This document shows, piece after piece, positions 1 to 64,000 of a stretch of 64,000 bases of DNA. Origin of the DNA: a bacterium. Lineage in GTDB: Bacteria > Patescibacteriota > Minisyncoccia > Phycocordibacterales > UBA9973. Each line of letters starts with the position of its first letter. Positions within the stretch are counted from its first letter, which is position 1. Under the pieces are notes generated by a model that did no database searches, had not been told where the DNA came from, and saw only the letters and a list, made by a program, of their open reading frames with translations. The position numbers were made by a program, and so were the translations under genes. The DNA is taken from assembly GCA_037130655.1 (NCBI GenBank), contig JBAXSP010000003.1:68684-132683 (forward strand), written 5' to 3'.

Positions 1-2928
1 GCTTTGGCTGACCTCGCACACTTTACTTTCAACGGTAACGGTACACTTTCACAAGTTACTTTGAAGCGTACAGGTCTATCAACAAGTGCTGACATTTCTA
101 ATGTTTACTTGTTCGATGGAAACATGCGCGTTACTGATGGAGCAAGTGTAAACACAAATGGTGATATCGTTTTCAGTGGTCTAAACATCGCTGTTAACGG
201 AAGTAAGACATTGTCTGTAAAAGCAGATATGGCCGCTTCAAACACAATCTCATCAGTTTCTCTTGGAGTAAGTCTAACAGGTTTCATGGTATCAGGATCT
301 TCTACAGCTAACACTGTAAACATTGCTGGTAACTTACACTATGTTTCAGCTGCACCAAATAACTCTTCATCAGCAACTTTGGGCACACAAACTGTATCAT
401 CTGCATCAATTAATGCAGGTTCAATGCAATACACTGTGTGGTCAGCACCACTCCAAGTTTCTGGACGTGCTGCATGGTTGAAAGGAGCTAACTTCCGCGC
501 AATCGGATCAGCTCCAACTGACGCTGTACAAAACATCAAACTTTATGTTGATGGTACAGCTGTTGGTTCAGCTACATCAGTTAGTGCTAATGGATACGCT
601 TTCTTCGACTTTAGTGCAAACCCAGTCAACTTGACTACAGGTTCACACACAATCGATGTTCGCGGAGATATTCAAAAAGGTTCAAACCGAACTGTACAAT
701 TCTCAATCCAAAACGCATCTGATTTGATGGTTACTGATTCACAACTTGGTACAAACATTGTAGTTACTTCTGCTGTATCAAACGGTGCTGCAGGAACAAT
801 CACTATCAATGCTGGTTCAGTTACAACAACTATCGATCCTTCTTTCCAAACAATGACTAACGTCACTGGTGGAGCAACTAATGCGGTGATCGGTAAGTTC
901 AAACTTCATGCATACGGTGAAGACGTTAAAGTTAACACTCTAAGTGTTACTCCAAACGTTGCAAACGGTGTTGCATCAGGTTCATCTGACCTAAACTCAT
1001 TGAACAACGTTACTTTGTTCTTCAATGGTTCACAAGTTGGATCTTCATTCAACTGGACATCAGGTGCTACTACAGTACAACTAGGATCATCTTTGGTGGT
1101 TCCAGCTGGATCTGACAGTATCCTTGAAGTTCGTGCTGACATTGTTACTTCTGATAACTACAACCTAACATCAGGTACTGTTACAGTATCTCTTGCTGCA
1201 GGAAGTAGTAACGGTCAAGGAATGTCTTCACTATCTACTTCAATTAACGTACCAGCTTCTACAACAGCTACATCAGGTTTGACTATTCAAACAGGATCAC
1301 TTTCTGTTGCTAAGAACACTGCATACGCTAACCAAAGTATTAGTCCAAACACAACTGGAGCAACTATCGGTTCATTCGTTCTTCAAAACCAAAGTTCTTC
1401 AGAATCAGTACGTGTTACTAACTTGGCTGTTGGCCTCGTTCTAACATCTGCAGGTTCTACTAACTACTCAAACTTGAAGACAGATGAAACATCAGGATCA
1501 GGTTCAACACCTATCAATCCTTCAACTGCTAACGCTGGTTCAACTTCATCAAACAACTTCTCTGTTAACTTCACACTTGCTCCTGGAGCAACAAAGGTTA
1601 TCAATGTTATGTCTGATGTAAGTTCAGCTACAGGTTCATTGGCTGTTACTCTTGTTCCTACAGCTCTTGGTGCAAGTTCAAATGTGAACGTTACTCCATC
1701 TTCTGTAACAGGACAAACAATCACTGTACAAACAGCTACATTTGGTACTCCAACTTTGATCAACTCTGCTTCTACAACAGCTCAATACGTTGCTGCTGCT
1801 AACGGAAGTACAGATGGTTCAAAAGCGGAATTCAACCTTACTTCTTCAAACGGTTCAGCAACTGTTTCAGAAGCTAAGTTTGTAGTTCGTGGTACATCAA
1901 CTGTATCAGGTTTGAACACTGTTGCTTCAGTACGCGTTGGTTCACAAACAGCACCAATCGTTCTTGCTACAACAAACTCAACAACACTTTCAACTTCAGC
2001 TGGTTCAGCTACTGCTACAATCAGTTTGACTTCAGCTACAGGTGTTGCTGCAGGTTCAATCCTCTTGATCGATTCAGAACAAATCTTGGTAACAACATAC
2101 TCAAGTGCAAGTTCTGTAAACGTTACTCGTGGTTACAACGGAACAACAGCTGCTACACACTCAAACGGTGCAACAGTTTCTGTTATGAACGGTGTTGCTT
2201 ACTTCACTGGTCTTAACTTGTCTGTTCCAAACAGTACAGCAGGTGTAAACGTTGATGTATACCCAACTTACTCTTCAGTAGGTACAAACGGTGTAACATC
2301 AGGTTCATCATCAACACTTTCATTGTCATACTTGAAATACACTGTTGGTAACTCTACACAAACATCTTGTGTTGCGTCACTATCATGTACAAACAACATG
2401 GCAGAAATCAGTGCTAATGCTATGACTGTTGTTGGCTCAAAACCAACATTCGCAATTGCAACTCCTTCAGCTACATTGTCTGCTGCTTCAACAGCTGCGC
2501 TTGATGTAACTGTTACTGCAGATGCGAAGGGTGATATTACTCTTGTTACACTTCCAATCACTGTTGGTTTGACAGGTGCATCAGTTTCAACTGGTTCTAC
2601 TTCAAACATTGCAGTGTATGCTGGAAATGATTTGAGTACAAACCTTGCTTCTTCTAACACAGCATTCTCTGCTGCTACAGGAAGTTCAAGTACTATCACT
2701 CTTACAAACAGTGGATACCGTATTTCTGCAGGTCAATCTGTAGTATTCCATGTCTATGTAACAATAGTTGGAATGACTTCAGCGGCTTCAGGAAGTAACT
2801 CAATGTCAACTTCACTTTCTACATCTGGCCTAACATGGACAGATACAGCAGGTGGTGGTTCAGCAGGTGCTTTGACATCTTCATTGCTTTACGGATACCC
2901 AACTGGTAACGCAGTTATCCGAAACTAA
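1..2928 (+). CDS. Large Ser/Thr/Gly/Asn-rich secreted surface protein (5' partial, continues upstream of window)
   Basis: 974-codon ORF open to the window edge. Low-complexity beta-rich repeats with dozens of NxS/T sequons and S/T clusters. N-terminal domain pattern recurs in ORF 34629-35357. Confidence 0.7.
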   Translation, partial: ALADLAHFTFNGNGTLSQVTLKRTGLSTSADISNVYLFDGNMRVTDGASVNTNGDIVFSGLNIAVNGSKTLSVKADMAASNTISSVSLGVSLTGFMVSGSSTANTVNIAGNLHYVSAAPNNSSSATLGTQTVSSASINAGSMQYTVWSAPLQVSGRAAWLKGANFRAIGSAPTDAVQNIKLYVDGTAVGSATSVSANGYAFFDFSANPVNLTTGSHTIDVRGDIQKGSNRTVQFSIQNASDLMVTDSQLGTNIVVTSAVSNGAAGTITINAGSVTTTIDPSFQTMTNVTGGATNAVIGKFKLHAYGEDVKVNTLSVTPNVANGVASGSSDLNSLNNVTLFFNGSQVGSSFNWTSGATTVQLGSSLVVPAGSDSILEVRADIVTSDNYNLTSGTVTVSLAAGSSNGQGMSSLSTSINVPASTTATSGLTIQTGSLSVAKNTAYANQSISPNTTGATIGSFVLQNQSSSESVRVTNLAVGLVLTSAGSTNYSNLKTDETSGSGSTPINPSTANAGSTSSNNFSVNFTLAPGATKVINVMSDVSSATGSLAVTLVPTALGASSNVNVTPSSVTGQTITVQTATFGTPTLINSASTTAQYVAAANGSTDGSKAEFNLTSSNGSATVSEAKFVVRGTSTVSGLNTVASVRVGSQTAPIVLATTNSTTLSTSAGSATATISLTSATGVAAGSILLIDSEQILVTTYSSASSVNVTRGYNGTTAATHSNGATVSVMNGVAYFTGLNLSVPNSTAGVNVDVYPTYSSVGTNGVTSGSSSTLSLSYLKYTVGNSTQTSCVASLSCTNNMAEISANAMTVVGSKPTFAIATPSATLSAASTAALDVTVTADAKGDITLVTLPITVGLTGASVSTGSTSNIAVYAGNDLSTNLASSNTAFSAATGSSSTITLTNSGYRISAGQSVVFHVYVTIVGMTSAASGSNSMSTSLSTSGLTWTDTAGGGSAGALTSSLLYGYPTGNAVIRN

Positions 2929-2977
2929 TCGTTTCTGGTAAAACGTTGCAAGACATCATCCTGATGTAAATAGGAAT

Positions 2978-3006
2978 AAAAAACCACCCGAAAGGGTGGT
3001 TTTTTA
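2978..3006 (+). terminator. Rho-independent terminator (CCACCC-GAAA-GGGTGG + T-run)
   Basis: Perfect 6-bp GC-rich stem, GAAA tetraloop and TTTTTT directly after the stop of the large ORF. Confidence 0.75.
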
Positions 3007-3030
3007 TATGGTTTTTGTTACAATGGCTAT

Positions 3031-4365
3031 ATGAAAAATCTTCGAAAAGTATTGATGATCGCGTTATTTGCAACAGCGTTTACTCCAGCAATTTATGCTG
3101 AGAATACACTAACTCCTTCTCAAAATGCCAAAACACTCTTTTTCAGAGGTTGTATAGCACTCGTTTCTGTATTGTTTTCGGTTCTGATGATCAAAAGTGC
3201 TTCATTTAGAAGTGAGGTAAAGGAGCGACTTGTTGTTGTATGGAAACATCCACTGGTTAAAATAACAACACTGTTATACGGAATTCTTTGTGTTAGTACA
3301 ATCTTTGCCTACCATCATTTGCTTGGTTTTTTTGGAGAAGCAGAACGAGATGAAGGTTTCCTCGGTCTTACCTTTTTCTATAGTCTTTTTTTGTACACAA
3401 TACTCTTGTTTCAAAAGAAGGATTGGTATGTTTATTTTGGAACAGCAATCGCAACACAGTTGTTTGTTTTTTCATCAGCAATACATCAATTTGCCAATGG
3501 AACACATCGTACTAATTCAATCGTAGGTAATCCGATTTATTTTGCAACATATGCACTTTGTCTACTGTGTATTAGTTTTGCAATATATTTTCAAGCAAAA
3601 AAAGAAGAATGGTACACTGTCAAAATAATCAGCATTATTTCTATTATTGTTGCTATACTAGAAATCTTTTTGAGTAACACCCGTGCACTCATGTTGGGTG
3701 TTGCGATAGCTGTTCCTGTTGTACTCAGTCTTTTGTTTGTTTATTCAGACACGGTGTTTTCATCTGCAAAAAAAGTATACGCCAAAAGAATCATTGTTGT
3801 GATATTTGCTGCGTTTGTGGTATTTGGGGCAATCTTTTTGTCGACACGTCAGGCAAAAATATGGACACACATACCGGGACTTGATCGTATTGCACAATCA
3901 AGCACCACGGACTCTTCAACCGTCTCTCGTCTTGTTTCTTGGAATATTGCTCTTCATTCAATCAATCCTGTTGAGGCGGGGATTGGCAGAACACTTTTTG
4001 GATATGGTTGGGATAACTATTTCTTTGCATGGCAAAAGTTTTATCAAACAGCATTGTTTGAATACGACACAGCAACATTTGATCGACCGCACAATAAATT
4101 ACTTGATATGTTGGTGATGAACGGAGTATTAGGATTCCTTGCGTATATGTTGTTTTGGTTTTTGTTTATAAAAATACTCGTCCGCTATGCAAAAAAAGAG
4201 CCACTATTTTCTATACTCTTTGTTTCTTGGGCGGTAGCATATTTTGTACAAAATCTTTTTGCGTTTGATAATATTATTACGTGGATTTTATTCTTTGCGA
4301 TCGTTGCATTTGTGACTAACGAAACGCTTGATGCTCAAAAAGAAGTGATAGTTAAAAAACAATAA
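3031..4365 (+). CDS. Wzy_C-family membrane protein (O-antigen ligase / polymerase / PglL-like O-oligosaccharyltransferase family), copy 1
   Basis: About 10 predicted TM segments. Periplasmic-loop motifs SRLVSWNIAL...P.EAGIGRTLFGYG and FDRPHNKLLDMLVMNGVLG match the Wzy_C signature R..W.A..P..G.G...HN..L..G. Extended -10 TGtTACAAT lies 6 nt upstream of the ATG. Confidence 0.75.
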   Translation: MKNLRKVLMIALFATAFTPAIYAENTLTPSQNAKTLFFRGCIALVSVLFSVLMIKSASFRSEVKERLVVVWKHPLVKITTLLYGILCVSTIFAYHHLLGFFGEAERDEGFLGLTFFYSLFLYTILLFQKKDWYVYFGTAIATQLFVFSSAIHQFANGTHRTNSIVGNPIYFATYALCLLCISFAIYFQAKKEEWYTVKIISIISIIVAILEIFLSNTRALMLGVAIAVPVVLSLLFVYSDTVFSSAKKVYAKRIIVVIFAAFVVFGAIFLSTRQAKIWTHIPGLDRIAQSSTTDSSTVSRLVSWNIALHSINPVEAGIGRTLFGYGWDNYFFAWQKFYQTALFEYDTATFDRPHNKLLDMLVMNGVLGFLAYMLFWFLFIKILVRYAKKEPLFSILFVSWAVAYFVQNLFAFDNIITWILFFAIVAFVTNETLDAQKEVIVKKQ

Positions 4366-4366
4366 T

Positions 4367-5254
4367 ATGAAAAACCAAAAAAATACTAAAATAGCAGAAG
4401 AAAAAAACGGGGTAATGAGTATTGTATTTACTTTTATATCAATCTTTTTTTTTGTTGGTTTTATTTATTGGACAGCTGTTCCGTATATACAAATGGTTCA
4501 ATGGAAAAAAGGAATCGGTGCAATGCTTGCGGGAGATGATACAAAATTTCCAAATGATGACTTCATATATCGTCCGTACAATAATTCAATTCAATCAGGT
4601 ATTAGAATCGCTTCTTTCTCGAATGTTTTCAATCAGTATGTTCGTGGTGAAAGAACTAGTTTTACACCGCTATATGACATTGCTTTTAATCGTGAAAAAG
4701 AGTGGGTAGATGCACATCCGTATCGATATGATCATTTGCTCGCTATCGCCAAAGGATATGAGTACAAAGCAAATCTAACAGGTGATACCTCGTATTATCT
4801 ATTGGCAGATGAGTATTATCAAAAAGCACTGGCACTTTGTCCAGAACGACAAGATTTGCTGTATGCGTATTCGCAACACCTTTCAAATACTGGCAAAAAA
4901 CAAGAAGCGATTGATTTGCTTCAAAAAATGCGTAAACAAAATCCTGGTATTGCTCAAACAGGTTATTATTTGGGGACTGTCTATGCCGCAGGGGATAAAA
5001 CAGGATATGATACTGCGTTGACTTATCTAGAAGACTATTTTGCAACAGGTAATCCTATTGTAGATAAAACAGTTATTAAGACATTGTATGAACATTTCTT
5101 TGTTTATTATTATGACAAGAAGGATCTCGGTCGCTTTACTGTTGTCGCTCGAAGAATGATTATTGCAGATCCTTCACAAGCAGATGTGTACAAAAAAATA
5201 TCAGATTATATTGATACGAATAAAACAATGCCGTATCTTAATATTCACAACTAA
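4367..5254 (+). CDS. N-terminally membrane-anchored TPR-like protein, partner of Wzy_C copy 1
   Basis: N-terminal TM helix followed by a VPYIQMVQWKKG motif and a helical-repeat (TPR-like) C-terminal domain. Paralog of 19488-20102. Confidence 0.6.
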   Translation: MKNQKNTKIAEEKNGVMSIVFTFISIFFFVGFIYWTAVPYIQMVQWKKGIGAMLAGDDTKFPNDDFIYRPYNNSIQSGIRIASFSNVFNQYVRGERTSFTPLYDIAFNREKEWVDAHPYRYDHLLAIAKGYEYKANLTGDTSYYLLADEYYQKALALCPERQDLLYAYSQHLSNTGKKQEAIDLLQKMRKQNPGIAQTGYYLGTVYAAGDKTGYDTALTYLEDYFATGNPIVDKTVIKTLYEHFFVYYYDKKDLGRFTVVARRMIIADPSQADVYKKISDYIDTNKTMPYLNIHN

Positions 5255-5255
5255 T

Positions 5256-6101
5256 ATGCTTATTGTACGATTGCAAGGAGGGTTAGGGAATCAACTATTT
5301 CAGTATGCTTTTGCTCGTGCGCTTTCATTGAAACAAAATAAATCAGTTTTTCTTGAAAAATCATTCAAACAACACAAGGTTTTTGGTATCACTCAAAGGG
5401 AGTATGCACTGGATGTTTTTGCTATAGAGGCACAAGTGTTCGAAGAAAATACTTTTCATAAAATAACAAGTGTTATAAAACGGGTTCTCCAAAAAATAGT
5501 TCATATAGAGTGGCGAGGGCTAGAAAAAAGTTTCGCATTCGATCAAAAAATGTTGACTATAAAAGACGGTTATTTTGATGGCTATTGGCAAAGTTATAAA
5601 TATTTTGAACATATAGAAAGTATCATTAAAAATGAACTTGTGTTGAAAGTTATTTCACCTGAAATAAAACAATTTGCTGATCAGATTGAAACAGAGAAAT
5701 CTTTGGCGATACATATTCGCCGAGGAGATTTTGTTAATAATAAAAAACATGAAGTTGTAAAAAATGATTATTATGAGAAAGCGATAAAAATAATCGAATC
5801 AACACATGCGGTAGAACATATCTATGTATTTTCAGATGATATTGCATGGTGTGAAGAACATCTTCATTTTGATTATCCAACAACTTTTGTACCGCTTGCG
5901 TATGAAGGAAAACACGGAGAAGGTCATCTTCATATGATGAGTAAGTGTCAGTATTTCATTATTCCAAATAGTACTTTTGCGTGGTGGGGGGCATGGCTTT
6001 CAAACAGAAAAGATAAAATTGTCATTACTCCAAAAATTTGGCGAAATGATATACTTATTCCACCAGACGATTTACTTCCACCAGATTGGGTTAAAATATA
6101 A
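5256..6101 (+). CDS. GT11-family glycosyltransferase (alpha-1,2-fucosyltransferase-like)
   Basis: GT11 motifs RLQGGLGNQLFQYA, HIRRGDF and IIPNSTFAWWGAWL. Start taken at the internal ATG at 5256, 1 nt after the upstream stop (the ORF-track start 5163 overlaps the upstream gene). Confidence 0.8.
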   Translation: MLIVRLQGGLGNQLFQYAFARALSLKQNKSVFLEKSFKQHKVFGITQREYALDVFAIEAQVFEENTFHKITSVIKRVLQKIVHIEWRGLEKSFAFDQKMLTIKDGYFDGYWQSYKYFEHIESIIKNELVLKVISPEIKQFADQIETEKSLAIHIRRGDFVNNKKHEVVKNDYYEKAIKIIESTHAVEHIYVFSDDIAWCEEHLHFDYPTTFVPLAYEGKHGEGHLHMMSKCQYFIIPNSTFAWWGAWLSNRKDKIVITPKIWRNDILIPPDDLLPPDWVKI

Positions 6102-6104
6102 ATT

Positions 6105-6923
6105 ATGCAAAAACCTCGTATTACAATTATTCTACCTGCTTACAACGGTGCTCGTTGGATTGAAACGGCCATCAAAAGTGCACAAAATCAAACATTTACT
6201 GATTTTGAATTACTCGTTTTTAACGATTGTTCAAAAGATAATACCGAAGAAATCGTACTTCGATTGGCCGAACAAGACAATCGGATTATTTATACAAAGA
6301 ATGAAAAGAATCTTGGCGTTCAGAGAACTCGTAATATTGCGCTCCAAAAAGCTCAGGGTGAATATATAGCTGAAATTGACCAAGACGATGAGTGGATCGA
6401 CAAGGATAAATTACAAAAACAACTTTCGTTTCTAGAAAACAACAAAGACTATGTACTTGTTGGGACCGGTGCAATCATGATTGATGAGAAAGGGAATGAA
6501 ATAGCTCGATATTTGATGCTAGAAACTGATAATCAGATCAAGAATAAACTCTTGCGTGCAAACTGCTTCATTCACTCAAGTGTGATGTATCGCAAAGATA
6601 TCGTAATTGAAATTGGCGGTTATACAATAGAAAAAATGTCTGAAGATCATGACCTTTGGCTTCGCCTCGGAAGACACGGGAAATTTATGAATTTTCCAAC
6701 GTATTCAGTTAAATACCTTTTTACACCGAGTGGATATAACTCTCAAGACAAAATTCTTCGATTGAAACAAAATTTACTTTTTACCAAAGAACATAAAGAT
6801 TTTTACCCAAACTATGTTTATTCAGTTATCTATGGTTGGGCAAAAATTTTATTTACACCAATTTTCAATCTTTTGCCGACAAGGCTAAAAGGATTCTTTC
6901 TTTGGTTGCACAAAAAGATCTAG
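6105..6923 (+). CDS. GT2-family glycosyltransferase
   Basis: ITIILPAYNGARWIETAIKSAQNQTFTDFELLVFNDCSKDNT and a DQDDEW (DxD-like) motif, i.e. GT-A fold. Confidence 0.8.
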   Translation: MQKPRITIILPAYNGARWIETAIKSAQNQTFTDFELLVFNDCSKDNTEEIVLRLAEQDNRIIYTKNEKNLGVQRTRNIALQKAQGEYIAEIDQDDEWIDKDKLQKQLSFLENNKDYVLVGTGAIMIDEKGNEIARYLMLETDNQIKNKLLRANCFIHSSVMYRKDIVIEIGGYTIEKMSEDHDLWLRLGRHGKFMNFPTYSVKYLFTPSGYNSQDKILRLKQNLLFTKEHKDFYPNYVYSVIYGWAKILFTPIFNLLPTRLKGFFLWLHKKI

Positions 6924-7901
6924 TTATTTTACCGTGCCTAATTTAATATATTCTTCGCACGTATTTTTAATATGTTCTTCAATAGAAAGTATGTTTTTGA
7001 AACCAATTGTTTTTTCAATTTTTTCTTGTGACAAAATACTTTGATTGGTCAAAGCTTTGAGTCTTGCGAAGGTCAAAGGGTTTTTCTTTCTTAAAATAAA
7101 ACATACAACTAGTAGTACGGTACTTATTCCAAAAGCTATAAAATAGGGAATCGTGTATGTTTTTCTTGTGATTTTTGGTGTGGCATTTTTGACAATCTCA
7201 TCCATTTTTTTGTATGCAACTGCATTGCTTAGGATATAGATATTACCAAACGAGCTATCGGTTTTTCCGAGTAGTTCTAATGCGCGAATCACTTCGTTTA
7301 TATGGACGATATTATAATATCCAGTACCAATATTTTTATATAAACCACTTCTCATACTTTGGATTAGCTGGAGAAAACTACCACCTTCTTTGTTGTTTCC
7401 GGTGCCAAATATAGTACTAGGACGCAAAATATGGGCCTTTAGACCCTGTTTGATTGCTTGGACGACAACTTGCTCGGCTCTGTATTTTGATCGGCCGTAA
7501 GCATTGTGTGGATGTGGAATGGTTTCTTCTGTAACAATCTTGTCTTTTGTTTGTCCGGTAATTCCGGCACTTGAAAGATATATGAGTGTACAGTTATTTT
7601 TCATTGCTTGAGCTACAATATTTTTTGTCCCGAGTACATTCACTCGTTCAAGTTCTTCTGTATTGTAAATTGATCCCGCGCAATGATAGATAATACGCAC
7701 ATCATTTGGGATTTCAAAAGAATCGGTAATATCAGCTATAATAAAACTCACCCGATCGTTATTTTCAAATAGGGGAGATTTTTTTCTAGATAAAATATAT
7801 ACAAAACAACCTTCGTCCAATAAAGCTGTTACGAGTTTTGCTCCAACATATCCGGTACCACCCGTAACAAGGATTTTTTTGTTTTCCGAAATATGTTCCA
7901 T
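6924..7901 (-). CDS. NAD-dependent epimerase/dehydratase family protein with C-terminal TM segment
   Basis: Rossmann motif LVTGGTGYVGAKLV. Short-chain dehydrogenase (SDR) catalytic YxxxK motif (YGRSK). Hydrophobic C-terminal helix. Confidence 0.75.
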   Translation of the reverse strand: MEHISENKKILVTGGTGYVGAKLVTALLDEGCFVYILSRKKSPLFENNDRVSFIIADITDSFEIPNDVRIIYHCAGSIYNTEELERVNVLGTKNIVAQAMKNNCTLIYLSSAGITGQTKDKIVTEETIPHPHNAYGRSKYRAEQVVVQAIKQGLKAHILRPSTIFGTGNNKEGGSFLQLIQSMRSGLYKNIGTGYYNIVHINEVIRALELLGKTDSSFGNIYILSNAVAYKKMDEIVKNATPKITRKTYTIPYFIAFGISTVLLVVCFILRKKNPLTFARLKALTNQSILSQEKIEKTIGFKNILSIEEHIKNTCEEYIKLGTVK

Positions 7902-7904
7902 ATA

Positions 7905-8573
7905 TTAGTGAGATTTCTTTGTAAAACTTTTGATTTTTCTTTTTAGCCAGTGTTCCATTTTCATTTCTTTTTCAAATACACGAGGATTGATAAGATTTAA
8001 TATTCCTTTTCGGTTTTTGTTGAAGAAATTATAGGTATAAATATTTTCAGTATTATATGTCGATGTAAATAGTTTTTGACTACCTTTTTGAATAATCGCA
8101 CAACCTTCATCGGCATCGATTGTGTAGATTTGCACATCAGGATTTTCTGTTCGCAATTTTAAGATCGCTTTCCAGACATCGCCGTGCCAAACACTCGAAG
8201 CTCGTTCGCGTCGCTGAGTGATTTCTCTGGTTGGATTACAGTCATGGACAACAATTGTTCCGCCATCATTGAGCCATTCCAATCCATTGATAATATCTTT
8301 GTATGCTTGTTCGAAAAGGTGTAACCCATCGATAAAAATGATGTCATATTTCATTTGTATATGACTCGCAAAAAATTCATCAGAAGTCATCTGAAATGTC
8401 GTATCAACCGCTGGGTCAACACCGTGTTTTGTCTCTATGTTGATACTTGTGTGACTGTAACCTGGTTGAGCAGGAGTATTGACACCTATTTCTAAATAGG
8501 TTTTGTAGTTATTTTTTTTGATAAGCGTATTGATAATTTCTGTGCGAGTCAGTGTTTTTAGTAGTTGTCTCAT
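7905..8573 (-). CDS. Class I SAM-dependent methyltransferase (putative sugar or glycan O-methyltransferase)
   Basis: YLEIGVNTP and IIFIDGLH motifs and the TIVVHDCNP acidic patch are typical of CmcI/Methyltransf_24-like folds. It sits inside the glycan cluster. Confidence 0.55.
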   Translation of the reverse strand: MRQLLKTLTRTEIINTLIKKNNYKTYLEIGVNTPAQPGYSHTSINIETKHGVDPAVDTTFQMTSDEFFASHIQMKYDIIFIDGLHLFEQAYKDIINGLEWLNDGGTIVVHDCNPTREITQRRERASSVWHGDVWKAILKLRTENPDVQIYTIDADEGCAIIQKGSQKLFTSTYNTENIYTYNFFNKNRKGILNLINPRVFEKEMKMEHWLKRKIKSFTKKSH

Positions 8574-10348
8574 TTGAATAATTCTTTGTATTTATCTTTA
8601 TTCTCCTTAATATACCGTGGTAGACCCTTTTCATCAATATGATAAGCAAAGTTTCTTCCAGCGACATCTTGATTATTTTGTAATCGTTCAGTTATCTGGT
8701 TTTTTGTTGAATCATTGTTTAGTTCTTGGTGTGAGAAGGACTCGATTTTTTCTTTGACCCGATTCTCGCCACCTTGATAGGTGAAATGCCAGCCACCATT
8801 GTTTACAAAAGTATACGGTGTCTTTCTCTTTGTGCGAAGATGATTGAGACAGTTGTTTTTGATGTTTTTGTACTTTGTCGCCAAAGTGCCAGTCCAGGCT
8901 TCATTCGATTTGTTGTTCAAATAATAGCAATAGACTGCTTGTCTGAATTTATAGATGTCATCTTTTTGGTAATCAATTACTATTTCTGGATTCCAGATTT
9001 CATCAAGGTCAGAGACAAAACAGAAATCATTATCAGAAAGATTTGTTAATGCGTGCTTCACAGATTCCTTTTCATAGAAATCACGCAAGAAATGATTCAT
9101 TCCTTTTGGAATATTATCTGAAGTTAGTGTTTGTTTCAAAATTGTTTTTTCAAGTTGAGATATACTGCCTTCATTTAGTCGTTCTTGTGCGTCAGTAAAA
9201 TCTTGCAACGGATGCTCTATGACATAGTGAATAATTTTGTGTTCAAATTGTTTGAAACGTTCTTTGTTTTTCTCATAAAACAATTCTTTTGGTTTACCTG
9301 AGTGGGTGAGTGTGGATTCAACGATAACGAAATAATCAACATATGGATCAAGAATGTTAAGTCGGATATCAAGTAATTCAAGTTCGTTGAAGAAATTAAA
9401 AATATCATAGATTTTTATCGTTTTACGATAATTGGCAATCTCTGCTATTTTTTTCTTTGAAGGATTCTTATAGGTTTTAGATAGGAGTGCATTTTTTTTG
9501 ATTAAAAGAATGTTTTTGATTTTGCGATATATTTTTTGAATCAAAATTTTGGTATTCATAAAGATTTTTTTGTATAAGATATTTGCAAGAATAGAAGCAA
9601 ATAAGAAATATAACTTTCTACTGATCGGTTCGGGTTTTGTTTCTGTATTTATAAAATCTTCATCAAGTGGTACGAGAATTTTTGGGTTGAACTCGAAATT
9701 GCTCATCATAAGCGTAAACATAGTTCGTTCAATCATGTGTGTTTCTGCTGGTTCCTGACAATGAGACATAAAGAGTCGTAGATTTTGATAGACTACTTTC
9801 GGTACTTTCAAAATACGTTCTTTTGGTGCAATGAAATCTCCTCCAGGAGAAAAACGGACATAGAGTGGAATTACCGGATCTTTGTATAAAAAACGAATGA
9901 AGTCATTGTGGTTGTGGAAATATTTATGTTTCCAGTATTTGAAATACCAACTACTGTTGATTTCACATAAACCGCCATCTGGAGACAGGTATGCGACAGG
10001 GAATATAGTGTCGTATGTTTTCCAGTCTTCAAGTGGTGTATACCAAGTATTGTTCATTACCTTGTCGAATGTTTCTTTTCGAACATGACGTGGAAAAGAC
10101 CAGCCTTTGGCAAAGATAATACAATCAGGAAGGTTGTCGTAATTGTCGATGATATATGTAAAATATTCATATGAATTATATCCGTTGTTTGAGCCAGGTA
10201 ATACTTTTTGAAAATCAATTGTTTCTGGTATTGCCACTTTGTCACTGCGTTTATTATAAATAACATAGTTGTCTGTATATTCAGGCACCCACGAAAGATC
10301 ATTATTGAAATTTGATATAACCAAGAAGTTTTTTTGGATTTTTTTCAT
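8570..10348 (-). CDS. Two-domain glycosyltransferase: unknown N-terminal domain plus GT17-like C-terminal domain
   Basis: The C-terminal IYDIFNFFNELELLDIRLNILDPYVDYFVIVES matches the bacterial GT17 (MGAT3-like) signature. The N-terminal ~240 aa has no motif I recognise. A K-rich hydrophobic linker separates the two. Confidence 0.55.
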   Translation of the reverse strand: MKKIQKNFLVISNFNNDLSWVPEYTDNYVIYNKRSDKVAIPETIDFQKVLPGSNNGYNSYEYFTYIIDNYDNLPDCIIFAKGWSFPRHVRKETFDKVMNNTWYTPLEDWKTYDTIFPVAYLSPDGGLCEINSSWYFKYWKHKYFHNHNDFIRFLYKDPVIPLYVRFSPGGDFIAPKERILKVPKVVYQNLRLFMSHCQEPAETHMIERTMFTLMMSNFEFNPKILVPLDEDFINTETKPEPISRKLYFLFASILANILYKKIFMNTKILIQKIYRKIKNILLIKKNALLSKTYKNPSKKKIAEIANYRKTIKIYDIFNFFNELELLDIRLNILDPYVDYFVIVESTLTHSGKPKELFYEKNKERFKQFEHKIIHYVIEHPLQDFTDAQERLNEGSISQLEKTILKQTLTSDNIPKGMNHFLRDFYEKESVKHALTNLSDNDFCFVSDLDEIWNPEIVIDYQKDDIYKFRQAVYCYYLNNKSNEAWTGTLATKYKNIKNNCLNHLRTKRKTPYTFVNNGGWHFTYQGGENRVKEKIESFSHQELNNDSTKNQITERLQNNQDVAGRNFAYHIDEKGLPRYIKENKDKYKELFK

Positions 10349-10355
10349 ACTAGTT

Positions 10356-11342
10356 TTACAGTGCTTGTCGGATTATTTTGTATAATTTTCGAACCTTGCG
10401 TAACATATTTCTTTGAAATAGAAACAATCGTTTTTTTTCATAGATTACTGGTGTTGTATCCCTTTCTCCTCGTTTATAGTCTTTCATATCAGCGATACAT
10501 TCTTCGTATGACTGTAGTTGAAAAGTTCGATCCATATATTTCCATCCACTGGTAATATTGTATCCGCAACCCCAATAACCGTCTGAGGTATTCCATTGTG
10601 ACCAGTATTTCGGTGCAATGCAGTATTTCAAGTTTTCATTCAACCAAGCAGGGAACCAAGCAAAACTAGAATTTGAAAGAATTAAATAGTGAGCATTTTT
10701 TACAACGACATAATCTTTTGCAATATTAAAATGAAGCACATCAAAAGCAGGGAAGAACTTTTTGGCAGTGATCACATCATCAGTAATGACAATAAAGCGA
10801 AAGTCAGGATTGATTTTGCGCATATGAGTGACTGCGTTGTCCCAATACTCTTGCGGAAGAAATACGTGAGGAATACCAACATATTCACCACCACGAAAAT
10901 TGATTACGCAAATGTGTTCATTTGCGTAATCAAAACATTCATACGTATCTTTTACTTTCAACCACTCACGAATTTCATCTTTGTGTGACAAGATGTATTG
11001 CTCGTCTTGCATGATACCGTCGATTTTGGTGTTGTCAGCTACGTTCATCAAGTCTGCATCGTAAGTACGAATATCAACACCAGTTTTTGGATGGAGGAGT
11101 TGTTTTTCTCGGTAATAATGAGTTATTCCTTCAGGTAGTGTGATAGCAGGTCCTCCTTCAGGACCAGTACCACCAATTACTTGTTCGCCGAAATCTAGAC
11201 TCATGAAATCCAAACATTTGAATTTTTGCGGATTCATGATGCCGTATTTATACCCTTTATTTTTGGCAATTACTCTTGTCACCACATAGCACCACAGTTG
11301 GTTTCCAAGTCCTTGTCCGTTGTATATTTCGGTGACAATCAT
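10356..11342 (-). CDS. GT11-like glycosyltransferase, second copy
   Basis: N-terminal GQGLGNQLW and C-terminal LILSNSSFAWFPAWL mirror GT11 motifs I and III of ORF 5256-6101. Confidence 0.6.
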   Translation of the reverse strand: MIVTEIYNGQGLGNQLWCYVVTRVIAKNKGYKYGIMNPQKFKCLDFMSLDFGEQVIGGTGPEGGPAITLPEGITHYYREKQLLHPKTGVDIRTYDADLMNVADNTKIDGIMQDEQYILSHKDEIREWLKVKDTYECFDYANEHICVINFRGGEYVGIPHVFLPQEYWDNAVTHMRKINPDFRFIVITDDVITAKKFFPAFDVLHFNIAKDYVVVKNAHYLILSNSSFAWFPAWLNENLKYCIAPKYWSQWNTSDGYWGCGYNITSGWKYMDRTFQLQSYEECIADMKDYKRGERDTTPVIYEKKRLFLFQRNMLRKVRKLYKIIRQAL

Positions 11343-11345
11343 AAT

Positions 11346-13040
11346 TTATATTTTAATGTGTAATTTTCTAAGAATCTTTTTTAGTGGCCAGAAAATCTGA
11401 GGAAGAACTAATTTACTTCCATGGAAACCAAACGGTTTCCAAACAGATTCTTTACAATCGGTTTCGTGAGAAAATCGTGCAGCTACATCTACTGGAGCAA
11501 ATTTAATACCTGCATCTTCTAAAGTCTTGCGGTGATACACACAAATCAAACCATCTTCGTGGAAAAATCCAGTACCATTATCAGTAAATGGTAAATTAAG
11601 TTCATTGAGGATGTTCAACAGCTTTTTACTTCGAAGGGTAAAACCTCCATTACCAACACGCACATTCACACCTTCGTTGGTGAAGTGAACATTTGGTGCC
11701 CAGGGTGCGCCAATGTAATCATATTTCAAAAAGTCTGGATCCCATTTTTGCGGACGGAGAATATACCCATCATTTTGTACAAGCATTACATAATCTGTTT
11801 GTATATAATCAGCAAGTTTGTACGCAACAAAATGGTTATATCCTTTGTAGTCGAGTTTTTCGATATTGATAACCTTGATACCTAGATCATCGAGATTTAT
11901 TTTTTCATGCGTAATCAAAATCGCTTCTGCGAAATCAATTCCTTTCATACTTTCGCGAAGTGCATGAATGGTGTCATTGATTCGAGTGCAAGCAACTGCA
12001 ACAAGGGTGACAGTAGGTAATTGTATTTTTTGATTAGTTGTTTTCCAAAAACTATAAATATTTTTGTGGATTTCGTACTTCATATTTTTTACTTGGCGTT
12101 CAGGTTGTTTCTCTGCCCAGTCAAACATCTTACGAATCGTTTTTTCGATATTTGTATCATCAGAAAAGGCTAATAAATTTTTTGCTTTGTCATGATTACA
12201 ATAAGCATCCTTGACTTCAAGGCGAGGTTCTTTGTGTTCGATAGTTGTCTTATGTCCTTTTTCTGCGCCAATTTTTTGTACAAGCTCAGCGATATCTTTG
12301 AGTTTAAATTCTTGGTCTGCTCCAATATTAAAAATCTCACCATCAAAACCATCCATCAATTTTTCGAATGGCTCCATATAAAAAGAGATATCAGAAAAAG
12401 CTCGAGTTTGTTCGCCGTCACCGTAAATAAGTATTGGTTCACCTGCGAGTGTTCGGCGTATCCAAATACCGATAACATTTCGATATCGGTCCCAAATATT
12501 TTGATTTACCCCAATAACGTTGTGTGGTCGGATGATGGTGTATCTTAGTCCGAATTGATCGTGCGCTTGTTTTATATCCATTTCGATGGCGTATTTTGCA
12601 ATACCATATGGATCTGCTGGTTTCGGTAACATTTCTTCGGTGAATGGAGGAGTGCTATGTCCGTATACTGCCATTGATGAAGTAAAGATGAGTTTTTTGA
12701 CATCATGCACAACACAATTATTGATAACATTGGCTGAACAGATGAGATTGTTGGTGTAATTGAAATTTCGAATAAACGGAGAAAGTCCTTCAGCTGCATA
12801 TGCAGCAAAGTGATACACATACTCAGGTTTATGTTTTGCGAAAATGCTGGCTATTTTTTCAGCATCAAAAAGATCTACTTGATAAAAAGTACCTGCATCA
12901 ATGATTCTACTGTCCACAAAATCTTTGTATCCACCAAAGAGACTATCGATACCGATAACCTCATGACCTTTGTCGAGCAGATGTTTTGAAAAATGACTCC
13001 CAAGTAGACCTGCAACACCTGTAACTAAAACTTTACTCAT
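11346..13040 (-). CDS. Fusion protein: NAD-dependent sugar epimerase/dehydratase (N-terminal) plus uncharacterised ~240-aa C-terminal domain
   Basis: N-terminal VLVTGVAGLLGSHFSKHLL Rossmann motif and SDR YxxxK. The C-terminal half (from ~aa 330) has no catalytic motif I recognise. Confidence 0.7.
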   Translation of the reverse strand: MSKVLVTGVAGLLGSHFSKHLLDKGHEVIGIDSLFGGYKDFVDSRIIDAGTFYQVDLFDAEKIASIFAKHKPEYVYHFAAYAAEGLSPFIRNFNYTNNLICSANVINNCVVHDVKKLIFTSSMAVYGHSTPPFTEEMLPKPADPYGIAKYAIEMDIKQAHDQFGLRYTIIRPHNVIGVNQNIWDRYRNVIGIWIRRTLAGEPILIYGDGEQTRAFSDISFYMEPFEKLMDGFDGEIFNIGADQEFKLKDIAELVQKIGAEKGHKTTIEHKEPRLEVKDAYCNHDKAKNLLAFSDDTNIEKTIRKMFDWAEKQPERQVKNMKYEIHKNIYSFWKTTNQKIQLPTVTLVAVACTRINDTIHALRESMKGIDFAEAILITHEKINLDDLGIKVINIEKLDYKGYNHFVAYKLADYIQTDYVMLVQNDGYILRPQKWDPDFLKYDYIGAPWAPNVHFTNEGVNVRVGNGGFTLRSKKLLNILNELNLPFTDNGTGFFHEDGLICVYHRKTLEDAGIKFAPVDVAARFSHETDCKESVWKPFGFHGSKLVLPQIFWPLKKILRKLHIKI

Positions 13041-13816
13041 ATAATTGATCGAAATTTTCTAATAAGTTTTTTTATATAAAACATTCCAACGACGCGTAAT
13101 CTGTAAGGAAAAGAGATGAAGGTTTTACCGTATTTTCGAAGACAGTAACGATATTCTTCATAGCGTATCTGTGTCGTTGCTTCGGTATTTGTTACCTGAT
13201 GCTCTCCTAATCCAATGGATACTGTTATTTCGTTTAGAATTTTAAGTTTACCAAATCTATCATAACATTTTCTATAGTAATCACAATCCATTAACCATGC
13301 TAAATTGTTGTCAAATAAGGGGATATTTTGATTTTTTAGCGTTAAAACAGAAGGGGCTCCAATGGTATTTTTACCTAGATATATATTTGAATTATAGGTG
13401 GGGTAGTGTGTTTTGGAAAAAGATGTGCCGTTGGTAGTGTGATTACAAGCAGTAACCAACCAGTGATCTTTTTCTGTGTCGAAGTTTTTTACGATTTTTT
13501 CTAAAGAATCATTTCCATATAAAAAATCATCTTGGAACAATATTTTAATTAGTGTGCCAGTGGCTTTTGTCATCGCGTTGTTTATATTGGCAGATGAACT
13601 TCCAAGGTGTTCAGTGTTTTTATGATAATGAATCTGTAATTGGTTTCGATATGTTTCGCAAAATTCCTGTATTTTTGTATCTTTTGAATGATCAGAAATG
13701 ACAACATCAAAATCTTTGAATGATTGTTTCAGTAGTGCTTCAAAACTTCGTTGCAAGAAAGACGTTCCTTCTCCATGCATTTCATATGTGGGGATGCAGA
13801 TGCTTATTTTGGCCAT
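13037..13816 (-). CDS. GT2-family glycosyltransferase
   Basis: ISICIPTYEMHGEGTSFLQRSFEALLKQSFKDFDVVISDHS is a GT-A N-terminal signature. Confidence 0.75.
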   Translation of the reverse strand: MAKISICIPTYEMHGEGTSFLQRSFEALLKQSFKDFDVVISDHSKDTKIQEFCETYRNQLQIHYHKNTEHLGSSSANINNAMTKATGTLIKILFQDDFLYGNDSLEKIVKNFDTEKDHWLVTACNHTTNGTSFSKTHYPTYNSNIYLGKNTIGAPSVLTLKNQNIPLFDNNLAWLMDCDYYRKCYDRFGKLKILNEITVSIGLGEHQVTNTEATTQIRYEEYRYCLRKYGKTFISFPYRLRVVGMFYIKKLIRKFRSII

Positions 13817-15252
13817 AGTGTTGTTTGTAAATCTTTTAGAATAGGTTCTTTAAGAAGTAATAATGTTGATAGATAGCAGATCAGGGATATCAATATAATT
13901 ACTACCACCGGTAATTTCAGTGCTTGCAATAGCAAAATTAGAATACTCATGAGTATTGTTGAAAACAATATCTTTTTTATAGTAAGTGGAATACTGTGTT
14001 CAGTACTCATCACTTTCCATGATAATAAAGTGATAACGATTGTTGACAATAGTGTTGCTACTGCTGATCCTGTTGCGCCGAACGTAGGAATTAGTAAAGC
14101 ATTAAGAATAATATTGATACCAACACCAGTAATATAAATGGGTGCTAGTACGCGTTGTTTGTTGTATGAAAAAATTGCATTTGATAGTGAAATTAATGGG
14201 AATGAAAAAATAAGCATAAACATCAGCGTGTACATAATAGGGACCGCTTCAATATATCCAGCGCCGAAAATTAATAAAATTAATTCTTTTGATAACAACA
14301 TACCACCAAAAGCGATTGGTAATCCAACAAGCATTGTCATTGAGATTGTTTTTCCAAGGGTAAAAGAAAAATGATTTTTATCCGTGTGTGCAAGTCGTGA
14401 CAGAATAGGGAAAGTTGCGGTGGCAATCATTGATGGAATGATCAAAATAAATTGCTGGATTCGTTGAACCGATGCATACAAGCCAATTTCATCAGCATTT
14501 TTCCATAAACCAAGCATGTAAATATCAGTGTTTCCGAGGATTGTTCCAATCAAAGCAACAAATGCAAATGGCCATGTTATTTGCATGATTTTTTTTGTAA
14601 GACGTATATTAATTGGTACCCAAAAATCTTTGATATATTTTTTAAGCATTGCAATAACTGCAATTGTTCCAATGGCACTGCCGATTGCGTACGCAATCGC
14701 TATTGATTGTGCGGTCGGTTTATTTTTGATCAGCAGTATTCCTATTATCAATATCAATCCATTAACAATTGTTTTAATAAACATTTCCCACTCCATCTTT
14801 TCATAAGCACGGTTGAGGGAGAATCCAGTTTCTCGTATTGCGTCAAAAAACATAACAACCGCAATCAATGGAAATAACACATTAGCTTCAGGGATATGTG
14901 AAATAGTTGGGCCAATAATAACAATTAAAAACCCACTTATAATAAGTAGTATTGTTTTTATAAAAAGTACTGTAGCAATAAATGATTGATGATCTTCTTT
15001 TTTTTGAATTATTTCTCGAGTCAGTAACCCGCCAAGCCCAATATCAGAAAATATCATAACTAGTCCGCCGATTGATATTGCATATGAAAAAACTCCCCAA
15101 CCAGCACTGCCTAATAATCTGGCTGCATAAATAATCAATCCCATTTTCAAAAGACGTCCTGTTGCTTCACTTGCAATTAACCAAAAAGTATTTTTGGTGA
15201 CAGTTTGTTTTGAACTTGTATTATGAAAAAGAAATTTTTTTATTCTCTGCAT
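13804..15252 (-). CDS. Wzx-type oligosaccharide flippase (MOP/polysaccharide biosynthesis protein family)
   Basis: 482 aa, ~12-14 TM helices, typical Wzx hydrophobic pattern. Location within the glycan cluster. Confidence 0.7.
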   Translation of the reverse strand: MQRIKKFLFHNTSSKQTVTKNTFWLIASEATGRLLKMGLIIYAARLLGSAGWGVFSYAISIGGLVMIFSDIGLGGLLTREIIQKKEDHQSFIATVLFIKTILLIISGFLIVIIGPTISHIPEANVLFPLIAVVMFFDAIRETGFSLNRAYEKMEWEMFIKTIVNGLILIIGILLIKNKPTAQSIAIAYAIGSAIGTIAVIAMLKKYIKDFWVPINIRLTKKIMQITWPFAFVALIGTILGNTDIYMLGLWKNADEIGLYASVQRIQQFILIIPSMIATATFPILSRLAHTDKNHFSFTLGKTISMTMLVGLPIAFGGMLLSKELILLIFGAGYIEAVPIMYTLMFMLIFSFPLISLSNAIFSYNKQRVLAPIYITGVGINIILNALLIPTFGATGSAVATLLSTIVITLLSWKVMSTEHSIPLTIKKILFSTILMSILILLLQALKLPVVVIILISLICYLSTLLLLKEPILKDLQTTLWPK

Positions 15253-15258
15253 AGATAA

Positions 15259-16554
15259 TTAATGAGTGAAAATAATTTGAATTGTTTTGATGATAATTCC
15301 AAGATCGATAAAGAGCGTGTGATTTTTGATATAGAACAAATCGTATTCGAATTTTTCACGAGAGTCCATTATTGAACGAGCATAACGGAATTTGATTTGT
15401 GCCCAACCGGTAAACCCTGGTTTGACGGTATGTCGAAGAAAATAATAGGGGATTTCTTTTTCGAGTCCTTCAACAAATTCAGGTCGTTCCGGTCGTGGTC
15501 CGACAAGTGTAATATCACCACGTAAAATATTTATCATCTGAGGTATTTCATCGATATGAGTTTTTCGAATTATTTTACCTACTTTCGTAATACGATTATC
15601 ATTTTGCGATGCCCATTGCGCACCTGTATTTTCTGCTGATCCGTCTGCGGAAAGTACAATCATGCTACGAAATTTGTATATTGTAAAAAGGTTCTTTTGT
15701 TTGCCTACACGAGTTTGTTTTAGGAATATTTGTTTTCTGTCGTTTATAAAAATGGCAATAGCTGTAATGATTGTAATAGGTAGTGTGATAAGTATGACAG
15801 AGGAAGCAAAAACAATATCGATTAATCGTCTGATAGTTTTTTCAAGAATATTTTCGCGTTGTTCCAATATTTTTATTGCAAGACCATCATCTATCAAAGA
15901 AACAGGGAGCTTAGACAAAATCATTTGAAATGCTTTTTTGATATCGAGATATTGATATGACGATTGCGAAAGTTGCATCAAGTCAGCGGTGTGAATAGTT
16001 TGTATGTAGACAATCGTATCTATTTTTTCTGATGATTGTAGTAATGCATCAAAATCAGTAAACGTTCCTTTGTAGGCATATCCAATGTGCGGATTTTGCT
16101 TGATATTTTCAATAAGGATTTTTGATTCGGGTGTTTCTCCAATGAAGGCAATGTTGTTTTTGAAATTTTTAGCAAAAACGTAATAGAACAAACTTCTCCA
16201 GAGAAATACCAATCCTGCAAAGAGTGCTTGTGTAATCAACAGGTTTGTTTTGGGTGCGATTTGGAATGAAAGAAAGTAAAACAACGTAATACCAGCAAGG
16301 GTGCTAGTCCCAAGTGCCAAAAGAAACTGTCTGAGATTAGTGAAATTTGGTTTGAGTGACGTTGCTTCGTATACATTGAAGATATAGAAAATCACAAAAA
16401 TAAGTCCACCCCAAATACTAAATGGTACAAGGTGTGGTTGCACCATTTGCGGTGCATCATTTATTCCAAAGCGAATAATCAGCATCAAATATCCAGCACC
16501 ACAGAGCATTAGTGCATCACCGAGAAAGAGAAGTGTTTTACGCCAATTTTTCAT
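15259..16554 (-). CDS. Polyprenyl-phosphate glycosylphosphotransferase (WbaP/CpsE-type initiating sugar transferase)
   Basis: C-terminal bacterial sugar transferase domain: KQTRVGKQKNLFTIYKFRSM...DEIPQMINILRGDITLVGPRPERPEF. N-terminal TM bundle. Confidence 0.85.
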   Translation of the reverse strand: MKNWRKTLLFLGDALMLCGAGYLMLIIRFGINDAPQMVQPHLVPFSIWGGLIFVIFYIFNVYEATSLKPNFTNLRQFLLALGTSTLAGITLFYFLSFQIAPKTNLLITQALFAGLVFLWRSLFYYVFAKNFKNNIAFIGETPESKILIENIKQNPHIGYAYKGTFTDFDALLQSSEKIDTIVYIQTIHTADLMQLSQSSYQYLDIKKAFQMILSKLPVSLIDDGLAIKILEQRENILEKTIRRLIDIVFASSVILITLPITIITAIAIFINDRKQIFLKQTRVGKQKNLFTIYKFRSMIVLSADGSAENTGAQWASQNDNRITKVGKIIRKTHIDEIPQMINILRGDITLVGPRPERPEFVEGLEKEIPYYFLRHTVKPGFTGWAQIKFRYARSIMDSREKFEYDLFYIKNHTLFIDLGIIIKTIQIIFTH

Positions 16555-16603
16555 ATGGCTATAGTATACCGTAGATAACTGCGAATGTAGAGTTGCGTAA
16601 AAT

Positions 16604-17632
16604 TTGACGATTTGTATACTTTACGGTGAGATGTTTACTTTTCTCAAGAACAACCGAAGAGCAATAGTGTATACAGTCGCCCTGCTTGGTATCGGCTTTG
16701 TTGTTGGTTATGTTGTCAAACCATCACAAATAGTTTCATCAAAAGCAATCAGAGAAAACACCAATAAGTATACTTTTATACACCCGTTACTCGCAGTAAA
16801 TCGTCAGGATGATACACCTTCTCCGCAATTTAATGATTTGTACAACAGTGTAGATAAGTTGATTGATCAAAAAAAGAAAACAACTTCATTGATTGATTCA
16901 TCGGTGTATTTTATTAGTTACGATAAAAATAACGGGTCTTTTGCGATTAATCAAGATCAAAAATATTCTCCGGCAAGTTTGCTCAAGGTGGTGATTATGA
17001 TTGCATATCTCAAAAAATCAGAAACGTATCAAAATATTTTAAATCAAAAAATTGTCTACACAGCCACTATCGAGCAGACATTGGAAAAGGTTCCTTTTGA
17101 AACACCAAGTAATTTGATGATAGGTCAGTCATATTCTTTTTCTGAGTTGATTAATCGAATGATCGTTGATTCTGATAATGGCGCCAAAAATATTCTCTTG
17201 TCACACATTGAAGATGAGTATCTCAATCAGGTATATAGTGATTTGAATTTGAAAGGCCCAAGTGATAATACTGACTACACTATTTCAGTCAAAGATTATG
17301 CGCTATTTTTGCGAGTACTATTTAATGCCACCTATTTGAGTGATGTTAATTCTGAAAAAGCACTCGCTATATTAAGTAAGGCAACTTTCGATAAAGGGTT
17401 GTCGATAGGGGTTCCGTCGGGTACGGTTATTGCGCATAAATTTGGCGAACATATCAACGGCAAAAACGATAGTATTGATTCTATTGAGTTGCATGATTGT
17501 GGTATTGTGTATTATCCAAAAAATCCATATCTTGTTTGCGTGATGACTCGAGGAAAAGATATTAAGGTGTTGCAAAATACAATCGGAGAAATTTCAAAAA
17601 CAATATATGATTTTGTTTCAAAACAAAATTAA
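16604..17632 (+). CDS. Membrane-anchored serine hydrolase, class A beta-lactamase-like / PBP-like
   Basis: N-terminal TM segment. SxxK (SLLK) and SDN motifs. Degenerate KTG-like motif (HKFG). Confidence 0.6.
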   Translation: MTICILYGEMFTFLKNNRRAIVYTVALLGIGFVVGYVVKPSQIVSSKAIRENTNKYTFIHPLLAVNRQDDTPSPQFNDLYNSVDKLIDQKKKTTSLIDSSVYFISYDKNNGSFAINQDQKYSPASLLKVVIMIAYLKKSETYQNILNQKIVYTATIEQTLEKVPFETPSNLMIGQSYSFSELINRMIVDSDNGAKNILLSHIEDEYLNQVYSDLNLKGPSDNTDYTISVKDYALFLRVLFNATYLSDVNSEKALAILSKATFDKGLSIGVPSGTVIAHKFGEHINGKNDSIDSIELHDCGIVYYPKNPYLVCVMTRGKDIKVLQNTIGEISKTIYDFVSKQN

Positions 17633-17692
17633 AGCATCACTGTTTACGGGAAATCGTGGTATATATTAGGTGTACCATAAATAATCATTTCT

Positions 17693-18157
17693 ATGTCAAA
17701 TAATAAAAAAATACTTAGTACTATTGCACTCATTGTCATTATTATACTTCTTGCTTTTTTTGTTTGGAAACAAACAAAACAAACAGAGACTTCTATTGAT
17801 ACAAATATATCAATAGAATCAACAGAGGATGTTGATGTTGCAACAACAACCACTTCAGTTAAACCAGTAACAATAAGTTATCAAAAGGCACTTGAAATAT
17901 ATAAGGATAAGCGCATCCAGCTAGGCGCTACAACTGTCTGTACTGCTACACCAAATAATGTGACTTACAAAAACGGGACAAGTATCATGATAGACAATCG
18001 TTCAACAATTGCTCGAACAATCAAAATCGGAAGCACCTATACCGTCAAACCATATGGTTTCAAAATTATCAAACTGACAAGTAAAACACTTCCAGTTAAA
18101 TGGTATATGGATTGTAATAAACAGCAAAATGTTGCAACAATCTTGCTTCAAAAATAA
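17693..18157 (+). CDS. Hypothetical membrane-anchored protein
   Basis: ORF with N-terminal TM helix and no recognisable domain. Confidence 0.45.
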   Translation: MSNNKKILSTIALIVIIILLAFFVWKQTKQTETSIDTNISIESTEDVDVATTTTSVKPVTISYQKALEIYKDKRIQLGATTVCTATPNNVTYKNGTSIMIDNRSTIARTIKIGSTYTVKPYGFKIIKLTSKTLPVKWYMDCNKQQNVATILLQK

Positions 18158-18166
18158 TACTATATT

Positions 18167-18201
18167 CAAAAACCCGAAAGGGTTTTTGTTTTTGTTTTTT
18201 T
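18167..18201 (+). terminator. Rho-independent terminator (AAAAACCC-GAAA-GGGTTTTT + T-run)
   Basis: Hairpin with T-tract. Near-identical in layout to the terminator at 2978. Confidence 0.7.
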
Positions 18202-18217
18202 AACGTACAATAGCTAT

Positions 18218-19498
18218 ATGAAAAATTGGATAACTAAAATGATTATTGCCATACCGTTTGTACCACTCTTGTTTGATGCAAATGTATTTTTCCCTTTTAT
18301 TTCTCCGAAAGTTTTTGTCTTACGTTTTTTTGCTTTTCTGATAGCTGTTTGTATTGTATGGGATTTGTTCGGAGTCGAAAAAGAGTCCGCAATGGAGACC
18401 ATTGGTCGCATTGTCAAAAACAAACTTTTCAAGGTGTATATAGTACTTCTTGGGGTGATTACACTTTCTTCGTTATTTGCTGTTGATGCACACAAGGCGT
18501 TGATGGGGGATATTGAGCGATCAGAAGGACTGATTACACATCTCTGTTTTTCGGTTATCGTTTTTGGTGCAGTCTATGCAATGACCAAAAAAGACTGGAT
18601 CGCTTTTGCAAAATCTACGATTGTTAGTTGTTTTATTTTGTTTGTTTCAATATTGATTCCATATATACATGGAGCTAATCGTCCTTCTTCTTTTGTTGAT
18701 AACCCAATCTTTTTGGCAGCTTATTTTATTTTTACACTCACAGTGAGTGCTCTTTTGTCGACAACCCTGTTGCGTGAAGGTGAACAATGGAAAAGTACTT
18801 TTTGTCTCTGGGGTTTTGTGGGTGTATTACTTTCTTTTTTTGGTTTAATTATCACAGAAACAAGAGGTGCAATTTTGGGGGTGATGATAGGTCTTTTTTC
18901 AACGGGCATTGTATTACTTGTTCGTTCTTGGTCAGTTGTTTCAAAAAAACAAAAAATTATTTTGTTCGCCTCATTGCTACTTTTTGTTTCTCTTGTGCTG
19001 ACTTGTTTGTTTACACCGTTCGGACAAAAAATTCCGGGATTCAAACGATTGTCTGAGTCATCGCATACTGACTTTACCAAAACTGCCCGTTTTTTGAATA
19101 TTGGAATTTCTTTGCAAGCTGTTAATCCAGTGAAAAATGGTATCAAGCCACTGTTGATTGGCTGGGGGCAAGATAATTACAACGCTGCGTGGTACAAAAA
19201 TTATAATCCAAAAGTATACGAAGACGACAAAGCTTCGTTTGACCGTACACACAATAAAATTTTTGATGTGTTGGTAATGAATGGATTGTTTGCACTACTA
19301 CTTTATTTATTTGTTTGGGCACTCATTATTCGTACATGGTTTCGTGCTCCGTTGTACATAGGTTTGCCACTATTTTTCTGGTGTGTCGCGCACTTTATTC
19401 AAAACCTTTTTGCTTTTGAAAGTATCGTAAACTACATACCGTTTTTCTTGGTCGTAGCATTTACTGTGTGGTATCAAATCAATTCATATGAAAAATAA
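18218..19498 (+). CDS. Wzy_C-family membrane protein, copy 2 (paralog of 3031-4365)
   Basis: The FDRTHNKIFDVLVMNGLFALLLY and GWGQDNYNAAW motifs align with copy 1. The same TACAAT-6nt-ATG and ATGAAAAAT 5' end. Confidence 0.75.
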   Translation: MKNWITKMIIAIPFVPLLFDANVFFPFISPKVFVLRFFAFLIAVCIVWDLFGVEKESAMETIGRIVKNKLFKVYIVLLGVITLSSLFAVDAHKALMGDIERSEGLITHLCFSVIVFGAVYAMTKKDWIAFAKSTIVSCFILFVSILIPYIHGANRPSSFVDNPIFLAAYFIFTLTVSALLSTTLLREGEQWKSTFCLWGFVGVLLSFFGLIITETRGAILGVMIGLFSTGIVLLVRSWSVVSKKQKIILFASLLLFVSLVLTCLFTPFGQKIPGFKRLSESSHTDFTKTARFLNIGISLQAVNPVKNGIKPLLIGWGQDNYNAAWYKNYNPKVYEDDKASFDRTHNKIFDVLVMNGLFALLLYLFVWALIIRTWFRAPLYIGLPLFFWCVAHFIQNLFAFESIVNYIPFFLVVAFTVWYQINSYEK

Positions 19499-20102
19499 TA
19501 TTTTACACATACAAATAATAGCTATTCTTGTAATGGTTCTTGCGGGTGTTGTATTTGTCTGTGGTTCACTCATTCCATATATTCAAATGAATCAATACCA
19601 TTCTATTTTGGTAAACGGAGGAAATTTTGAAAATATTTTAGAAAAAGATGCTATTTTTAGTCCGCACACAACTGCAACTGATATGGTCTGTACACAAATA
19701 ATTGGAAATGTTTCGATTCCAATCACAAAGACATTCAATGAGGTTACTCCGGAAATAAAAGCATATGTACCTTTTTTACAAAATGTATTGTTACGTTGTA
19801 GCGATACTCTTACAAAAAGCACTGATCCAGTAGATAGATTTTTGATTAGTACTATTTATATGTACCTTGGAAATATTACAAATGAAAAAGTTTATTTTGA
19901 CAAAAGTGATGCTTTGATAAAAAGTATTTTTGATCAATCTCCTAAACGTCAACCGTTTGTTGAGTTTGCTGGAGTAAATTCATTTTTCAAAAGAGATTTT
20001 GTGAATGCAAAAAAACAGTTTACAGAAGCATTGAAAACAAATCCGAATTCTCGACAGGCGACATACTATCTAAATACCATCAATAGTTTCGGTATAAAAT
20101 AA
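19488..20102 (+). CDS. Membrane-anchored TPR-like partner protein, copy 2 (paralog of 4367-5254)
   Basis: N-terminal TM helix plus IPYIQMNQYH (cf. VPYIQMVQWK) and a C-terminal helical-repeat region. Confidence 0.6.
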   Translation: MKNNILHIQIIAILVMVLAGVVFVCGSLIPYIQMNQYHSILVNGGNFENILEKDAIFSPHTTATDMVCTQIIGNVSIPITKTFNEVTPEIKAYVPFLQNVLLRCSDTLTKSTDPVDRFLISTIYMYLGNITNEKVYFDKSDALIKSIFDQSPKRQPFVEFAGVNSFFKRDFVNAKKQFTEALKTNPNSRQATYYLNTINSFGIK

Positions 20103-20128
20103 GTTTTCATATGGTATAATAAAACCAT

Positions 20129-20218
20129 ATGAAAGGAGGAATTGCTTCAGTTTTATTGAAATATGTCGCACTGATTGGTGTAGGTGTGTTGTTGTGGTGG
20201 ATAGTCACACTGAAGTAA
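20129..20218 (+). CDS. 29-aa hydrophobic small ORF (MKGGIASVLLKYVALIGVGVLLWWIVTLK)
   Basis: TATAAT at 20115-20120 lies 8 nt upstream of the ATG. A 13-bp perfect hairpin follows immediately. Too short for the ORF track. Confidence 0.35.
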   Translation: MKGGIASVLLKYVALIGVGVLLWWIVTLK

Positions 20219-20229
20219 TTATTGCCAGC

Positions 20230-20275
20230 AAAGGGCCGATTCTACTCCGTAGAATCGGCCCTTGTCATTTTCCTA
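20230..20275 (+). terminator. Strong hairpin GGGCCGATTCTAC-TCCG-GTAGAATCGGCCC plus T-rich tail (terminator and/or part of rplJ leader)
   Basis: Perfect 13-bp inverted repeat followed by TTGTCATTTTCC. Confidence 0.55.
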
Positions 20276-20418
20276 TTTTTCCTATATAGTATTTTCCATA
20301 ACGCCGTAGAAAGAAGACAGGGTTTTACCCAGAGGATCTTCCGAGGTATCTCACAAATCATAAGGATTTGGATACGGACGTTTGGTCGAAAACCAAAATA
20401 AAAAATTATGCTAGCATT

Positions 20419-20907
20419 ATGGCTATTTCAAAAGATAAGAAAGTAGAAATTGTAGCGAAATTGGAAAAAGCAGTTGCTGATGCACAATCAGTGGTGTTTG
20501 TTCAATTTCACAAATTGACAGTATCTCAAGTAAACACACTTCGCCGTTCTCTTCAAAAAGAAGACGTCGGATATACGGTGGCTAAAAAGACACTTATCAA
20601 GCGTGCATTTGATACAAAAGGATATGAAGGGGAATTCCCTGAACTTCCTGGAGAAATCGCAATCGCGTACAGTAAGGATCTTCTAGCGCCAGCACACGGT
20701 GTCTACGATTTCATGAAGGAGAACAAAGATGTTCTAACTATTGAAGGAGGAGTATTCGAAGGAAAGTATTTGAGTAAAGAAGAAATGATGGCAATCGCAA
20801 CAATTCCAGGAACGCAAACACTTCGCGGAATGTTCGTTAATGTTATCAACTCTCCAATTCAACGATTTGTTATTGCTCTCGACAAGATTGCAGAAACAAA
20901 AAACTAG
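20419..20907 (+). CDS. rplJ: 50S ribosomal protein L10
   Basis: MAISKDKKVEIVAKLEKAVADAQSVVFVQF... has the L10 N-terminal domain signature. Start placed at the internal Met of ORF-track 20368. Confidence 0.85.
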   Translation: MAISKDKKVEIVAKLEKAVADAQSVVFVQFHKLTVSQVNTLRRSLQKEDVGYTVAKKTLIKRAFDTKGYEGEFPELPGEIAIAYSKDLLAPAHGVYDFMKENKDVLTIEGGVFEGKYLSKEEMMAIATIPGTQTLRGMFVNVINSPIQRFVIALDKIAETKN

Positions 20908-20965
20908 TGCCTGAAAGTCACGTAAAAAACTTTTAATAAATTATAAATTGTAACTAAAAAATATT

Positions 20966-21352
20966 ATGGAAGAAACAAATTTCGAAGTACCAGCAAAATT
21001 TGCTGATATCGTAAAAACTATCGAACAAATGTCAGTTATCGATTTGAATGAATTGGTAAAGACATTCGAACAAAAATTTGGTGTTTCTGCAGCAGCTGTT
21101 GCAGGACCAGCAGTAGCAGCAGGACCAGCAGCTGAAGAAAAAGATTCATTTACTGTTGTTCTATCAGCAGCAGGTGAACAAAAAATCGCTGTTATGAAAG
21201 CAGTTAAAGAAGCGCTTGGACTCGGTCTTAAAGAAGCTAAAGACCTCGTAGATGGTGCACCAGCAACATTGAAAGAAGGAATGAAGAAAGACGAAGCTGA
21301 AGCTCTTAAAAAAGCTGTTGAAGAAGCAGGAGGAAAGGTTGAGTTGAAATAA
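20966..21352 (+). CDS. rplL: 50S ribosomal protein L7/L12
   Basis: Ala-rich hinge, C-terminal domain [19 protein letters not shown]...[10 protein letters not shown]. Confidence 0.9.
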
Positions 21353-21435
21353 ACGAAGTTTGTTTTAACGAAAGCTTTCCGGAAGTACTCGGCTTTTCCT
21401 ACAAAGAAAAGCCAGGGTGCAAGGAGAAAAAAATA

Positions 21436-21472
21436 AACGACTGGATTTTCAAATCCAGTCGTTTATTTTTAT
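21436..21472 (+). terminator. Intrinsic terminator 1 of a tandem set after rplL
   Basis: AAACGACTGGATTTTCAAATCCAGTCGTTT + TTTTT. Confidence 0.7.
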
Positions 21473-21582
21473 AAAAGTTGAATTGAAATAAGCGAAGCTT
21501 AATTCAATTAAACTTTTCCGGCGCCCTAGGAGTCGCCTCAAAGCGACGAGAGAGGGCAGGAGGAAAACAAAAAATAGGACTC

Positions 21583-21612
21583 CTAAGTCCTATTTTTTGT
21601 TTTATAGATAAA
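21583..21612 (+). terminator. Intrinsic terminator 2 after rplL
   Basis: AATAGGACTCCTAAGTCCTATT + TTTTTGTTTT. Confidence 0.7.
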
Positions 21613-21635
21613 AACAGAACAGCTAAAAAGCGGCG

Positions 21636-21670
21636 GATTCCGAAGGAATCCGCCGCTTTTTCGTTTTCCA
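21636..21670 (+). terminator. Intrinsic terminator 3 after rplL
   Basis: AAAAGCGGCGGATTCCGAAGGAATCCGCCGCTTTTT. Confidence 0.75.
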
Positions 21671-21770
21671 CTAAAACCTAACCACTCTAAACGAGAACCT
21701 ATGATGTATACTATCTACATCAGCCCGTCTGGTCGTTAGAAATACTAAACTGCAGAATTCTGCCACAACC

Positions 21771-22370
21771 ATGGATATCTTAGGAAAATTATTCGGAACA
21801 CCGGCTCGAGTCAAATTGATGCGATTATTTCTTTTCAATACTGACACTGTCTACGATGTCAAAACCGCATGTCAAAGAACTCGAGTGCAAAAAGCATCAG
21901 GAAGAAAAGAATTAAACGCGCTTACTACTATTGGTTTCATCAAGAAAAAAATGGCAAAAGGAAAAACACTTGGTTATTCACTTAATCCAGATTTCAGATT
22001 TCTTGGTCCAATCAAAGCACTCCTTATTGATCCAGAATTTTTATCAAAAGAAGAATTGGTTGGCAGACTAAAAGGAGCAGGCAAATTGAAAATGCTTGTT
22101 GCTTCAGGTGTCTTTTTGCAAAACCCAGACAGCCGTCTCGACCTCCTCATTGTCTCAGACAAACTCAAGCGTCCAGTGCTTGATGAAGCAGTTCGTAAAC
22201 TCGAATCTGAAATCGGCAAAGAACTTGCCTATGCAGTTTTTGATACCGAAGAATTCAAATATCGTCTCGAAATGTATGACAAGCTTGTCTCTGATGTCTT
22301 TGATTTTGAGCACGAAAAGCTTATTACTGCTCCAGAGTTTTCCACACTCATCATAAAGAAAAAAGCATAA
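21771..22370 (+). CDS. Hypothetical protein, possible winged-helix N-terminal domain
   Basis: 199-aa ORF with a basic N-terminal region (PARVKLMRLFLF...RTRVQKASGRKELNAL). No confident family. Confidence 0.45.
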   Translation: MDILGKLFGTPARVKLMRLFLFNTDTVYDVKTACQRTRVQKASGRKELNALTTIGFIKKKMAKGKTLGYSLNPDFRFLGPIKALLIDPEFLSKEELVGRLKGAGKLKMLVASGVFLQNPDSRLDLLIVSDKLKRPVLDEAVRKLESEIGKELAYAVFDTEEFKYRLEMYDKLVSDVFDFEHEKLITAPEFSTLIIKKKA

Positions 22371-22442
22371 GTGATATAATAGATATACCCGAAAGGCAAT
22401 TGCCTCGAGGACTTTATCAACGGTTTTATTCATGAATTTTTT

Positions 22443-23123
22443 ATGTTGATTCAAACATGGGGTGATGTATTTACATCATCAGTTTACAATCTCTGGTATG
22501 GGATCATTGCGTACGTACCAATGCTCATTCTTGCGATCGTAGTTTTCATTATTGGCTGGGTAATTGCTTCTGTAGTTGGAAAGGCATTTGCACAAGTTAT
22601 CGGAGCACTCAAGCTTGATAAGTTTTTCGCACAAGCAGGAATGGAAGCAGCTCTTTCAAAAGCTGGTTTCAAACTTGATGTTGGTGGATTCATCGGTGGA
22701 CTAGTAAAATGGTTCATCATCGTTATCTTCTTGATGACATCACTTGATTTCTTGGGACTTTCTCAAGTAAGTGGTTTCCTTCGTGAAGTAGTAGTGCAAT
22801 ACATTCCACAAGTGATTGTTGCTGCACTAATACTTATGGTTGCGGGTGTGGTTTCTCAAACAGCTCGACGTATCATCACTGGTGGTGCAAAAGCTGCTAA
22901 CATTACTTCAGCAGGACTACTAGGTTCTATTGCGTACCACGCAATTTGGATCTTTGCATTCATCATTGCGCTATCACAACTTGGTATTGCAAGTGGATTT
23001 ATGAACACTCTATTTGCTGGAATCGTTGGAATGCTTGCACTAGCAGGCGGACTAGCATTCGGTCTTGGAGGGAAAGAAGCTGCAGCTCGCGCTGTTGAAC
23101 ACTTCCGTTCAGATATGAAATAA
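22443..23123 (+). CDS. Membrane protein with repeated conserved-TM-helix (MscS-N-like) motifs
   Basis: Two repeats of the pattern ...YIP.(L/V)I.A..IL..G...S......I.G. Extended -10 TGATATAAT at 22371. Confidence 0.5.
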   Translation: MLIQTWGDVFTSSVYNLWYGIIAYVPMLILAIVVFIIGWVIASVVGKAFAQVIGALKLDKFFAQAGMEAALSKAGFKLDVGGFIGGLVKWFIIVIFLMTSLDFLGLSQVSGFLREVVVQYIPQVIVAALILMVAGVVSQTARRIITGGAKAANITSAGLLGSIAYHAIWIFAFIIALSQLGIASGFMNTLFAGIVGMLALAGGLAFGLGGKEAAARAVEHFRSDMK

Positions 23124-23142
23124 GAGATTATTTCTAAATAAA

Positions 23143-23180
23143 ATAACACGACGAAAGTCGTGTTATTTTATTTTTTAAAA
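23143..23180 (+). terminator. Rho-independent terminator
   Basis: AACACGACGAAAGTCGTGTT + TATTTTATTTTTT. Confidence 0.7.
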
Positions 23181-23300
23181 AGCTTCAAAAAACAGTGAAA
23201 AAGCTCAATCAAAAAAATGGATTTAAAACCTTAAAAATCAAGGTTTTGACTCGATTTACGAGGGGGTAAAAATTATATACAAGAACCTTTGAAATTCCAC

Positions 23301-23329
23301 TTGACTTCAAATCTTGATTGAGATATACT
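23301..23329 (+). promoter_or_regulatory. Sigma70-type rRNA promoter TTGACT-17nt-TATACT (second TTGAC-containing candidate ~55 nt upstream)
   Basis: Consensus-like -35 and -10 hexamers with a 17-nt spacer, ~140 nt upstream of the 23S 5' end. Confidence 0.65.
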
Positions 23330-23469
23330 CGCCCTTGTATTCTTTGAAAAAGTAAACCCGCCCTCCGCTCCTTTCATTAGGGGTCTTTTCAAGAATGGAG
23401 AGGCGGATAAAACACGATGTACACAACGAAGCGGTTCTGCGTGTACATCGTTTAGGAAAGTGGTTTTTA

Positions 23470-27046
<3,577 letters not shown>

Positions 27047-27171
27047 TGAAAACCACGTGCGATTGTTTTCGCATATATACATATAAAACAACTATGAACA
27101 CTCAATTTTGATTGGTAATGATATACAATTATTACTTGATCTTGTTGATTATGGTACTTTGAGTACTTAGT

Positions 27172-27280
<109 letters not shown>

Positions 27281-27379
27281 AAGTACTCAAATATCTAGTC
27301 ATTAAGATCAAGTAATAAACGTACTGACTTACTGATCAAAATTGAGTGTTCATAGCTAAGAATTTTTTAGAATACACAG

Positions 27380-27412
27380 AAAATACCACGCAAGTGGTAT
27401 TTTTTGTTTGTA
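27380..27412 (+). terminator. rRNA operon terminator
   Basis: AAAATACCACGCAAGTGGTATTTT + TTGTTTGTATTTTTT. Confidence 0.7.
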
Positions 27413-27465
27413 TTTTTTCTTATAACTTAAATCTTTAATCTAAAAAATTATGCTATAATTTTTTT

Positions 27466-28248
27466 ATGACTTGGGCAAATCGTCACCGCGCAGTATATCT
27501 CGCAGGACTTCTTCTGGTAATCGCAGGAGCAGTCTATTTGACGATTCGTCCATATATCAATGTCGCTCCAACTTGTTTTGATATGAAGCAAAACGGTGAC
27601 GAAGCTGGTGTTGATTGTGGTGGTGGATGTGATTTGTATTGTCCATCACAAATCAAAAATCCTGTCGTCTTGTGGAGTCGTTCATACAAAGTAACTGACC
27701 AGATTTATAATGCCGTTGCGTATATAGAAAACCAAAATCCAAACGCAGTTACTTCACGACTTGAGTATGTGTTTCGTTTGTACGATGAAAACAATATTCT
27801 CATTGCTTCTCGAGAAGGAGCAACAACACTTGCTCCAAATGGTAGACAAGTAATTTTTGAAGGTGGTATTTCGGTTGCCGATCACACACCAAAGAGAACA
27901 TCATTTTCAGTTACCAATAGTCCAATTTGGTACAAAAATACTACATCGATTGCCAGTCTGCCGATTCGTATTGAAGATGTTCGTGAACCAATTGATTTAA
28001 CCAGTCCAAAAGTGACAGCTACGGTCAAAAATATTGGCCTGATAAAACTCCCTCCGTTTAAGGTTTCTATTATTGTGACTGATGAAGAAAATAATGTTGA
28101 GGCAGTGTCACAAACATTGGTAGATGAAATCAATCCCGACGGTTCATTTCCGGTGGTGTTTACTTGGCCATATGCTTTTTCAAGTAAACCGCTTCGATAT
28201 ATTATCGAACCAATCGTTGATGTGCTTTCTTTGCCGAAACTAAACTAA
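27466..28248 (+). CDS. Hypothetical membrane-anchored protein with Cys-rich segment
   Basis: N-terminal TM helix, CGGGCDLYC motif. Extended -10 TGCTATAAT 6 nt upstream of the ATG. Confidence 0.5.
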   Translation: MTWANRHRAVYLAGLLLVIAGAVYLTIRPYINVAPTCFDMKQNGDEAGVDCGGGCDLYCPSQIKNPVVLWSRSYKVTDQIYNAVAYIENQNPNAVTSRLEYVFRLYDENNILIASREGATTLAPNGRQVIFEGGISVADHTPKRTSFSVTNSPIWYKNTTSIASLPIRIEDVREPIDLTSPKVTATVKNIGLIKLPPFKVSIIVTDEENNVEAVSQTLVDEINPDGSFPVVFTWPYAFSSKPLRYIIEPIVDVLSLPKLN

Positions 28249-28249
28249 T

Positions 28250-29377
28250 ATGGAACACAAACAAAAAAGCTCAATTGATTGGTTGCTCTTTGGTAGTATG
28301 TTGCCGATTATTGGCGCAGGTCTTATTACCATGAGCGGGTTGGGGAGTGATGCAAAATCTTTTTTCTTCAAACAAGGTATTTTTGTTGTTATTTCACTCG
28401 TACTCTTTTTTCTTTGTAGTCGTTTTGATGTACGTATTTTCAAAGAATCACGATTGTTGATGCGATTGTTTATTGGTTTTCTTTCGATACTTTTAATTTT
28501 GTTTGTTGTTGGTCACACCGCAAAAGGTGCAAAAAGTTGGTTTTCTTTTGGAGGTTTTTCATTTCAGCCGGTTGATGCCATGAAGCTTGTTGTTATACTG
28601 TTGTTGGCAAAATATTTTTCTCGCAGACATGTGGCGATTGGGGATTGGAAGCATGTGATTGTTTCTAGTGTGTATGCATTTATTCCATTTATATTGGTTT
28701 TTTTGCAACCAGACTTCGGTAGTGCGATGGTAATCTTTTTTGTCTGGTTTGGTATGTTGTTGACCTCAGGACTTCGAAGAAAACAATTATTGGTATTAAT
28801 ATCTATCGGTATCATTGCGTTTGCTTGTTTATGGGTTGGTGTATTTAAGTCGTACCAAAAAGCTCGTATCGAAAACTTTCTCAATCCAATGAGTGATATT
28901 CGTGGCTCTGGATACAATGTGTACCAATCAACCATCGCTGTCGGCTCAGGGCAGTTTTTGGGTAAAGGGGTAGGGTTCGGCACACAATCACGATTGCAAT
29001 ATTTGCCTGAATATCAAACAGACTTTATTTTCTCTGCCTTTGCTGAAGAATGGGGGTTCCTTGGATCAGTGTTGTTGTTACTCTTTTACTTGGTGCTTAT
29101 TTGGAGAATTATTTATATTGCGCAAATTGGTGCAACGAACTTTGAAATATTGTTTGGTACAGGGATAGCTATTTTGTTTATTTCACACATCGTTATCAAC
29201 GTAGGAATGAATATTGGACTTATGCCGGTGACTGGAATTCCGTTGCCACTGATGAGTTATGGTGGGTCTCATTTGTTGATCGAGTGTATTGCATTGGGGC
29301 TGCTTTCGAGTACTTTGCGCTATAGTCGAGCTACGCACCCCGATCGCATGAAAAACGAATTCCTAGGATCAGTCTGA
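28250..29377 (+). CDS. SEDS-family peptidoglycan glycosyltransferase (FtsW/RodA)
   Basis: 10-TM protein. GSGQFLGKGVGFGTQSRLQYLPEYQTDFIFSAFAEEWGFLGS is an FtsW/RodA signature. Confidence 0.85.
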   Translation: MEHKQKSSIDWLLFGSMLPIIGAGLITMSGLGSDAKSFFFKQGIFVVISLVLFFLCSRFDVRIFKESRLLMRLFIGFLSILLILFVVGHTAKGAKSWFSFGGFSFQPVDAMKLVVILLLAKYFSRRHVAIGDWKHVIVSSVYAFIPFILVFLQPDFGSAMVIFFVWFGMLLTSGLRRKQLLVLISIGIIAFACLWVGVFKSYQKARIENFLNPMSDIRGSGYNVYQSTIAVGSGQFLGKGVGFGTQSRLQYLPEYQTDFIFSAFAEEWGFLGSVLLLLFYLVLIWRIIYIAQIGATNFEILFGTGIAILFISHIVINVGMNIGLMPVTGIPLPLMSYGGSHLLIECIALGLLSSTLRYSRATHPDRMKNEFLGSV

Positions 29378-29379
29378 TA

Positions 29380-29490
29380 AAAATTCTTCAGCTACTGCAT
29401 TGTCTTCGGCGGAAAAACACTCAATGTACAATACGTACATCTCGTATTTTTCCGCCATTGACGCCTTGTATCTGAAGTTTTTTATCAAAC
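29380..29490. repeat. ~110-bp imperfect-palindrome intergenic repeat, copy 1 (second copy at 57716-57840)
   Basis: Shares AAAAATTCTTCA..TACTGC.TT.T.TTCG.CG.GAAA...ATGCCTTGTAT.TGAAGTTTTTTA with 57716-57840. Internal GGCGGAAAAA pairs with TTTTTCCGCC. Confidence 0.6.
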
Positions 29491-29576
29491 CGATAAATTC
29501 AGTGCTAGAGAAATAATCCTCCATTTTTCCTTTATTTTTTTAGTGTTCAAGACATAATTTTGATACAATAAATGGA

Positions 29577-30059
29577 ATGTTCAATTTCCTTTTCTCATTA
29601 TCAAAATATCCACTGATCGCAAAGAGTGCATTATTCATTTCGTATCCATTTGCTTATGTCGCACCTGTTATAATCGTCGTTTTTCTTTTGGTAAGAAAAC
29701 AGCAAAAAATGGCCACTTTTTCTTTATTATTTTTGACAGGATTTTTTTCTTGGATATCTGCAAGGGTAATTAAGAATATGTTCCATACAGTCAGACCATA
29801 TATTGAGCAAAACGTAGTACCATTATTTTATGAACCAGGATATAGTTTTCCATCAGAGCATGTCACTATTTTCACTGCTTTGAGCGTGGCGGTATTTTTC
29901 TTGCACAGGAAATGTGGAATAGTTTTAGGTGTCATTACTATTTTAATAGCAATTTCAAGAATCATTATTGGTGTCCATTATCCGATCGATATTCTCGGGG
30001 GATTTGTACTTGGAGGAATAATCGGATTTTTATTAGTTAAGGTATTTAAAAATATATGA
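29577..30059 (+). CDS. PAP2-family phosphatase (undecaprenyl-diphosphate phosphatase-like)
   Basis: PAP2 motifs KxxxxxxRP (KNMFHTVRP), PSEH, SRxxxxxHxxxD (SRIIIGVHYPIDIL). Confidence 0.75.
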   Translation: MFNFLFSLSKYPLIAKSALFISYPFAYVAPVIIVVFLLVRKQQKMATFSLLFLTGFFSWISARVIKNMFHTVRPYIEQNVVPLFYEPGYSFPSEHVTIFTALSVAVFFLHRKCGIVLGVITILIAISRIIIGVHYPIDILGGFVLGGIIGFLLVKVFKNI

Positions 30060-30835
30060 GTTTTTTGCACACAGTCATATTGGGTATCGTAGAAGGGTTG
30101 ACGGAATTTTTACCGATCTCATCAACGGCGCACATTGATATCGCACGTTCATTGCTTGCGATACCAGTGAGTGAGTTTATCAAGAGTTTTGAAATTATTA
30201 TTCAGCTTGGAGCGATTTGCGCCGTCATAGTTGTCTACGGTAAAAAGATTTTGACATCGGCTTGCTATATCCGGAATCTGTGCATTGCATTTATTCCGAC
30301 CGGTATCATCGGTTTTTTGTTGTACAAGATCATCAAAGCTTTTTTGATCGGCAATATACTCATTGCAGGGATTATGCTGTTGCTCGGTGGAATTATCATC
30401 ATTGTATTTGAACGAAGAGAAGTAAGAAAAGTTGTTCCTGTTTCTGATATAGCTGTAGAAAATTTATCTATAAAAACATTATTATCGCTCGGTGTAATTC
30501 AAGCACTTGCAGTCGTTCCTGGAGTTTCTCGCTCGGGTGCGGTCATTATTGGAGGCCGTATGCTCGGCCTCCCAAAAACCACGATTACCGAATTTTCATT
30601 TGCACTGGCAATTCCTACAATGCTCGCGGCTACTGCATATGATTTATTGAAATCTGGACTTTCTTTTTCAAGCAGTCAGTGGGGAACAGTCGCACTCGGA
30701 TTTATTATTTCTTTCTTGGTTGCATTTGCAGTAATTAAATGGTTTCTTTCGTATATCAAAAAACATTCATTTGAAGTGTTCGGCTGGTATCGGGTTATCA
30801 TAGGCAGTATTATTATATTAATTTTTATTCTATAA
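30056..30835 (+). CDS. uppP: Undecaprenyl-diphosphatase UppP/BacA
   Basis: ILGIVEGLTEFLPISSTAHI, GVSRSGAVIIGG, 8 TM helices. Confidence 0.85.
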   Translation: MSFLHTVILGIVEGLTEFLPISSTAHIDIARSLLAIPVSEFIKSFEIIIQLGAICAVIVVYGKKILTSACYIRNLCIAFIPTGIIGFLLYKIIKAFLIGNILIAGIMLLLGGIIIIVFERREVRKVVPVSDIAVENLSIKTLLSLGVIQALAVVPGVSRSGAVIIGGRMLGLPKTTITEFSFALAIPTMLAATAYDLLKSGLSFSSSQWGTVALGFIISFLVAFAVIKWFLSYIKKHSFEVFGWYRVIIGSIIILIFIL

Positions 30836-30858
30836 TAATGTGTTATAATAATTTCTAT

Positions 30859-31650
30859 ATGAAAAAACAAAGATTGATACTTTTTGGTACCGTATTGTTG
30901 TTAGTTATAATTACTGTCTATCTTTTACATTCCAATTCTATTTCTAAATCGACACAACCGAACAATCTAGCTGCAGCAGCAGTTGGCTCTTGTCCATATG
31001 GCTGTAGTCCAAGTAATTTTACTGAAACAGTAAAAGCAGTGAGTCAAAATAGTGTAATTCTTTCTACAAGCTTTGCTAATCAGAACTATTCCAATTTTCC
31101 AAATACTCCAACATCCATTTATTTTAGTTATGACAAAGTAAATAATCCTCAAAGTACTAATGGTTTTGGGTATAATCAATATGTTAATAAAACAAAAAAT
31201 ACTGACTATCTCGGTTCAAATATAACTGCCACTGCGGTATTGAATGGTTTAGAGCCTGATACAACATATTATTGGGGATATAATGCATTGATAAAAATAA
31301 ATAAAAGTATATATCTTACTTTTCCAAATAGTTTTGAATTCACAACTCTTGCTCCTCAAGCTGACACTCTTAACGCAAATAAAATAGGCAAAACATTCGC
31401 CACGATCAATGGAACAGTAAGTACTTCAATGCAAACACTGCAATTTAAGTATGGAACAAGTTCTGGAAGTCTGACAAAAATGGCAGTAGCAACTGGATTT
31501 ACTCCACTCGTCGCTTCCCCTGTTTCTGCAATGATTATTGGACTTACTCCAAACACTACTTATTACTATCAACTTGTTGGAACGTGGACTGGAGCTGCAG
31601 GAACAAAAACAGCAGCAGGACAGATACTGAGTTTTAAAACATTGCCATAA
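30859..31650 (+). CDS. Secreted protein with two fibronectin-III-like repeats
   Basis: Signal/TM MKKQRLILFGTVLLLVIITVYL. Repeats LEPDTTYYWGYNA and LTPNTTYYYQLVG. Start at the internal ATG to avoid overlap. Confidence 0.55.
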   Translation: MKKQRLILFGTVLLLVIITVYLLHSNSISKSTQPNNLAAAAVGSCPYGCSPSNFTETVKAVSQNSVILSTSFANQNYSNFPNTPTSIYFSYDKVNNPQSTNGFGYNQYVNKTKNTDYLGSNITATAVLNGLEPDTTYYWGYNALIKINKSIYLTFPNSFEFTTLAPQADTLNANKIGKTFATINGTVSTSMQTLQFKYGTSSGSLTKMAVATGFTPLVASPVSAMIIGLTPNTTYYYQLVGTWTGAAGTKTAAGQILSFKTLP

Positions 31651-31740
31651 AGAACATATAAATTCTAACTTAGCAATGGCCACAAACGTACGTTTGTGGC
31701 CATTGCTTTTTACGCTAAAAGCCTATAAAATAGTCCTATT

Positions 31741-33093
31741 ATGTGGAAAATCAGAACAGTTTCGTTAATACTTATTATTCTTGCAGTGGGTGTCGGTTTC
31801 TTTGTTTATAAGAGTGAGGTTTCAGGAAGTAAAAGATATGGTTTTCACCAAGGTCTCGACCTGAAAGGTGGAACACATCTTATCTATAGTGCAGATGTTT
31901 CTCAAATCGCAAAAGAAGATGTTCGTTCATCAATGGACGCACTTCGTGATGTGATTGAACGTCGTGTCAATTTGTTTGGTGTTTCAGAACCTGTTGTGCA
32001 AATACAAGAAGGTGGTTTTACTAATGGTGAACAATTGATTGTTGATTTGCCTGGTGTGACTGATGTTGAAAAAGCAACAGCTATGATCGGCCAAACTCCT
32101 TTACTTGAATTCAAAACTGAAAATCCAAAACCAGGAATGGCAGAATTGAAAGTTGGTGCAGATGGAAAAGCAACACTTGATCCACAAGAATTACAAGATG
32201 CAAAATACATCAACACAGCATTGACTGGACGATATTTGAAAAAAGCGTATTTGGAATTTGACCCAAATACTCGTGAACCTCGCGTCAGTGTGCAATTCGA
32301 CGATACTGGTTCAGCATTGTTCGAAAAGATTACCAAAGAAAATATCGGCAAAACAGTCGCTATTTATCTCGATGGTGCACCTATTTCTACACCAGTTGTT
32401 CGTGAAGCAATCTCTGGTGGACGTGCAGTCATTTCAGGAAATTTCACTCCGAACGAAGCAAAATTGTTTGTTGGCCGTTTGAACTCTGGTGCACTTCCAG
32501 TGCCAATCTCTTTGGTTTCTACTGAATCAATAGGTGCGTCTCTTGGGGAACAAGCAACACATGATGGAGTCAAAGCAGCATTGATTGGATTTCTTGCCGT
32601 CGCACTCTTCTTGATTTTCTGGTACCGCCTCCCTGGATTGATTGCAATCTTGGCACTTTCTATCTATGTATCAATTATGCTCGCATTATTTAAATTGGTT
32701 CCGGTTACTTTGACTGCTGCTGGTATTGCTGGATTCATTATTACAATCGGTACGGCGGTTGATGGAAACATCCTCATCTTCGAACGTATCAAAGAAGAAA
32801 TCCGTGCAGGTAAAACAATTGCTGATGCAATCAAGGCAGGTTTTGAACGAGCATGGTTTTCTATTCGTGACTCAAACTTGGCGTCTATTATCTCAGGACT
32901 TATTTTGTTCTGGGTTGGTACACCACTGATGAAAGGGTTTGCATTGACACTAGTCATCGGTATGATCGTCTCTTTGGTTTCAGCTGTTTCAATCTCAAAA
33001 GCATTTATGTACTCACTTCGTTTTACAAAAAACACCAAGTTTACAAAGTTCCTCTTTGGGTCGGGTTTTTCTTTTAACCAAAAAAATAATTAA
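31741..33093 (+). CDS. secD: Protein translocase subunit SecD
   Basis: N-terminal TM, large periplasmic domain, C-terminal 6-TM domain with LTLTAAGIAGFIITIGTAVDGNILIFERIKEE. Confidence 0.85.
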   Translation: MWKIRTVSLILIILAVGVGFFVYKSEVSGSKRYGFHQGLDLKGGTHLIYSADVSQIAKEDVRSSMDALRDVIERRVNLFGVSEPVVQIQEGGFTNGEQLIVDLPGVTDVEKATAMIGQTPLLEFKTENPKPGMAELKVGADGKATLDPQELQDAKYINTALTGRYLKKAYLEFDPNTREPRVSVQFDDTGSALFEKITKENIGKTVAIYLDGAPISTPVVREAISGGRAVISGNFTPNEAKLFVGRLNSGALPVPISLVSTESIGASLGEQATHDGVKAALIGFLAVALFLIFWYRLPGLIAILALSIYVSIMLALFKLVPVTLTAAGIAGFIITIGTAVDGNILIFERIKEEIRAGKTIADAIKAGFERAWFSIRDSNLASIISGLILFWVGTPLMKGFALTLVIGMIVSLVSAVSISKAFMYSLRFTKNTKFTKFLFGSGFSFNQKNN

Positions 33094-33099
33094 TTCTAT

Positions 33100-33993
33100 A
33101 TGTTTATCATCAAATACAAAAAAGTTTTCGTTCTTATTTCGGTTTGTTTGGTTGCGGTCTCTATCGCACTCATTTCAATCTTTGGTATTCCGCTAGGAAT
33201 TGACTTCAAAGGAGGTGCAATGATGCAAGTATCATATGATGGAACTCGTCCTGAAATCGCACTTGTTGAACAATTGGTAAAAGAATCAAACGTTGGAACT
33301 GCATTGATCCAGCCAGCTGGCACCAACGCATACACCATCAAAACTCGTGATTTGTCTGAAACAGAACGAGTAGGACTCCTTTCATCGCTCTCAGTTTCAA
33401 ATAGTGTTGTTGTTCACCAAGACAGTTATACTTCTATTGGTCCGACAGTTGGAAAAGACTTGGCTCACAAAGCATTGCTTGCAATCATACTCGTATCACT
33501 CGCAATCATTATCTTTATCGCGTTTGCATTTCGCGGGGTAAACAAACCAGTTTCTTCTTGGAAATACGGACTCGTTGCAATCATTACATTGATTCACGAC
33601 ATCATTATTCCTGTTGGAGTGTTTGCAGTACTTGCAAAAGAGTATGGTGCAGAAGTGGATACACTCTTTGTTGTTGCATTGCTCACTGTGCTCGGTCTTT
33701 CTATCTCAGATACAATCGTTGTGTTTGACCGAGTTCGTGAGAATTTGAAATTCAAAAAATACAGTACCTTTTCTGAGACAGTAGGGAAGAGTATTGAACA
33801 AGCATATGTTCGTTCAATCGCTACTTCACTGACAGTTATTATGGTACTTGTTGCGCTTGCAATCTGGGGGCCAGTAACTACACGCATCTTCGCGATGATG
33901 CTTGCTGCTGGAATGTTCTTTGGAACATACTCAAGTATCTTCTTGGCAAGTCCACTGCTTGTATACTTTGAAAAATGGCAAACTAAAAAATAA
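33100..33993 (+). CDS. secF: Protein translocase subunit SecF
   Basis: GIDFKGGAMMQV..., C-terminal 6-TM domain. Directly follows secD. Confidence 0.85.
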   Translation: MFIIKYKKVFVLISVCLVAVSIALISIFGIPLGIDFKGGAMMQVSYDGTRPEIALVEQLVKESNVGTALIQPAGTNAYTIKTRDLSETERVGLLSSLSVSNSVVVHQDSYTSIGPTVGKDLAHKALLAIILVSLAIIIFIAFAFRGVNKPVSSWKYGLVAIITLIHDIIIPVGVFAVLAKEYGAEVDTLFVVALLTVLGLSISDTIVVFDRVRENLKFKKYSTFSETVGKSIEQAYVRSIATSLTVIMVLVALAIWGPVTTRIFAMMLAAGMFFGTYSSIFLASPLLVYFEKWQTKK

Positions 33994-33999
33994 ATTTAT

Positions 34000-34036
34000 T
34001 TATTTAAAAAAACACTAGCATTAGCTGGTGTTTTTT
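34000..34036. terminator. Bidirectional terminator between secF and the NUDIX gene
   Basis: AAACACTAGCATTAGCTGGTGTTTTTTTT with A-tract upstream. Confidence 0.6.
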
Positions 34037-34461
34037 TTAAATAAAATAAAAAAAGAAGCAGCCTTTAGGACTGCTTCGAGTAATAGATCTCTGATTAATT
34101 TACGATGAGAACTTTTGACTTTTTCAGTAGAATCCAATTGATCTTCAGCTATCCAGAATGCTCTTCTGATCTCTGGATCAACAGGTGTTAATTCTGTAAG
34201 TTCTTCCATTTTGAGTTCGATGCTATACACTTTCATGTATTTAATAGGTCTTTTGACCAAGAATTGCATGTCGATAGTGACACCAGCTTCTTCGTAAAAT
34301 TCTCGCTTTGCTGACTCAAGGAAGGTCTCTCCTTTTTCTTTTGTGCCTCCAGGGAGACAAATTTTTCCATTAAACTCTTCTACGAAAAGAAAATGACGTA
34401 ATCCGTTAAGATCTGTTGAGTGTGCAATAATTCTGCACGTTTTATAACAAGGTTTTCCCAA
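34021..34461 (-). CDS. NUDIX hydrolase
   Basis: Nudix box GGTKEKGETFLESAKREFYEEAGV. Confidence 0.8.
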   Translation of the reverse strand: MGKPCYKTCRIIAHSTDLNGLRHFLFVEEFNGKICLPGGTKEKGETFLESAKREFYEEAGVTIDMQFLVKRPIKYMKVYSIELKMEELTELTPVDPEIRRAFWIAEDQLDSTEKVKSSHRKLIRDLLLEAVLKAASFFILFKKNTS

Positions 34462-34628
34462 AATATTTATAGGTTTATTAAGTACCTACTCCTCATATAG
34501 TATACTATATTAATATTATTTTTGTCAATACTTATATCGTTGATGCATTTTTACCCTAAAAAACCTTATTTTTCAATGTCCTTGCCTGTTATCTAGAGTC
34601 TGGGCTTTCTTTTTGCTATAATTAAGGC

Positions 34629-35357
34629 ATGAAAAACATCATCAAAAAAACAACATTCTTTATCGGACTTTTTGCTCTAATTGGCTCTTTGCACACTGTA
34701 TCAGCTGCTACAGATAAGTGTATTTCCGTAAATCCCGGTAGTTCAAAATCTGCCAATGCAGAAGCGGTGCTTACTGGTAGTACGAACATGAATATTGCCA
34801 ATTTCAACTTTAATGTGAATGGGGATACTTCACTCGCTTGTGCCGGTGTAACCATCAAAAAAATGTCTTTTGCTATTGGTAGTAAAAACCCAGTATCAGT
34901 CAAAAATATTACACTCGTAACTTCAGGTGAAAATCAGATTACACTTTCAGGTAACACAATCAAAGACACGACTACTTTCATTTTCCCTGAAAATTATTTT
35001 GTAAAAACTGGCGAATCAGTTCACTTGTCTCTTGTTGCTGATACTGGAAAGACTACAAGTAATACTTCTGGACAACTGCAAGTGTATTTCAAATCAATGG
35101 ACCTTGTGGATACATTAACAACTAAAAAAGTTGTTAGCCCAAAGTCAGTGAGTGATGATTTGAAATTGTTGGTGTTGAATGATGTTGATCAATATATTTT
35201 TAAGTCACTTTCACGAATCCGTAACCAAGTTCGGATAATAGAATTGACCGGAATGAAAGGGTACTCATTTTGTATTGATGATAAAAACACTATTCCAAAA
35301 CTATTGAAGTACAGCGCAAAGAACGCTATTGATAAAAAAACAAACATGTGTCGCTAG
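34629..35357 (+). CDS. Secreted protein sharing an N-terminal domain with the giant surface protein
   Basis: Signal peptide. FNFNVNGDTSL...VTIKK / NITLVTSGENQITLSG / SLVADTGKTT parallels FTFNGNGTLSQVTLKR / NVYLFDGNMRVTDG / SVKADMAASNT at 1-300. TGCTATAAT 6 nt upstream of the ATG. Confidence 0.55.
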   Translation: MKNIIKKTTFFIGLFALIGSLHTVSAATDKCISVNPGSSKSANAEAVLTGSTNMNIANFNFNVNGDTSLACAGVTIKKMSFAIGSKNPVSVKNITLVTSGENQITLSGNTIKDTTTFIFPENYFVKTGESVHLSLVADTGKTTSNTSGQLQVYFKSMDLVDTLTTKKVVSPKSVSDDLKLLVLNDVDQYIFKSLSRIRNQVRIIELTGMKGYSFCIDDKNTIPKLLKYSAKNAIDKKTNMCR

Positions 35358-35386
35358 TCTATTAAAAATTATTTAATCATTACTAT

Positions 35387-35938
35387 ATGTATATTATTTT
35401 AGGAATTCTCGCAGTCGTTATTATCATTGTTGTTTCAATGTTCAACGGTTTTGTTCGTGGAAGAAATCGTGCAGAAGAAGCATGGGCAGATATCGAAGTG
35501 CAACTGAAGCGTCGTTATGATTTGATTCCAAACTTGGTGAATACCGTCAAAGGTTATGCGACTCACGAAAGTACTGCTTTTGAAAAGGTGACTGAAGCTC
35601 GTGCACAAGCGATGGGAGCAAAAACAATGGGTGATCACGCAACTTCTGAAAAAGTGCTTGGTTCTGCAATCAGTGGAATCTTTGGTATCGCTGAAGCGTA
35701 TCCAGAATTGAAAGCCAATACAAACTTTATGGAATTGCAACGCGAGCTTTCAGATACTGAAAACAAAATCCAAGCTGCTCGCCGTTTCTACAATGGCAAT
35801 GTTCGCGATTACAATACATCACTCCAAGTATTTCCTGGAAATATCTTTGCCAAAATGTTTTCATTTACCAAAAAAGAATTCTTCGACATTGATGACAATG
35901 GTCCAGAATCAAAGCCGGTAGAAGTAAAATTTAATTAA
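35387..35938 (+). CDS. lemA: LemA family protein
   Basis: N-terminal TM plus RAEEAWADIEVQLKRRYDLIPNLVNTVKGYATHE. Confidence 0.8.
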   Translation: MYIILGILAVVIIIVVSMFNGFVRGRNRAEEAWADIEVQLKRRYDLIPNLVNTVKGYATHESTAFEKVTEARAQAMGAKTMGDHATSEKVLGSAISGIFGIAEAYPELKANTNFMELQRELSDTENKIQAARRFYNGNVRDYNTSLQVFPGNIFAKMFSFTKKEFFDIDDNGPESKPVEVKFN

Positions 35939-35954
35939 GTTTTATTTATTACAT

Positions 35955-36320
35955 ATGGAAAAACCAACAAAAATTGAAGATATTGCAAGCACAATAAGAA
36001 TGGATAAACAACTCACTGATTTTGAACAGAAGTGGAACAATGGAGAATTACCAGGTCAGAAAAGTGAGACAGCTCCAACTGTTTCAGAATCTGTAGAAAC
36101 TCCAAAAACAGAAAAAACGTTTGAGGAGTCAAATGCCGACTTTTGGGCAGAACAACACAAAGAAGAAGAGCACAGAGAAAAAGTTGCAAAAATAAAAAGA
36201 GATATCGAAAATAATATGATTGTTTCTGTTGATGGAAAATCACCGAACGACAACATATTTGTTTCAGAAAAAATCATAACCGAAGAACCGAAACCAAAAA
36301 AGAAATGGTGGCAGTTTTAG
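35955..36320 (+). CDS. Hypothetical charged protein
   Basis: 121-aa E/K-rich ORF with no known motif. Confidence 0.4.
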   Translation: MEKPTKIEDIASTIRMDKQLTDFEQKWNNGELPGQKSETAPTVSESVETPKTEKTFEESNADFWAEQHKEEEHREKVAKIKRDIENNMIVSVDGKSPNDNIFVSEKIITEEPKPKKKWWQF

Positions 36321-36328
36321 TTTAAAAT

Positions 36329-37222
36329 ATGGCGTCAATTTATACCCAACAAGATAAGAACACCAGAAAAACATGGCTCCTCATGAGTTTGTTTTTTGGT
36401 ATTGTTATTGCGCTTGGATTTGTGTTCGCACGAATGTACGGCAATCCGAATATCCTTTATATCTTCGTCATTTTTAGTGTCGGAATGAATATTGCGGGCT
36501 ATTGGTTTTCGGACAAAATCGCACTTTCGATTGCTGGTGCAAAGCCTGCAACTCGTGAAGAGTATTTTGATTTGTATACAACCGTTGAAAATCTTTCTAT
36601 TACAGCAGGACTACCAACGCCAAAAATCTATGTGATTGAAGATAGTGCGCCAAACGCATTTGCAACTGGACGTGATAAAAATCACGCAGTTGTCGCTTGT
36701 ACAACGGGGCTCCTTGCAATTATGAACAAGACCGAACTCGAGGGTGTGATTGCTCATGAACTTTCGCATATCGGCAACAAAGATATGTTGGTCTCGACAG
36801 TTGCGGTCGTACTTGTCGGTTTTGTATCAATCATTTCAGATATGTTGCTTCGCATGTCCTTTTTTGGCGGACGTGATCGTGATGATCGAGAGGGTGGAGG
36901 ATTGATGATGATTATCACACTTGTTCTTTCAATTCTTGCGCCAATCTTTGCAACATTGATTCAACTTTCTATTTCTCGCAAACGTGAATATCTAGCCGAT
37001 GCTTCAGGTGCACTCCTTACTCGGTATCCCGAAGGACTTGCTTCGGCGCTCGAAAAACTTCGTGATCATAGTGAGCCAATGTCGCATCAATCAACCGCAA
37101 TTGCGCACTTGTATATTGCCAATCCATTTGGAGATGGAAATGGTTTTACAAAAAAAGTTGGCACACTTTTCTCAACGCACCCACCAATCGAAGAACGAAT
37201 TAAAGTACTCCGAGGAATGTAG
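36329..37222 (+). CDS. htpX: Protease HtpX (M48 zinc metalloprotease)
   Basis: TM helices, HEXXH (AHELSHI), downstream E (EYLAD). Confidence 0.85.
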   Translation: MASIYTQQDKNTRKTWLLMSLFFGIVIALGFVFARMYGNPNILYIFVIFSVGMNIAGYWFSDKIALSIAGAKPATREEYFDLYTTVENLSITAGLPTPKIYVIEDSAPNAFATGRDKNHAVVACTTGLLAIMNKTELEGVIAHELSHIGNKDMLVSTVAVVLVGFVSIISDMLLRMSFFGGRDRDDREGGGLMMIITLVLSILAPIFATLIQLSISRKREYLADASGALLTRYPEGLASALEKLRDHSEPMSHQSTAIAHLYIANPFGDGNGFTKKVGTLFSTHPPIEERIKVLRGM

Positions 37223-37245
37223 TTTGAATAATGTATAAGCATATT

Positions 37246-37274
37246 GACTTTTATACTAATATATGATATTATGT
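37246..37274 (+). promoter_or_regulatory. Sigma70-like promoter TTGACT-17-TATTAT with ~120-nt leader
   Basis: Consensus hexamers, followed by an unusually long 5' UTR before ORF 37398. Confidence 0.45.
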
Positions 37275-37397
37275 AAAGGTAAAGTAGTTCTTTAAAAATG
37301 TTGATTTTTAGAGGATATTTTGGGATTTACCCCAAGAACGGAGATTCGGTTCATGAGGTAAATTTCAAAATCATTCACTTAAAATAAAAAAAACAAC

Positions 37398-37709
37398 ATG
37401 AAAAATTTAATTAAATTAGCTATTACACTATCTCTTTCTGCTATTATCTTAACTGCACTTTTGTATCGTAACGAATTGAGTCACATTGATTTATCGCAAA
37501 TCACTTGGGCCAATGTTGCTCCATGGATGATCGGTATCGGTATTGGTGGTGTTGTATTTTTCGGAATACTATTAATCTATTTCTTTATGACTGTAAATGA
37601 CATGAAGAGATTAGATAGAATAGGAAACAGGATTGCTTTTACTGCTGGATGCTTTGCAGTTTTGTATGTTGTAGGGTTTGGTTACTATGCTATTTATCCA
37701 ACATTTTAA
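37398..37709 (+). CDS. Small membrane protein (3 TM)
   Basis: 103-aa hydrophobic ORF. Confidence 0.45.
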   Translation: MKNLIKLAITLSLSAIILTALLYRNELSHIDLSQITWANVAPWMIGIGIGGVVFFGILLIYFFMTVNDMKRLDRIGNRIAFTAGCFAVLYVVGFGYYAIYPTF

Positions 37710-37737
37710 ACGAAATCTACGAGTATCAAATTTAAAA

Positions 37738-37772
37738 CCGCTTCTATAAAAAAGAAGTGGTTTTTTTATTTT
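37738..37772 (+). terminator. Rho-independent terminator
   Basis: AAACCGCTTCT-ATAAAAA-AGAAGTGGTTTTTTTATTTT. Confidence 0.65.
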
Positions 37773-37773
37773 A

Positions 37774-38499
37774 GTGTTTTTAGTAGCGATGTTCTATAAT
37801 GAAATCGTTATGTCACACCAAGGAACTGTTTGGGAAAAAGAATATCGGCAACCAAAATTGGTTACCAAAAAAGACGGACCGCAAGCTGATACGGTTCGTT
37901 TTTTGAAATTTTTGAAAAAGGAAGAAAAATTCAAGGTTGAAGATTGTAGTGTGCTTGATATTGGTTGTGGTACTGGGCGCAATGCCAACTATTTGGCAGA
38001 ACTTGGAAATACGGTGATTGGTATTGAAATTTCATCAACCGCAATTGCACTTGCAAAAGAACGTGCAAAAGCATTGGATGTGACAGTCGACTATCGTTTG
38101 GGTGATATTGGTGAGCCATACCAAATTGATGACAATTCAATCGATGTTATTTTGGATGTTACTGCTTCAAATTCACTCGATGAAAAAGGGCGTGCTACAT
38201 ATCTCAAGGAAATGCACCGAGTACTCAAATCAGGTGGATATATTTTTGTCAGAGCGTTGTGTAAAGATGGCAACAAGAACGTTAAAAATCTTTTGAAAGA
38301 TAGTCCAGGAAAAGAAAAGGATACGTATATTTTGAAAGAGATTGGTCTAACAGAACGTGTATTTACCAAAGAAGACATTCGCACACTCTATGGAGCCTAT
38401 TTTGATATTTTGCAATTAGAGAAAAAAACTGGATATAGCACCTTCAATGACCGAATTTATAAAAGAGATTATTGGTTGTTGTATCTCAAAAAAGCGTAA
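37774..38499 (+). CDS. Class I SAM-dependent methyltransferase (TehB/TPMT-like)
   Basis: Motif I VLDIGCGTGRNANYL, motif post-I, VILDVTA. True start may be the internal ATG at 37810 (TATAAT 37795-37800). Confidence 0.75.
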   Translation: MFLVAMFYNEIVMSHQGTVWEKEYRQPKLVTKKDGPQADTVRFLKFLKKEEKFKVEDCSVLDIGCGTGRNANYLAELGNTVIGIEISSTAIALAKERAKALDVTVDYRLGDIGEPYQIDDNSIDVILDVTASNSLDEKGRATYLKEMHRVLKSGGYIFVRALCKDGNKNVKNLLKDSPGKEKDTYILKEIGLTERVFTKEDIRTLYGAYFDILQLEKKTGYSTFNDRIYKRDYWLLYLKKA

Positions 38500-38621
38500 T
38501 TTGAAAAAGACTTAAAAATAAGGTAAAATAGACCCAGAGTTCTTTTTTATCGGACCTTGATGATTATATTTGGGTCCATATATCCTCGCCAAGCCTTTGT
38601 ACGCGTTAGTGTATGAAGTGA

Positions 38622-38669
38622 TGCGAGGAATGAAGATAGTCAAATGGTGACCTATCGGGTTCGAATCCT
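38622..38669 (+). other. tRNA-like fragment: 7-nt acceptor-like strand, short hairpin, canonical T-arm (TCGGG-TTCGAAT-CCTGA) and complementary 3' acceptor strand. No D- or anticodon arm.
   Basis: GAAGATA...TGTCTTC complementary (one G-U pair). GGTTCGAATCC T-loop. Only ~48 nt long. Confidence 0.4.
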
Positions 38670-38710
38670 GATGTCTTCACAAAACAAAATCCCTGAAAAG
38701 GGATTTTGTT
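38663..38710. repeat. Perfect 21-bp-stem palindrome GTCTTCACAAAACAAAATCCC-TGAAAA-GGGATTTTGTTTTGTGAAGAC
   Basis: Read directly. The left arm overlaps the tRNA-like 3' end. Confidence 0.8.
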
Positions 38711-38826
38711 TTGTGAAGACATAGCAAGTAAACTGCTTTACTTGCGTAAGGATTCGAAAGACTGAGGCTTAATTTTTCACCAGAAAAATAGCCGAGTCGG
38801 GGTCGAGAGATTTTTCTGCAGAAAAA

Positions 38827-38848
38827 TACTCGTGACCGAATCCTGATG
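38827..38848 (+). repeat. 22-nt direct repeat CGAATCCTGATGTCTTCACAAA (second copy of 38652-38673)
   Basis: Exact 22/22 match 153 nt downstream of the first copy. Confidence 0.8.
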
Positions 38849-38875
38849 TCTTCACAAATTTGTTATAATATAAAA

Positions 38876-39247
38876 ATGAATAAACAAGATTTTTCTATAA
38901 TTAAAAGAACCAAGAGTTTTTCTCACGCATTTCGTGGGATAGGTATCTTGCTGAAGACTACACCCAATTTTTGGTTGCATATTCTTATCGGTACCGTTTT
39001 GGTAATACTCGGTGTCCACTATCACATTGCTCATTATGATTGGATGTTTCTACTGCTCTCAATCGGATTGGTGTTGGTAACTGAAGCAGTTAATACGGCT
39101 ATTGAAATTGACATTGATCTGACCTCGCCGGAATATCATCCCTTTGCCCGTGACACCAAAGATGTAGCAGCGGGGGTGGTACTCATTTCTGGATTTATTT
39201 TACTTGCTGTATCAATCATTATTTTCTTACCGAAGATTGTTGGATAA
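38876..39247 (+). CDS. dgkA: Diacylglycerol / undecaprenol kinase (DgkA family)
   Basis: TEAVNTAIE motif, 3 TM. TATAAT 38864-38869 lies 6 nt before the ATG. The ORF-track start 38846 would include the promoter. Confidence 0.8.
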   Translation: MNKQDFSIIKRTKSFSHAFRGIGILLKTTPNFWLHILIGTVLVILGVHYHIAHYDWMFLLLSIGLVLVTEAVNTAIEIDIDLTSPEYHPFARDTKDVAAGVVLISGFILLAVSIIIFLPKIVG

Positions 39248-39261
39248 AAATAATAAAAATA

Positions 39262-39292
39262 AAAGAGCGCGGACCGCGCTCTTTTATTTTAC
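39262..39292. terminator. Bidirectional terminator AAAGAGCGCGGACCGCGCTCTTT flanked by A/T runs
   Basis: GC-rich 9-bp stem between convergent genes. Confidence 0.75.
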
Positions 39293-39295
39293 TTC

Positions 39296-40312
39296 TTAAT
39301 CTGTCTGACCAAAAACCGGTTGTGGTAGTTCAGTCTTTTTTCTTTTTGCCAACCAACTATCGATTGAAAGAAAACCTCCGCCTTCGATTGCGACAATTGC
39401 CAAAATACTAAAGAGTGATACGTGTGACGCAACAGACTCTTTGAAGAAGAAGAATGAAAACGATAGCACAACGATTGCCACACAAGCGGTCGTGCGAGTG
39501 AAGAATCCGACAAAAATACAAAGTCCGACAAGGATTTCAATAATCGCAACTGCAAGCACCCACATTGCTGGTGATACTGGAATGACATGATTGAGTCCGT
39601 ATGCTCGCACCACTACATCAGAGACGTGTGGGTTGAGCAGTTTTTCATAGATTGCCAAATAGGTCATTGCAATACCTACGCCTGCACGCATAATCGGTGC
39701 GAGCCAGTGACGTTTGATATGAATAAATCGTAGTAATGAAATACGCAAAATATCATCTACTCCTGGGCGTGCGCTGTGGAATACCAACACACCGATTGCA
39801 AGTGCGAAGATATCAAGATTGCCGATCAAGTATGAGGTGTGAAAGAGGGCAATGATATAGAGTCCAAGTGTTGTCAGTACAGCTGGGACAAGTGCAAATC
39901 CAACCAAGAAGAAAAATCCAAGGAAGATTTCAAGTACACCAAATGCTTCACCGTGTGGAATAATTGGTGAAATGAGTGCATGTTCGGTACCAGCACCAAT
40001 CAGTGCAATACCGAGTCCAAGTCGAATAATCCATGGAATAAATTCATGATATGACGCAAGGATTTGTTCAGTGATATCAAAAAACTTCCGCACAGGTGGT
40101 GTGCGACGAAGCAAGAATGCAAGTCCGATGGTGATACCTGCAACGCCAATCATCAAGCTCACATAGAGTGGATTGTGAAAGACTTGGAGAAAATAAGACC
40201 AATCAGTCCCACCAAATTTTTCAAAGGTACCTTCGGGTGCCACATATGCAATGTGCGCAGAAGAAAGGAAGGGAAGTAATAATGAAGTAAGAATCGCAAT
40301 GTATTTTTTCAT
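39296..40312 (-). CDS. DoxX-like polytopic membrane protein
   Basis: 338 aa, ~8 TM, with an internal duplication of a DoxX-like 4-TM unit. Confidence 0.5.
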   Translation of the reverse strand: MKKYIAILTSLLLPFLSSAHIAYVAPEGTFEKFGGTDWSYFLQVFHNPLYVSLMIGVAGITIGLAFLLRRTPPVRKFFDITEQILASYHEFIPWIIRLGLGIALIGAGTEHALISPIIPHGEAFGVLEIFLGFFFLVGFALVPAVLTTLGLYIIALFHTSYLIGNLDIFALAIGVLVFHSARPGVDDILRISLLRFIHIKRHWLAPIMRAGVGIAMTYLAIYEKLLNPHVSDVVVRAYGLNHVIPVSPAMWVLAVAIIEILVGLCIFVGFFTRTTACVAIVVLSFSFFFFKESVASHVSLFSILAIVAIEGGGFLSIDSWLAKRKKTELPQPVFGQTD

Positions 40313-40348
40313 ATACTTCTATTGTAACAAATATCTATTTGAGAGAGT

Positions 40349-41101
40349 GTGATTTTACATGATACAATGATTCTAATGACCTGGATACTCCAACGACATA
40401 AACATATCTATCAGCGACGTTGGCATGTTATTTTCGCGTTGATAGTAATTGCGCTTCCACTCATCTTTTTTGCATTCTTTGCTCACTTGGCACACATAGA
40501 GACGGCGGTAATTTATGCAGATATTGGGTCATCGCTCTTGCGTCTGTTTATTGCATATATCATTGCCACAATTCTCGGCTGGACATTGGCAGTAATGTTT
40601 TATCGTGGACGTGGTTCAAATATCGCACTGCCTGCATTTGATGTGCTCCAGAGTGTGCCGACATTTGCCGCGCTTCCGATTGCGGTGCTGACATTCGGCA
40701 AAAGTAACGGACTGATTATTTTCTTTCTTGTTCTTGCAATCATCTGGCCAGTGTTTTTCAGTGTATTGTCTTCGCTCAAGATGATCAAAGGTGAATATCA
40801 CGAAGCTGTGCAAATCTATGGACTTCGCGGTTGGAAGAAATTGAAACTCTTCGTGATTCCAGCTAGTATTCCAGGACTGATCACTGGTTCAATTGTCGGA
40901 CTCGGCGATGCATGGGAAGCTTTGGTTACGACGGAAATTATTGTTGGTATCGGCACCGGATTCGGTGCATTCTTCCAGCAATTTTCGAATGATTCCAAAA
41001 TGACGATTATCGGTATCATTGGACTACTCATGATTATTTTCACCATTAACAAAATGATTTGGCTTCCACTGTTAGAGAAAAGTCATTCACTTGCCGAATA
41101 A
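40349..41101 (+). CDS. ABC transporter permease (NitT/TauT-family, SsuC/TauC-like)
   Basis: 6 TM. Conserved loop ALPAFDVLQSVPTFAALPIAVLTFG. The ATPase gene follows. Confidence 0.75.
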   Translation: MILHDTMILMTWILQRHKHIYQRRWHVIFALIVIALPLIFFAFFAHLAHIETAVIYADIGSSLLRLFIAYIIATILGWTLAVMFYRGRGSNIALPAFDVLQSVPTFAALPIAVLTFGKSNGLIIFFLVLAIIWPVFFSVLSSLKMIKGEYHEAVQIYGLRGWKKLKLFVIPASIPGLITGSIVGLGDAWEALVTTEIIVGIGTGFGAFFQQFSNDSKMTIIGIIGLLMIIFTINKMIWLPLLEKSHSLAE

Positions 41102-41106
41102 ATAAT

Positions 41107-41847
41107 ATGAACGCTATAACTTTCAACCACATCCATAAAACATTCAAAGACTATCGAGGAAAGAAACTCGAAGCACTTCATGATGTTACTTGCAGTATCA
41201 AACAAGGAGAATTTTTCATATTACTCGGTCCATCTGGTTGTGGTAAATCTACCTTGCTTCGAATTGCATCGGGACTTGAAAAAGATTTTGCAGGTGAGTG
41301 TGTGTATGACAAAGAAATCAATCAGTCGGCATTTGGTTTTGTTTTTCAATCATTTGCCATTTTGCCGTGGTTGTCAGTCTATGACAATGTGGCACTTCCA
41401 CTTGTTGCGCAGAAAATGAATGAAAATAAAATCCACACACTTGTTATGGAAGAACTCGAAAGTTTGGGATTGACTAAATTTGCGCATCATTTACCAAAAG
41501 AATTATCAGGCGGAATGAAACAACGGGTGGGTATTGCACGTGCGCTTGTCATCAAACCAAAAGTAATTTTTTTGGATGAACCATTTTCTGCACTCGATTC
41601 TTTTACTGCAACAGAACTTCGTATCGAACTTTTGAAAATCTGGCAAGAACGCAAAATGACCATTGTTATGGTGACGCACAATATCGAAGAGGCGATAGAA
41701 CTCGGAGATCGGATTGCGGTGATGTCTGCTCGTCCAGGGAAAATTGATACGATTATCGACAACACTTTTTCTCGTCCTAGAAATTCTCGCAGTCAAACGT
41801 TCTTTGAAATGGAAGACAAAATTACGGAATTGATTGTGAAAGGATAA
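41107..41847 (+). CDS. ABC transporter ATP-binding protein (SsuB/TauB-like)
   Basis: Walker A GPSGCGKST, signature LSGGMKQRVGIARAL, Walker B IFLDEPFSALD. Start at the internal ATG to avoid overlap. Confidence 0.85.
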   Translation: MNAITFNHIHKTFKDYRGKKLEALHDVTCSIKQGEFFILLGPSGCGKSTLLRIASGLEKDFAGECVYDKEINQSAFGFVFQSFAILPWLSVYDNVALPLVAQKMNENKIHTLVMEELESLGLTKFAHHLPKELSGGMKQRVGIARALVIKPKVIFLDEPFSALDSFTATELRIELLKIWQERKMTIVMVTHNIEEAIELGDRIAVMSARPGKIDTIIDNTFSRPRNSRSQTFFEMEDKITELIVKG

Positions 41848-41852
41848 TATTA

Positions 41853-41880
41853 GAAAACCACCAATTTGGTGGTTTTCTAA
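41853..41880 (+). terminator. Rho-independent terminator
   Basis: AGAAAACCACCAAATTTGGTGGTTTTCT. Confidence 0.65.
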
Positions 41881-41885
41881 TAATG

Positions 41886-41973
41886 CGGAACCGGCGAGAT
41901 TCGAACTCGCGAGGGTTTTTACACCCTGCCTCTTTAGCAAAGAGGTACGTTAGACCACTCTGACACGGTTCCA
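41886..41973 (-). tRNA. tRNA-Ser (anticodon GCU), type II
   Basis: Minus-strand fold: acceptor GGAACCG/CGGTTCC, anticodon loop TTGCTAA, long variable arm, T-arm GCGAGTTCGAATCTCGC, discriminator G. Confidence 0.8.
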
Positions 41974-42040
41974 ATTCTCGTATCATAGCAGAATTTAAGG
42001 GCTTTTTCTATGACAAATTATTTGCTATACTCTGCGGAAC

Positions 42041-42127
42041 GGAGGATTGGATGAGTGGTTTAAATCAACGGTTTACTAAACCGTCGGCTCGTAAAAAGGC
42101 CCGTGAGTTCGAATCTCACATCCTCCG
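42041..42127 (+). tRNA. Type II tRNA (Ser-like: 3-bp D-stem, long variable arm, G73). Anticodon reads ACU by manual folding, which is unusual.
   Basis: Acceptor GGAGGAT/ATCCTCC, anticodon stem ACGGT/ACCGT with loop TTACTAA, T-arm GTGAGTTCGAATCTCAC. TGCTATACT extended -10 at 42023-42031. Confidence 0.65.
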
Positions 42128-42296
42128 CAAAATAGGAAGTCACTGGAAGTGACGACCATGTTTTGCGCAGTACACAAACAAGGAACGAAGTGACTATGTT
42201 TTGCCTCCGCAACGAAGACAGTTTTATCGGCAGAACCCGAGTGTTTAGAAGTATGGAGTGGTCCGATTGCTATAATCTTGATATCTAAGCTAAAAT

Positions 42297-42800
42297 ATGA
42301 CCATGGAACAATTTCCTAAGAAAATAGAAAGTAAGGAAAGCTCTACTTTTGAAACAAAGATTCTTTCGCGTGATGATTTGGTAGATTACATCTACAAAGG
42401 ACAGTCTCTTCCTCAAGATACTCGTTTTCTAGATGTTGAAAAAGGTGGAGTATTTAAGTATTTTCATCTAGAAGATATCGTCGGAATAAATTCTTACTCA
42501 AAAGAGCAGAAATTGTTTCCCTTGGTGGAAACAGAGGGAGTAATTGCTGGACTTGCCGAACTTGAACAAGACCCTAATGATTCAAATAACTTTTGGATCA
42601 AATTTGTTTCTATTGATCCTAAATTCCAGGGGAAGGGATATGCTTCGACACTTATTAGTAAGATTTTTGATTTTGCCAAAGAAAATAATTATTCACTAGA
42701 ACCATCTTTTTATTCAGAGGAAGGCGAGAATAAGTTAAAAGAAGTAATGGAAAAAACCGAAAGAGAAACAGGGGTAAAAGTTGTGCGAAAGTATCAGTAG
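42297..42800 (+). CDS. GNAT family N-acetyltransferase
   Basis: Motif A FQGKGYASTLISKIFDFAKEN. Confidence 0.7.
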   Translation: MTMEQFPKKIESKESSTFETKILSRDDLVDYIYKGQSLPQDTRFLDVEKGGVFKYFHLEDIVGINSYSKEQKLFPLVETEGVIAGLAELEQDPNDSNNFWIKFVSIDPKFQGKGYASTLISKIFDFAKENNYSLEPSFYSEEGENKLKEVMEKTERETGVKVVRKYQ

Positions 42801-42899
42801 TGTCACCGACTCGCATACATCATTTTAACTTTCAAAATTCTACTAAAAACTCTTACGTTGTCTCACCACTCTAGTACTGAACCCGCATGACCCGCAAAA

Positions 42900-42928
42900 C
42901 AAAAATCCCCGATTGGGGATTTTTGTTT
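42900..42928. terminator. Bidirectional terminator AAAAATCCCCGATTGGGGATTTTTGTTTT
   Basis: Hairpin between convergent genes. Confidence 0.7.
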
Positions 42929-42936
42929 TACTCACG

Positions 42937-43710
42937 CTATTGCTGAATAACGGATTTCTGTTTTTTGATAGTATAAACAATTAATCCAATCAAGACTGCA
43001 AGTAATACTGCTGATGAGCCGATAGTACCAAATCCAAGCCCTCCCTTGTCAGGAGTTTTGGTGAGTACATCACCGACGGTTGCACCGAATGGACGAGTGA
43101 GAATGAAGGCGATCCAAAAGAGGAGTACGCCAGAAATCTTGGTAGCGTATTTCAGGATAACAGTAACCAAGATCAAACTACCGACAAGCAATGCTCCTCC
43201 AGCAAATCCAAGTCCGGAGTTATGTGCGAGAAAATCTCCGAGGGCTGTGCCGAGTGTGTTTGAAAACAAGATTGCCATCCAATAAAAAATCTCGCCTTTC
43301 TTTGTTTTTATTTCAGTCACAGAAATAGATTTTTCGGTAAAATACCAAAGACCTAAAATAATAAGTAAGAGACTAATAAGAATCGCTGTTCCTGTGGCAT
43401 AACCAAGTCCAAGTGTACGATCCATAAAATCTGACATTGTCGTACCTGCCGTACTTGTTGCAAGAATCACCGTCCAGTATAGTGCTGGGTTGTATCGTTT
43501 TGATTTCAACTGAGCAACGAGCGCAAGAATAAAAATACCGAAGAGAAAAATAGAACTAAGTGCATAGCCAATATTGAGTGTCATTGAAAATAAATCTCCG
43601 CCGGTTTCTCCAAGTGTTGTCGCTGCTATTTTCATAATCCAGAAAAGAATCGTAATTTCTGGTAATTTATTTGATATGTTGTTTGTAATGGTGTTCATAC
43701 GGTCCATCAT
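42937..43710 (-). CDS. Polytopic membrane protein with four internal (T/A)LG(E/D)xxxD repeats
   Basis: ILFWIMKIAATTLGETGGD, TLGLGYATG, TALGDFLAH, ATVGDVLTK. Confidence 0.5.
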   Translation of the reverse strand: MMDRMNTITNNISNKLPEITILFWIMKIAATTLGETGGDLFSMTLNIGYALSSIFLFGIFILALVAQLKSKRYNPALYWTVILATSTAGTTMSDFMDRTLGLGYATGTAILISLLLIILGLWYFTEKSISVTEIKTKKGEIFYWMAILFSNTLGTALGDFLAHNSGLGFAGGALLVGSLILVTVILKYATKISGVLLFWIAFILTRPFGATVGDVLTKTPDKGGLGFGTIGSSAVLLAVLIGLIVYTIKKQKSVIQQ

Positions 43711-43765
43711 AACACTTCTTGTATCAATGGTACATTACAAAAATCTTTGTGATAAAATCTATCTT

Positions 43766-44437
43766 ATGGACAAAAAAGTCTCAATTGAACCAGAATGGGA
43801 AGTAGTCTTGCATGAGTATTTTGAAACTGAGTCTTTCAAAAAACTGACTAGTTTTGTCAAAGAAGAATACAAAACCAAAACAGTGTATCCTGCACCAAAA
43901 GATTTGTTCAACGCATTTTCGCTTACACCGTTTTCAAAAATCAAAGTAGTAATTCTCGGACAAGATCCATATCACGGAGTAGGGCAGGCACACGGACTGT
44001 GTTTTTCAGTGCAAGATGGGGTGAAGCTTCCGCCGTCACTCAAAAATATTTACAAAGAAATCGAAAGCGACCTCGGAATCAAAAAAGATTTTTCAAATGG
44101 CAATTTGGAATCTTGGGCAAAGCAAGGGGTCTTTTTGCCAAATGCAATTTTGTCAGTTGTTGCAAGTTCGCCTGCGTCGCATCAAGGCAAAGGTTGGGAA
44201 GCATTTACTGATACGGTCATCAAAACAATTTCGGACAAACATGAGCATGTTGTTTTCCTCTTGTGGGGCAATTTTGCGCGCAGTAAAAAAGTCTTGATTG
44301 ATGAATCGAAACACTTGGTACTCGAAGCTCCGCACCCGTCGCCATTTTCAGCACATTCAGGATTCTTCGGTTGTAAGCATTTTTCGAAGTGTAATGCGTA
44401 TTTGAAAAAGTACGGAAAAACTCTTATAGATTGGTAG
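43766..44437 (+). CDS. ung: Uracil-DNA glycosylase (family 1)
   Basis: VVILGQDPYHGVGQAHGLCFSV, HPSPFSA. Start at the internal ATG (TAAAAT -10 sits 7 nt upstream). The ORF-track N-terminal extension is hydrophobic junk. Confidence 0.85.
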   Translation: MDKKVSIEPEWEVVLHEYFETESFKKLTSFVKEEYKTKTVYPAPKDLFNAFSLTPFSKIKVVILGQDPYHGVGQAHGLCFSVQDGVKLPPSLKNIYKEIESDLGIKKDFSNGNLESWAKQGVFLPNAILSVVASSPASHQGKGWEAFTDTVIKTISDKHEHVVFLLWGNFARSKKVLIDESKHLVLEAPHPSPFSAHSGFFGCKHFSKCNAYLKKYGKTLIDW

Positions 44438-44618
44438 TTTTTGGGTAATTCACAGCTATTAGGTACATTGCTATTACTATGGTATAGTGTTTGAGTAAGT
44501 TCGATTTGTCTATTTGTGCCAACTATTCTCTCAGCTAAGCGTTTAATCGTAAGTTCGAAAAAGGTGTCCACTGGTGTCAAATTACTTACGGTTATTATTT
44601 AGTTTATATTTTTTGCAT

Positions 44619-44936
44619 ATGTCAAACAAATTGTTCGTAGGATCCCTAGCTTGGGCTACTACAGATGAAACTCTTGGAGCACACTTTGCTTCAGCTGGTA
44701 CAGTTACTTCTGCTCGTGTTGTCAAAGACAAAATGAGTGGTCGTTCACGTGGATTCGGCTTCGTTGAAATGTCTTCTGTTGAAGAAGCACAAAACGCAGT
44801 TAATTCATTGAATGGAACTGAACTTGATGGACGCGCAATCACTGTATCTGAAGCACAACCACAAACAGAACGTCCAGCTCGTACTGGAGGATTCGGTGGT
44901 GGAAACCGCGGAGGATTCGGTGGTAACCGTGAATAA
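44619..44936 (+). CDS. RRM-domain RNA-binding protein with Gly-rich tail
   Basis: RNP-2 LFVGSLAW, RNP-1 RGFGFVEM, C-terminal GGFGGGNRGGFGG. Confidence 0.8.
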   Translation: MSNKLFVGSLAWATTDETLGAHFASAGTVTSARVVKDKMSGRSRGFGFVEMSSVEEAQNAVNSLNGTELDGRAITVSEAQPQTERPARTGGFGGGNRGGFGGNRE

Positions 44937-44957
44937 TTACCACAGGTAATTACAACT

Positions 44958-44995
44958 AAAAAAGCGGCGGGACCTTTTGGTCCCGCCGCTTTTTT
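44958..44995. terminator. Bidirectional terminator AAAAAGCGGCGGGACC-TTTT-GGTCCCGCCGCTTTTTT
   Basis: 12-bp GC-rich stem. Confidence 0.8.
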
Positions 44996-45641
44996 AGTGT
45001 GCAATCGCAACACCGATAATCATGCGATGTTTGCCGTAGTGTTTTTTCAATACGCGCATTGCTTCTGTCATAGTTGCACCGGTGGTAATCACGTCGTCGA
45101 CAATGACAATTGGTATGCCAGGTTTTATGGTTGTTTGAATTGCATCAAAAACCCCATGCATATTGGTGATACGCTCATGTTTGTTTTTGATATGCGCTTG
45201 CTGTTTTGTTTGAATTCTTTTGGTGAGTAATTGTTTGACTGTTACGGTAGTGCTTTGTTTGGCAATTGCTTCTGCTATTTTTTGTGCATGATTATGAACA
45301 CGGTTTTTCTTATTTGAAAGCGGAATAGGGCAGAGGATGAATTGGTCTGACCGTAGTAGTTTGTCAGCAAGTTCTTCGGTAATCAGTTCGTATAGTGCCC
45401 GACCAAAACTTTCGGTATACGCATGACGATTGTTGTATTTTATCTTTTTGATAACATGACGTATTGTTTTGTCTTTGTATGAAAAAATAGCCAAGGTGTT
45501 TTTGGGAAGTGTGTATGTGTTTGTTGGGGTGCATTTACTAAAACACTGTTCACACAAAACAGCACCGCTCCTCCCGCAGAGGATACAGTTGATAGGGAAC
45601 AAAAAATTAACTACTTGTGTATAGAATGATAAGCGCTTCAT
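44994..45641 (-). CDS. ComF-family protein (phosphoribosyltransferase domain, ComFC-like)
   Basis: N-terminal Cys4 (CILCGR...CEQCF) and PRTase motif IVIVDDVITTGATM. Confidence 0.75.
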   Translation of the reverse strand: MKRLSFYTQVVNFLFPINCILCGRSGAVLCEQCFSKCTPTNTYTLPKNTLAIFSYKDKTIRHVIKKIKYNNRHAYTESFGRALYELITEELADKLLRSDQFILCPIPLSNKKNRVHNHAQKIAEAIAKQSTTVTVKQLLTKRIQTKQQAHIKNKHERITNMHGVFDAIQTTIKPGIPIVIVDDVITTGATMTEAMRVLKKHYGKHRMIIGVAIAH

Positions 45642-45659
45642 GGTATACTTTTATTATAT

Positions 45660-46793
45660 ATGCAAGGAATAATTGAGAAAATCAAAAACACCATCAAAGG
45701 ACTTTTTGCAAGCAATGGCACTGTGCACGGCAGTGTTGTCGGTCTTGATATTGGTGCGTCTGCGATCAAAGTAGTACAAATCAAAAAAGAAAATAACAAA
45801 GCAGTACTTGAGACATACGGTTCTATTGCACTTGGTCCGTTTTTGAAAACAGAAGTTGGAAAACCAATCGCACTTACTCCAGAAATTATTGCACAATCAG
45901 TTGTTCAGCTATTCAAAGAATCAGGTATTTCTGGTACGACCGTACAATGTGTTATTCCGACGTATTCAGCGTTGGTTTTTGTGTTATCGATTCCAGTTTC
46001 AATCCCAACAACTTCTTTCAAAGATGTTGTTCCGACAGAAGCTCGCAAATACATTCCTGTTCCTATCGAAGAGGTGACACTCGATTGGTTTTTGTTGCCC
46101 AAAAAAGACGTCTTCGATATGAGCGCGCAAGAATCAAAAGAAGTCGTTGAAGAAAAAAATGAAGTCTTGGTGGTGGCAATTCATAATGAAGCAATCAAGC
46201 GATATCAAGACGGTTTGGCACAAGCACAAGTCGAAAGTTCTTCTTTTGAAGTTGAGGCATTTTCTCAAGTGCGCGCAATTTTGACACATGAGCTAGCACC
46301 GGTAGTAGTTGTTGATGTTGGTGCATCAAAAACAAAAATCGCGATTGTTGAATACGGTATCGTAAAATCAACACACATTGTAAACAAAGGTGGTGCAGAT
46401 TTTACAAATGCAATCAAAGAATCAATGGAGGTCAATTTTGCACAAGCAGAAAACTGGAAACGTGATTATGGTTTGAATTCTGATGGAAGAGGAGAAGAGG
46501 TTGCGAAAGCAATAATGCCGAGTGTTGATTTTATTCTTTCTGAAATAAACACTGCAATGATACAATATGAACGTACGAGCAACCGATCAATCAACAAAGT
46601 ATTTCTCACTGGCGGAGGAGTGTTGGTCAAAGGTTTTACCGAAAAAGCATACGATTATCTCCGAACAGAAACAGTACTTGGAAATCCTTTTTATAAGGTC
46701 GACGCACCAGCTTTTCTTGCTCCGACATTGTTAACTATCGGACCAGAATTTTCAGGTGCAATTGGAATCGCACTTCGCGCACTTGATTCTTAA
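45660..46793 (+). CDS. pilM: Type IV pilus assembly protein PilM (actin-like ATPase)
   Basis: VVGLDIGASAIKVVQIKKENNKAVLETYGSIAL, C-terminal actin-fold motifs. Confidence 0.8.
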   Translation: MQGIIEKIKNTIKGLFASNGTVHGSVVGLDIGASAIKVVQIKKENNKAVLETYGSIALGPFLKTEVGKPIALTPEIIAQSVVQLFKESGISGTTVQCVIPTYSALVFVLSIPVSIPTTSFKDVVPTEARKYIPVPIEEVTLDWFLLPKKDVFDMSAQESKEVVEEKNEVLVVAIHNEAIKRYQDGLAQAQVESSSFEVEAFSQVRAILTHELAPVVVVDVGASKTKIAIVEYGIVKSTHIVNKGGADFTNAIKESMEVNFAQAENWKRDYGLNSDGRGEEVAKAIMPSVDFILSEINTAMIQYERTSNRSINKVFLTGGGVLVKGFTEKAYDYLRTETVLGNPFYKVDAPAFLAPTLLTIGPEFSGAIGIALRALDS

Positions 46794-46801
46794 GTTATTG
46801 T

Positions 46802-47419
46802 ATGGATCCAAAAATACAACAAACAGCTTTTATACCCAAAAAACCACTCGCTGAAGAACGAGCTTTTTCTGCAAGTACACCGGTACGAAGAGGTGGAGGT
46901 TTGTTGTCATTGGTTTCAGTTTTTTTACTCATTGTTTCAATCGCATTGGCAGGAGGAGTCTTTTTTTGGAAAACAACAAAAGAAAAATCTTTTAATGAAA
47001 AGAGAAATCAGATTCAAAACTCAGAAGATGCAATTGATACCAAGTTTCTCGATGAAATCAAGGATTTGGATAGAAGAATCAAAGCATCGAACCAGCTCTT
47101 GAATAATCACATTAGTTTGTCACCGCTATTTACTGCGCTTGGACAATCAACACTGAAGTCTGTTCAATATACTCGTTTTGATTATAAAATAAGTGATGGT
47201 TCTGATCTGAATCCAAAAATGGTTACCATCAGTCTTTCTGGTGTTGCAAAATCGTACGCATCTATCGCGCTTCAGTCAGACGCATTTTCTCAGAATCGAA
47301 ATATTCAAGATCCTATTTTTTCAGGACTTAGTAGAGATGAGAAAGATGGCACGGTCACTTTCAATCTTAATTTCACAGTAAACCCAGCTTTTTTGAACTA
47401 TAAAGGTAATCAAAAATAA
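46802..47419 (+). CDS. PilN-like bitopic pilus assembly protein
   Basis: Single N-terminal TM. Position after pilM. Confidence 0.5.
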   Translation: MDPKIQQTAFIPKKPLAEERAFSASTPVRRGGGLLSLVSVFLLIVSIALAGGVFFWKTTKEKSFNEKRNQIQNSEDAIDTKFLDEIKDLDRRIKASNQLLNNHISLSPLFTALGQSTLKSVQYTRFDYKISDGSDLNPKMVTISLSGVAKSYASIALQSDAFSQNRNIQDPIFSGLSRDEKDGTVTFNLNFTVNPAFLNYKGNQK

Positions 47420-47420
47420 T

Positions 47421-48041
47421 ATGCAATTTATTACACCAATCATTTTAATAGCAATCTCAGCTGGAACTTTCTTTTTCTATACATACCCAGCATACAAATC
47501 AGTATCGAGTATGGATACTGATCAAGGTGCACTCAATCAGGCAATTGATAATGCTGTTCGCTATCGAACAGTACAAGATAACCTTGCCTCAAATTATCGA
47601 AACATTAAGCAAGACGACATCAATAAAATGCGTTTGATGTTGCCTGACAATATCGACAATGTTCGACTGGTGATTGATTTGGAAAAAATAGCGAATGATA
47701 GTGGTCTTGCATTCAAGAGTGTGCAGTATGATGCAAGTGCTAGTAAAGAAGCAAAATCATCAAAACCTGTTTCTCCGCACGGAGCTACGGTACCCACAGC
47801 TAGTGTCAATGGTAGTAGTGACGGAACTCCATATGGTTCAGCAAATATTACATTCACAGTGACTGGTCCATATGAACAATTTATTGTTTTCTTGAAAAAG
47901 TTAGAACAAAGTTTGCGTCTGATGGATGTGACTTCTGTTGGATTTTCTGTTGCAGAGGTGTCAGCTGATTCAAAGAAAAAATCTGATGTGCCTGCGTATG
48001 ATTATAATATTACTATTAGAACCTATTGGTTGAAAAATTAA
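47421..48041 (+). CDS. PilO-like bitopic pilus assembly protein
   Basis: Single TM. Position and size. Confidence 0.5.
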   Translation: MQFITPIILIAISAGTFFFYTYPAYKSVSSMDTDQGALNQAIDNAVRYRTVQDNLASNYRNIKQDDINKMRLMLPDNIDNVRLVIDLEKIANDSGLAFKSVQYDASASKEAKSSKPVSPHGATVPTASVNGSSDGTPYGSANITFTVTGPYEQFIVFLKKLEQSLRLMDVTSVGFSVAEVSADSKKKSDVPAYDYNITIRTYWLKN

Positions 48042-48044
48042 AGT

Positions 48045-48437
48045 ATGAATAAAACGATAAAAATAATTGCAATCATTGTTTTTTTGGCAGGAGGTGGATA
48101 CCTTGCATATTTTTATTTTGGAATAAATCAATCAAATGTAAGTAGTGGAGAAGCTGCTCCAAGCGCATCAACTGAAGAGATCAATCAGAAGTTTGTACAA
48201 TCACTTGCTGGTATTTCAACAATAGTACTCGATAAAAATATATTTTCAAATCCAGCTTTTGCTTCTTTGGTTGATTATTCAAATCCACTCGTACCAGAAC
48301 CAACAATCGGGCGAAATGATCCGTTTCTTCCGATCGGGTCTGATGATACAAGTGTTTCTTCTGATGCTCCTGTAGTAGATACGACAAATACAACAACTGG
48401 AACTCCAAATAAATTACCAGCAAAAAGAAATCAATAA
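48045..48437 (+). CDS. Small PilP-like / hypothetical membrane-anchored protein
   Basis: N-terminal TM, Pro/Thr-rich tail. Confidence 0.4.
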   Translation: MNKTIKIIAIIVFLAGGGYLAYFYFGINQSNVSSGEAAPSASTEEINQKFVQSLAGISTIVLDKNIFSNPAFASLVDYSNPLVPEPTIGRNDPFLPIGSDDTSVSSDAPVVDTTNTTTGTPNKLPAKRNQ

Positions 48438-48438
48438 T

Positions 48439-50196
48439 ATGGATTATATTGATACATTGGTTGAGAAAAAATTCATCAGTAGTCAAATAGCTAAAGAGGC
48501 AAGAGCTCTTGCAGTTTCAAAATTTGATGGGAATATTGATGCTGCGTTGCTTGATATGGGAATACCATCTTCTTCTATTCGTGATGCAAAAAGTGCGTTT
48601 TTTGCTATTCCAGTCAAAAGTGTTTCTCCAAAAGATGTCGGGGCAGATTTATTGAAATATATTCCTGAAGATGCTGCAAATCACTACATGTTTATTCCAA
48701 TTGGATACAAAGATGACGTACTCGAAGTCGGTGTTGTTAATCCTGAAGATTCGTCTGCAATGAATGCACTGCAATTTATTTCAGTTAAATCAAACATTCC
48801 ATACAAACAGTTTGTTATCTCTCGAGAAGATTTTGAAGCGGTTTTGGGAAATTATAAAAACACTACTGGAGAAGTTGATCAGGCGCTTTCTCAAATGGAT
48901 ACAGAACTCGAAACAGCCAATGCTGATATTTCAAATAGTGATTCTCATGAAGAGCTCAAAGACAAACAAGAAGACAAGATTGTAGAAGATGCGCCGATTA
49001 TCAAAATCGTGGCCGTGATTTTGCGTCACGCTATCGAAGGAGATGCTTCTGATATTCACATTGAAAATAATGGTGACAAGGTGAATGTGCGTTTTCGTGT
49101 AGATGGAACACTTCATACCTCACTAGTGCTTCCGATGAATACCTACAACGGAATTGTTGCGCGTATCAAAATTTTGGCTCGACTTCGTCTCGATGAAAAA
49201 CGTAAACCACAAGACGGGTCATTTTCTTCAAAAATTGATGGACGAAAAATTGATTTCCGTGTCTCTACGATGCCAACATCATATGGTGAAAAAGTCGTGA
49301 TGCGTATTTTGGATTCTGAAAAAGGTTTGAAACCACTCGATCAGTTAGGGCTTTCTCCTCATAATTTGGAATTGGTAAAAAAGGCGCTTGAGTTGCCATA
49401 TGGATTGATTTTGATTACCGGCCCAACTGGTTCTGGTAAAACAACCACCTTGTATTCGATGCTTGCTTCACTTGATCGTGATGGAGAAAACATTGTCTCA
49501 CTTGAAGATCCTGTCGAGTATAATCTTCCTGGTGTGAATCAATCACAAGTGATGGCAGAAATTGGATATACGTTTGCCTCAGGACTTCGTTCTATTTTGC
49601 GTCAAGACCCAGATATTATTTTGGTTGGAGAAATCCGTGACAAAGAAACTGCACAGTTGGCGATTCAAGCGGCGCTTACTGGTCACTTGGTGCTTTCGAC
49701 GTTGCACACCAACAATGCTGCCGGAGTTGTTCCACGTTTGATAGACATGGGAGTTGATCCATATCTTATTGCTCCAACACTCGCACTTGCTGTCGGTCAA
49801 CGACTTGTTCGGGCAACACATCCTTCATCACGCAAAGAAGTTCCAACATCAGAAGAAGTCAAAGGATTGTATAACAAATATTTCGGAGATTTGACCCCAG
49901 AAGCAAAAGCGCAAATTCCACTCAAAGACACTATGATTGAAACTGTTCCATCTGCAGAGTGTCCATCAGGAACTCGTGGGCGTATCGCGGTGCATGAAAT
50001 GTTTATTGTAGACAAAGAAATGCAAACATTGATTATGAAGTCTCCGGGAGAACAAGAGATTATGAGAGTTGCTCGAAAGCAGGGAATGATCACAATGAAA
50101 GAAGATGGATTTATCAAGAGTTTGAACGGACTGCTTCCGATGACTGAAGTGTATACCCTGGGACAAGATGATGATTCTGAAGAGGTGGTTGCATAA
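48439..50196 (+). CDS. pilB: Type IV pilus assembly ATPase PilB (GspE family)
   Basis: N-terminal GSPII_E_N domain, Walker A GPTGSGKTT, Asp box, His box, Walker B. Tetracysteine-like C-terminal region CPSGTRGR. Confidence 0.9.
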   Translation: MDYIDTLVEKKFISSQIAKEARALAVSKFDGNIDAALLDMGIPSSSIRDAKSAFFAIPVKSVSPKDVGADLLKYIPEDAANHYMFIPIGYKDDVLEVGVVNPEDSSAMNALQFISVKSNIPYKQFVISREDFEAVLGNYKNTTGEVDQALSQMDTELETANADISNSDSHEELKDKQEDKIVEDAPIIKIVAVILRHAIEGDASDIHIENNGDKVNVRFRVDGTLHTSLVLPMNTYNGIVARIKILARLRLDEKRKPQDGSFSSKIDGRKIDFRVSTMPTSYGEKVVMRILDSEKGLKPLDQLGLSPHNLELVKKALELPYGLILITGPTGSGKTTTLYSMLASLDRDGENIVSLEDPVEYNLPGVNQSQVMAEIGYTFASGLRSILRQDPDIILVGEIRDKETAQLAIQAALTGHLVLSTLHTNNAAGVVPRLIDMGVDPYLIAPTLALAVGQRLVRATHPSSRKEVPTSEEVKGLYNKYFGDLTPEAKAQIPLKDTMIETVPSAECPSGTRGRIAVHEMFIVDKEMQTLIMKSPGEQEIMRVARKQGMITMKEDGFIKSLNGLLPMTEVYTLGQDDDSEEVVA

Positions 50197-50205
50197 AAAG
50201 CAATA

Positions 50206-50256
50206 AAAAGCGGATTTTACTGACTTTTCAAAATTAGGTCAGTAAAATCCGCTTTT
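50206..50256 (+). terminator. Terminator AAAAGCGGATTTTACTGAC...GTCAGTAAAATCCGCTTTTTCG
   Basis: Long perfect inverted repeat plus T-run. Confidence 0.75.
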
Positions 50257-50324
50257 TCGATATGTGGTAAGTTTTACACAGACCGTAGGAGAAAAGTGAT
50301 TATTTTTGGTATACTTTATTCACT

Positions 50325-50717
50325 ATGGATACACCGAAAAAGATTTTGATTGTTGATGATGACAGTTTTTTGCTTGATATGTATGCGCTCAAATTTACAC
50401 AAGCGGGATATACTGTCGACACGGCACTTGGTCCAAAAATTTGTCTTGAAAAACTACGAGGAGGACTTGTTCCCGATATTATGCTCATGGATATCGTGAT
50501 GCCAGAAATGGATGGTTTTGAAATGCTTGAAGTTATTAATGCTGAAGGTCTTATTGCTCATACAATCAAAATTGTTCTTTCTAATCGAGGTCAATCTGCT
50601 GATGTTGCTCGCGGGCAAGCACTTGGAGTCAGTGGATATATTGTCAAAGCCAACACTACACCAACAGAAGTTATCGGACGTGTCGCTGAAATTATCACTA
50701 CTAAAAAAACAGCGTAG
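50325..50717 (+). CDS. Stand-alone response-regulator receiver (CheY/PilH-like)
   Basis: DDD acidic pocket, phospho-acceptor D in MLMDIVMP, conserved S/T and K. Confidence 0.8.
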   Translation: MDTPKKILIVDDDSFLLDMYALKFTQAGYTVDTALGPKICLEKLRGGLVPDIMLMDIVMPEMDGFEMLEVINAEGLIAHTIKIVLSNRGQSADVARGQALGVSGYIVKANTTPTEVIGRVAEIITTKKTA

Positions 50718-50719
50718 CT

Positions 50720-51775
50720 ATGGATCACGAGAAATATCTTCGCGATCTCGTAAAAGAAATGATAGATCAAGGTGCTTCTGATCTTCATATTTCTTCTTTG
50801 CGCACACCACTGATTCGAATCTCTGGTGAATTAAAAGCACTTGCATACGAAGCACCGAAGAACGATGACATGGCAAGTATCTTGACCAGTATTGTTGGTA
50901 AAGAAAAATTTACTACTTTCTCTGAAAAACTAGATTTAGACTTTTCATATGATTACGATGAAAACGCTCGATTGCGTGGACATGCGTTTATCCAAAAGAC
51001 TGGTATTTCACTGGTCTTTCGTCTCATTCCAAAAATAAAATCATTGGCAGAATTACAACTTCCTCCAATGCTTGAACAATTTGCTTTGGCACGACAAGGA
51101 TTCTTTTTGGTTGTTGGTCCGGTTGGACAAGGAAAGACTACAACACTAGCTTCGATGGTAAATATCATCAATGAAAAACGCGCAGCTCACATCGTAACTA
51201 TTGAAGACCCGATTGAACACATCTACGATCAAAAGAAATCATTAATCGATCAAAGAGAAGTCGGTATCGAAGCACATTCTTTTGAATCAGCATTAACTTC
51301 TGCTTTTCGTGAAGATGTGAACGTTATCTTGATTGGAGAAATGCGCACGAGAGAAACGATGGCAACTGCCGTAACTGCTGCAGAAACAGGTCACTTGGTA
51401 TTGGCAACACTTCACACTAACAATGCTTCTCAAACAATCGATCGTATTATTGACTCGTTTCCTGCAGAACAACAAGATCAAATTCGTGTACAATTAGCGG
51501 CTTCATTGCTCGGTGTTTTTTCACAACGATTGATTCCGAAAATCACTGGTGGGCGAATTCCTGCGTATGAACTCTTGATCAATACTCCAGCTGTTTCAAA
51601 TTTGATTCGAGAAAAAAGAACACACGAAATAGATGTGGTGATTGAAACAGGTACTGATCAAGGAATGGTGGATATGAATCGTTCACTTGTCGAACTTGTT
51701 CGAAACGGAGAAATTACTCAAGAAAATGCATTTGCATATTCTTCAAATCCGAGAGCGTTGACACAGCTTCTATAG
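50720..51775 (+). CDS. pilT: Twitching-motility ATPase PilT
   Basis: Walker A GPVGQGKTT, Asp and His boxes, 351 aa. Confidence 0.9.
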   Translation: MDHEKYLRDLVKEMIDQGASDLHISSLRTPLIRISGELKALAYEAPKNDDMASILTSIVGKEKFTTFSEKLDLDFSYDYDENARLRGHAFIQKTGISLVFRLIPKIKSLAELQLPPMLEQFALARQGFFLVVGPVGQGKTTTLASMVNIINEKRAAHIVTIEDPIEHIYDQKKSLIDQREVGIEAHSFESALTSAFREDVNVILIGEMRTRETMATAVTAAETGHLVLATLHTNNASQTIDRIIDSFPAEQQDQIRVQLAASLLGVFSQRLIPKITGGRIPAYELLINTPAVSNLIREKRTHEIDVVIETGTDQGMVDMNRSLVELVRNGEITQENAFAYSSNPRALTQLL

Positions 51776-51789
51776 GAAAAGTATTTAGT

Positions 51790-51880
51790 ATGTCAGAGTA
51801 TGGAATATAGAAAAGAGTGACGACCGCAGGTCGTCACTCTTTATGTTGTGTGGATTTTCTATATTCCTTACAGGAACAGT
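51790..51880. repeat. Intergenic inverted-repeat element with terminator core (related to 60690-60775)
   Basis: GTATGTCAGAGTATGGAATATAGAAAAG, then hairpin AGTGACGACCGCAGGTCGTCACTC, then GGATTTTCTATATTCC. Confidence 0.6.
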
Positions 51881-51992
51881 ACACCTTTTCGATTTTTTGT
51901 TTCGTCGATACTCACAAAAATACTGAAAAGGTCTTGCAAAGTTCCCCCCAAAACTTTTCACTGAAATACTATACTCTGATATACTTATTTAT

Positions 51993-53201
51993 ATGAACTT
52001 TAAGTATCAAGCAGTTAGTGATAAAGGTGAAAAGAAGAATGGTGTTGTTGAGGCTATCAACAAAGACGCCGCTATTACTGCGCTTCAACGCAGAGGTCTT
52101 GTTGTTGTTGGGCTGGCTCCTGAAGATGAAAAAAAGGGGTTAGCGAGTATTTCATTTTTTGCAGGTACCGTACCAATGAAAGATGTGGTGATTGCTTCTC
52201 GGCAAATTTCAACATTGTTCGAAGCACAAGTTTCGGCTCTCAAAGCTTTTAGTTTGATGGCAACAAATGCAGAAAATAAAACGCTTGCAAAAGCATTCGA
52301 AACTATTGTGAGTGACCTGCAAGCGGGCTCATCTATCTCTGGTGCACTCGAGAAACATCCCAAAATTTTCTCAGCCTTTTATGTGTCTATGATCAAATCA
52401 GGTGAAGAATCTGGAAAGCTTACGCAAACATTTGCGTATTTGGCAGAATATCTTGACCGTCAATATGCACTCAGTAAAAAAATCAAAAATGCACTTATTT
52501 ATCCAGCGTTCGTTGTTGGTATTTTCTTCACGGTGATGACGTTGATGTTGGTGATTGTTATTCCAAAACTTTCAAAGATTATTTTGGATAGTGGGCAAGT
52601 GGTGCCGTGGTATACAAAAATGGTGATGTTTGCCAGTGATATGTTGGTCCATTATGGGATTTTTGTACTCATTATCATTGTTGCTTTTGTTGGGTATGTT
52701 ATTTATTTGTCACGATCAGAAACAGGTAAAGCATTTTTAGATAGAACAAAAATTGCAGTACCGGTATTTGGTCCACTCTTTCGTAAAATGTATTTGGCGC
52801 GTTTAGCAGACAACATGGACACAATGCTTTCATCAGGTATTCCGATTGTTCGTGCGATTGAAATTACTGCTGACATTGTCGACAACCAAACCTATCACGA
52901 TATCTTGCGTCAATCTGCAGAAAAGGTGAAAGGCGGGGTGACATTTTCTGATTCTCTCGAAGGGAATCCAGAAATTCCACAAGTGCTTACACAAATGATC
53001 AAAGTGGGTGAAGAGTCAGGAGCAATGGGAAGTATTTTGAAAACATTGGCAAAGTTTTATAAGCGTGAAGTTGATGACGCAGTAGATACGATGGTTGGTT
53101 TGATTGAACCGCTTATGATTGTGGGACTTGGACTTGGTGTCGGAACCTTGCTTGTTTCAGTGCTTATGCCGATTTATAACATTGCGGGAGGGATAAATTA
53201 G
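51993..53201 (+). CDS. pilC: Type IV pilus platform protein PilC (GspF family)
   Basis: Two GspF repeats, 3 TM. Confidence 0.9.
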   Translation: MNFKYQAVSDKGEKKNGVVEAINKDAAITALQRRGLVVVGLAPEDEKKGLASISFFAGTVPMKDVVIASRQISTLFEAQVSALKAFSLMATNAENKTLAKAFETIVSDLQAGSSISGALEKHPKIFSAFYVSMIKSGEESGKLTQTFAYLAEYLDRQYALSKKIKNALIYPAFVVGIFFTVMTLMLVIVIPKLSKIILDSGQVVPWYTKMVMFASDMLVHYGIFVLIIIVAFVGYVIYLSRSETGKAFLDRTKIAVPVFGPLFRKMYLARLADNMDTMLSSGIPIVRAIEITADIVDNQTYHDILRQSAEKVKGGVTFSDSLEGNPEIPQVLTQMIKVGEESGAMGSILKTLAKFYKREVDDAVDTMVGLIEPLMIVGLGLGVGTLLVSVLMPIYNIAGGIN

Positions 53202-53247
53202 TCGAAAGTTATAAAGTTATAAAGTCGAAAGCAGAAAGAGAGTAGTA

Positions 53248-53292
53248 AATATGGGTGACCACGAAGTGGTCGCTCATATTTTTTACTTTATA
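53248..53292 (+). terminator. Terminator hairpin ATATGGGTGACCAC-GAA-GTGGTCGCTCATAT + TTTTTAC
   Basis: Imperfect 14-bp stem after pilC. Confidence 0.55.
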
Positions 53293-53428
53293 AACTTTGG
53301 ACTTTATGACTTTCGACTCTTTTCTTTTATCCACTTTTGCACCTTGTCTTATTCTGTACGGTGCTATAATAAGAACATTACAAGATTGTGCGCCGTCGGG
53401 CGCTAAAAAATTTACGGATTTTATAATT

Positions 53429-53851
53429 ATGAAAAAAGGATTAAAAGGTTTTACATTGATTGAATTGTTGGTTGTTATTGCTATTATTGGTATCTTGGCT
53501 TCTGTGGTGCTTGCATCATTGAACTCAGCTCGTTCAAAAGGACAAGCTGCTTCAATCAAGGCAAACATGAAGAACATGCAATCACAAGCTGCTTTGTACT
53601 ATGATACAAACAATGCATATGCAACAAGTACACTTTCAACTTGTTCAGGTGGTTTGTTCTCTGATGCAAACATTGTTGCTGCAATCAACCAAGCTTCAAG
53701 TACAGGTGCAACTATCGTTTGTAACGCTACAGCAGGTGCTTCAGGTGCGTACTCTATCATGGCTTCAAGTACAGCTCTAGGTGGATACTTCTGTGTGGAC
53801 TCAACTGGTAAAGCTTCAAACGCATCAAACACTGGTGCTGCTTGTAACTAG
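53429..53851 (+). CDS. Type IVa pilin (major pilin candidate 1)
   Basis: Prepilin leader MKKGLKG|FTLIELLVVIAIIGILA (G-1, F+1, E+5). Ser/Thr-rich C-terminal domain with two Cys pairs. Confidence 0.85.
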   Translation: MKKGLKGFTLIELLVVIAIIGILASVVLASLNSARSKGQAASIKANMKNMQSQAALYYDTNNAYATSTLSTCSGGLFSDANIVAAINQASSTGATIVCNATAGASGAYSIMASSTALGGYFCVDSTGKASNASNTGAACN

Positions 53852-53865
53852 TCATTTGTTTTCAA

Positions 53866-53900
53866 CACAAAAAACACCCTTTCGGGGTGTTTTTTGTTTT
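53866..53900 (+). terminator. Terminator AAAAAACACCCTTTCGGGGTGTTTTTTGTTTT
   Basis: Hairpin plus T-run. Confidence 0.75.
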
Positions 53901-53969
53901 ATAATCAATACAGTGTATGGCTGTGTAATTTTCCTGCACAAAATAATCTATCGTTAATTTATATATACT

Positions 53970-54497
53970 ATGAAAAAAGGTTTACAGAAAATAAAAGGTT
54001 TTACATTGATTGAATTGTTGGTTGTTGTTGGTATTATCGGTATATTGGCCGCTGTTATTGTCGCTGCTACTAGTACTGCTCGCGCCAAAGGTGACAACGC
54101 TGCGATTCAACGAGGACTGGATACTATCAGAAAACAGTCTGAAATATACTATACAAACAACAATTATAAATACGGCACAACAGATTTGAATGCGGCCGGT
54201 TCAATATCTGCTGATTGTTCTACTGCTGCAAGTAATATGTTTGCTGACCCAACAATCTCAACAGCAATTACGCAAATCGGGAAATCTTCAGGTGGGCAAA
54301 CAAAAGCAAACATCGCTTGTGCATTCGGATCTGCAAAAAATGCTTGGACATTTTCTGTATTAATGAAGAATTCAGGAAATATTACAGGGGTGTGGTGTGT
54401 TGATGGTCGCGGAGGTACCATGAAGAAATATGCATCTTCTACTCAAGCGGACGATACAACAAACGTGGTAGATACTGCTAACTTTATCTGTAAATAA
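53970..54497 (+). CDS. Type IVa pilin (major pilin candidate 2)
   Basis: MKKGLQKIKG|FTLIELLVVVGIIGILAAV. C-terminal disulfide-type Cys pair. Confidence 0.85.
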   Translation: MKKGLQKIKGFTLIELLVVVGIIGILAAVIVAATSTARAKGDNAAIQRGLDTIRKQSEIYYTNNNYKYGTTDLNAAGSISADCSTAASNMFADPTISTAITQIGKSSGGQTKANIACAFGSAKNAWTFSVLMKNSGNITGVWCVDGRGGTMKKYASSTQADDTTNVVDTANFICK

Positions 54498-54498
54498 T

Positions 54499-55296
54499 AT
54501 GAACTCACTTCTTGTTGTCGCATTCTTTTCTGTTATCGGACTATTCATCGGCTCATTTTTGAATGTGGTAATTTACCGTATCGGCACAGGAAGATCAATG
54601 ATCAAAGGGCGTTCAAAGTGTTTTTGTTGTAGCAAGGTGCTTACCGGTAAAGAATTGGTTCCAGTAGTCTCATTTTTAGTCCAAGGAGGGAAGTGTACCA
54701 AGTGTCTATCGAAAATTTCTGTACAATATCCAATCATTGAATTACTTACGGGTTTTGTGTTTGGTGCTATTGCATATGTCTTGATGCCCGTTTTTGCTAA
54801 TACGATTATTTTTGCAGCACTGTTTGCTGTGTACTCATTTGTGTTTTCTTCACTCATTGTTATCTCTGTGTATGACATCAAACACAAAATGATACCGACT
54901 TCAGTTGTATATACCGGTATTATTGTTGGTCTATTAAGTTCACTGCTCGTGTTTCGTGCACCGCTACTGACCGTGTTTACGAGCGTTATCTTTTGTGCGG
55001 CACCATTCGCGTTGTTGTCATTTCTTTCAAAAGAACGCTGGATGGGTTGGGGTGACACATTGATCGGTATTTTGATCGGTTCACTTTTTTCTTGGCAACG
55101 AGGAGTAGCGGCGATAATGCTTTCATTTTGGATCGGTGCAGTTTTTGCGCTAGTTATGATGTTGGTTAAAAAAGGTTCACTTAAAATGAAGAGTGAAGTA
55201 CCGTTTGGTCCGTTTCTTGCCATTGCACTGTTTGTTGTTTTTGTTTTTCAACTAGATGTATTTTCTATTTTGAGTTGGTTTAGAATAGGGAATTAA
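54499..55296 (+). CDS. pilD: Prepilin peptidase PilD (A24 family)
   Basis: N-terminal Cys-tetrad CFCC...CTKC, catalytic Asp-containing TM domain. Confidence 0.85.
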   Translation: MNSLLVVAFFSVIGLFIGSFLNVVIYRIGTGRSMIKGRSKCFCCSKVLTGKELVPVVSFLVQGGKCTKCLSKISVQYPIIELLTGFVFGAIAYVLMPVFANTIIFAALFAVYSFVFSSLIVISVYDIKHKMIPTSVVYTGIIVGLLSSLLVFRAPLLTVFTSVIFCAAPFALLSFLSKERWMGWGDTLIGILIGSLFSWQRGVAAIMLSFWIGAVFALVMMLVKKGSLKMKSEVPFGPFLAIALFVVFVFQLDVFSILSWFRIGN

Positions 55297-55310
55297 ATAA
55301 TTATTCAGTA

Positions 55311-56012
55311 ATGAAAATAAAAATTATCAAAAAAACTATTTTCAAAAAAGCATTTACTGTTGTTGAAATGTTGGTTGTTGTTGGTATTTTTGTGATGATT
55401 TCTGGAGTAATTTTGTTCAACTCAAAATCTTTTTCAAGTAGTGCGAATTTGCAAAATGTGATGCAAGACTTAGCTTTGGCAATACGAAAAGCACAAGGAT
55501 ATGCTTTGGGGTTTCAGACGCCAAGTGTTGTAGGTGGTACTATTACCGGTTTTGGGGTTTATTTTGGTGACACTCAAACAACAAATTCTGCGTGGCAGAA
55601 AAAATATGCAATCTATGCAGATTTTAATGATGCTGGTGTCGGTGCATATAATCCATCAGGAAGTAGTTGTGGAACAGGTTCACTTGCTGCAGGGAGTGAA
55701 TGTTTGGAGGTACTAAACATGACAACTGGTGAAAAAATTTCTAATATTTGTTTGTCATATAATGGTACGAGTAATCAAATGTCAGGAGCAGTGACTGGTA
55801 CAAGTTGTGTTGGTACAAGTGATGCAGTTACCATGTATTTCAATCGACCAAAACCAGATGCGCAATTTTGTTGGTTTAAGTCAGGTAGTACAACATGTAC
55901 CACTACTGTTTCAAGTAATGCAATTAGTGACGTCAGTATTGAGGTGACTGCACTTAACAATAGTAAAAAAATTGTCACCGTTTGGAATACTGGACAGATT
56001 GGAATTAAATAA
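55311..56012 (+). CDS. Minor pilin / pseudopilin
   Basis: Prepilin-type N-terminus ...KKA|FTVVEMLVVVGIF. Confidence 0.7.
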   Translation: MKIKIIKKTIFKKAFTVVEMLVVVGIFVMISGVILFNSKSFSSSANLQNVMQDLALAIRKAQGYALGFQTPSVVGGTITGFGVYFGDTQTTNSAWQKKYAIYADFNDAGVGAYNPSGSSCGTGSLAAGSECLEVLNMTTGEKISNICLSYNGTSNQMSGAVTGTSCVGTSDAVTMYFNRPKPDAQFCWFKSGSTTCTTTVSSNAISDVSIEVTALNNSKKIVTVWNTGQIGIK

Positions 56013-56014
56013 AT

Positions 56015-56647
56015 ATGTTCAAAAAAATACCTACAACAAAAAAGCTATTCAAAAACAAGCGAGGATTTACCTTGATTGAATTACTTGTTGCAACAAGTAT
56101 TTTTGTGATTGTAATGGTTGTGGCACTTTCAACACTGCTTGCAGTCAACAATGCAAGTAAGCGATCTCAAGCACTGCGTTCTGCAATGGATAATTTGAAT
56201 TTTGCGATGGAAAATATGTCTCGCAATATCCGTTACGGATATGCATTCGGTTGTGTTTCTACTACAGGTTCAGTCAATTTCAATGCAAACTGTAGTTTGA
56301 ATGTTGCTACAAGTAATCCGATAATGGGGTCATCTGGTGTCGTTTTTAAATTATATAATAATGCAACAGCCGCCACTGATTATTATTTGTATCAAATGAA
56401 TAATTCAACCAGTAACAATTATATTGAGCGATGTATTGCTCCAGGGGGTGGGTCGTATGTTTGTGCACCTATTACCTCAACTGATTTGAATATCACCACA
56501 CTTCGTTTTGCGGTATACGGAGCAACTACTTCCGATGGATATCAACCAGGAGTGTTTGCATATATTGAAGGAACAGCAAAAGTCGGCAAAGAACAGTCGC
56601 CATTTAAAATACAAACCTTTTTTACTCAACGGCAATATGAACAATAA
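56015..56647 (+). CDS. Minor pilin / pseudopilin
   Basis: KNKRG|FTLIELLVATSIF. Confidence 0.75.
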   Translation: MFKKIPTTKKLFKNKRGFTLIELLVATSIFVIVMVVALSTLLAVNNASKRSQALRSAMDNLNFAMENMSRNIRYGYAFGCVSTTGSVNFNANCSLNVATSNPIMGSSGVVFKLYNNATAATDYYLYQMNNSTSNNYIERCIAPGGGSYVCAPITSTDLNITTLRFAVYGATTSDGYQPGVFAYIEGTAKVGKEQSPFKIQTFFTQRQYEQ

Positions 56648-56648
56648 C

Positions 56649-57218
56649 ATGACAAAAAACCTTAGAGCTTTTACTCTTCTTGAGACACTCATTGCTATTT
56701 TCATATTTATATTAGCAGTGACTGCCGTACTTTCTTTGGTGGGTGACAGTGTCAATAGTACCAATGCACTCAAAGATGAAATTACTGCATCATATTTGGC
56801 GGACGAGGTAATGGATTATATTCGTAACGATAGAGATACTATCGCTTTTCAAAAAACAGCAAATGGTGCAACTTCTGGTGATTGGCAAGGATTCATTGAA
56901 AAGTACGGATATCCAAGTAGTACTTGTTTTTCTTCAAATGGTTGTGAAATAGATGTGCTTCAGCAAAATTATATTCAACAATGTTTGAGTGAAAAGTGTA
57001 CTAATATTTCTTTTTATGATGATGGGACGACAAAATATTATGGACTCTACGGTAATGGTAGTTTTCAGGCAACAAAATTTCAACGAAAAATTCGTTTTAG
57101 TATGCCAAGTGGTGCAACAGACAAATTTGTTATGACCGTGACTGTTACCTGGCAAAATAGAACTGGTGTTACTCGATCGAAAACATATATCGGTGCATTG
57201 TATAATTGGGGAGCATAA
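56649..57218 (+). CDS. Minor pilin / pseudopilin
   Basis: MTKNLRA|FTLLETLIAIF. Start chosen at the internal ATG at 56649 (alternative 56637). The longer ORF-track start overlaps the upstream gene by 140 nt. Confidence 0.65.
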   Translation: MTKNLRAFTLLETLIAIFIFILAVTAVLSLVGDSVNSTNALKDEITASYLADEVMDYIRNDRDTIAFQKTANGATSGDWQGFIEKYGYPSSTCFSSNGCEIDVLQQNYIQQCLSEKCTNISFYDDGTTKYYGLYGNGSFQATKFQRKIRFSMPSGATDKFVMTVTVTWQNRTGVTRSKTYIGALYNWGA

Positions 57219-57226
57219 TCAACTAT

Positions 57227-57715
57227 ATGAATACAACCATCTTTTCAAAAAATAAAAAAACAAAAGGATACACAATACTGTTTACGATTTTAGTAATCAG
57301 TGTGTTGGCAACACTTTCTGTTGGTATTGCAAACATTAGTATCAAACAACGATTTCTTTCGCGTCTTGCTTCTGATTCTCAGTCTGCAATGTATTTGACT
57401 GACGCAGGTATGGAATGTGCCTTGTACAACTATTATCTTGGAACATTAAACGGTACATTTAGCTGTTTAATGCTCAAAGATCCAGGGTCTGGAAGTGCGA
57501 CCACTATCAATATGAAAGAAGCAACAGCTGGGAGCGGTATTTTTACCTTTGATACTAGTTTTGCACCGGTGGCTGACACAGAGCCTTGTTTTCAAATAGA
57601 AACAACGCAAGACGGCAATGGAAATATCATCAAGATTATTTCGAGAGGGTATAATACTTGTAAGACTACGGATTCGCGTAGAGTAGAGCGGGCCCTTGAA
57701 GTGACCTTCCAGTAA
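57227..57715 (+). CDS. Minor pilin-like protein
   Basis: ...KKTKG|YTILFTILVISVLATL. Start at the internal ATG. Confidence 0.6.
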   Translation: MNTTIFSKNKKTKGYTILFTILVISVLATLSVGIANISIKQRFLSRLASDSQSAMYLTDAGMECALYNYYLGTLNGTFSCLMLKDPGSGSATTINMKEATAGSGIFTFDTSFAPVADTEPCFQIETTQDGNGNIIKIISRGYNTCKTTDSRRVERALEVTFQ

Positions 57716-57840
57716 AAGTTCTTAAAAATTCTTCAATTACTGCGTTATTTTCGTCGCGGAAATTCTCACTGTACTAGGTGTACACCTCCAATTTCCACTC
57801 CTCAATGCCTTGTATTTGAAGTTTTTTAAGAACTTTTTTA
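57716..57840. repeat. ~110-bp imperfect-palindrome intergenic repeat, copy 2 (see 29380-29490)
   Basis: AAAAATTCTTCAATTACTGCGTTATTTTCGTCGCGGAAA...AATGCCTTGTATTTGAAGTTTTTTAAGAAC. The ends AAAAGTTCTTAAAAA and TTTTTTAAGAACTTTTT are mutually inverted. Confidence 0.6.
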
Positions 57841-57865
57841 ACGTACACTTAAATGTTAGAATTAA

Positions 57866-59896
<2,031 letters not shown>

Positions 59897-59911
59897 AAAA
59901 AAGACCCATTT

Positions 59912-60328
59912 TTATAAATGAGTCTTTTTGGGTTGTTGTATTGATAGCTCTAATTCATTTATTTTTTCCCAATTTTGAGCTAAATACAGAAGTAGTTCTT
60001 TTTCTTGTAAAACTCTCTCATTGTTTTCAATTTCTTCTTCTTTTGAAAATTTTCCATTAAAGTTTTTATTACCTATACCTTTTTCCCATCTTATCACTTC
60101 TTCCGCGTTATTGATTAAAAGCTGTACACACAGTCTTTGGTTTTCGGATCCTCGTTCATCCAATATACTATTGAAAAACGATCGAAGATTACTTAATGCG
60201 TAGTATCGAAAAATTTGTTCTTTTGATAAAGGTGTTGTTATATAGCTATCGGTAAACGATGTACGTATTCTATACAAATCGCCTTTTTTGTGAATTTCGT
60301 CTCCCATGTTTATTTTATTTTTATCCAC
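59912..60328 (-). CDS. Hypothetical protein
   Basis: 138-aa ORF with no recognised domain. Confidence 0.4.
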   Translation of the reverse strand: MDKNKINMGDEIHKKGDLYRIRTSFTDSYITTPLSKEQIFRYYALSNLRSFFNSILDERGSENQRLCVQLLINNAEEVIRWEKGIGNKNFNGKFSKEEEIENNERVLQEKELLLYLAQNWEKINELELSIQQPKKTHL

Positions 60329-60404
60329 CCGTTATAATATTACTATCTATAGATAGTAATGTCAAGTATAAGAAAAATGGTTTTTTTTATGCTAAAATAG
60401 CCCT

Positions 60405-60683
60405 ATGAACACCGAAGCAGTACAAAAATTAGCTACTATGATGCGGATGGAAATCTCACCTGAAGAGGCGGAGTCTATTGGTCGCGACATGGACGCAGTC
60501 ATTGGGTACATTGACCAGCTCAGTCAAATCGATACAAGTGCTATCCAAAACACTGCGCCATTGCTTTCAAATATCGCTCGCGAAGACGTAGCAACAAATG
60601 ACAGCGGAAGTTATACAGCACAAATTCTTGCTGAAGCACCAGTGGTTGATAATGATTTCGTCAAAGTTAAAAAAGTAATGTAA
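60405..60683 (+). CDS. gatC: Asp/Glu-tRNA amidotransferase subunit C
   Basis: 92 aa, VQKLATMMRMEISPEEAESIGRDMDAVIGYIDQL. Precedes gatA. TGCTAAAAT 6 nt before the ATG. Confidence 0.8.
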   Translation: MNTEAVQKLATMMRMEISPEEAESIGRDMDAVIGYIDQLSQIDTSAIQNTAPLLSNIAREDVATNDSGSYTAQILAEAPVVDNDFVKVKKVM

Positions 60684-60689
60684 CGAGGG

Positions 60690-60775
60690 ACAAAGTATGT
60701 CAGTATAGCAGAGTATAGAATATAGAAAATGCAGTTAGTCCGGTCTATATTCTAAAATACTATATTCTGAAATAC
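60690..60775. repeat. Intergenic inverted-repeat element (related to 51790-51880)
   Basis: GTATGTCAGTATAGCAGAGTATAGAATATAGAAAATG...TCTATATTCTAAAATACTATATTCTG. Confidence 0.55.
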
Positions 60776-60785
60776 TAAAAATTAT

Positions 60786-62207
60786 ATGATTGATCTAACA
60801 AATATAACAATAGAAAAGGCGCACAATTCACTCACTAATCGTGAGTATACGGTGCGTGAACTTGTTGATGCATATTTGAAAAACATTGATGAAAAGAATG
60901 CGAACATCAATGCGTATTTGGAAATATACAAATCACTCGATGAACAAATTGTTCGTGCGCAAAAAATGATTGACGATGGAAGTGCGGGAGTTATGACCGG
61001 TATCCCTGTTTCAATCAAAGACAATATGTTGGTGACCGGCGAGCATGCAAGTGCTTCATCAAAGATGCTTGAAGGATTTGTTGCGGTTAGTGATGCAACG
61101 GTAATTGCAAAATTGAAGTCTGCCGGAGCGGTGCTAATCGGTCGCACAAATATGGATGAATTCGCTATGGGTTCATCAACTGAGACAAGTGCGTATGGTA
61201 TCACACGCAATCCACTGAATCCTGACTATGTGCCAGGTGGTTCATCTGGTGGTGCTGTGTCGTCTGTAGCGATGGACGGAGCATTGGTAGCACTCGGCTC
61301 AGATACTGGAGGATCTATTCGTCAGCCAGCTGGGTACACTGGACTTGTTGGTTTCAAACCGACCTATGGAGAAGTTTCTCGTTCAGGAATTATTGCAATG
61401 GCCTCATCACTTGATCAAGTTGGTCCGATTGCAAAAACAGTTGCAGATGCAGAAATACTTTTCAATATAATTCGTGGTGTTGATGTGATGGACGAAACTT
61501 CTATTTCAGAAACTGTTGTACGTGACACACGAGAAATTAAAAAAATTGGTGTGCCGACTAACTGGATTGAACAAGGTGGAATTGAAGCGTCAGTCAAAAA
61601 GAATTTTGATGAGACGGTGGAAAAATTAAAAAATGAAGGATATGAAATCGTATCAGTCGACTTACCAATCACGCAGTACTCACTCGCAGTCTACTATGTC
61701 TTGAACACTGCTGAAGTTTCAAGTAACCTAGCTCGCTATGACGGTCTTCGTTATGGATTGAGTAAAGAAGGGAAGACATTGCAAGAAGTCTATGAAAAGA
61801 CTCGTGGTCAAGGTTTCGGTAAAGAAGTTCGTCGTCGTATTTTGCTCGGTGCATACATTCTTTCTCATGGATATTATGACGCGTATTACAAAAAAGCCCT
61901 CGATGTACAAAATGTGATTCGTGGAGAGCTTGCAGGTGTGTTCAAAAAGGTAGATGTCATCATGACACCGACAGCACCATTTCTTCCATTTAAATTTGGT
62001 GAAAAAATGAATGACCCGATTGCTATGAAATTGGCAGACCTTTTCTTGGCACCAGCAAACATTGCCGGTAATCCCGCACTCTCGATTCCGTCAGGTGATG
62101 CAGAAGGCAATTTGAAACACAGTACACACTTTTTGGCTCCAATGCTTGCAGATGATGCACTGTTATCATTTGGAAAAAAAGTAGAAAAAATAATGACCAA
62201 TTACTAA
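60786..62207 (+). CDS. gatA: Glu-tRNA(Gln)/Asp-tRNA(Asn) amidotransferase subunit A
   Basis: Amidase signature GGSSGGAVSSVA, Ser-cisSer-Lys triad context, 473 aa. The last 5 codons plus stop lie inside the repeat arm 62191-62219. Confidence 0.9.
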   Translation: MIDLTNITIEKAHNSLTNREYTVRELVDAYLKNIDEKNANINAYLEIYKSLDEQIVRAQKMIDDGSAGVMTGIPVSIKDNMLVTGEHASASSKMLEGFVAVSDATVIAKLKSAGAVLIGRTNMDEFAMGSSTETSAYGITRNPLNPDYVPGGSSGGAVSSVAMDGALVALGSDTGGSIRQPAGYTGLVGFKPTYGEVSRSGIIAMASSLDQVGPIAKTVADAEILFNIIRGVDVMDETSISETVVRDTREIKKIGVPTNWIEQGGIEASVKKNFDETVEKLKNEGYEIVSVDLPITQYSLAVYYVLNTAEVSSNLARYDGLRYGLSKEGKTLQEVYEKTRGQGFGKEVRRRILLGAYILSHGYYDAYYKKALDVQNVIRGELAGVFKKVDVIMTPTAPFLPFKFGEKMNDPIAMKLADLFLAPANIAGNPALSIPSGDAEGNLKHSTHFLAPMLADDALLSFGKKVEKIMTNY

Positions 62208-62312
62208 TGACTAGTGACTAATAAAAGTGCGAAGCCTACTGCTTCGCACTTTTATTATTTTATTTTTAATTAGTCATTAGACACTGGTCATTAGTCATTA
62301 CCCTCTGTTATA
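62191..62312. repeat. Left ~123-bp inverted repeat (stop-rich arm, hairpin GTGCGAAGC-loop-GCTTCGCAC and T-tract, then TAATTAGTCATTAGACACTGGTCATTAGTCATTACCCTCTGTTATAC)
   Basis: Reverse complement of 63490-63612, differing only in the hairpin loop. Confidence 0.85.
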
Positions 62313-62322
62313 CTTAATCCAT

Positions 62323-62979
62323 ATGGAACAAGCTCCAATTGTCGGTGTCGTGAATAATACTGCAGGTAAGGTTGACCCAACCTATTTGAACCTAGATTAT
62401 ATTTTTTATCAGGTGTACCATTTTTTTGCATCATTGTTTGGTGGAGGTAGTGGTAGTGGAACAGGTGGTGGTTCAAGTCAAAGTGCAGGAACTTCTTTTA
62501 TCATTTTTATGAAAAATCTCTCAGCGGTCATTTGTATTTTCCTCATCACGGTTATTTTGTATTGCTTGGTGCGTTTATATGAAAAGAAAATAGAAAAAGA
62601 AAAAGCTGCAAAAGAAGCAAAAGAAGCAGCAGTAAATCAAAAAGTAGAAAATGCTTTCAAATCACAAAATGATAAATGGGAAAACATTGTTGACCACAGC
62701 ATGACTGCAAATCCGAACGATTGGCGACTGGCGATTATCGAAGCAGATAGCATGCTTGATGAATTGACTCAAAATTTGAATCTCTCAGGTGAGAGTCTTG
62801 GTGAGCGGTTGAAGAGTGCAAGTCGAAATAGTTTTCAAACAATTGATTTGGCATGGGAGGCTCACAAACGCCGAAACAAAATTGCTCATGAAGGATTGTC
62901 GTATGATCTGACGCAAAGAGAAACAAAAGAAACAATAGAAATGTACCGCCATATTTTTGAGGAGTTTAAAATCATATAG
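62323..62979 (+). CDS. Bitopic membrane protein with Gly/Ser-rich N-terminal region and cytoplasmic HEPN-like (Rx4H: RRNKIAHEG) C-terminal domain
   Basis: A TM helix (FIIFMKNLSAVICIFLITVILYCLV) separates the GGGSGSGTGGGSS region from a ~120-aa helical C-terminal domain ending in the motif WEAHKRRNKIAHEG. Confidence 0.5.
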   Translation: MEQAPIVGVVNNTAGKVDPTYLNLDYIFYQVYHFFASLFGGGSGSGTGGGSSQSAGTSFIIFMKNLSAVICIFLITVILYCLVRLYEKKIEKEKAAKEAKEAAVNQKVENAFKSQNDKWENIVDHSMTANPNDWRLAIIEADSMLDELTQNLNLSGESLGERLKSASRNSFQTIDLAWEAHKRRNKIAHEGLSYDLTQRETKETIEMYRHIFEEFKII

Positions 62980-63088
62980 TAATTACTAGTGACTAATGAC
63001 CAATGACTAGTAATTTCGAAAACCAAAAAGTGCGAAGCCTACGGCTTCGCACTTTTATTAGTCACTAGTCATTAGTAATTGGTCATTA
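62980..63088. repeat. Central palindromic terminator module (TAATTACTAGTGACTAATGACCAATGACTAGTAATT ... GTGCGAAGCCTACGGCTTCGCAC TTTTATT AGTCACTAGTCATTAGTAATTGGTCATTA)
   Basis: Same hairpin and arm sequences as the flanking repeats. Lies between the convergent stops of genes 62323 and 63094. Confidence 0.8.
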
Positions 63089-63093
63089 CATTT

Positions 63094-63480
63094 CTACCCT
63101 ATAATAATTGTATCAAAATATTCTTTCATCTCTCGGTCTTCCATTTTGATAGTACTATTACTGCAATCAAGTACCGCAACGTCTGCTCGCAAGTAGGTGA
63201 TTTGATGAGGGAAGTCTGGAAGAAAACGTTTGCCCAATGCTTCGATAATTCCCGCATGAATTTTTTGTTTGATGTCATTTTTGTTTCCCAAGACATCGAC
63301 ATCGAAATTTGTTGTACTTGCTTCTTTGATTTCTACAAAAAGTTTTGCATTAATAATATCCACCTCTAAGATTTCAGGGTCTTCAATGATTTCATTCAAC
63401 TCAGTTTGATTTCCAATTATTTCAACAATTTTATTTGGAAGCTCTTTTGGAGTTGCTTCTGGTATGAGATTATTTTCCAT
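63094..63480 (-). CDS. Hypothetical acidic 128-aa protein, partner of the HEPN-like gene
   Basis: ORF convergent with 62323-62979 inside the repeat-bracketed cassette. No recognised domain. Confidence 0.45.
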   Translation of the reverse strand: MENNLIPEATPKELPNKIVEIIGNQTELNEIIEDPEILEVDIINAKLFVEIKEASTTNFDVDVLGNKNDIKQKIHAGIIEALGKRFLPDFPHQITYLRADVAVLDCSNSTIKMEDREMKEYFDTIIIG

Positions 63481-63489
63481 ATAAAATAA

Positions 63490-63612
63490 GTATAACAGAG
63501 GGTAATGACTAATGACCAGTGTCTAATGACTAATTAAAAATAAAATAATAAAAGTGCGAAGCCGTAGGCTTCGCACTTTTATTAGTCACTAGTCATTAGT
63601 AATTGGTCATTA
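63490..63612. repeat. Right ~123-bp inverted repeat (reverse complement of 62191-62312)
   Basis: GTATAACAGAGGGTAATGACTAATGACCAGTGTCTAATGACTAATTAAAAATAAAATAATAAAAGTGCGAAGCCGTAGGCTTCGCACTTTTATTAGTCACTAGTCATTAGTAATTGGTCATTA. Its last 3 nt form the TAA stop of the minus-strand helicase gene. Confidence 0.85.
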
Positions 63613-64000
63613 TCTACGTGATTGTACAAACGTCAGAGAATTTCCTGTTTTTGTTCCACGTCCTGTTCGTCCAATACGGTGCACATAGGTGTCGTAGGTA
63701 GAAGGAAGGTCGTAGTTGATCACGTGAGTGATGTCAGCAATATCGATACCACGAGCAGCAACGTCTGTTGCGATCACGACATGAGCTTCTCCATTTGCTA
63801 GAGATTTGACTGCACGATCGCGTTCACGGTTGCGCATATCTCCGTGGAGTGCCAATGCTTTGAATCCGCGAGTTTTTAGTTCGTGTGCCAATTCATCAAC
63901 ACTTCTTTTCATTTCTCGGAAAATAAGCACTTTACTTGCTTCAGGTTTGATAAGTACTTCGTGTAGTTTTTCGATTTTATCTTTTTGATCAACGAAACGA
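63610..64000 (-). CDS. DEAD-box RNA helicase (C-terminal part; gene continues beyond the window end)
   Basis: Helicase-C motifs VIATDVAARGIDI (V) and HRIGRTGR (VI). The reading frame stays open to coordinate 64000. Confidence 0.8.
   Translation of the reverse strand, partial: RFVDQKDKIEKLHEVLIKPEASKVLIFREMKRSVDELAHELKTRGFKALALHGDMRNRERDRAVKSLANGEAHVVIATDVAARGIDIADITHVINYDLPSTYDTYVHRIGRTGRGTKTGNSLTFVQSRR

Follow-up and report, generated by a model that had tools for sequence, protein, structure and literature searches.

Palindromic heptamer-armed repeats around a probable bidirectional terminator at gene ends of a Patescibacteria genome

A repeat of about 110 nt, in which inverted arrays of a 7-nt unit enclose a hairpin, is present in at least four copies, at two or more loci, within 69 kb of a Patescibacteria genome. 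Three copies (E1, E2 and E3) lie in the window, that is, the whole 64-kb stretch of DNA that was analysed, and a fourth (E0) lies outside it. We judge it somewhat probable that these copies are dispersed palindromic terminator repeats with frame-closing arms, which spread by copy-and-paste and underwent local gene conversion. To our knowledge, few repeats have been described in the small genomes of Patescibacteria (Candidate Phyla Radiation, CPR), and a literature search for MITE-type repeats in this radiation returned nothing relevant.

The three elements of the window share one layout (Table 1): four YARTKAC heptamers, an A4 tract, a 10-bp GC stem with a 3-nt loop, a T4 tract and four inverted heptamers, so that each is a complete palindrome of about 110 nt with arms on either side of the hairpin. 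Seven of the 10 base pairs of the stem are G-C; in E1, a C/T mismatch at the top leaves 9 bp and a 5-nt loop. The loop is TAC in E1 and E2 and GTA in E3 (read on the + strand), E3 corresponding to E1 in reverse complement. Each arm consists of four heptamers in tandem and has neither an internal palindrome nor a GTAG head, and when the B arm is reverse-complemented it matches the A arm at 26 of its 32 positions, the outermost heptamer being identical. The predicted folding energies of E1–E3 range from -47 to -53 kcal/mol (z from -9 to -13). The hairpin GTGCGAAGC-N5-GCTTCGCAC was found exactly three times in the window (62227, 63030 and 63554), against none expected from shuffled sequences, and all 13 window matches to TAATGACYAGTGACTAAT with up to three mismatches fell in the E1, E2 and E3 sites (0.08 expected). 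Likewise, all 24 tandem [TC]A[AG]T[GT][AT]C heptamers belonged to these elements, as six arrays of four units, for which TRF gave a period of 7, 4.3–4.6 copies and the consensus TAATGAC; no other run of YARTKAC heptamers was found in the 64 kb. These counts bear out the three copies described in an earlier note on this DNA, except that the middle one spans 62980-63088 and does not begin at 63000.

Table 1. Positions of the elements, their parts and the adjoining genes and promoters in the window.
Feature	Position	Strand	Remarks
gatA	60786..62207	+	last codons (I)MTNY and stop inside E1 A arm
139-nt inverted repeat, left arm	62190..62328	+	E1 + CCCTCTGTTATACTTAATCCAT + ATGGAA
E1	62191..62300	+	gatA stop to ORF1 promoter interval; nhmmer full-length match, E=7e-32
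E1 A arm	62191-62222		TAATGAC CAATTAC TAATGAC TAGTGAC TAAT
E1 hairpin including A/T tracts	62223-62253		
E1 T-rich spacer	62254-62268		
E1 inverted B arm	62269-62300		
Extended -10 box TGtTATACT	62306..62314	+	8 nt before ORF1 ATG; conserved in sister contigs
ORF1	62323..62979	+	218 aa, conserved Patescibacteria membrane protein; TAG stop abuts E2 directly
E2	62980..63088	-	between convergent ORF1 and ORF2
E2 C arm (+ strand layout)	62980-63011		
E2 spacer (+ strand layout)	63012-63025		
E2 hairpin (+ strand layout)	63026-63056		
E2 A arm, reverse complement (+ strand layout)	63057-63088		
ORF2	63094..63480	-	128 aa, no known family; stop 5 nt before E2 A arm
139-nt inverted repeat, right arm	63475..63613	-	E3 + ORF2 promoter + ATGGAA
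Extended -10 box TGtTATACT	63489..63497	-	8 nt before ORF2 ATG; conserved in sister contigs
E3	63503..63612	-	ORF2 promoter to helicase stop interval
E3 B arm	63503-63534		
E3 hairpin	63550-63580		
E3 A arm	63581-63612		
DEAD-box helicase gene, 3' part	63610..64000	-	runs off window

The fourth copy, E0 (L234:4002-4112), is located 1.1 kb to the left of the window, on a Logan contig from the same genome whose sequence shares bases 1-10835 with the window. It is diverged but full-length, aligns end to end with E1–E3 (81% mean column identity) and has the full set of arms, spacers and core in unchanged order, and the homology ends sharply at both arm ends, where the flanks are unrelated. Its stem carries a double change from T-A to C-G and a G.U pair on the strand of the preceding gene. 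An nhmmer profile built from the four copies found exactly four full-length copies in 69.2 kb (E values from 1e-28 to 1e-33). The copies measure 109–111 nt and have sharp ends, the flanks differ between E0, E2 and the E1/E3 pair, and all eight arms consist of four units each and are parts of a longer conserved element. Three of the four known copies share one 1.4-kb locus, while E0 lies 64 kb away with unrelated flanks, which implies a small dispersed family rather than a single locus. The repeat family proposed earlier is thus upheld by the profile search and the end-to-end alignment. A purely local inverted duplication, its copies kept alike by gene conversion, is made less probable by E0. 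As is expected of a repeat, the Logan assembly is interrupted 7 nt beyond the gatA stop. Around none of the four copies is there a direct repeat of at least 3 nt that could represent a target-site duplication, a 2-nt TA duplication being indistinguishable from the TA...TA arm ends, and no transposase, RAYT or integrase was found among the genes of the 69 kb examined.

Within the 1.4-kb locus, E1 and E3 are parts of a longer inverted repeat of 139 nt, the arms of which are 97% complementary and reach through the promoter to the ATGGAA of ORF1 and ORF2. Between 62190 and 62316, a single base (at 62240) differs from the partner in 127 nt, while the following 12 nt hold three differences, all of which match the orthologues and not the paralogue. 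The right half of E2 repeats that of E3 directly over 63 nt, with only the 3-nt loop inverted. This pattern of mismatches shows that neighbouring copies have been homogenised by gene conversion, and the single mismatch in the 127 nt shared by E1 and E3 indicates that such local conversion is at work in addition to dispersal.

The structure of the core, together with its location and conservation, makes it very probable that it acts as a bidirectional intrinsic (Rho-independent) terminator. The tracts read AAAA-stem-TTTTATTA in E1 and E3 and AAAAA-stem-TTTTATTA in E2, and in E0 they are TTTCGAATTT on the + strand and TTTTGTT on the - strand. Five gene ends lie 0–35 nt from a hairpin. The window holds at least ten further terminator hairpins with flanking A/T tracts; these lack arms, each has a stem of its own, and they are, like the terminators of the sister genomes, of the same style as the element core. 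The stem, the A/T tracts, the placement at gene ends and the hairpins found at the same sites of sister genomes all support the Rho-independent hairpin that had been proposed. An Rfam scan of 61500-64000 gave only sub-threshold chance matches (miRNA precursors, traJ 5' UTR), caused by the long hairpin. Both promoters of the locus are of the leaderless, extended -10 type that is typical of the source genome.

We then examined how the arms relate to the ends of genes. Five gene ends face an element, and each of these genes stops within it or at most 5 nt away. GatA ends in ..KIMTNY-TAA, with the TAA lying in heptamer 3 of the E1 A arm, whereas the proteins of the sister genomes end in ..EELVSK*, ..EKLL* and ..EKAVE*; the gene upstream of E0 is likewise stopped by an arm. 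Hence, the earlier claim that the arms supply the stops of flanking genes holds for these two genes. For the helicase gene, the position of the TAA is as reported (63610-63612, the outermost 3 nt of the E3 A arm), but it occupies the same position in three heptamer-free sister contigs and is therefore ancestral and not supplied by the arm. With its 11 stops, the 32-nt A arm leaves none of the six frames open, a property found in 0.3% of the 32-mers of the window and 3% of A-arm shuffles, and the B and C arms close five of the six, each leaving one open, in agreement with the stops in several frames of both strands noted before. Since the 7-nt unit is not a multiple of three and includes TAA and TGA, with a TAG on the other strand that arises across the heptamer junction, nearly all frames are closed. 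The richness in stops is an automatic by-product of repeating a 7-nt unit that bears TAA/TGA, with no sign of selection. An alternative genetic code with UGA as a sense codon was rejected, as the ORFs do not lengthen, and so was the idea that ORF1 and ORF2 are paralogues; exact look-ups of the two sequences returned no record. In GatA relatives at 80% and 76% identity, the next gene begins 13 and 5 nt after gatA, respectively.

The sister contigs L221, L222 and L223 have about 90% protein identity to the window (92% for GatA, 92% for ORF2 and 89% for ORF1 in L221) and the same gene order across all three sites, and L224 covers one site, from the helicase gene to ORF2. At all three orthologous sites of L221, L222 and L223, and at the site in L224, there are plain bidirectional terminators with the same -10/ATGGAA, and heptamer pairs are absent from each of these sites. 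When the orthologous hairpins of the four genomes were centred on their loops by script, pairing was retained at every position despite changes on both sides; the positional homology of the stems in this comparison is uncertain, because MAFFT and RNAalifold misaligned them and yielded no consensus structure. The sister stems GTGGCGAAACAC and GCGGCGGAACCC resemble the window stem GTGCGAAGCC, and hence the core could be ancestral in place and not imported. At the orthologous sites, the element takes the place of a terminator-containing segment (79 nt at the helicase site of L221), with no clean empty site.

The exact hairpin was absent from 185,579 species-representative genomes, a set that does not include the source genome, save for six unrelated hairpins on Clostridia-type, Oscillospiraceae and Alistipes contigs that had no heptamer pairs. 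More than 200 metagenomic or viral contigs carry four or more YARTKAC-type units, some with the cyanobacterial GCGATCGC motif and several of high G+C content, and no relative of the element was seen among the (YARTKAC)x4 matches listed. Among these listed matches, only seven of 234 arrays elsewhere were paired, in the geometry of the element, with an inverted partner no more than 150 nt away, and a hairpin with 7 bp or more of uninterrupted stem came within 60 nt after only two arrays outside the window, neither array having a mirrored arm; no general tie of heptamer arrays to gene ends or terminators was found in other organisms among the matches listed. The junction between arm and hairpin had no match in the viral scan, nor did BLAST against phage records with the locus and one phage contig as queries. 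Phage contigs from human samples hold a GACYAAT-type heptamer at a gene junction, where an ORF ends in ..IMTNY*, as GatA does. A 131-nt hairpin insertion in the 23S rRNA of the source genome is possibly a further site of such a heptamer.

According to the explanation that we favour, the elements would have reached new and unrelated sites by copy-and-paste, replacing ordinary terminators, the candidate routes being an enzyme acting in trans, which is how REPINs and MITEs move, and hairpin-mediated template switching. The core would terminate transcription arriving from the genes on either side. As the arms close nearly every frame, an element landing on or just before a stop codon would cost the gene no more than a few tail codons, as is seen in gatA and the gene upstream of E0. 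Beyond this, the arms may form a long stem, as RNA or as DNA, or bind a protein. The comparison with the sister genomes could also be read without mobility, the heptamers having grown by slippage on ancestral terminators, been mirrored across the hairpin by template switching, with a longer palindrome as the result, and spread only by conversion between terminators that were alike beforehand. Such evolution in place agrees with the terminator hairpins of the sisters at the same three sites, whose similar stems include a C-G, T.G, T-A series at one pair, with the clear conversion tract between E1 and E3, and with the left-hand gap between the window and L221 after gatA, which is exactly 14 nt, i.e., two heptamers. 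L221 also holds three heptamer-like units after gatA (TAGTCAG TAAGTAA GACTAAA) and two paralogous hairpins that are more alike than orthologues, and L224 has built a different extended palindrome (AAGCATAAGG / CCTTAT, -41.8 kcal/mol) around the orthologous hairpin. However, E0 has arms, spacers and core in order and sharp ends 64 kb off in an unrelated context, and conversion cannot make a copy without prior homology. Eight independent arms of exactly four units, all from one heptamer family, would also be needed, and the stem of the sister terminator between ORF1 and ORF2 (AAATCCTGTAAC) is unrelated, while E2 carries the stem of the family. We regard an origin in place as unlikely.

A role of the arms as putative binding sites, with the repeat kept for regulation, is unlikely and might involve either a DNA-binding regulator at the ORF1 and ORF2 promoters or a single-strand binder on the 3′-UTR, such as a cold-shock or S1-type OB-fold protein or an HUH enzyme. 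Each of the two identical promoters has a B arm immediately before it, which overlaps its -35 position (TGGTCA, 18 nt, TATACT), and deletion of the GAC(C/T)AAT x8 array, made of the same heptamer, upstream of recO in Nostoc PCC 7120 altered promoter responses (bioRxiv 10.1101/2022.06.06.494920). Similarly, the TAACTGA arrays of Beggiatoaceae were proposed as S1, Csp or CsrA sites, with CspB reportedly binding one heptamer per protein (PMC4679880). Against this, the sister genomes use the same promoters without heptamers, the extended -10 leaderless promoters of the source genome need no -35, the A arms face gene ends and not promoters, and 173 listed arrays of the heptamer family on other contigs had no orientation bias to gene starts or ends. 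The earlier note had put forward a module selected by the host, orientation-independent and halting both translation and transcription, as a possible genome-wide terminator design. Its description stands insofar as the terminator-like core is symmetric and has tracts of A and of T, none of the six frames stays open across the A arm, a property seldom expected by chance, and each of the five adjoining genes stops in an arm or within 5 nt, but selection for the stops is unsupported. Every gene has its own in-frame stop, so that extra stops are of no evident benefit, the B and C arms each leave a frame open, the helicase stop is ancestral and the sisters are armless at the same sites. The armless terminators of the window imply that the element is not a genome-wide design, in line with the absence of any further copy from the 69 kb, and we consider host selection of such a module very unlikely. 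It is equally doubtful, to our mind, that the arms are putative recognition sites of a novel machinery, such as an OB-fold or HUH-type protein, that would read seven nucleotides of single-stranded DNA or RNA at a time. The recurrence of GACYAAT in cyanobacteria, metagenomic and viral contigs, a phage gene junction and possibly 23S rRNA could reflect a cross-phylum class of heptamer-based mobile or regulatory sequences, of which the terminator palindrome would then be one domesticated form.

If the elements are dispersed repeats, a selfish or semi-domesticated sequence can settle exactly at the gene ends of a compact genome at almost no cost, and close relatives may come to differ in their terminators yet keep the promoters and stop codons in place. 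At gene ends, elements of this kind interrupt short-read assemblies, the Logan contig being an example. With stops in nearly all six frames and a putative bidirectional terminator in 110 nt, they are natural examples of compact insulators and could be of interest for genetic-part design. The occurrence of the heptamer in cyanobacteria, as GACYAAT, also prompts one to ask what produces or recognises the unit.

REP units are imperfect palindromes of 20–40 nt with a conserved GTAG-type head, and BIMEs can attenuate transcription and stabilise the upstream mRNA. Like the REPIN/REP-BIME repeats of Proteobacteria, which are mobilised by RAYT (PMC3116915, PMC3337134), the element is short (about 100 nt), non-coding and extragenic, has two inverted parts that form one long hairpin, is sited just after gene ends, is species-specific in sequence and shows no target-site duplication of 3 nt or more. 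It differs in that its arms are tandem 7-nt units instead of single GTAG-headed imperfect palindromes, its centre is a complete A/T-flanked terminator, its host is a Patescibacteria bacterium, and it has four known copies and no RAYT gene in the 69 kb examined. The Correia elements of Neisseria are bacterial MITEs that carry regulatory signals. With MITEs of this type, the element shares a similar size (about 100–150 nt), inverted ends (26/32 in the element), dispersed copies with unrelated flanks and the capacity to carry a terminator, promoter-like signals and a long RNA hairpin, but it has no detectable target-site duplication or known cognate insertion sequence, and its ends are heptamer arrays. 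Ordinary bidirectional intrinsic terminators resemble the core in their A tract, GC stem, short loop and T tract and in their position at convergent and tandem gene ends, whereas the element has one and the same stem at four sites, enclosed by inverted arms of 32 nt.

The STRR-type arrays of cyanobacteria have the same unit as the arms, TAATGAC/CAATGAC being cyclic permutations of GACTAAT/GACCAAT, and are also tandem, intergenic and adjacent to promoters or gene boundaries. They are variable in length, mostly single and placed just before start codons, whereas the element has four units per arm, in inverted pairs around a terminator, within a longer repeat and in a different phylum. TAACTGA direct repeats occur in marine Beggiatoaceae, Cyanobacteria and Bacteroidetes, and insertions were argued to be tolerated only at protein ends (PMC4679880). 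They too have a 7-nt unit with TAA and TGA, forward arrays of which stop all three frames, and are mostly intergenic, some overlapping the stop codon of the upstream gene. Unlike the element, they read TAA-C-TGA instead of TAA-TGA-C, lie mostly one to a few nucleotides before start codons and are unpaired around terminators. In summary, the closest analogues are REPIN/MITE-type repeats together with the cyanobacterial GAC(C/T)AAT heptamer arrays, and the element is a new version of known bacterial repeats and not a novel type of system.

The hairpin GTGCGAAGC-N5-GCTTCGCAC occurs three times in the whole window (at 62227, 63030 and 63554; 0 expected), and a script count of tandem YARTKAC units found 24 in the 64 kb, namely six arrays of four, all at the three hairpin sites. 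Tandem Repeats Finder reported a period of 7 with the consensus TAATGAC. E1, E2 and E3 share one layout, in which four forward heptamers, 4 nt, A4, a 10-bp stem and a 3-nt loop are followed by T4, a T-rich spacer of 14-22 nt and four inverted heptamers. On either strand, the whole element is predicted to form a single long hairpin (-47 to -53 kcal/mol, z-scores -9 to -13), and no Rfam family matches it.

Repeat elements, the genes that they face and their order
Feature	Position	Description
E0	L234:4002-4112	full-length, diverged copy; about 1.06-1.17 kb left of window base 1
E1	62191-62300	complete element of about 110 nt
E2	62980-63088	complete element of about 110 nt
E3	63503-63612	complete element of about 110 nt
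gatA	60786-62207 (+)	
ORF1	62323-62979 (+)	218 aa
ORF2	63094-63480 (-)	128 aa
helicase	63610-64000 (-)	
Gene order		gatA > E1, promoter, ORF1 > E2 < ORF2, promoter, E3 < helicase

We then found a fourth copy, E0, on a Logan contig of the same sample (L234, SRR12676975_127108; sample SRR12676975), which overlaps window bases 1-10835 and reaches 5.2 kb further left. E0 aligns end to end with E1-E3 (81% mean column identity); the two arms, the two spacers and the core follow one another as in E1-E3, and the similarity ends sharply at the outer arm ends. Its stem, GCGCGAAGCC / GGTTTCGCGC, differs from that of E1-E3 by a T-A to C-G double change and, read on the upstream gene's strand, includes one G.U pair, which would be an A.C mismatch on the opposite strand. 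E0 sits between a 265-aa gene upstream and 620 nt downstream in which no gene was called. An nhmmer profile built from the four copies matched exactly E0-E3 in 69.2 kb; on the relatives, its matches were weak and confined to the hairpin.

A 139-nt inverted repeat (62190-62328 / 63475-63613) holds E1 and E3 as its inner portions. Compared base by base, its two sides differ at one position across 62190-62316 (62240, the stem top) and at three within the 12 nt preceding the start codons, and the similarity stops after the ATGGAA common to both. In its right half (hairpin and arm, 63026-63088), E2 repeats the right half of E3 in direct orientation; its left arm and spacer have diverged further. 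This mismatch pattern shows that gene conversion homogenises neighbouring copies. The 3-nt loop is inverted between E2 (63026-63056) and E3 (63550-63580) relative to the adjoining arm (TAC vs GTA); it seems to have flipped between the stem arms of an otherwise identical hairpin.

The orthologous sites were compared in sister genomes, where an ORF1 homologue (P0122, 89% identical) is present on three contigs, L221, L222 and L223, and a fourth contig from another relative, L224, covers the helicase end. The gene order on L221 is ligA, short gene, gatC, gatA, ORF1 >, < ORF2, < helicase, < HIT, identical to the window from ligA to the helicase (GatA and ORF2 are each 92% identical). L221 (ENA NODE_676_length_14697) is a perfect fold-back with the same genes reversed after about 7.5 kb, which looks like an assembly artefact, and one half alone entered the comparisons. 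The three intergenic regions measure 86, 53 and 93 nt in the relatives vs 115, 114 and 129 nt in the window; those of the relatives hold ordinary A/T-flanked terminator hairpins with the same -10 box and ATGGAA, and no heptamer pairs. At the three orthologous sites, the element takes the place of a segment with a terminator and is not an addition to an empty site. Between ORF1 and ORF2, the stem of the relatives' terminator is unrelated to that of E2, which makes E2 a family-core copy and not a diverged orthologue. On the helicase side, the stems are GTGCGAAGCC (window), GTGGCGAAACAC (L224), GTGGCGGAACCC (L222) and GCGGCGGAACCC (L221); aligned on the loop centre, all positions pair in all genomes, and one pair runs through a C-G, T.G, T-A series. 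The pairing kept here supports selection for the hairpin; it is no proof of base-by-base homology of the stems. Around the orthologous helicase-side terminator, L224:384-500 carries a different extended palindrome of about 105 nt (-41.8 kcal/mol); one of its sides uses AAGCATAAGG direct repeats, the other CCTTAT motifs.

The window uses the standard bacterial genetic code, with TAA as the commonest stop. The 32-nt A arm contains seven forward and four reverse stops and closes six of six frames, as do 0.3% of the window 32-mers and 3% of arm shuffles; the B and C arms close five frames each. This closure arises because a 7-nt unit with TAA and TGA is repeated and TAG spans the unit junction on the other strand, an argument previously made for TAACTGA repeats (PMC4679880). 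All five genes that run up to an element stop in it or next to it. The stops of gatA and of the gene before E0 lie inside (the latter gene ends ..RYYLNND-TAG, with the TAG within the second heptamer), the helicase stop lies at the first base of the element, that of ORF1 abuts it and that of ORF2 is 5 nt short of it. GatA ends ..EKIMTNY* in the window, ..EELVSK* on L221, and ..EKLL* and ..EKAVE* in two further relatives; since these tails differ, the last gatA codons in the window are arm sequence. The helicase TAA, which the earlier note had taken to be supplied by the arm, occupies the identical position in all four genomes compared, including relatives without heptamer pairs, and so is ancestral and not imported by the element. 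In our reading, frame closure would make landing on a gene's last codons nearly harmless; we found no evidence of host selection for it.

The GatA and ORF1 homologues come from Patescibacteria (Paceibacteria / Nomurabacteria-type names). At many window genes, a TGnTAnAAT-like box lies 6-10 nt upstream of the ATG without a Shine-Dalgarno sequence, so that the usual promoter is of the extended -10, leaderless type, and mRNAs in this genome seem as a rule to be leaderless or nearly so. ORF1 and ORF2, each preceded by the box TGtTATACT, fit this pattern. The two genes are convergent, with near-identical promoters and ATGGAA starts, likewise in the sister genomes, which suggests that they may be co-regulated. 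ORF2 belongs to no known family, and ORF1 to one that is widespread in Patescibacteria, with more than 400 homologues. Across 32 aligned homologues, the consensus contains a hydrophobic stretch, and R, N, I, A and H within its block R-N-K-I-A-H (an HEPN-like Rx4H motif) are among the invariant residues; 3 of the 32 match DUF4145 (Pfam). In a relative with an 80% identical GatA (P0002 contig, ENA ERZ27296333), a bAvd-like gene and a reverse transcriptase, possibly a diversity-generating retroelement, lie directly upstream of gatC. Elsewhere in the window, a 64-nt repeat (53442-53505, 53992-54055 and 55345-55408; 69-91% identity) is common to three genes, and the Logan assembly breaks at one copy. 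On the Logan contig L220, which spans this part of the window, a gene of the region has a Pfam N_methyl (type IV pilin-like) motif; PilM, PilO and T2SSE/T2SSF domain genes lie further upstream (contig L236).

Outside this genome, arrays of at least four YARTKAC units were found on more than 200 metagenomic and viral contigs (a lower bound), some also bearing the cyanobacterial GCGATCGC motif and several of high G+C. In Nostoc PCC 7120, eight copies of the same unit, written GAC(C/T)AAT, precede recO and affect how the promoter behaves (bioRxiv 10.1101/2022.06.06.494920). Among the matches listed, most of these arrays stand alone: an inverted partner in the same geometry accompanies 7 of 234, and a hairpin whose perfect stem reaches 7 bp or more follows only two non-window arrays within 60 nt. 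In orientation, the listed arrays are not biased with respect to gene ends. Thus, the 7-nt unit was already known and the composite element was not. The window's 23S rRNA gene (23475-27043) exceeds the Rfam model by about 640 nt, with 131 nt (about 25539-25670) in place of 23 nt at model positions 1886-1908; this insert forms a long predicted hairpin (-67.6 kcal/mol) with heptamer-like inner arms (GTCGTTA GTGATTA GTCATAG ... TAAGTGAC TAATGAC TAAGAGAC), and it does not match the element profile significantly (E about 5). An exact 21-mer of the A arm, TAATGACCAATTACTAATGAC, occurs where two genes meet in one lineage of viral contigs (L225-L233, e.g. L226:5195-5790; IMG/VR), several contigs of which have 7000000xxx sample numbers, taken as human-microbiome samples. 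The upstream viral ORF likewise ends ..IMTNY-TAA, a second heptamer run follows 545 nt on at the next gene junction, and BLAST matched these contigs to no known phages; the 21-mer is probably a chance match within a restricted heptamer family.

The earlier note had described a terminator hairpin within a repeat family, and this observation holds and now extends to E0. A selected genome-wide terminator design, one of the two readings between which it did not decide, is not supported: at least ten other perfect A/T-flanked terminator hairpins in the window have unique stems and no arms. Apart from six unrelated hairpins, the exact hairpin is absent from 185,579 species-representative genomes, with a pattern that misses diverged stems such as that of E0. 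From its structure, position and conservation, the core would terminate transcription from both sides, and the arms may form a long stem in read-through RNA or a cruciform, or serve as a binding site. E0 and E2 point to a copy-and-paste route by which the element could have reached unrelated sites. As far as testable, it is not a classical MITE: it shows no visible target-site duplication, genes in the 69 kb encode no transposase, integrase or RAYT domains, and a segment is replaced at the orthologous sites. To our knowledge, few repeats have been described in Patescibacteria. The hairpin nature of the element and the absent target duplication recall the single-strand mechanisms of REPIN/RAYT or IS200-type elements and, likewise, hairpin-driven template switching, which might be an alternative copying route. 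The element is a REPIN/MITE-like repeat with STRR-type heptamer arms, a variation on repeat types already known.
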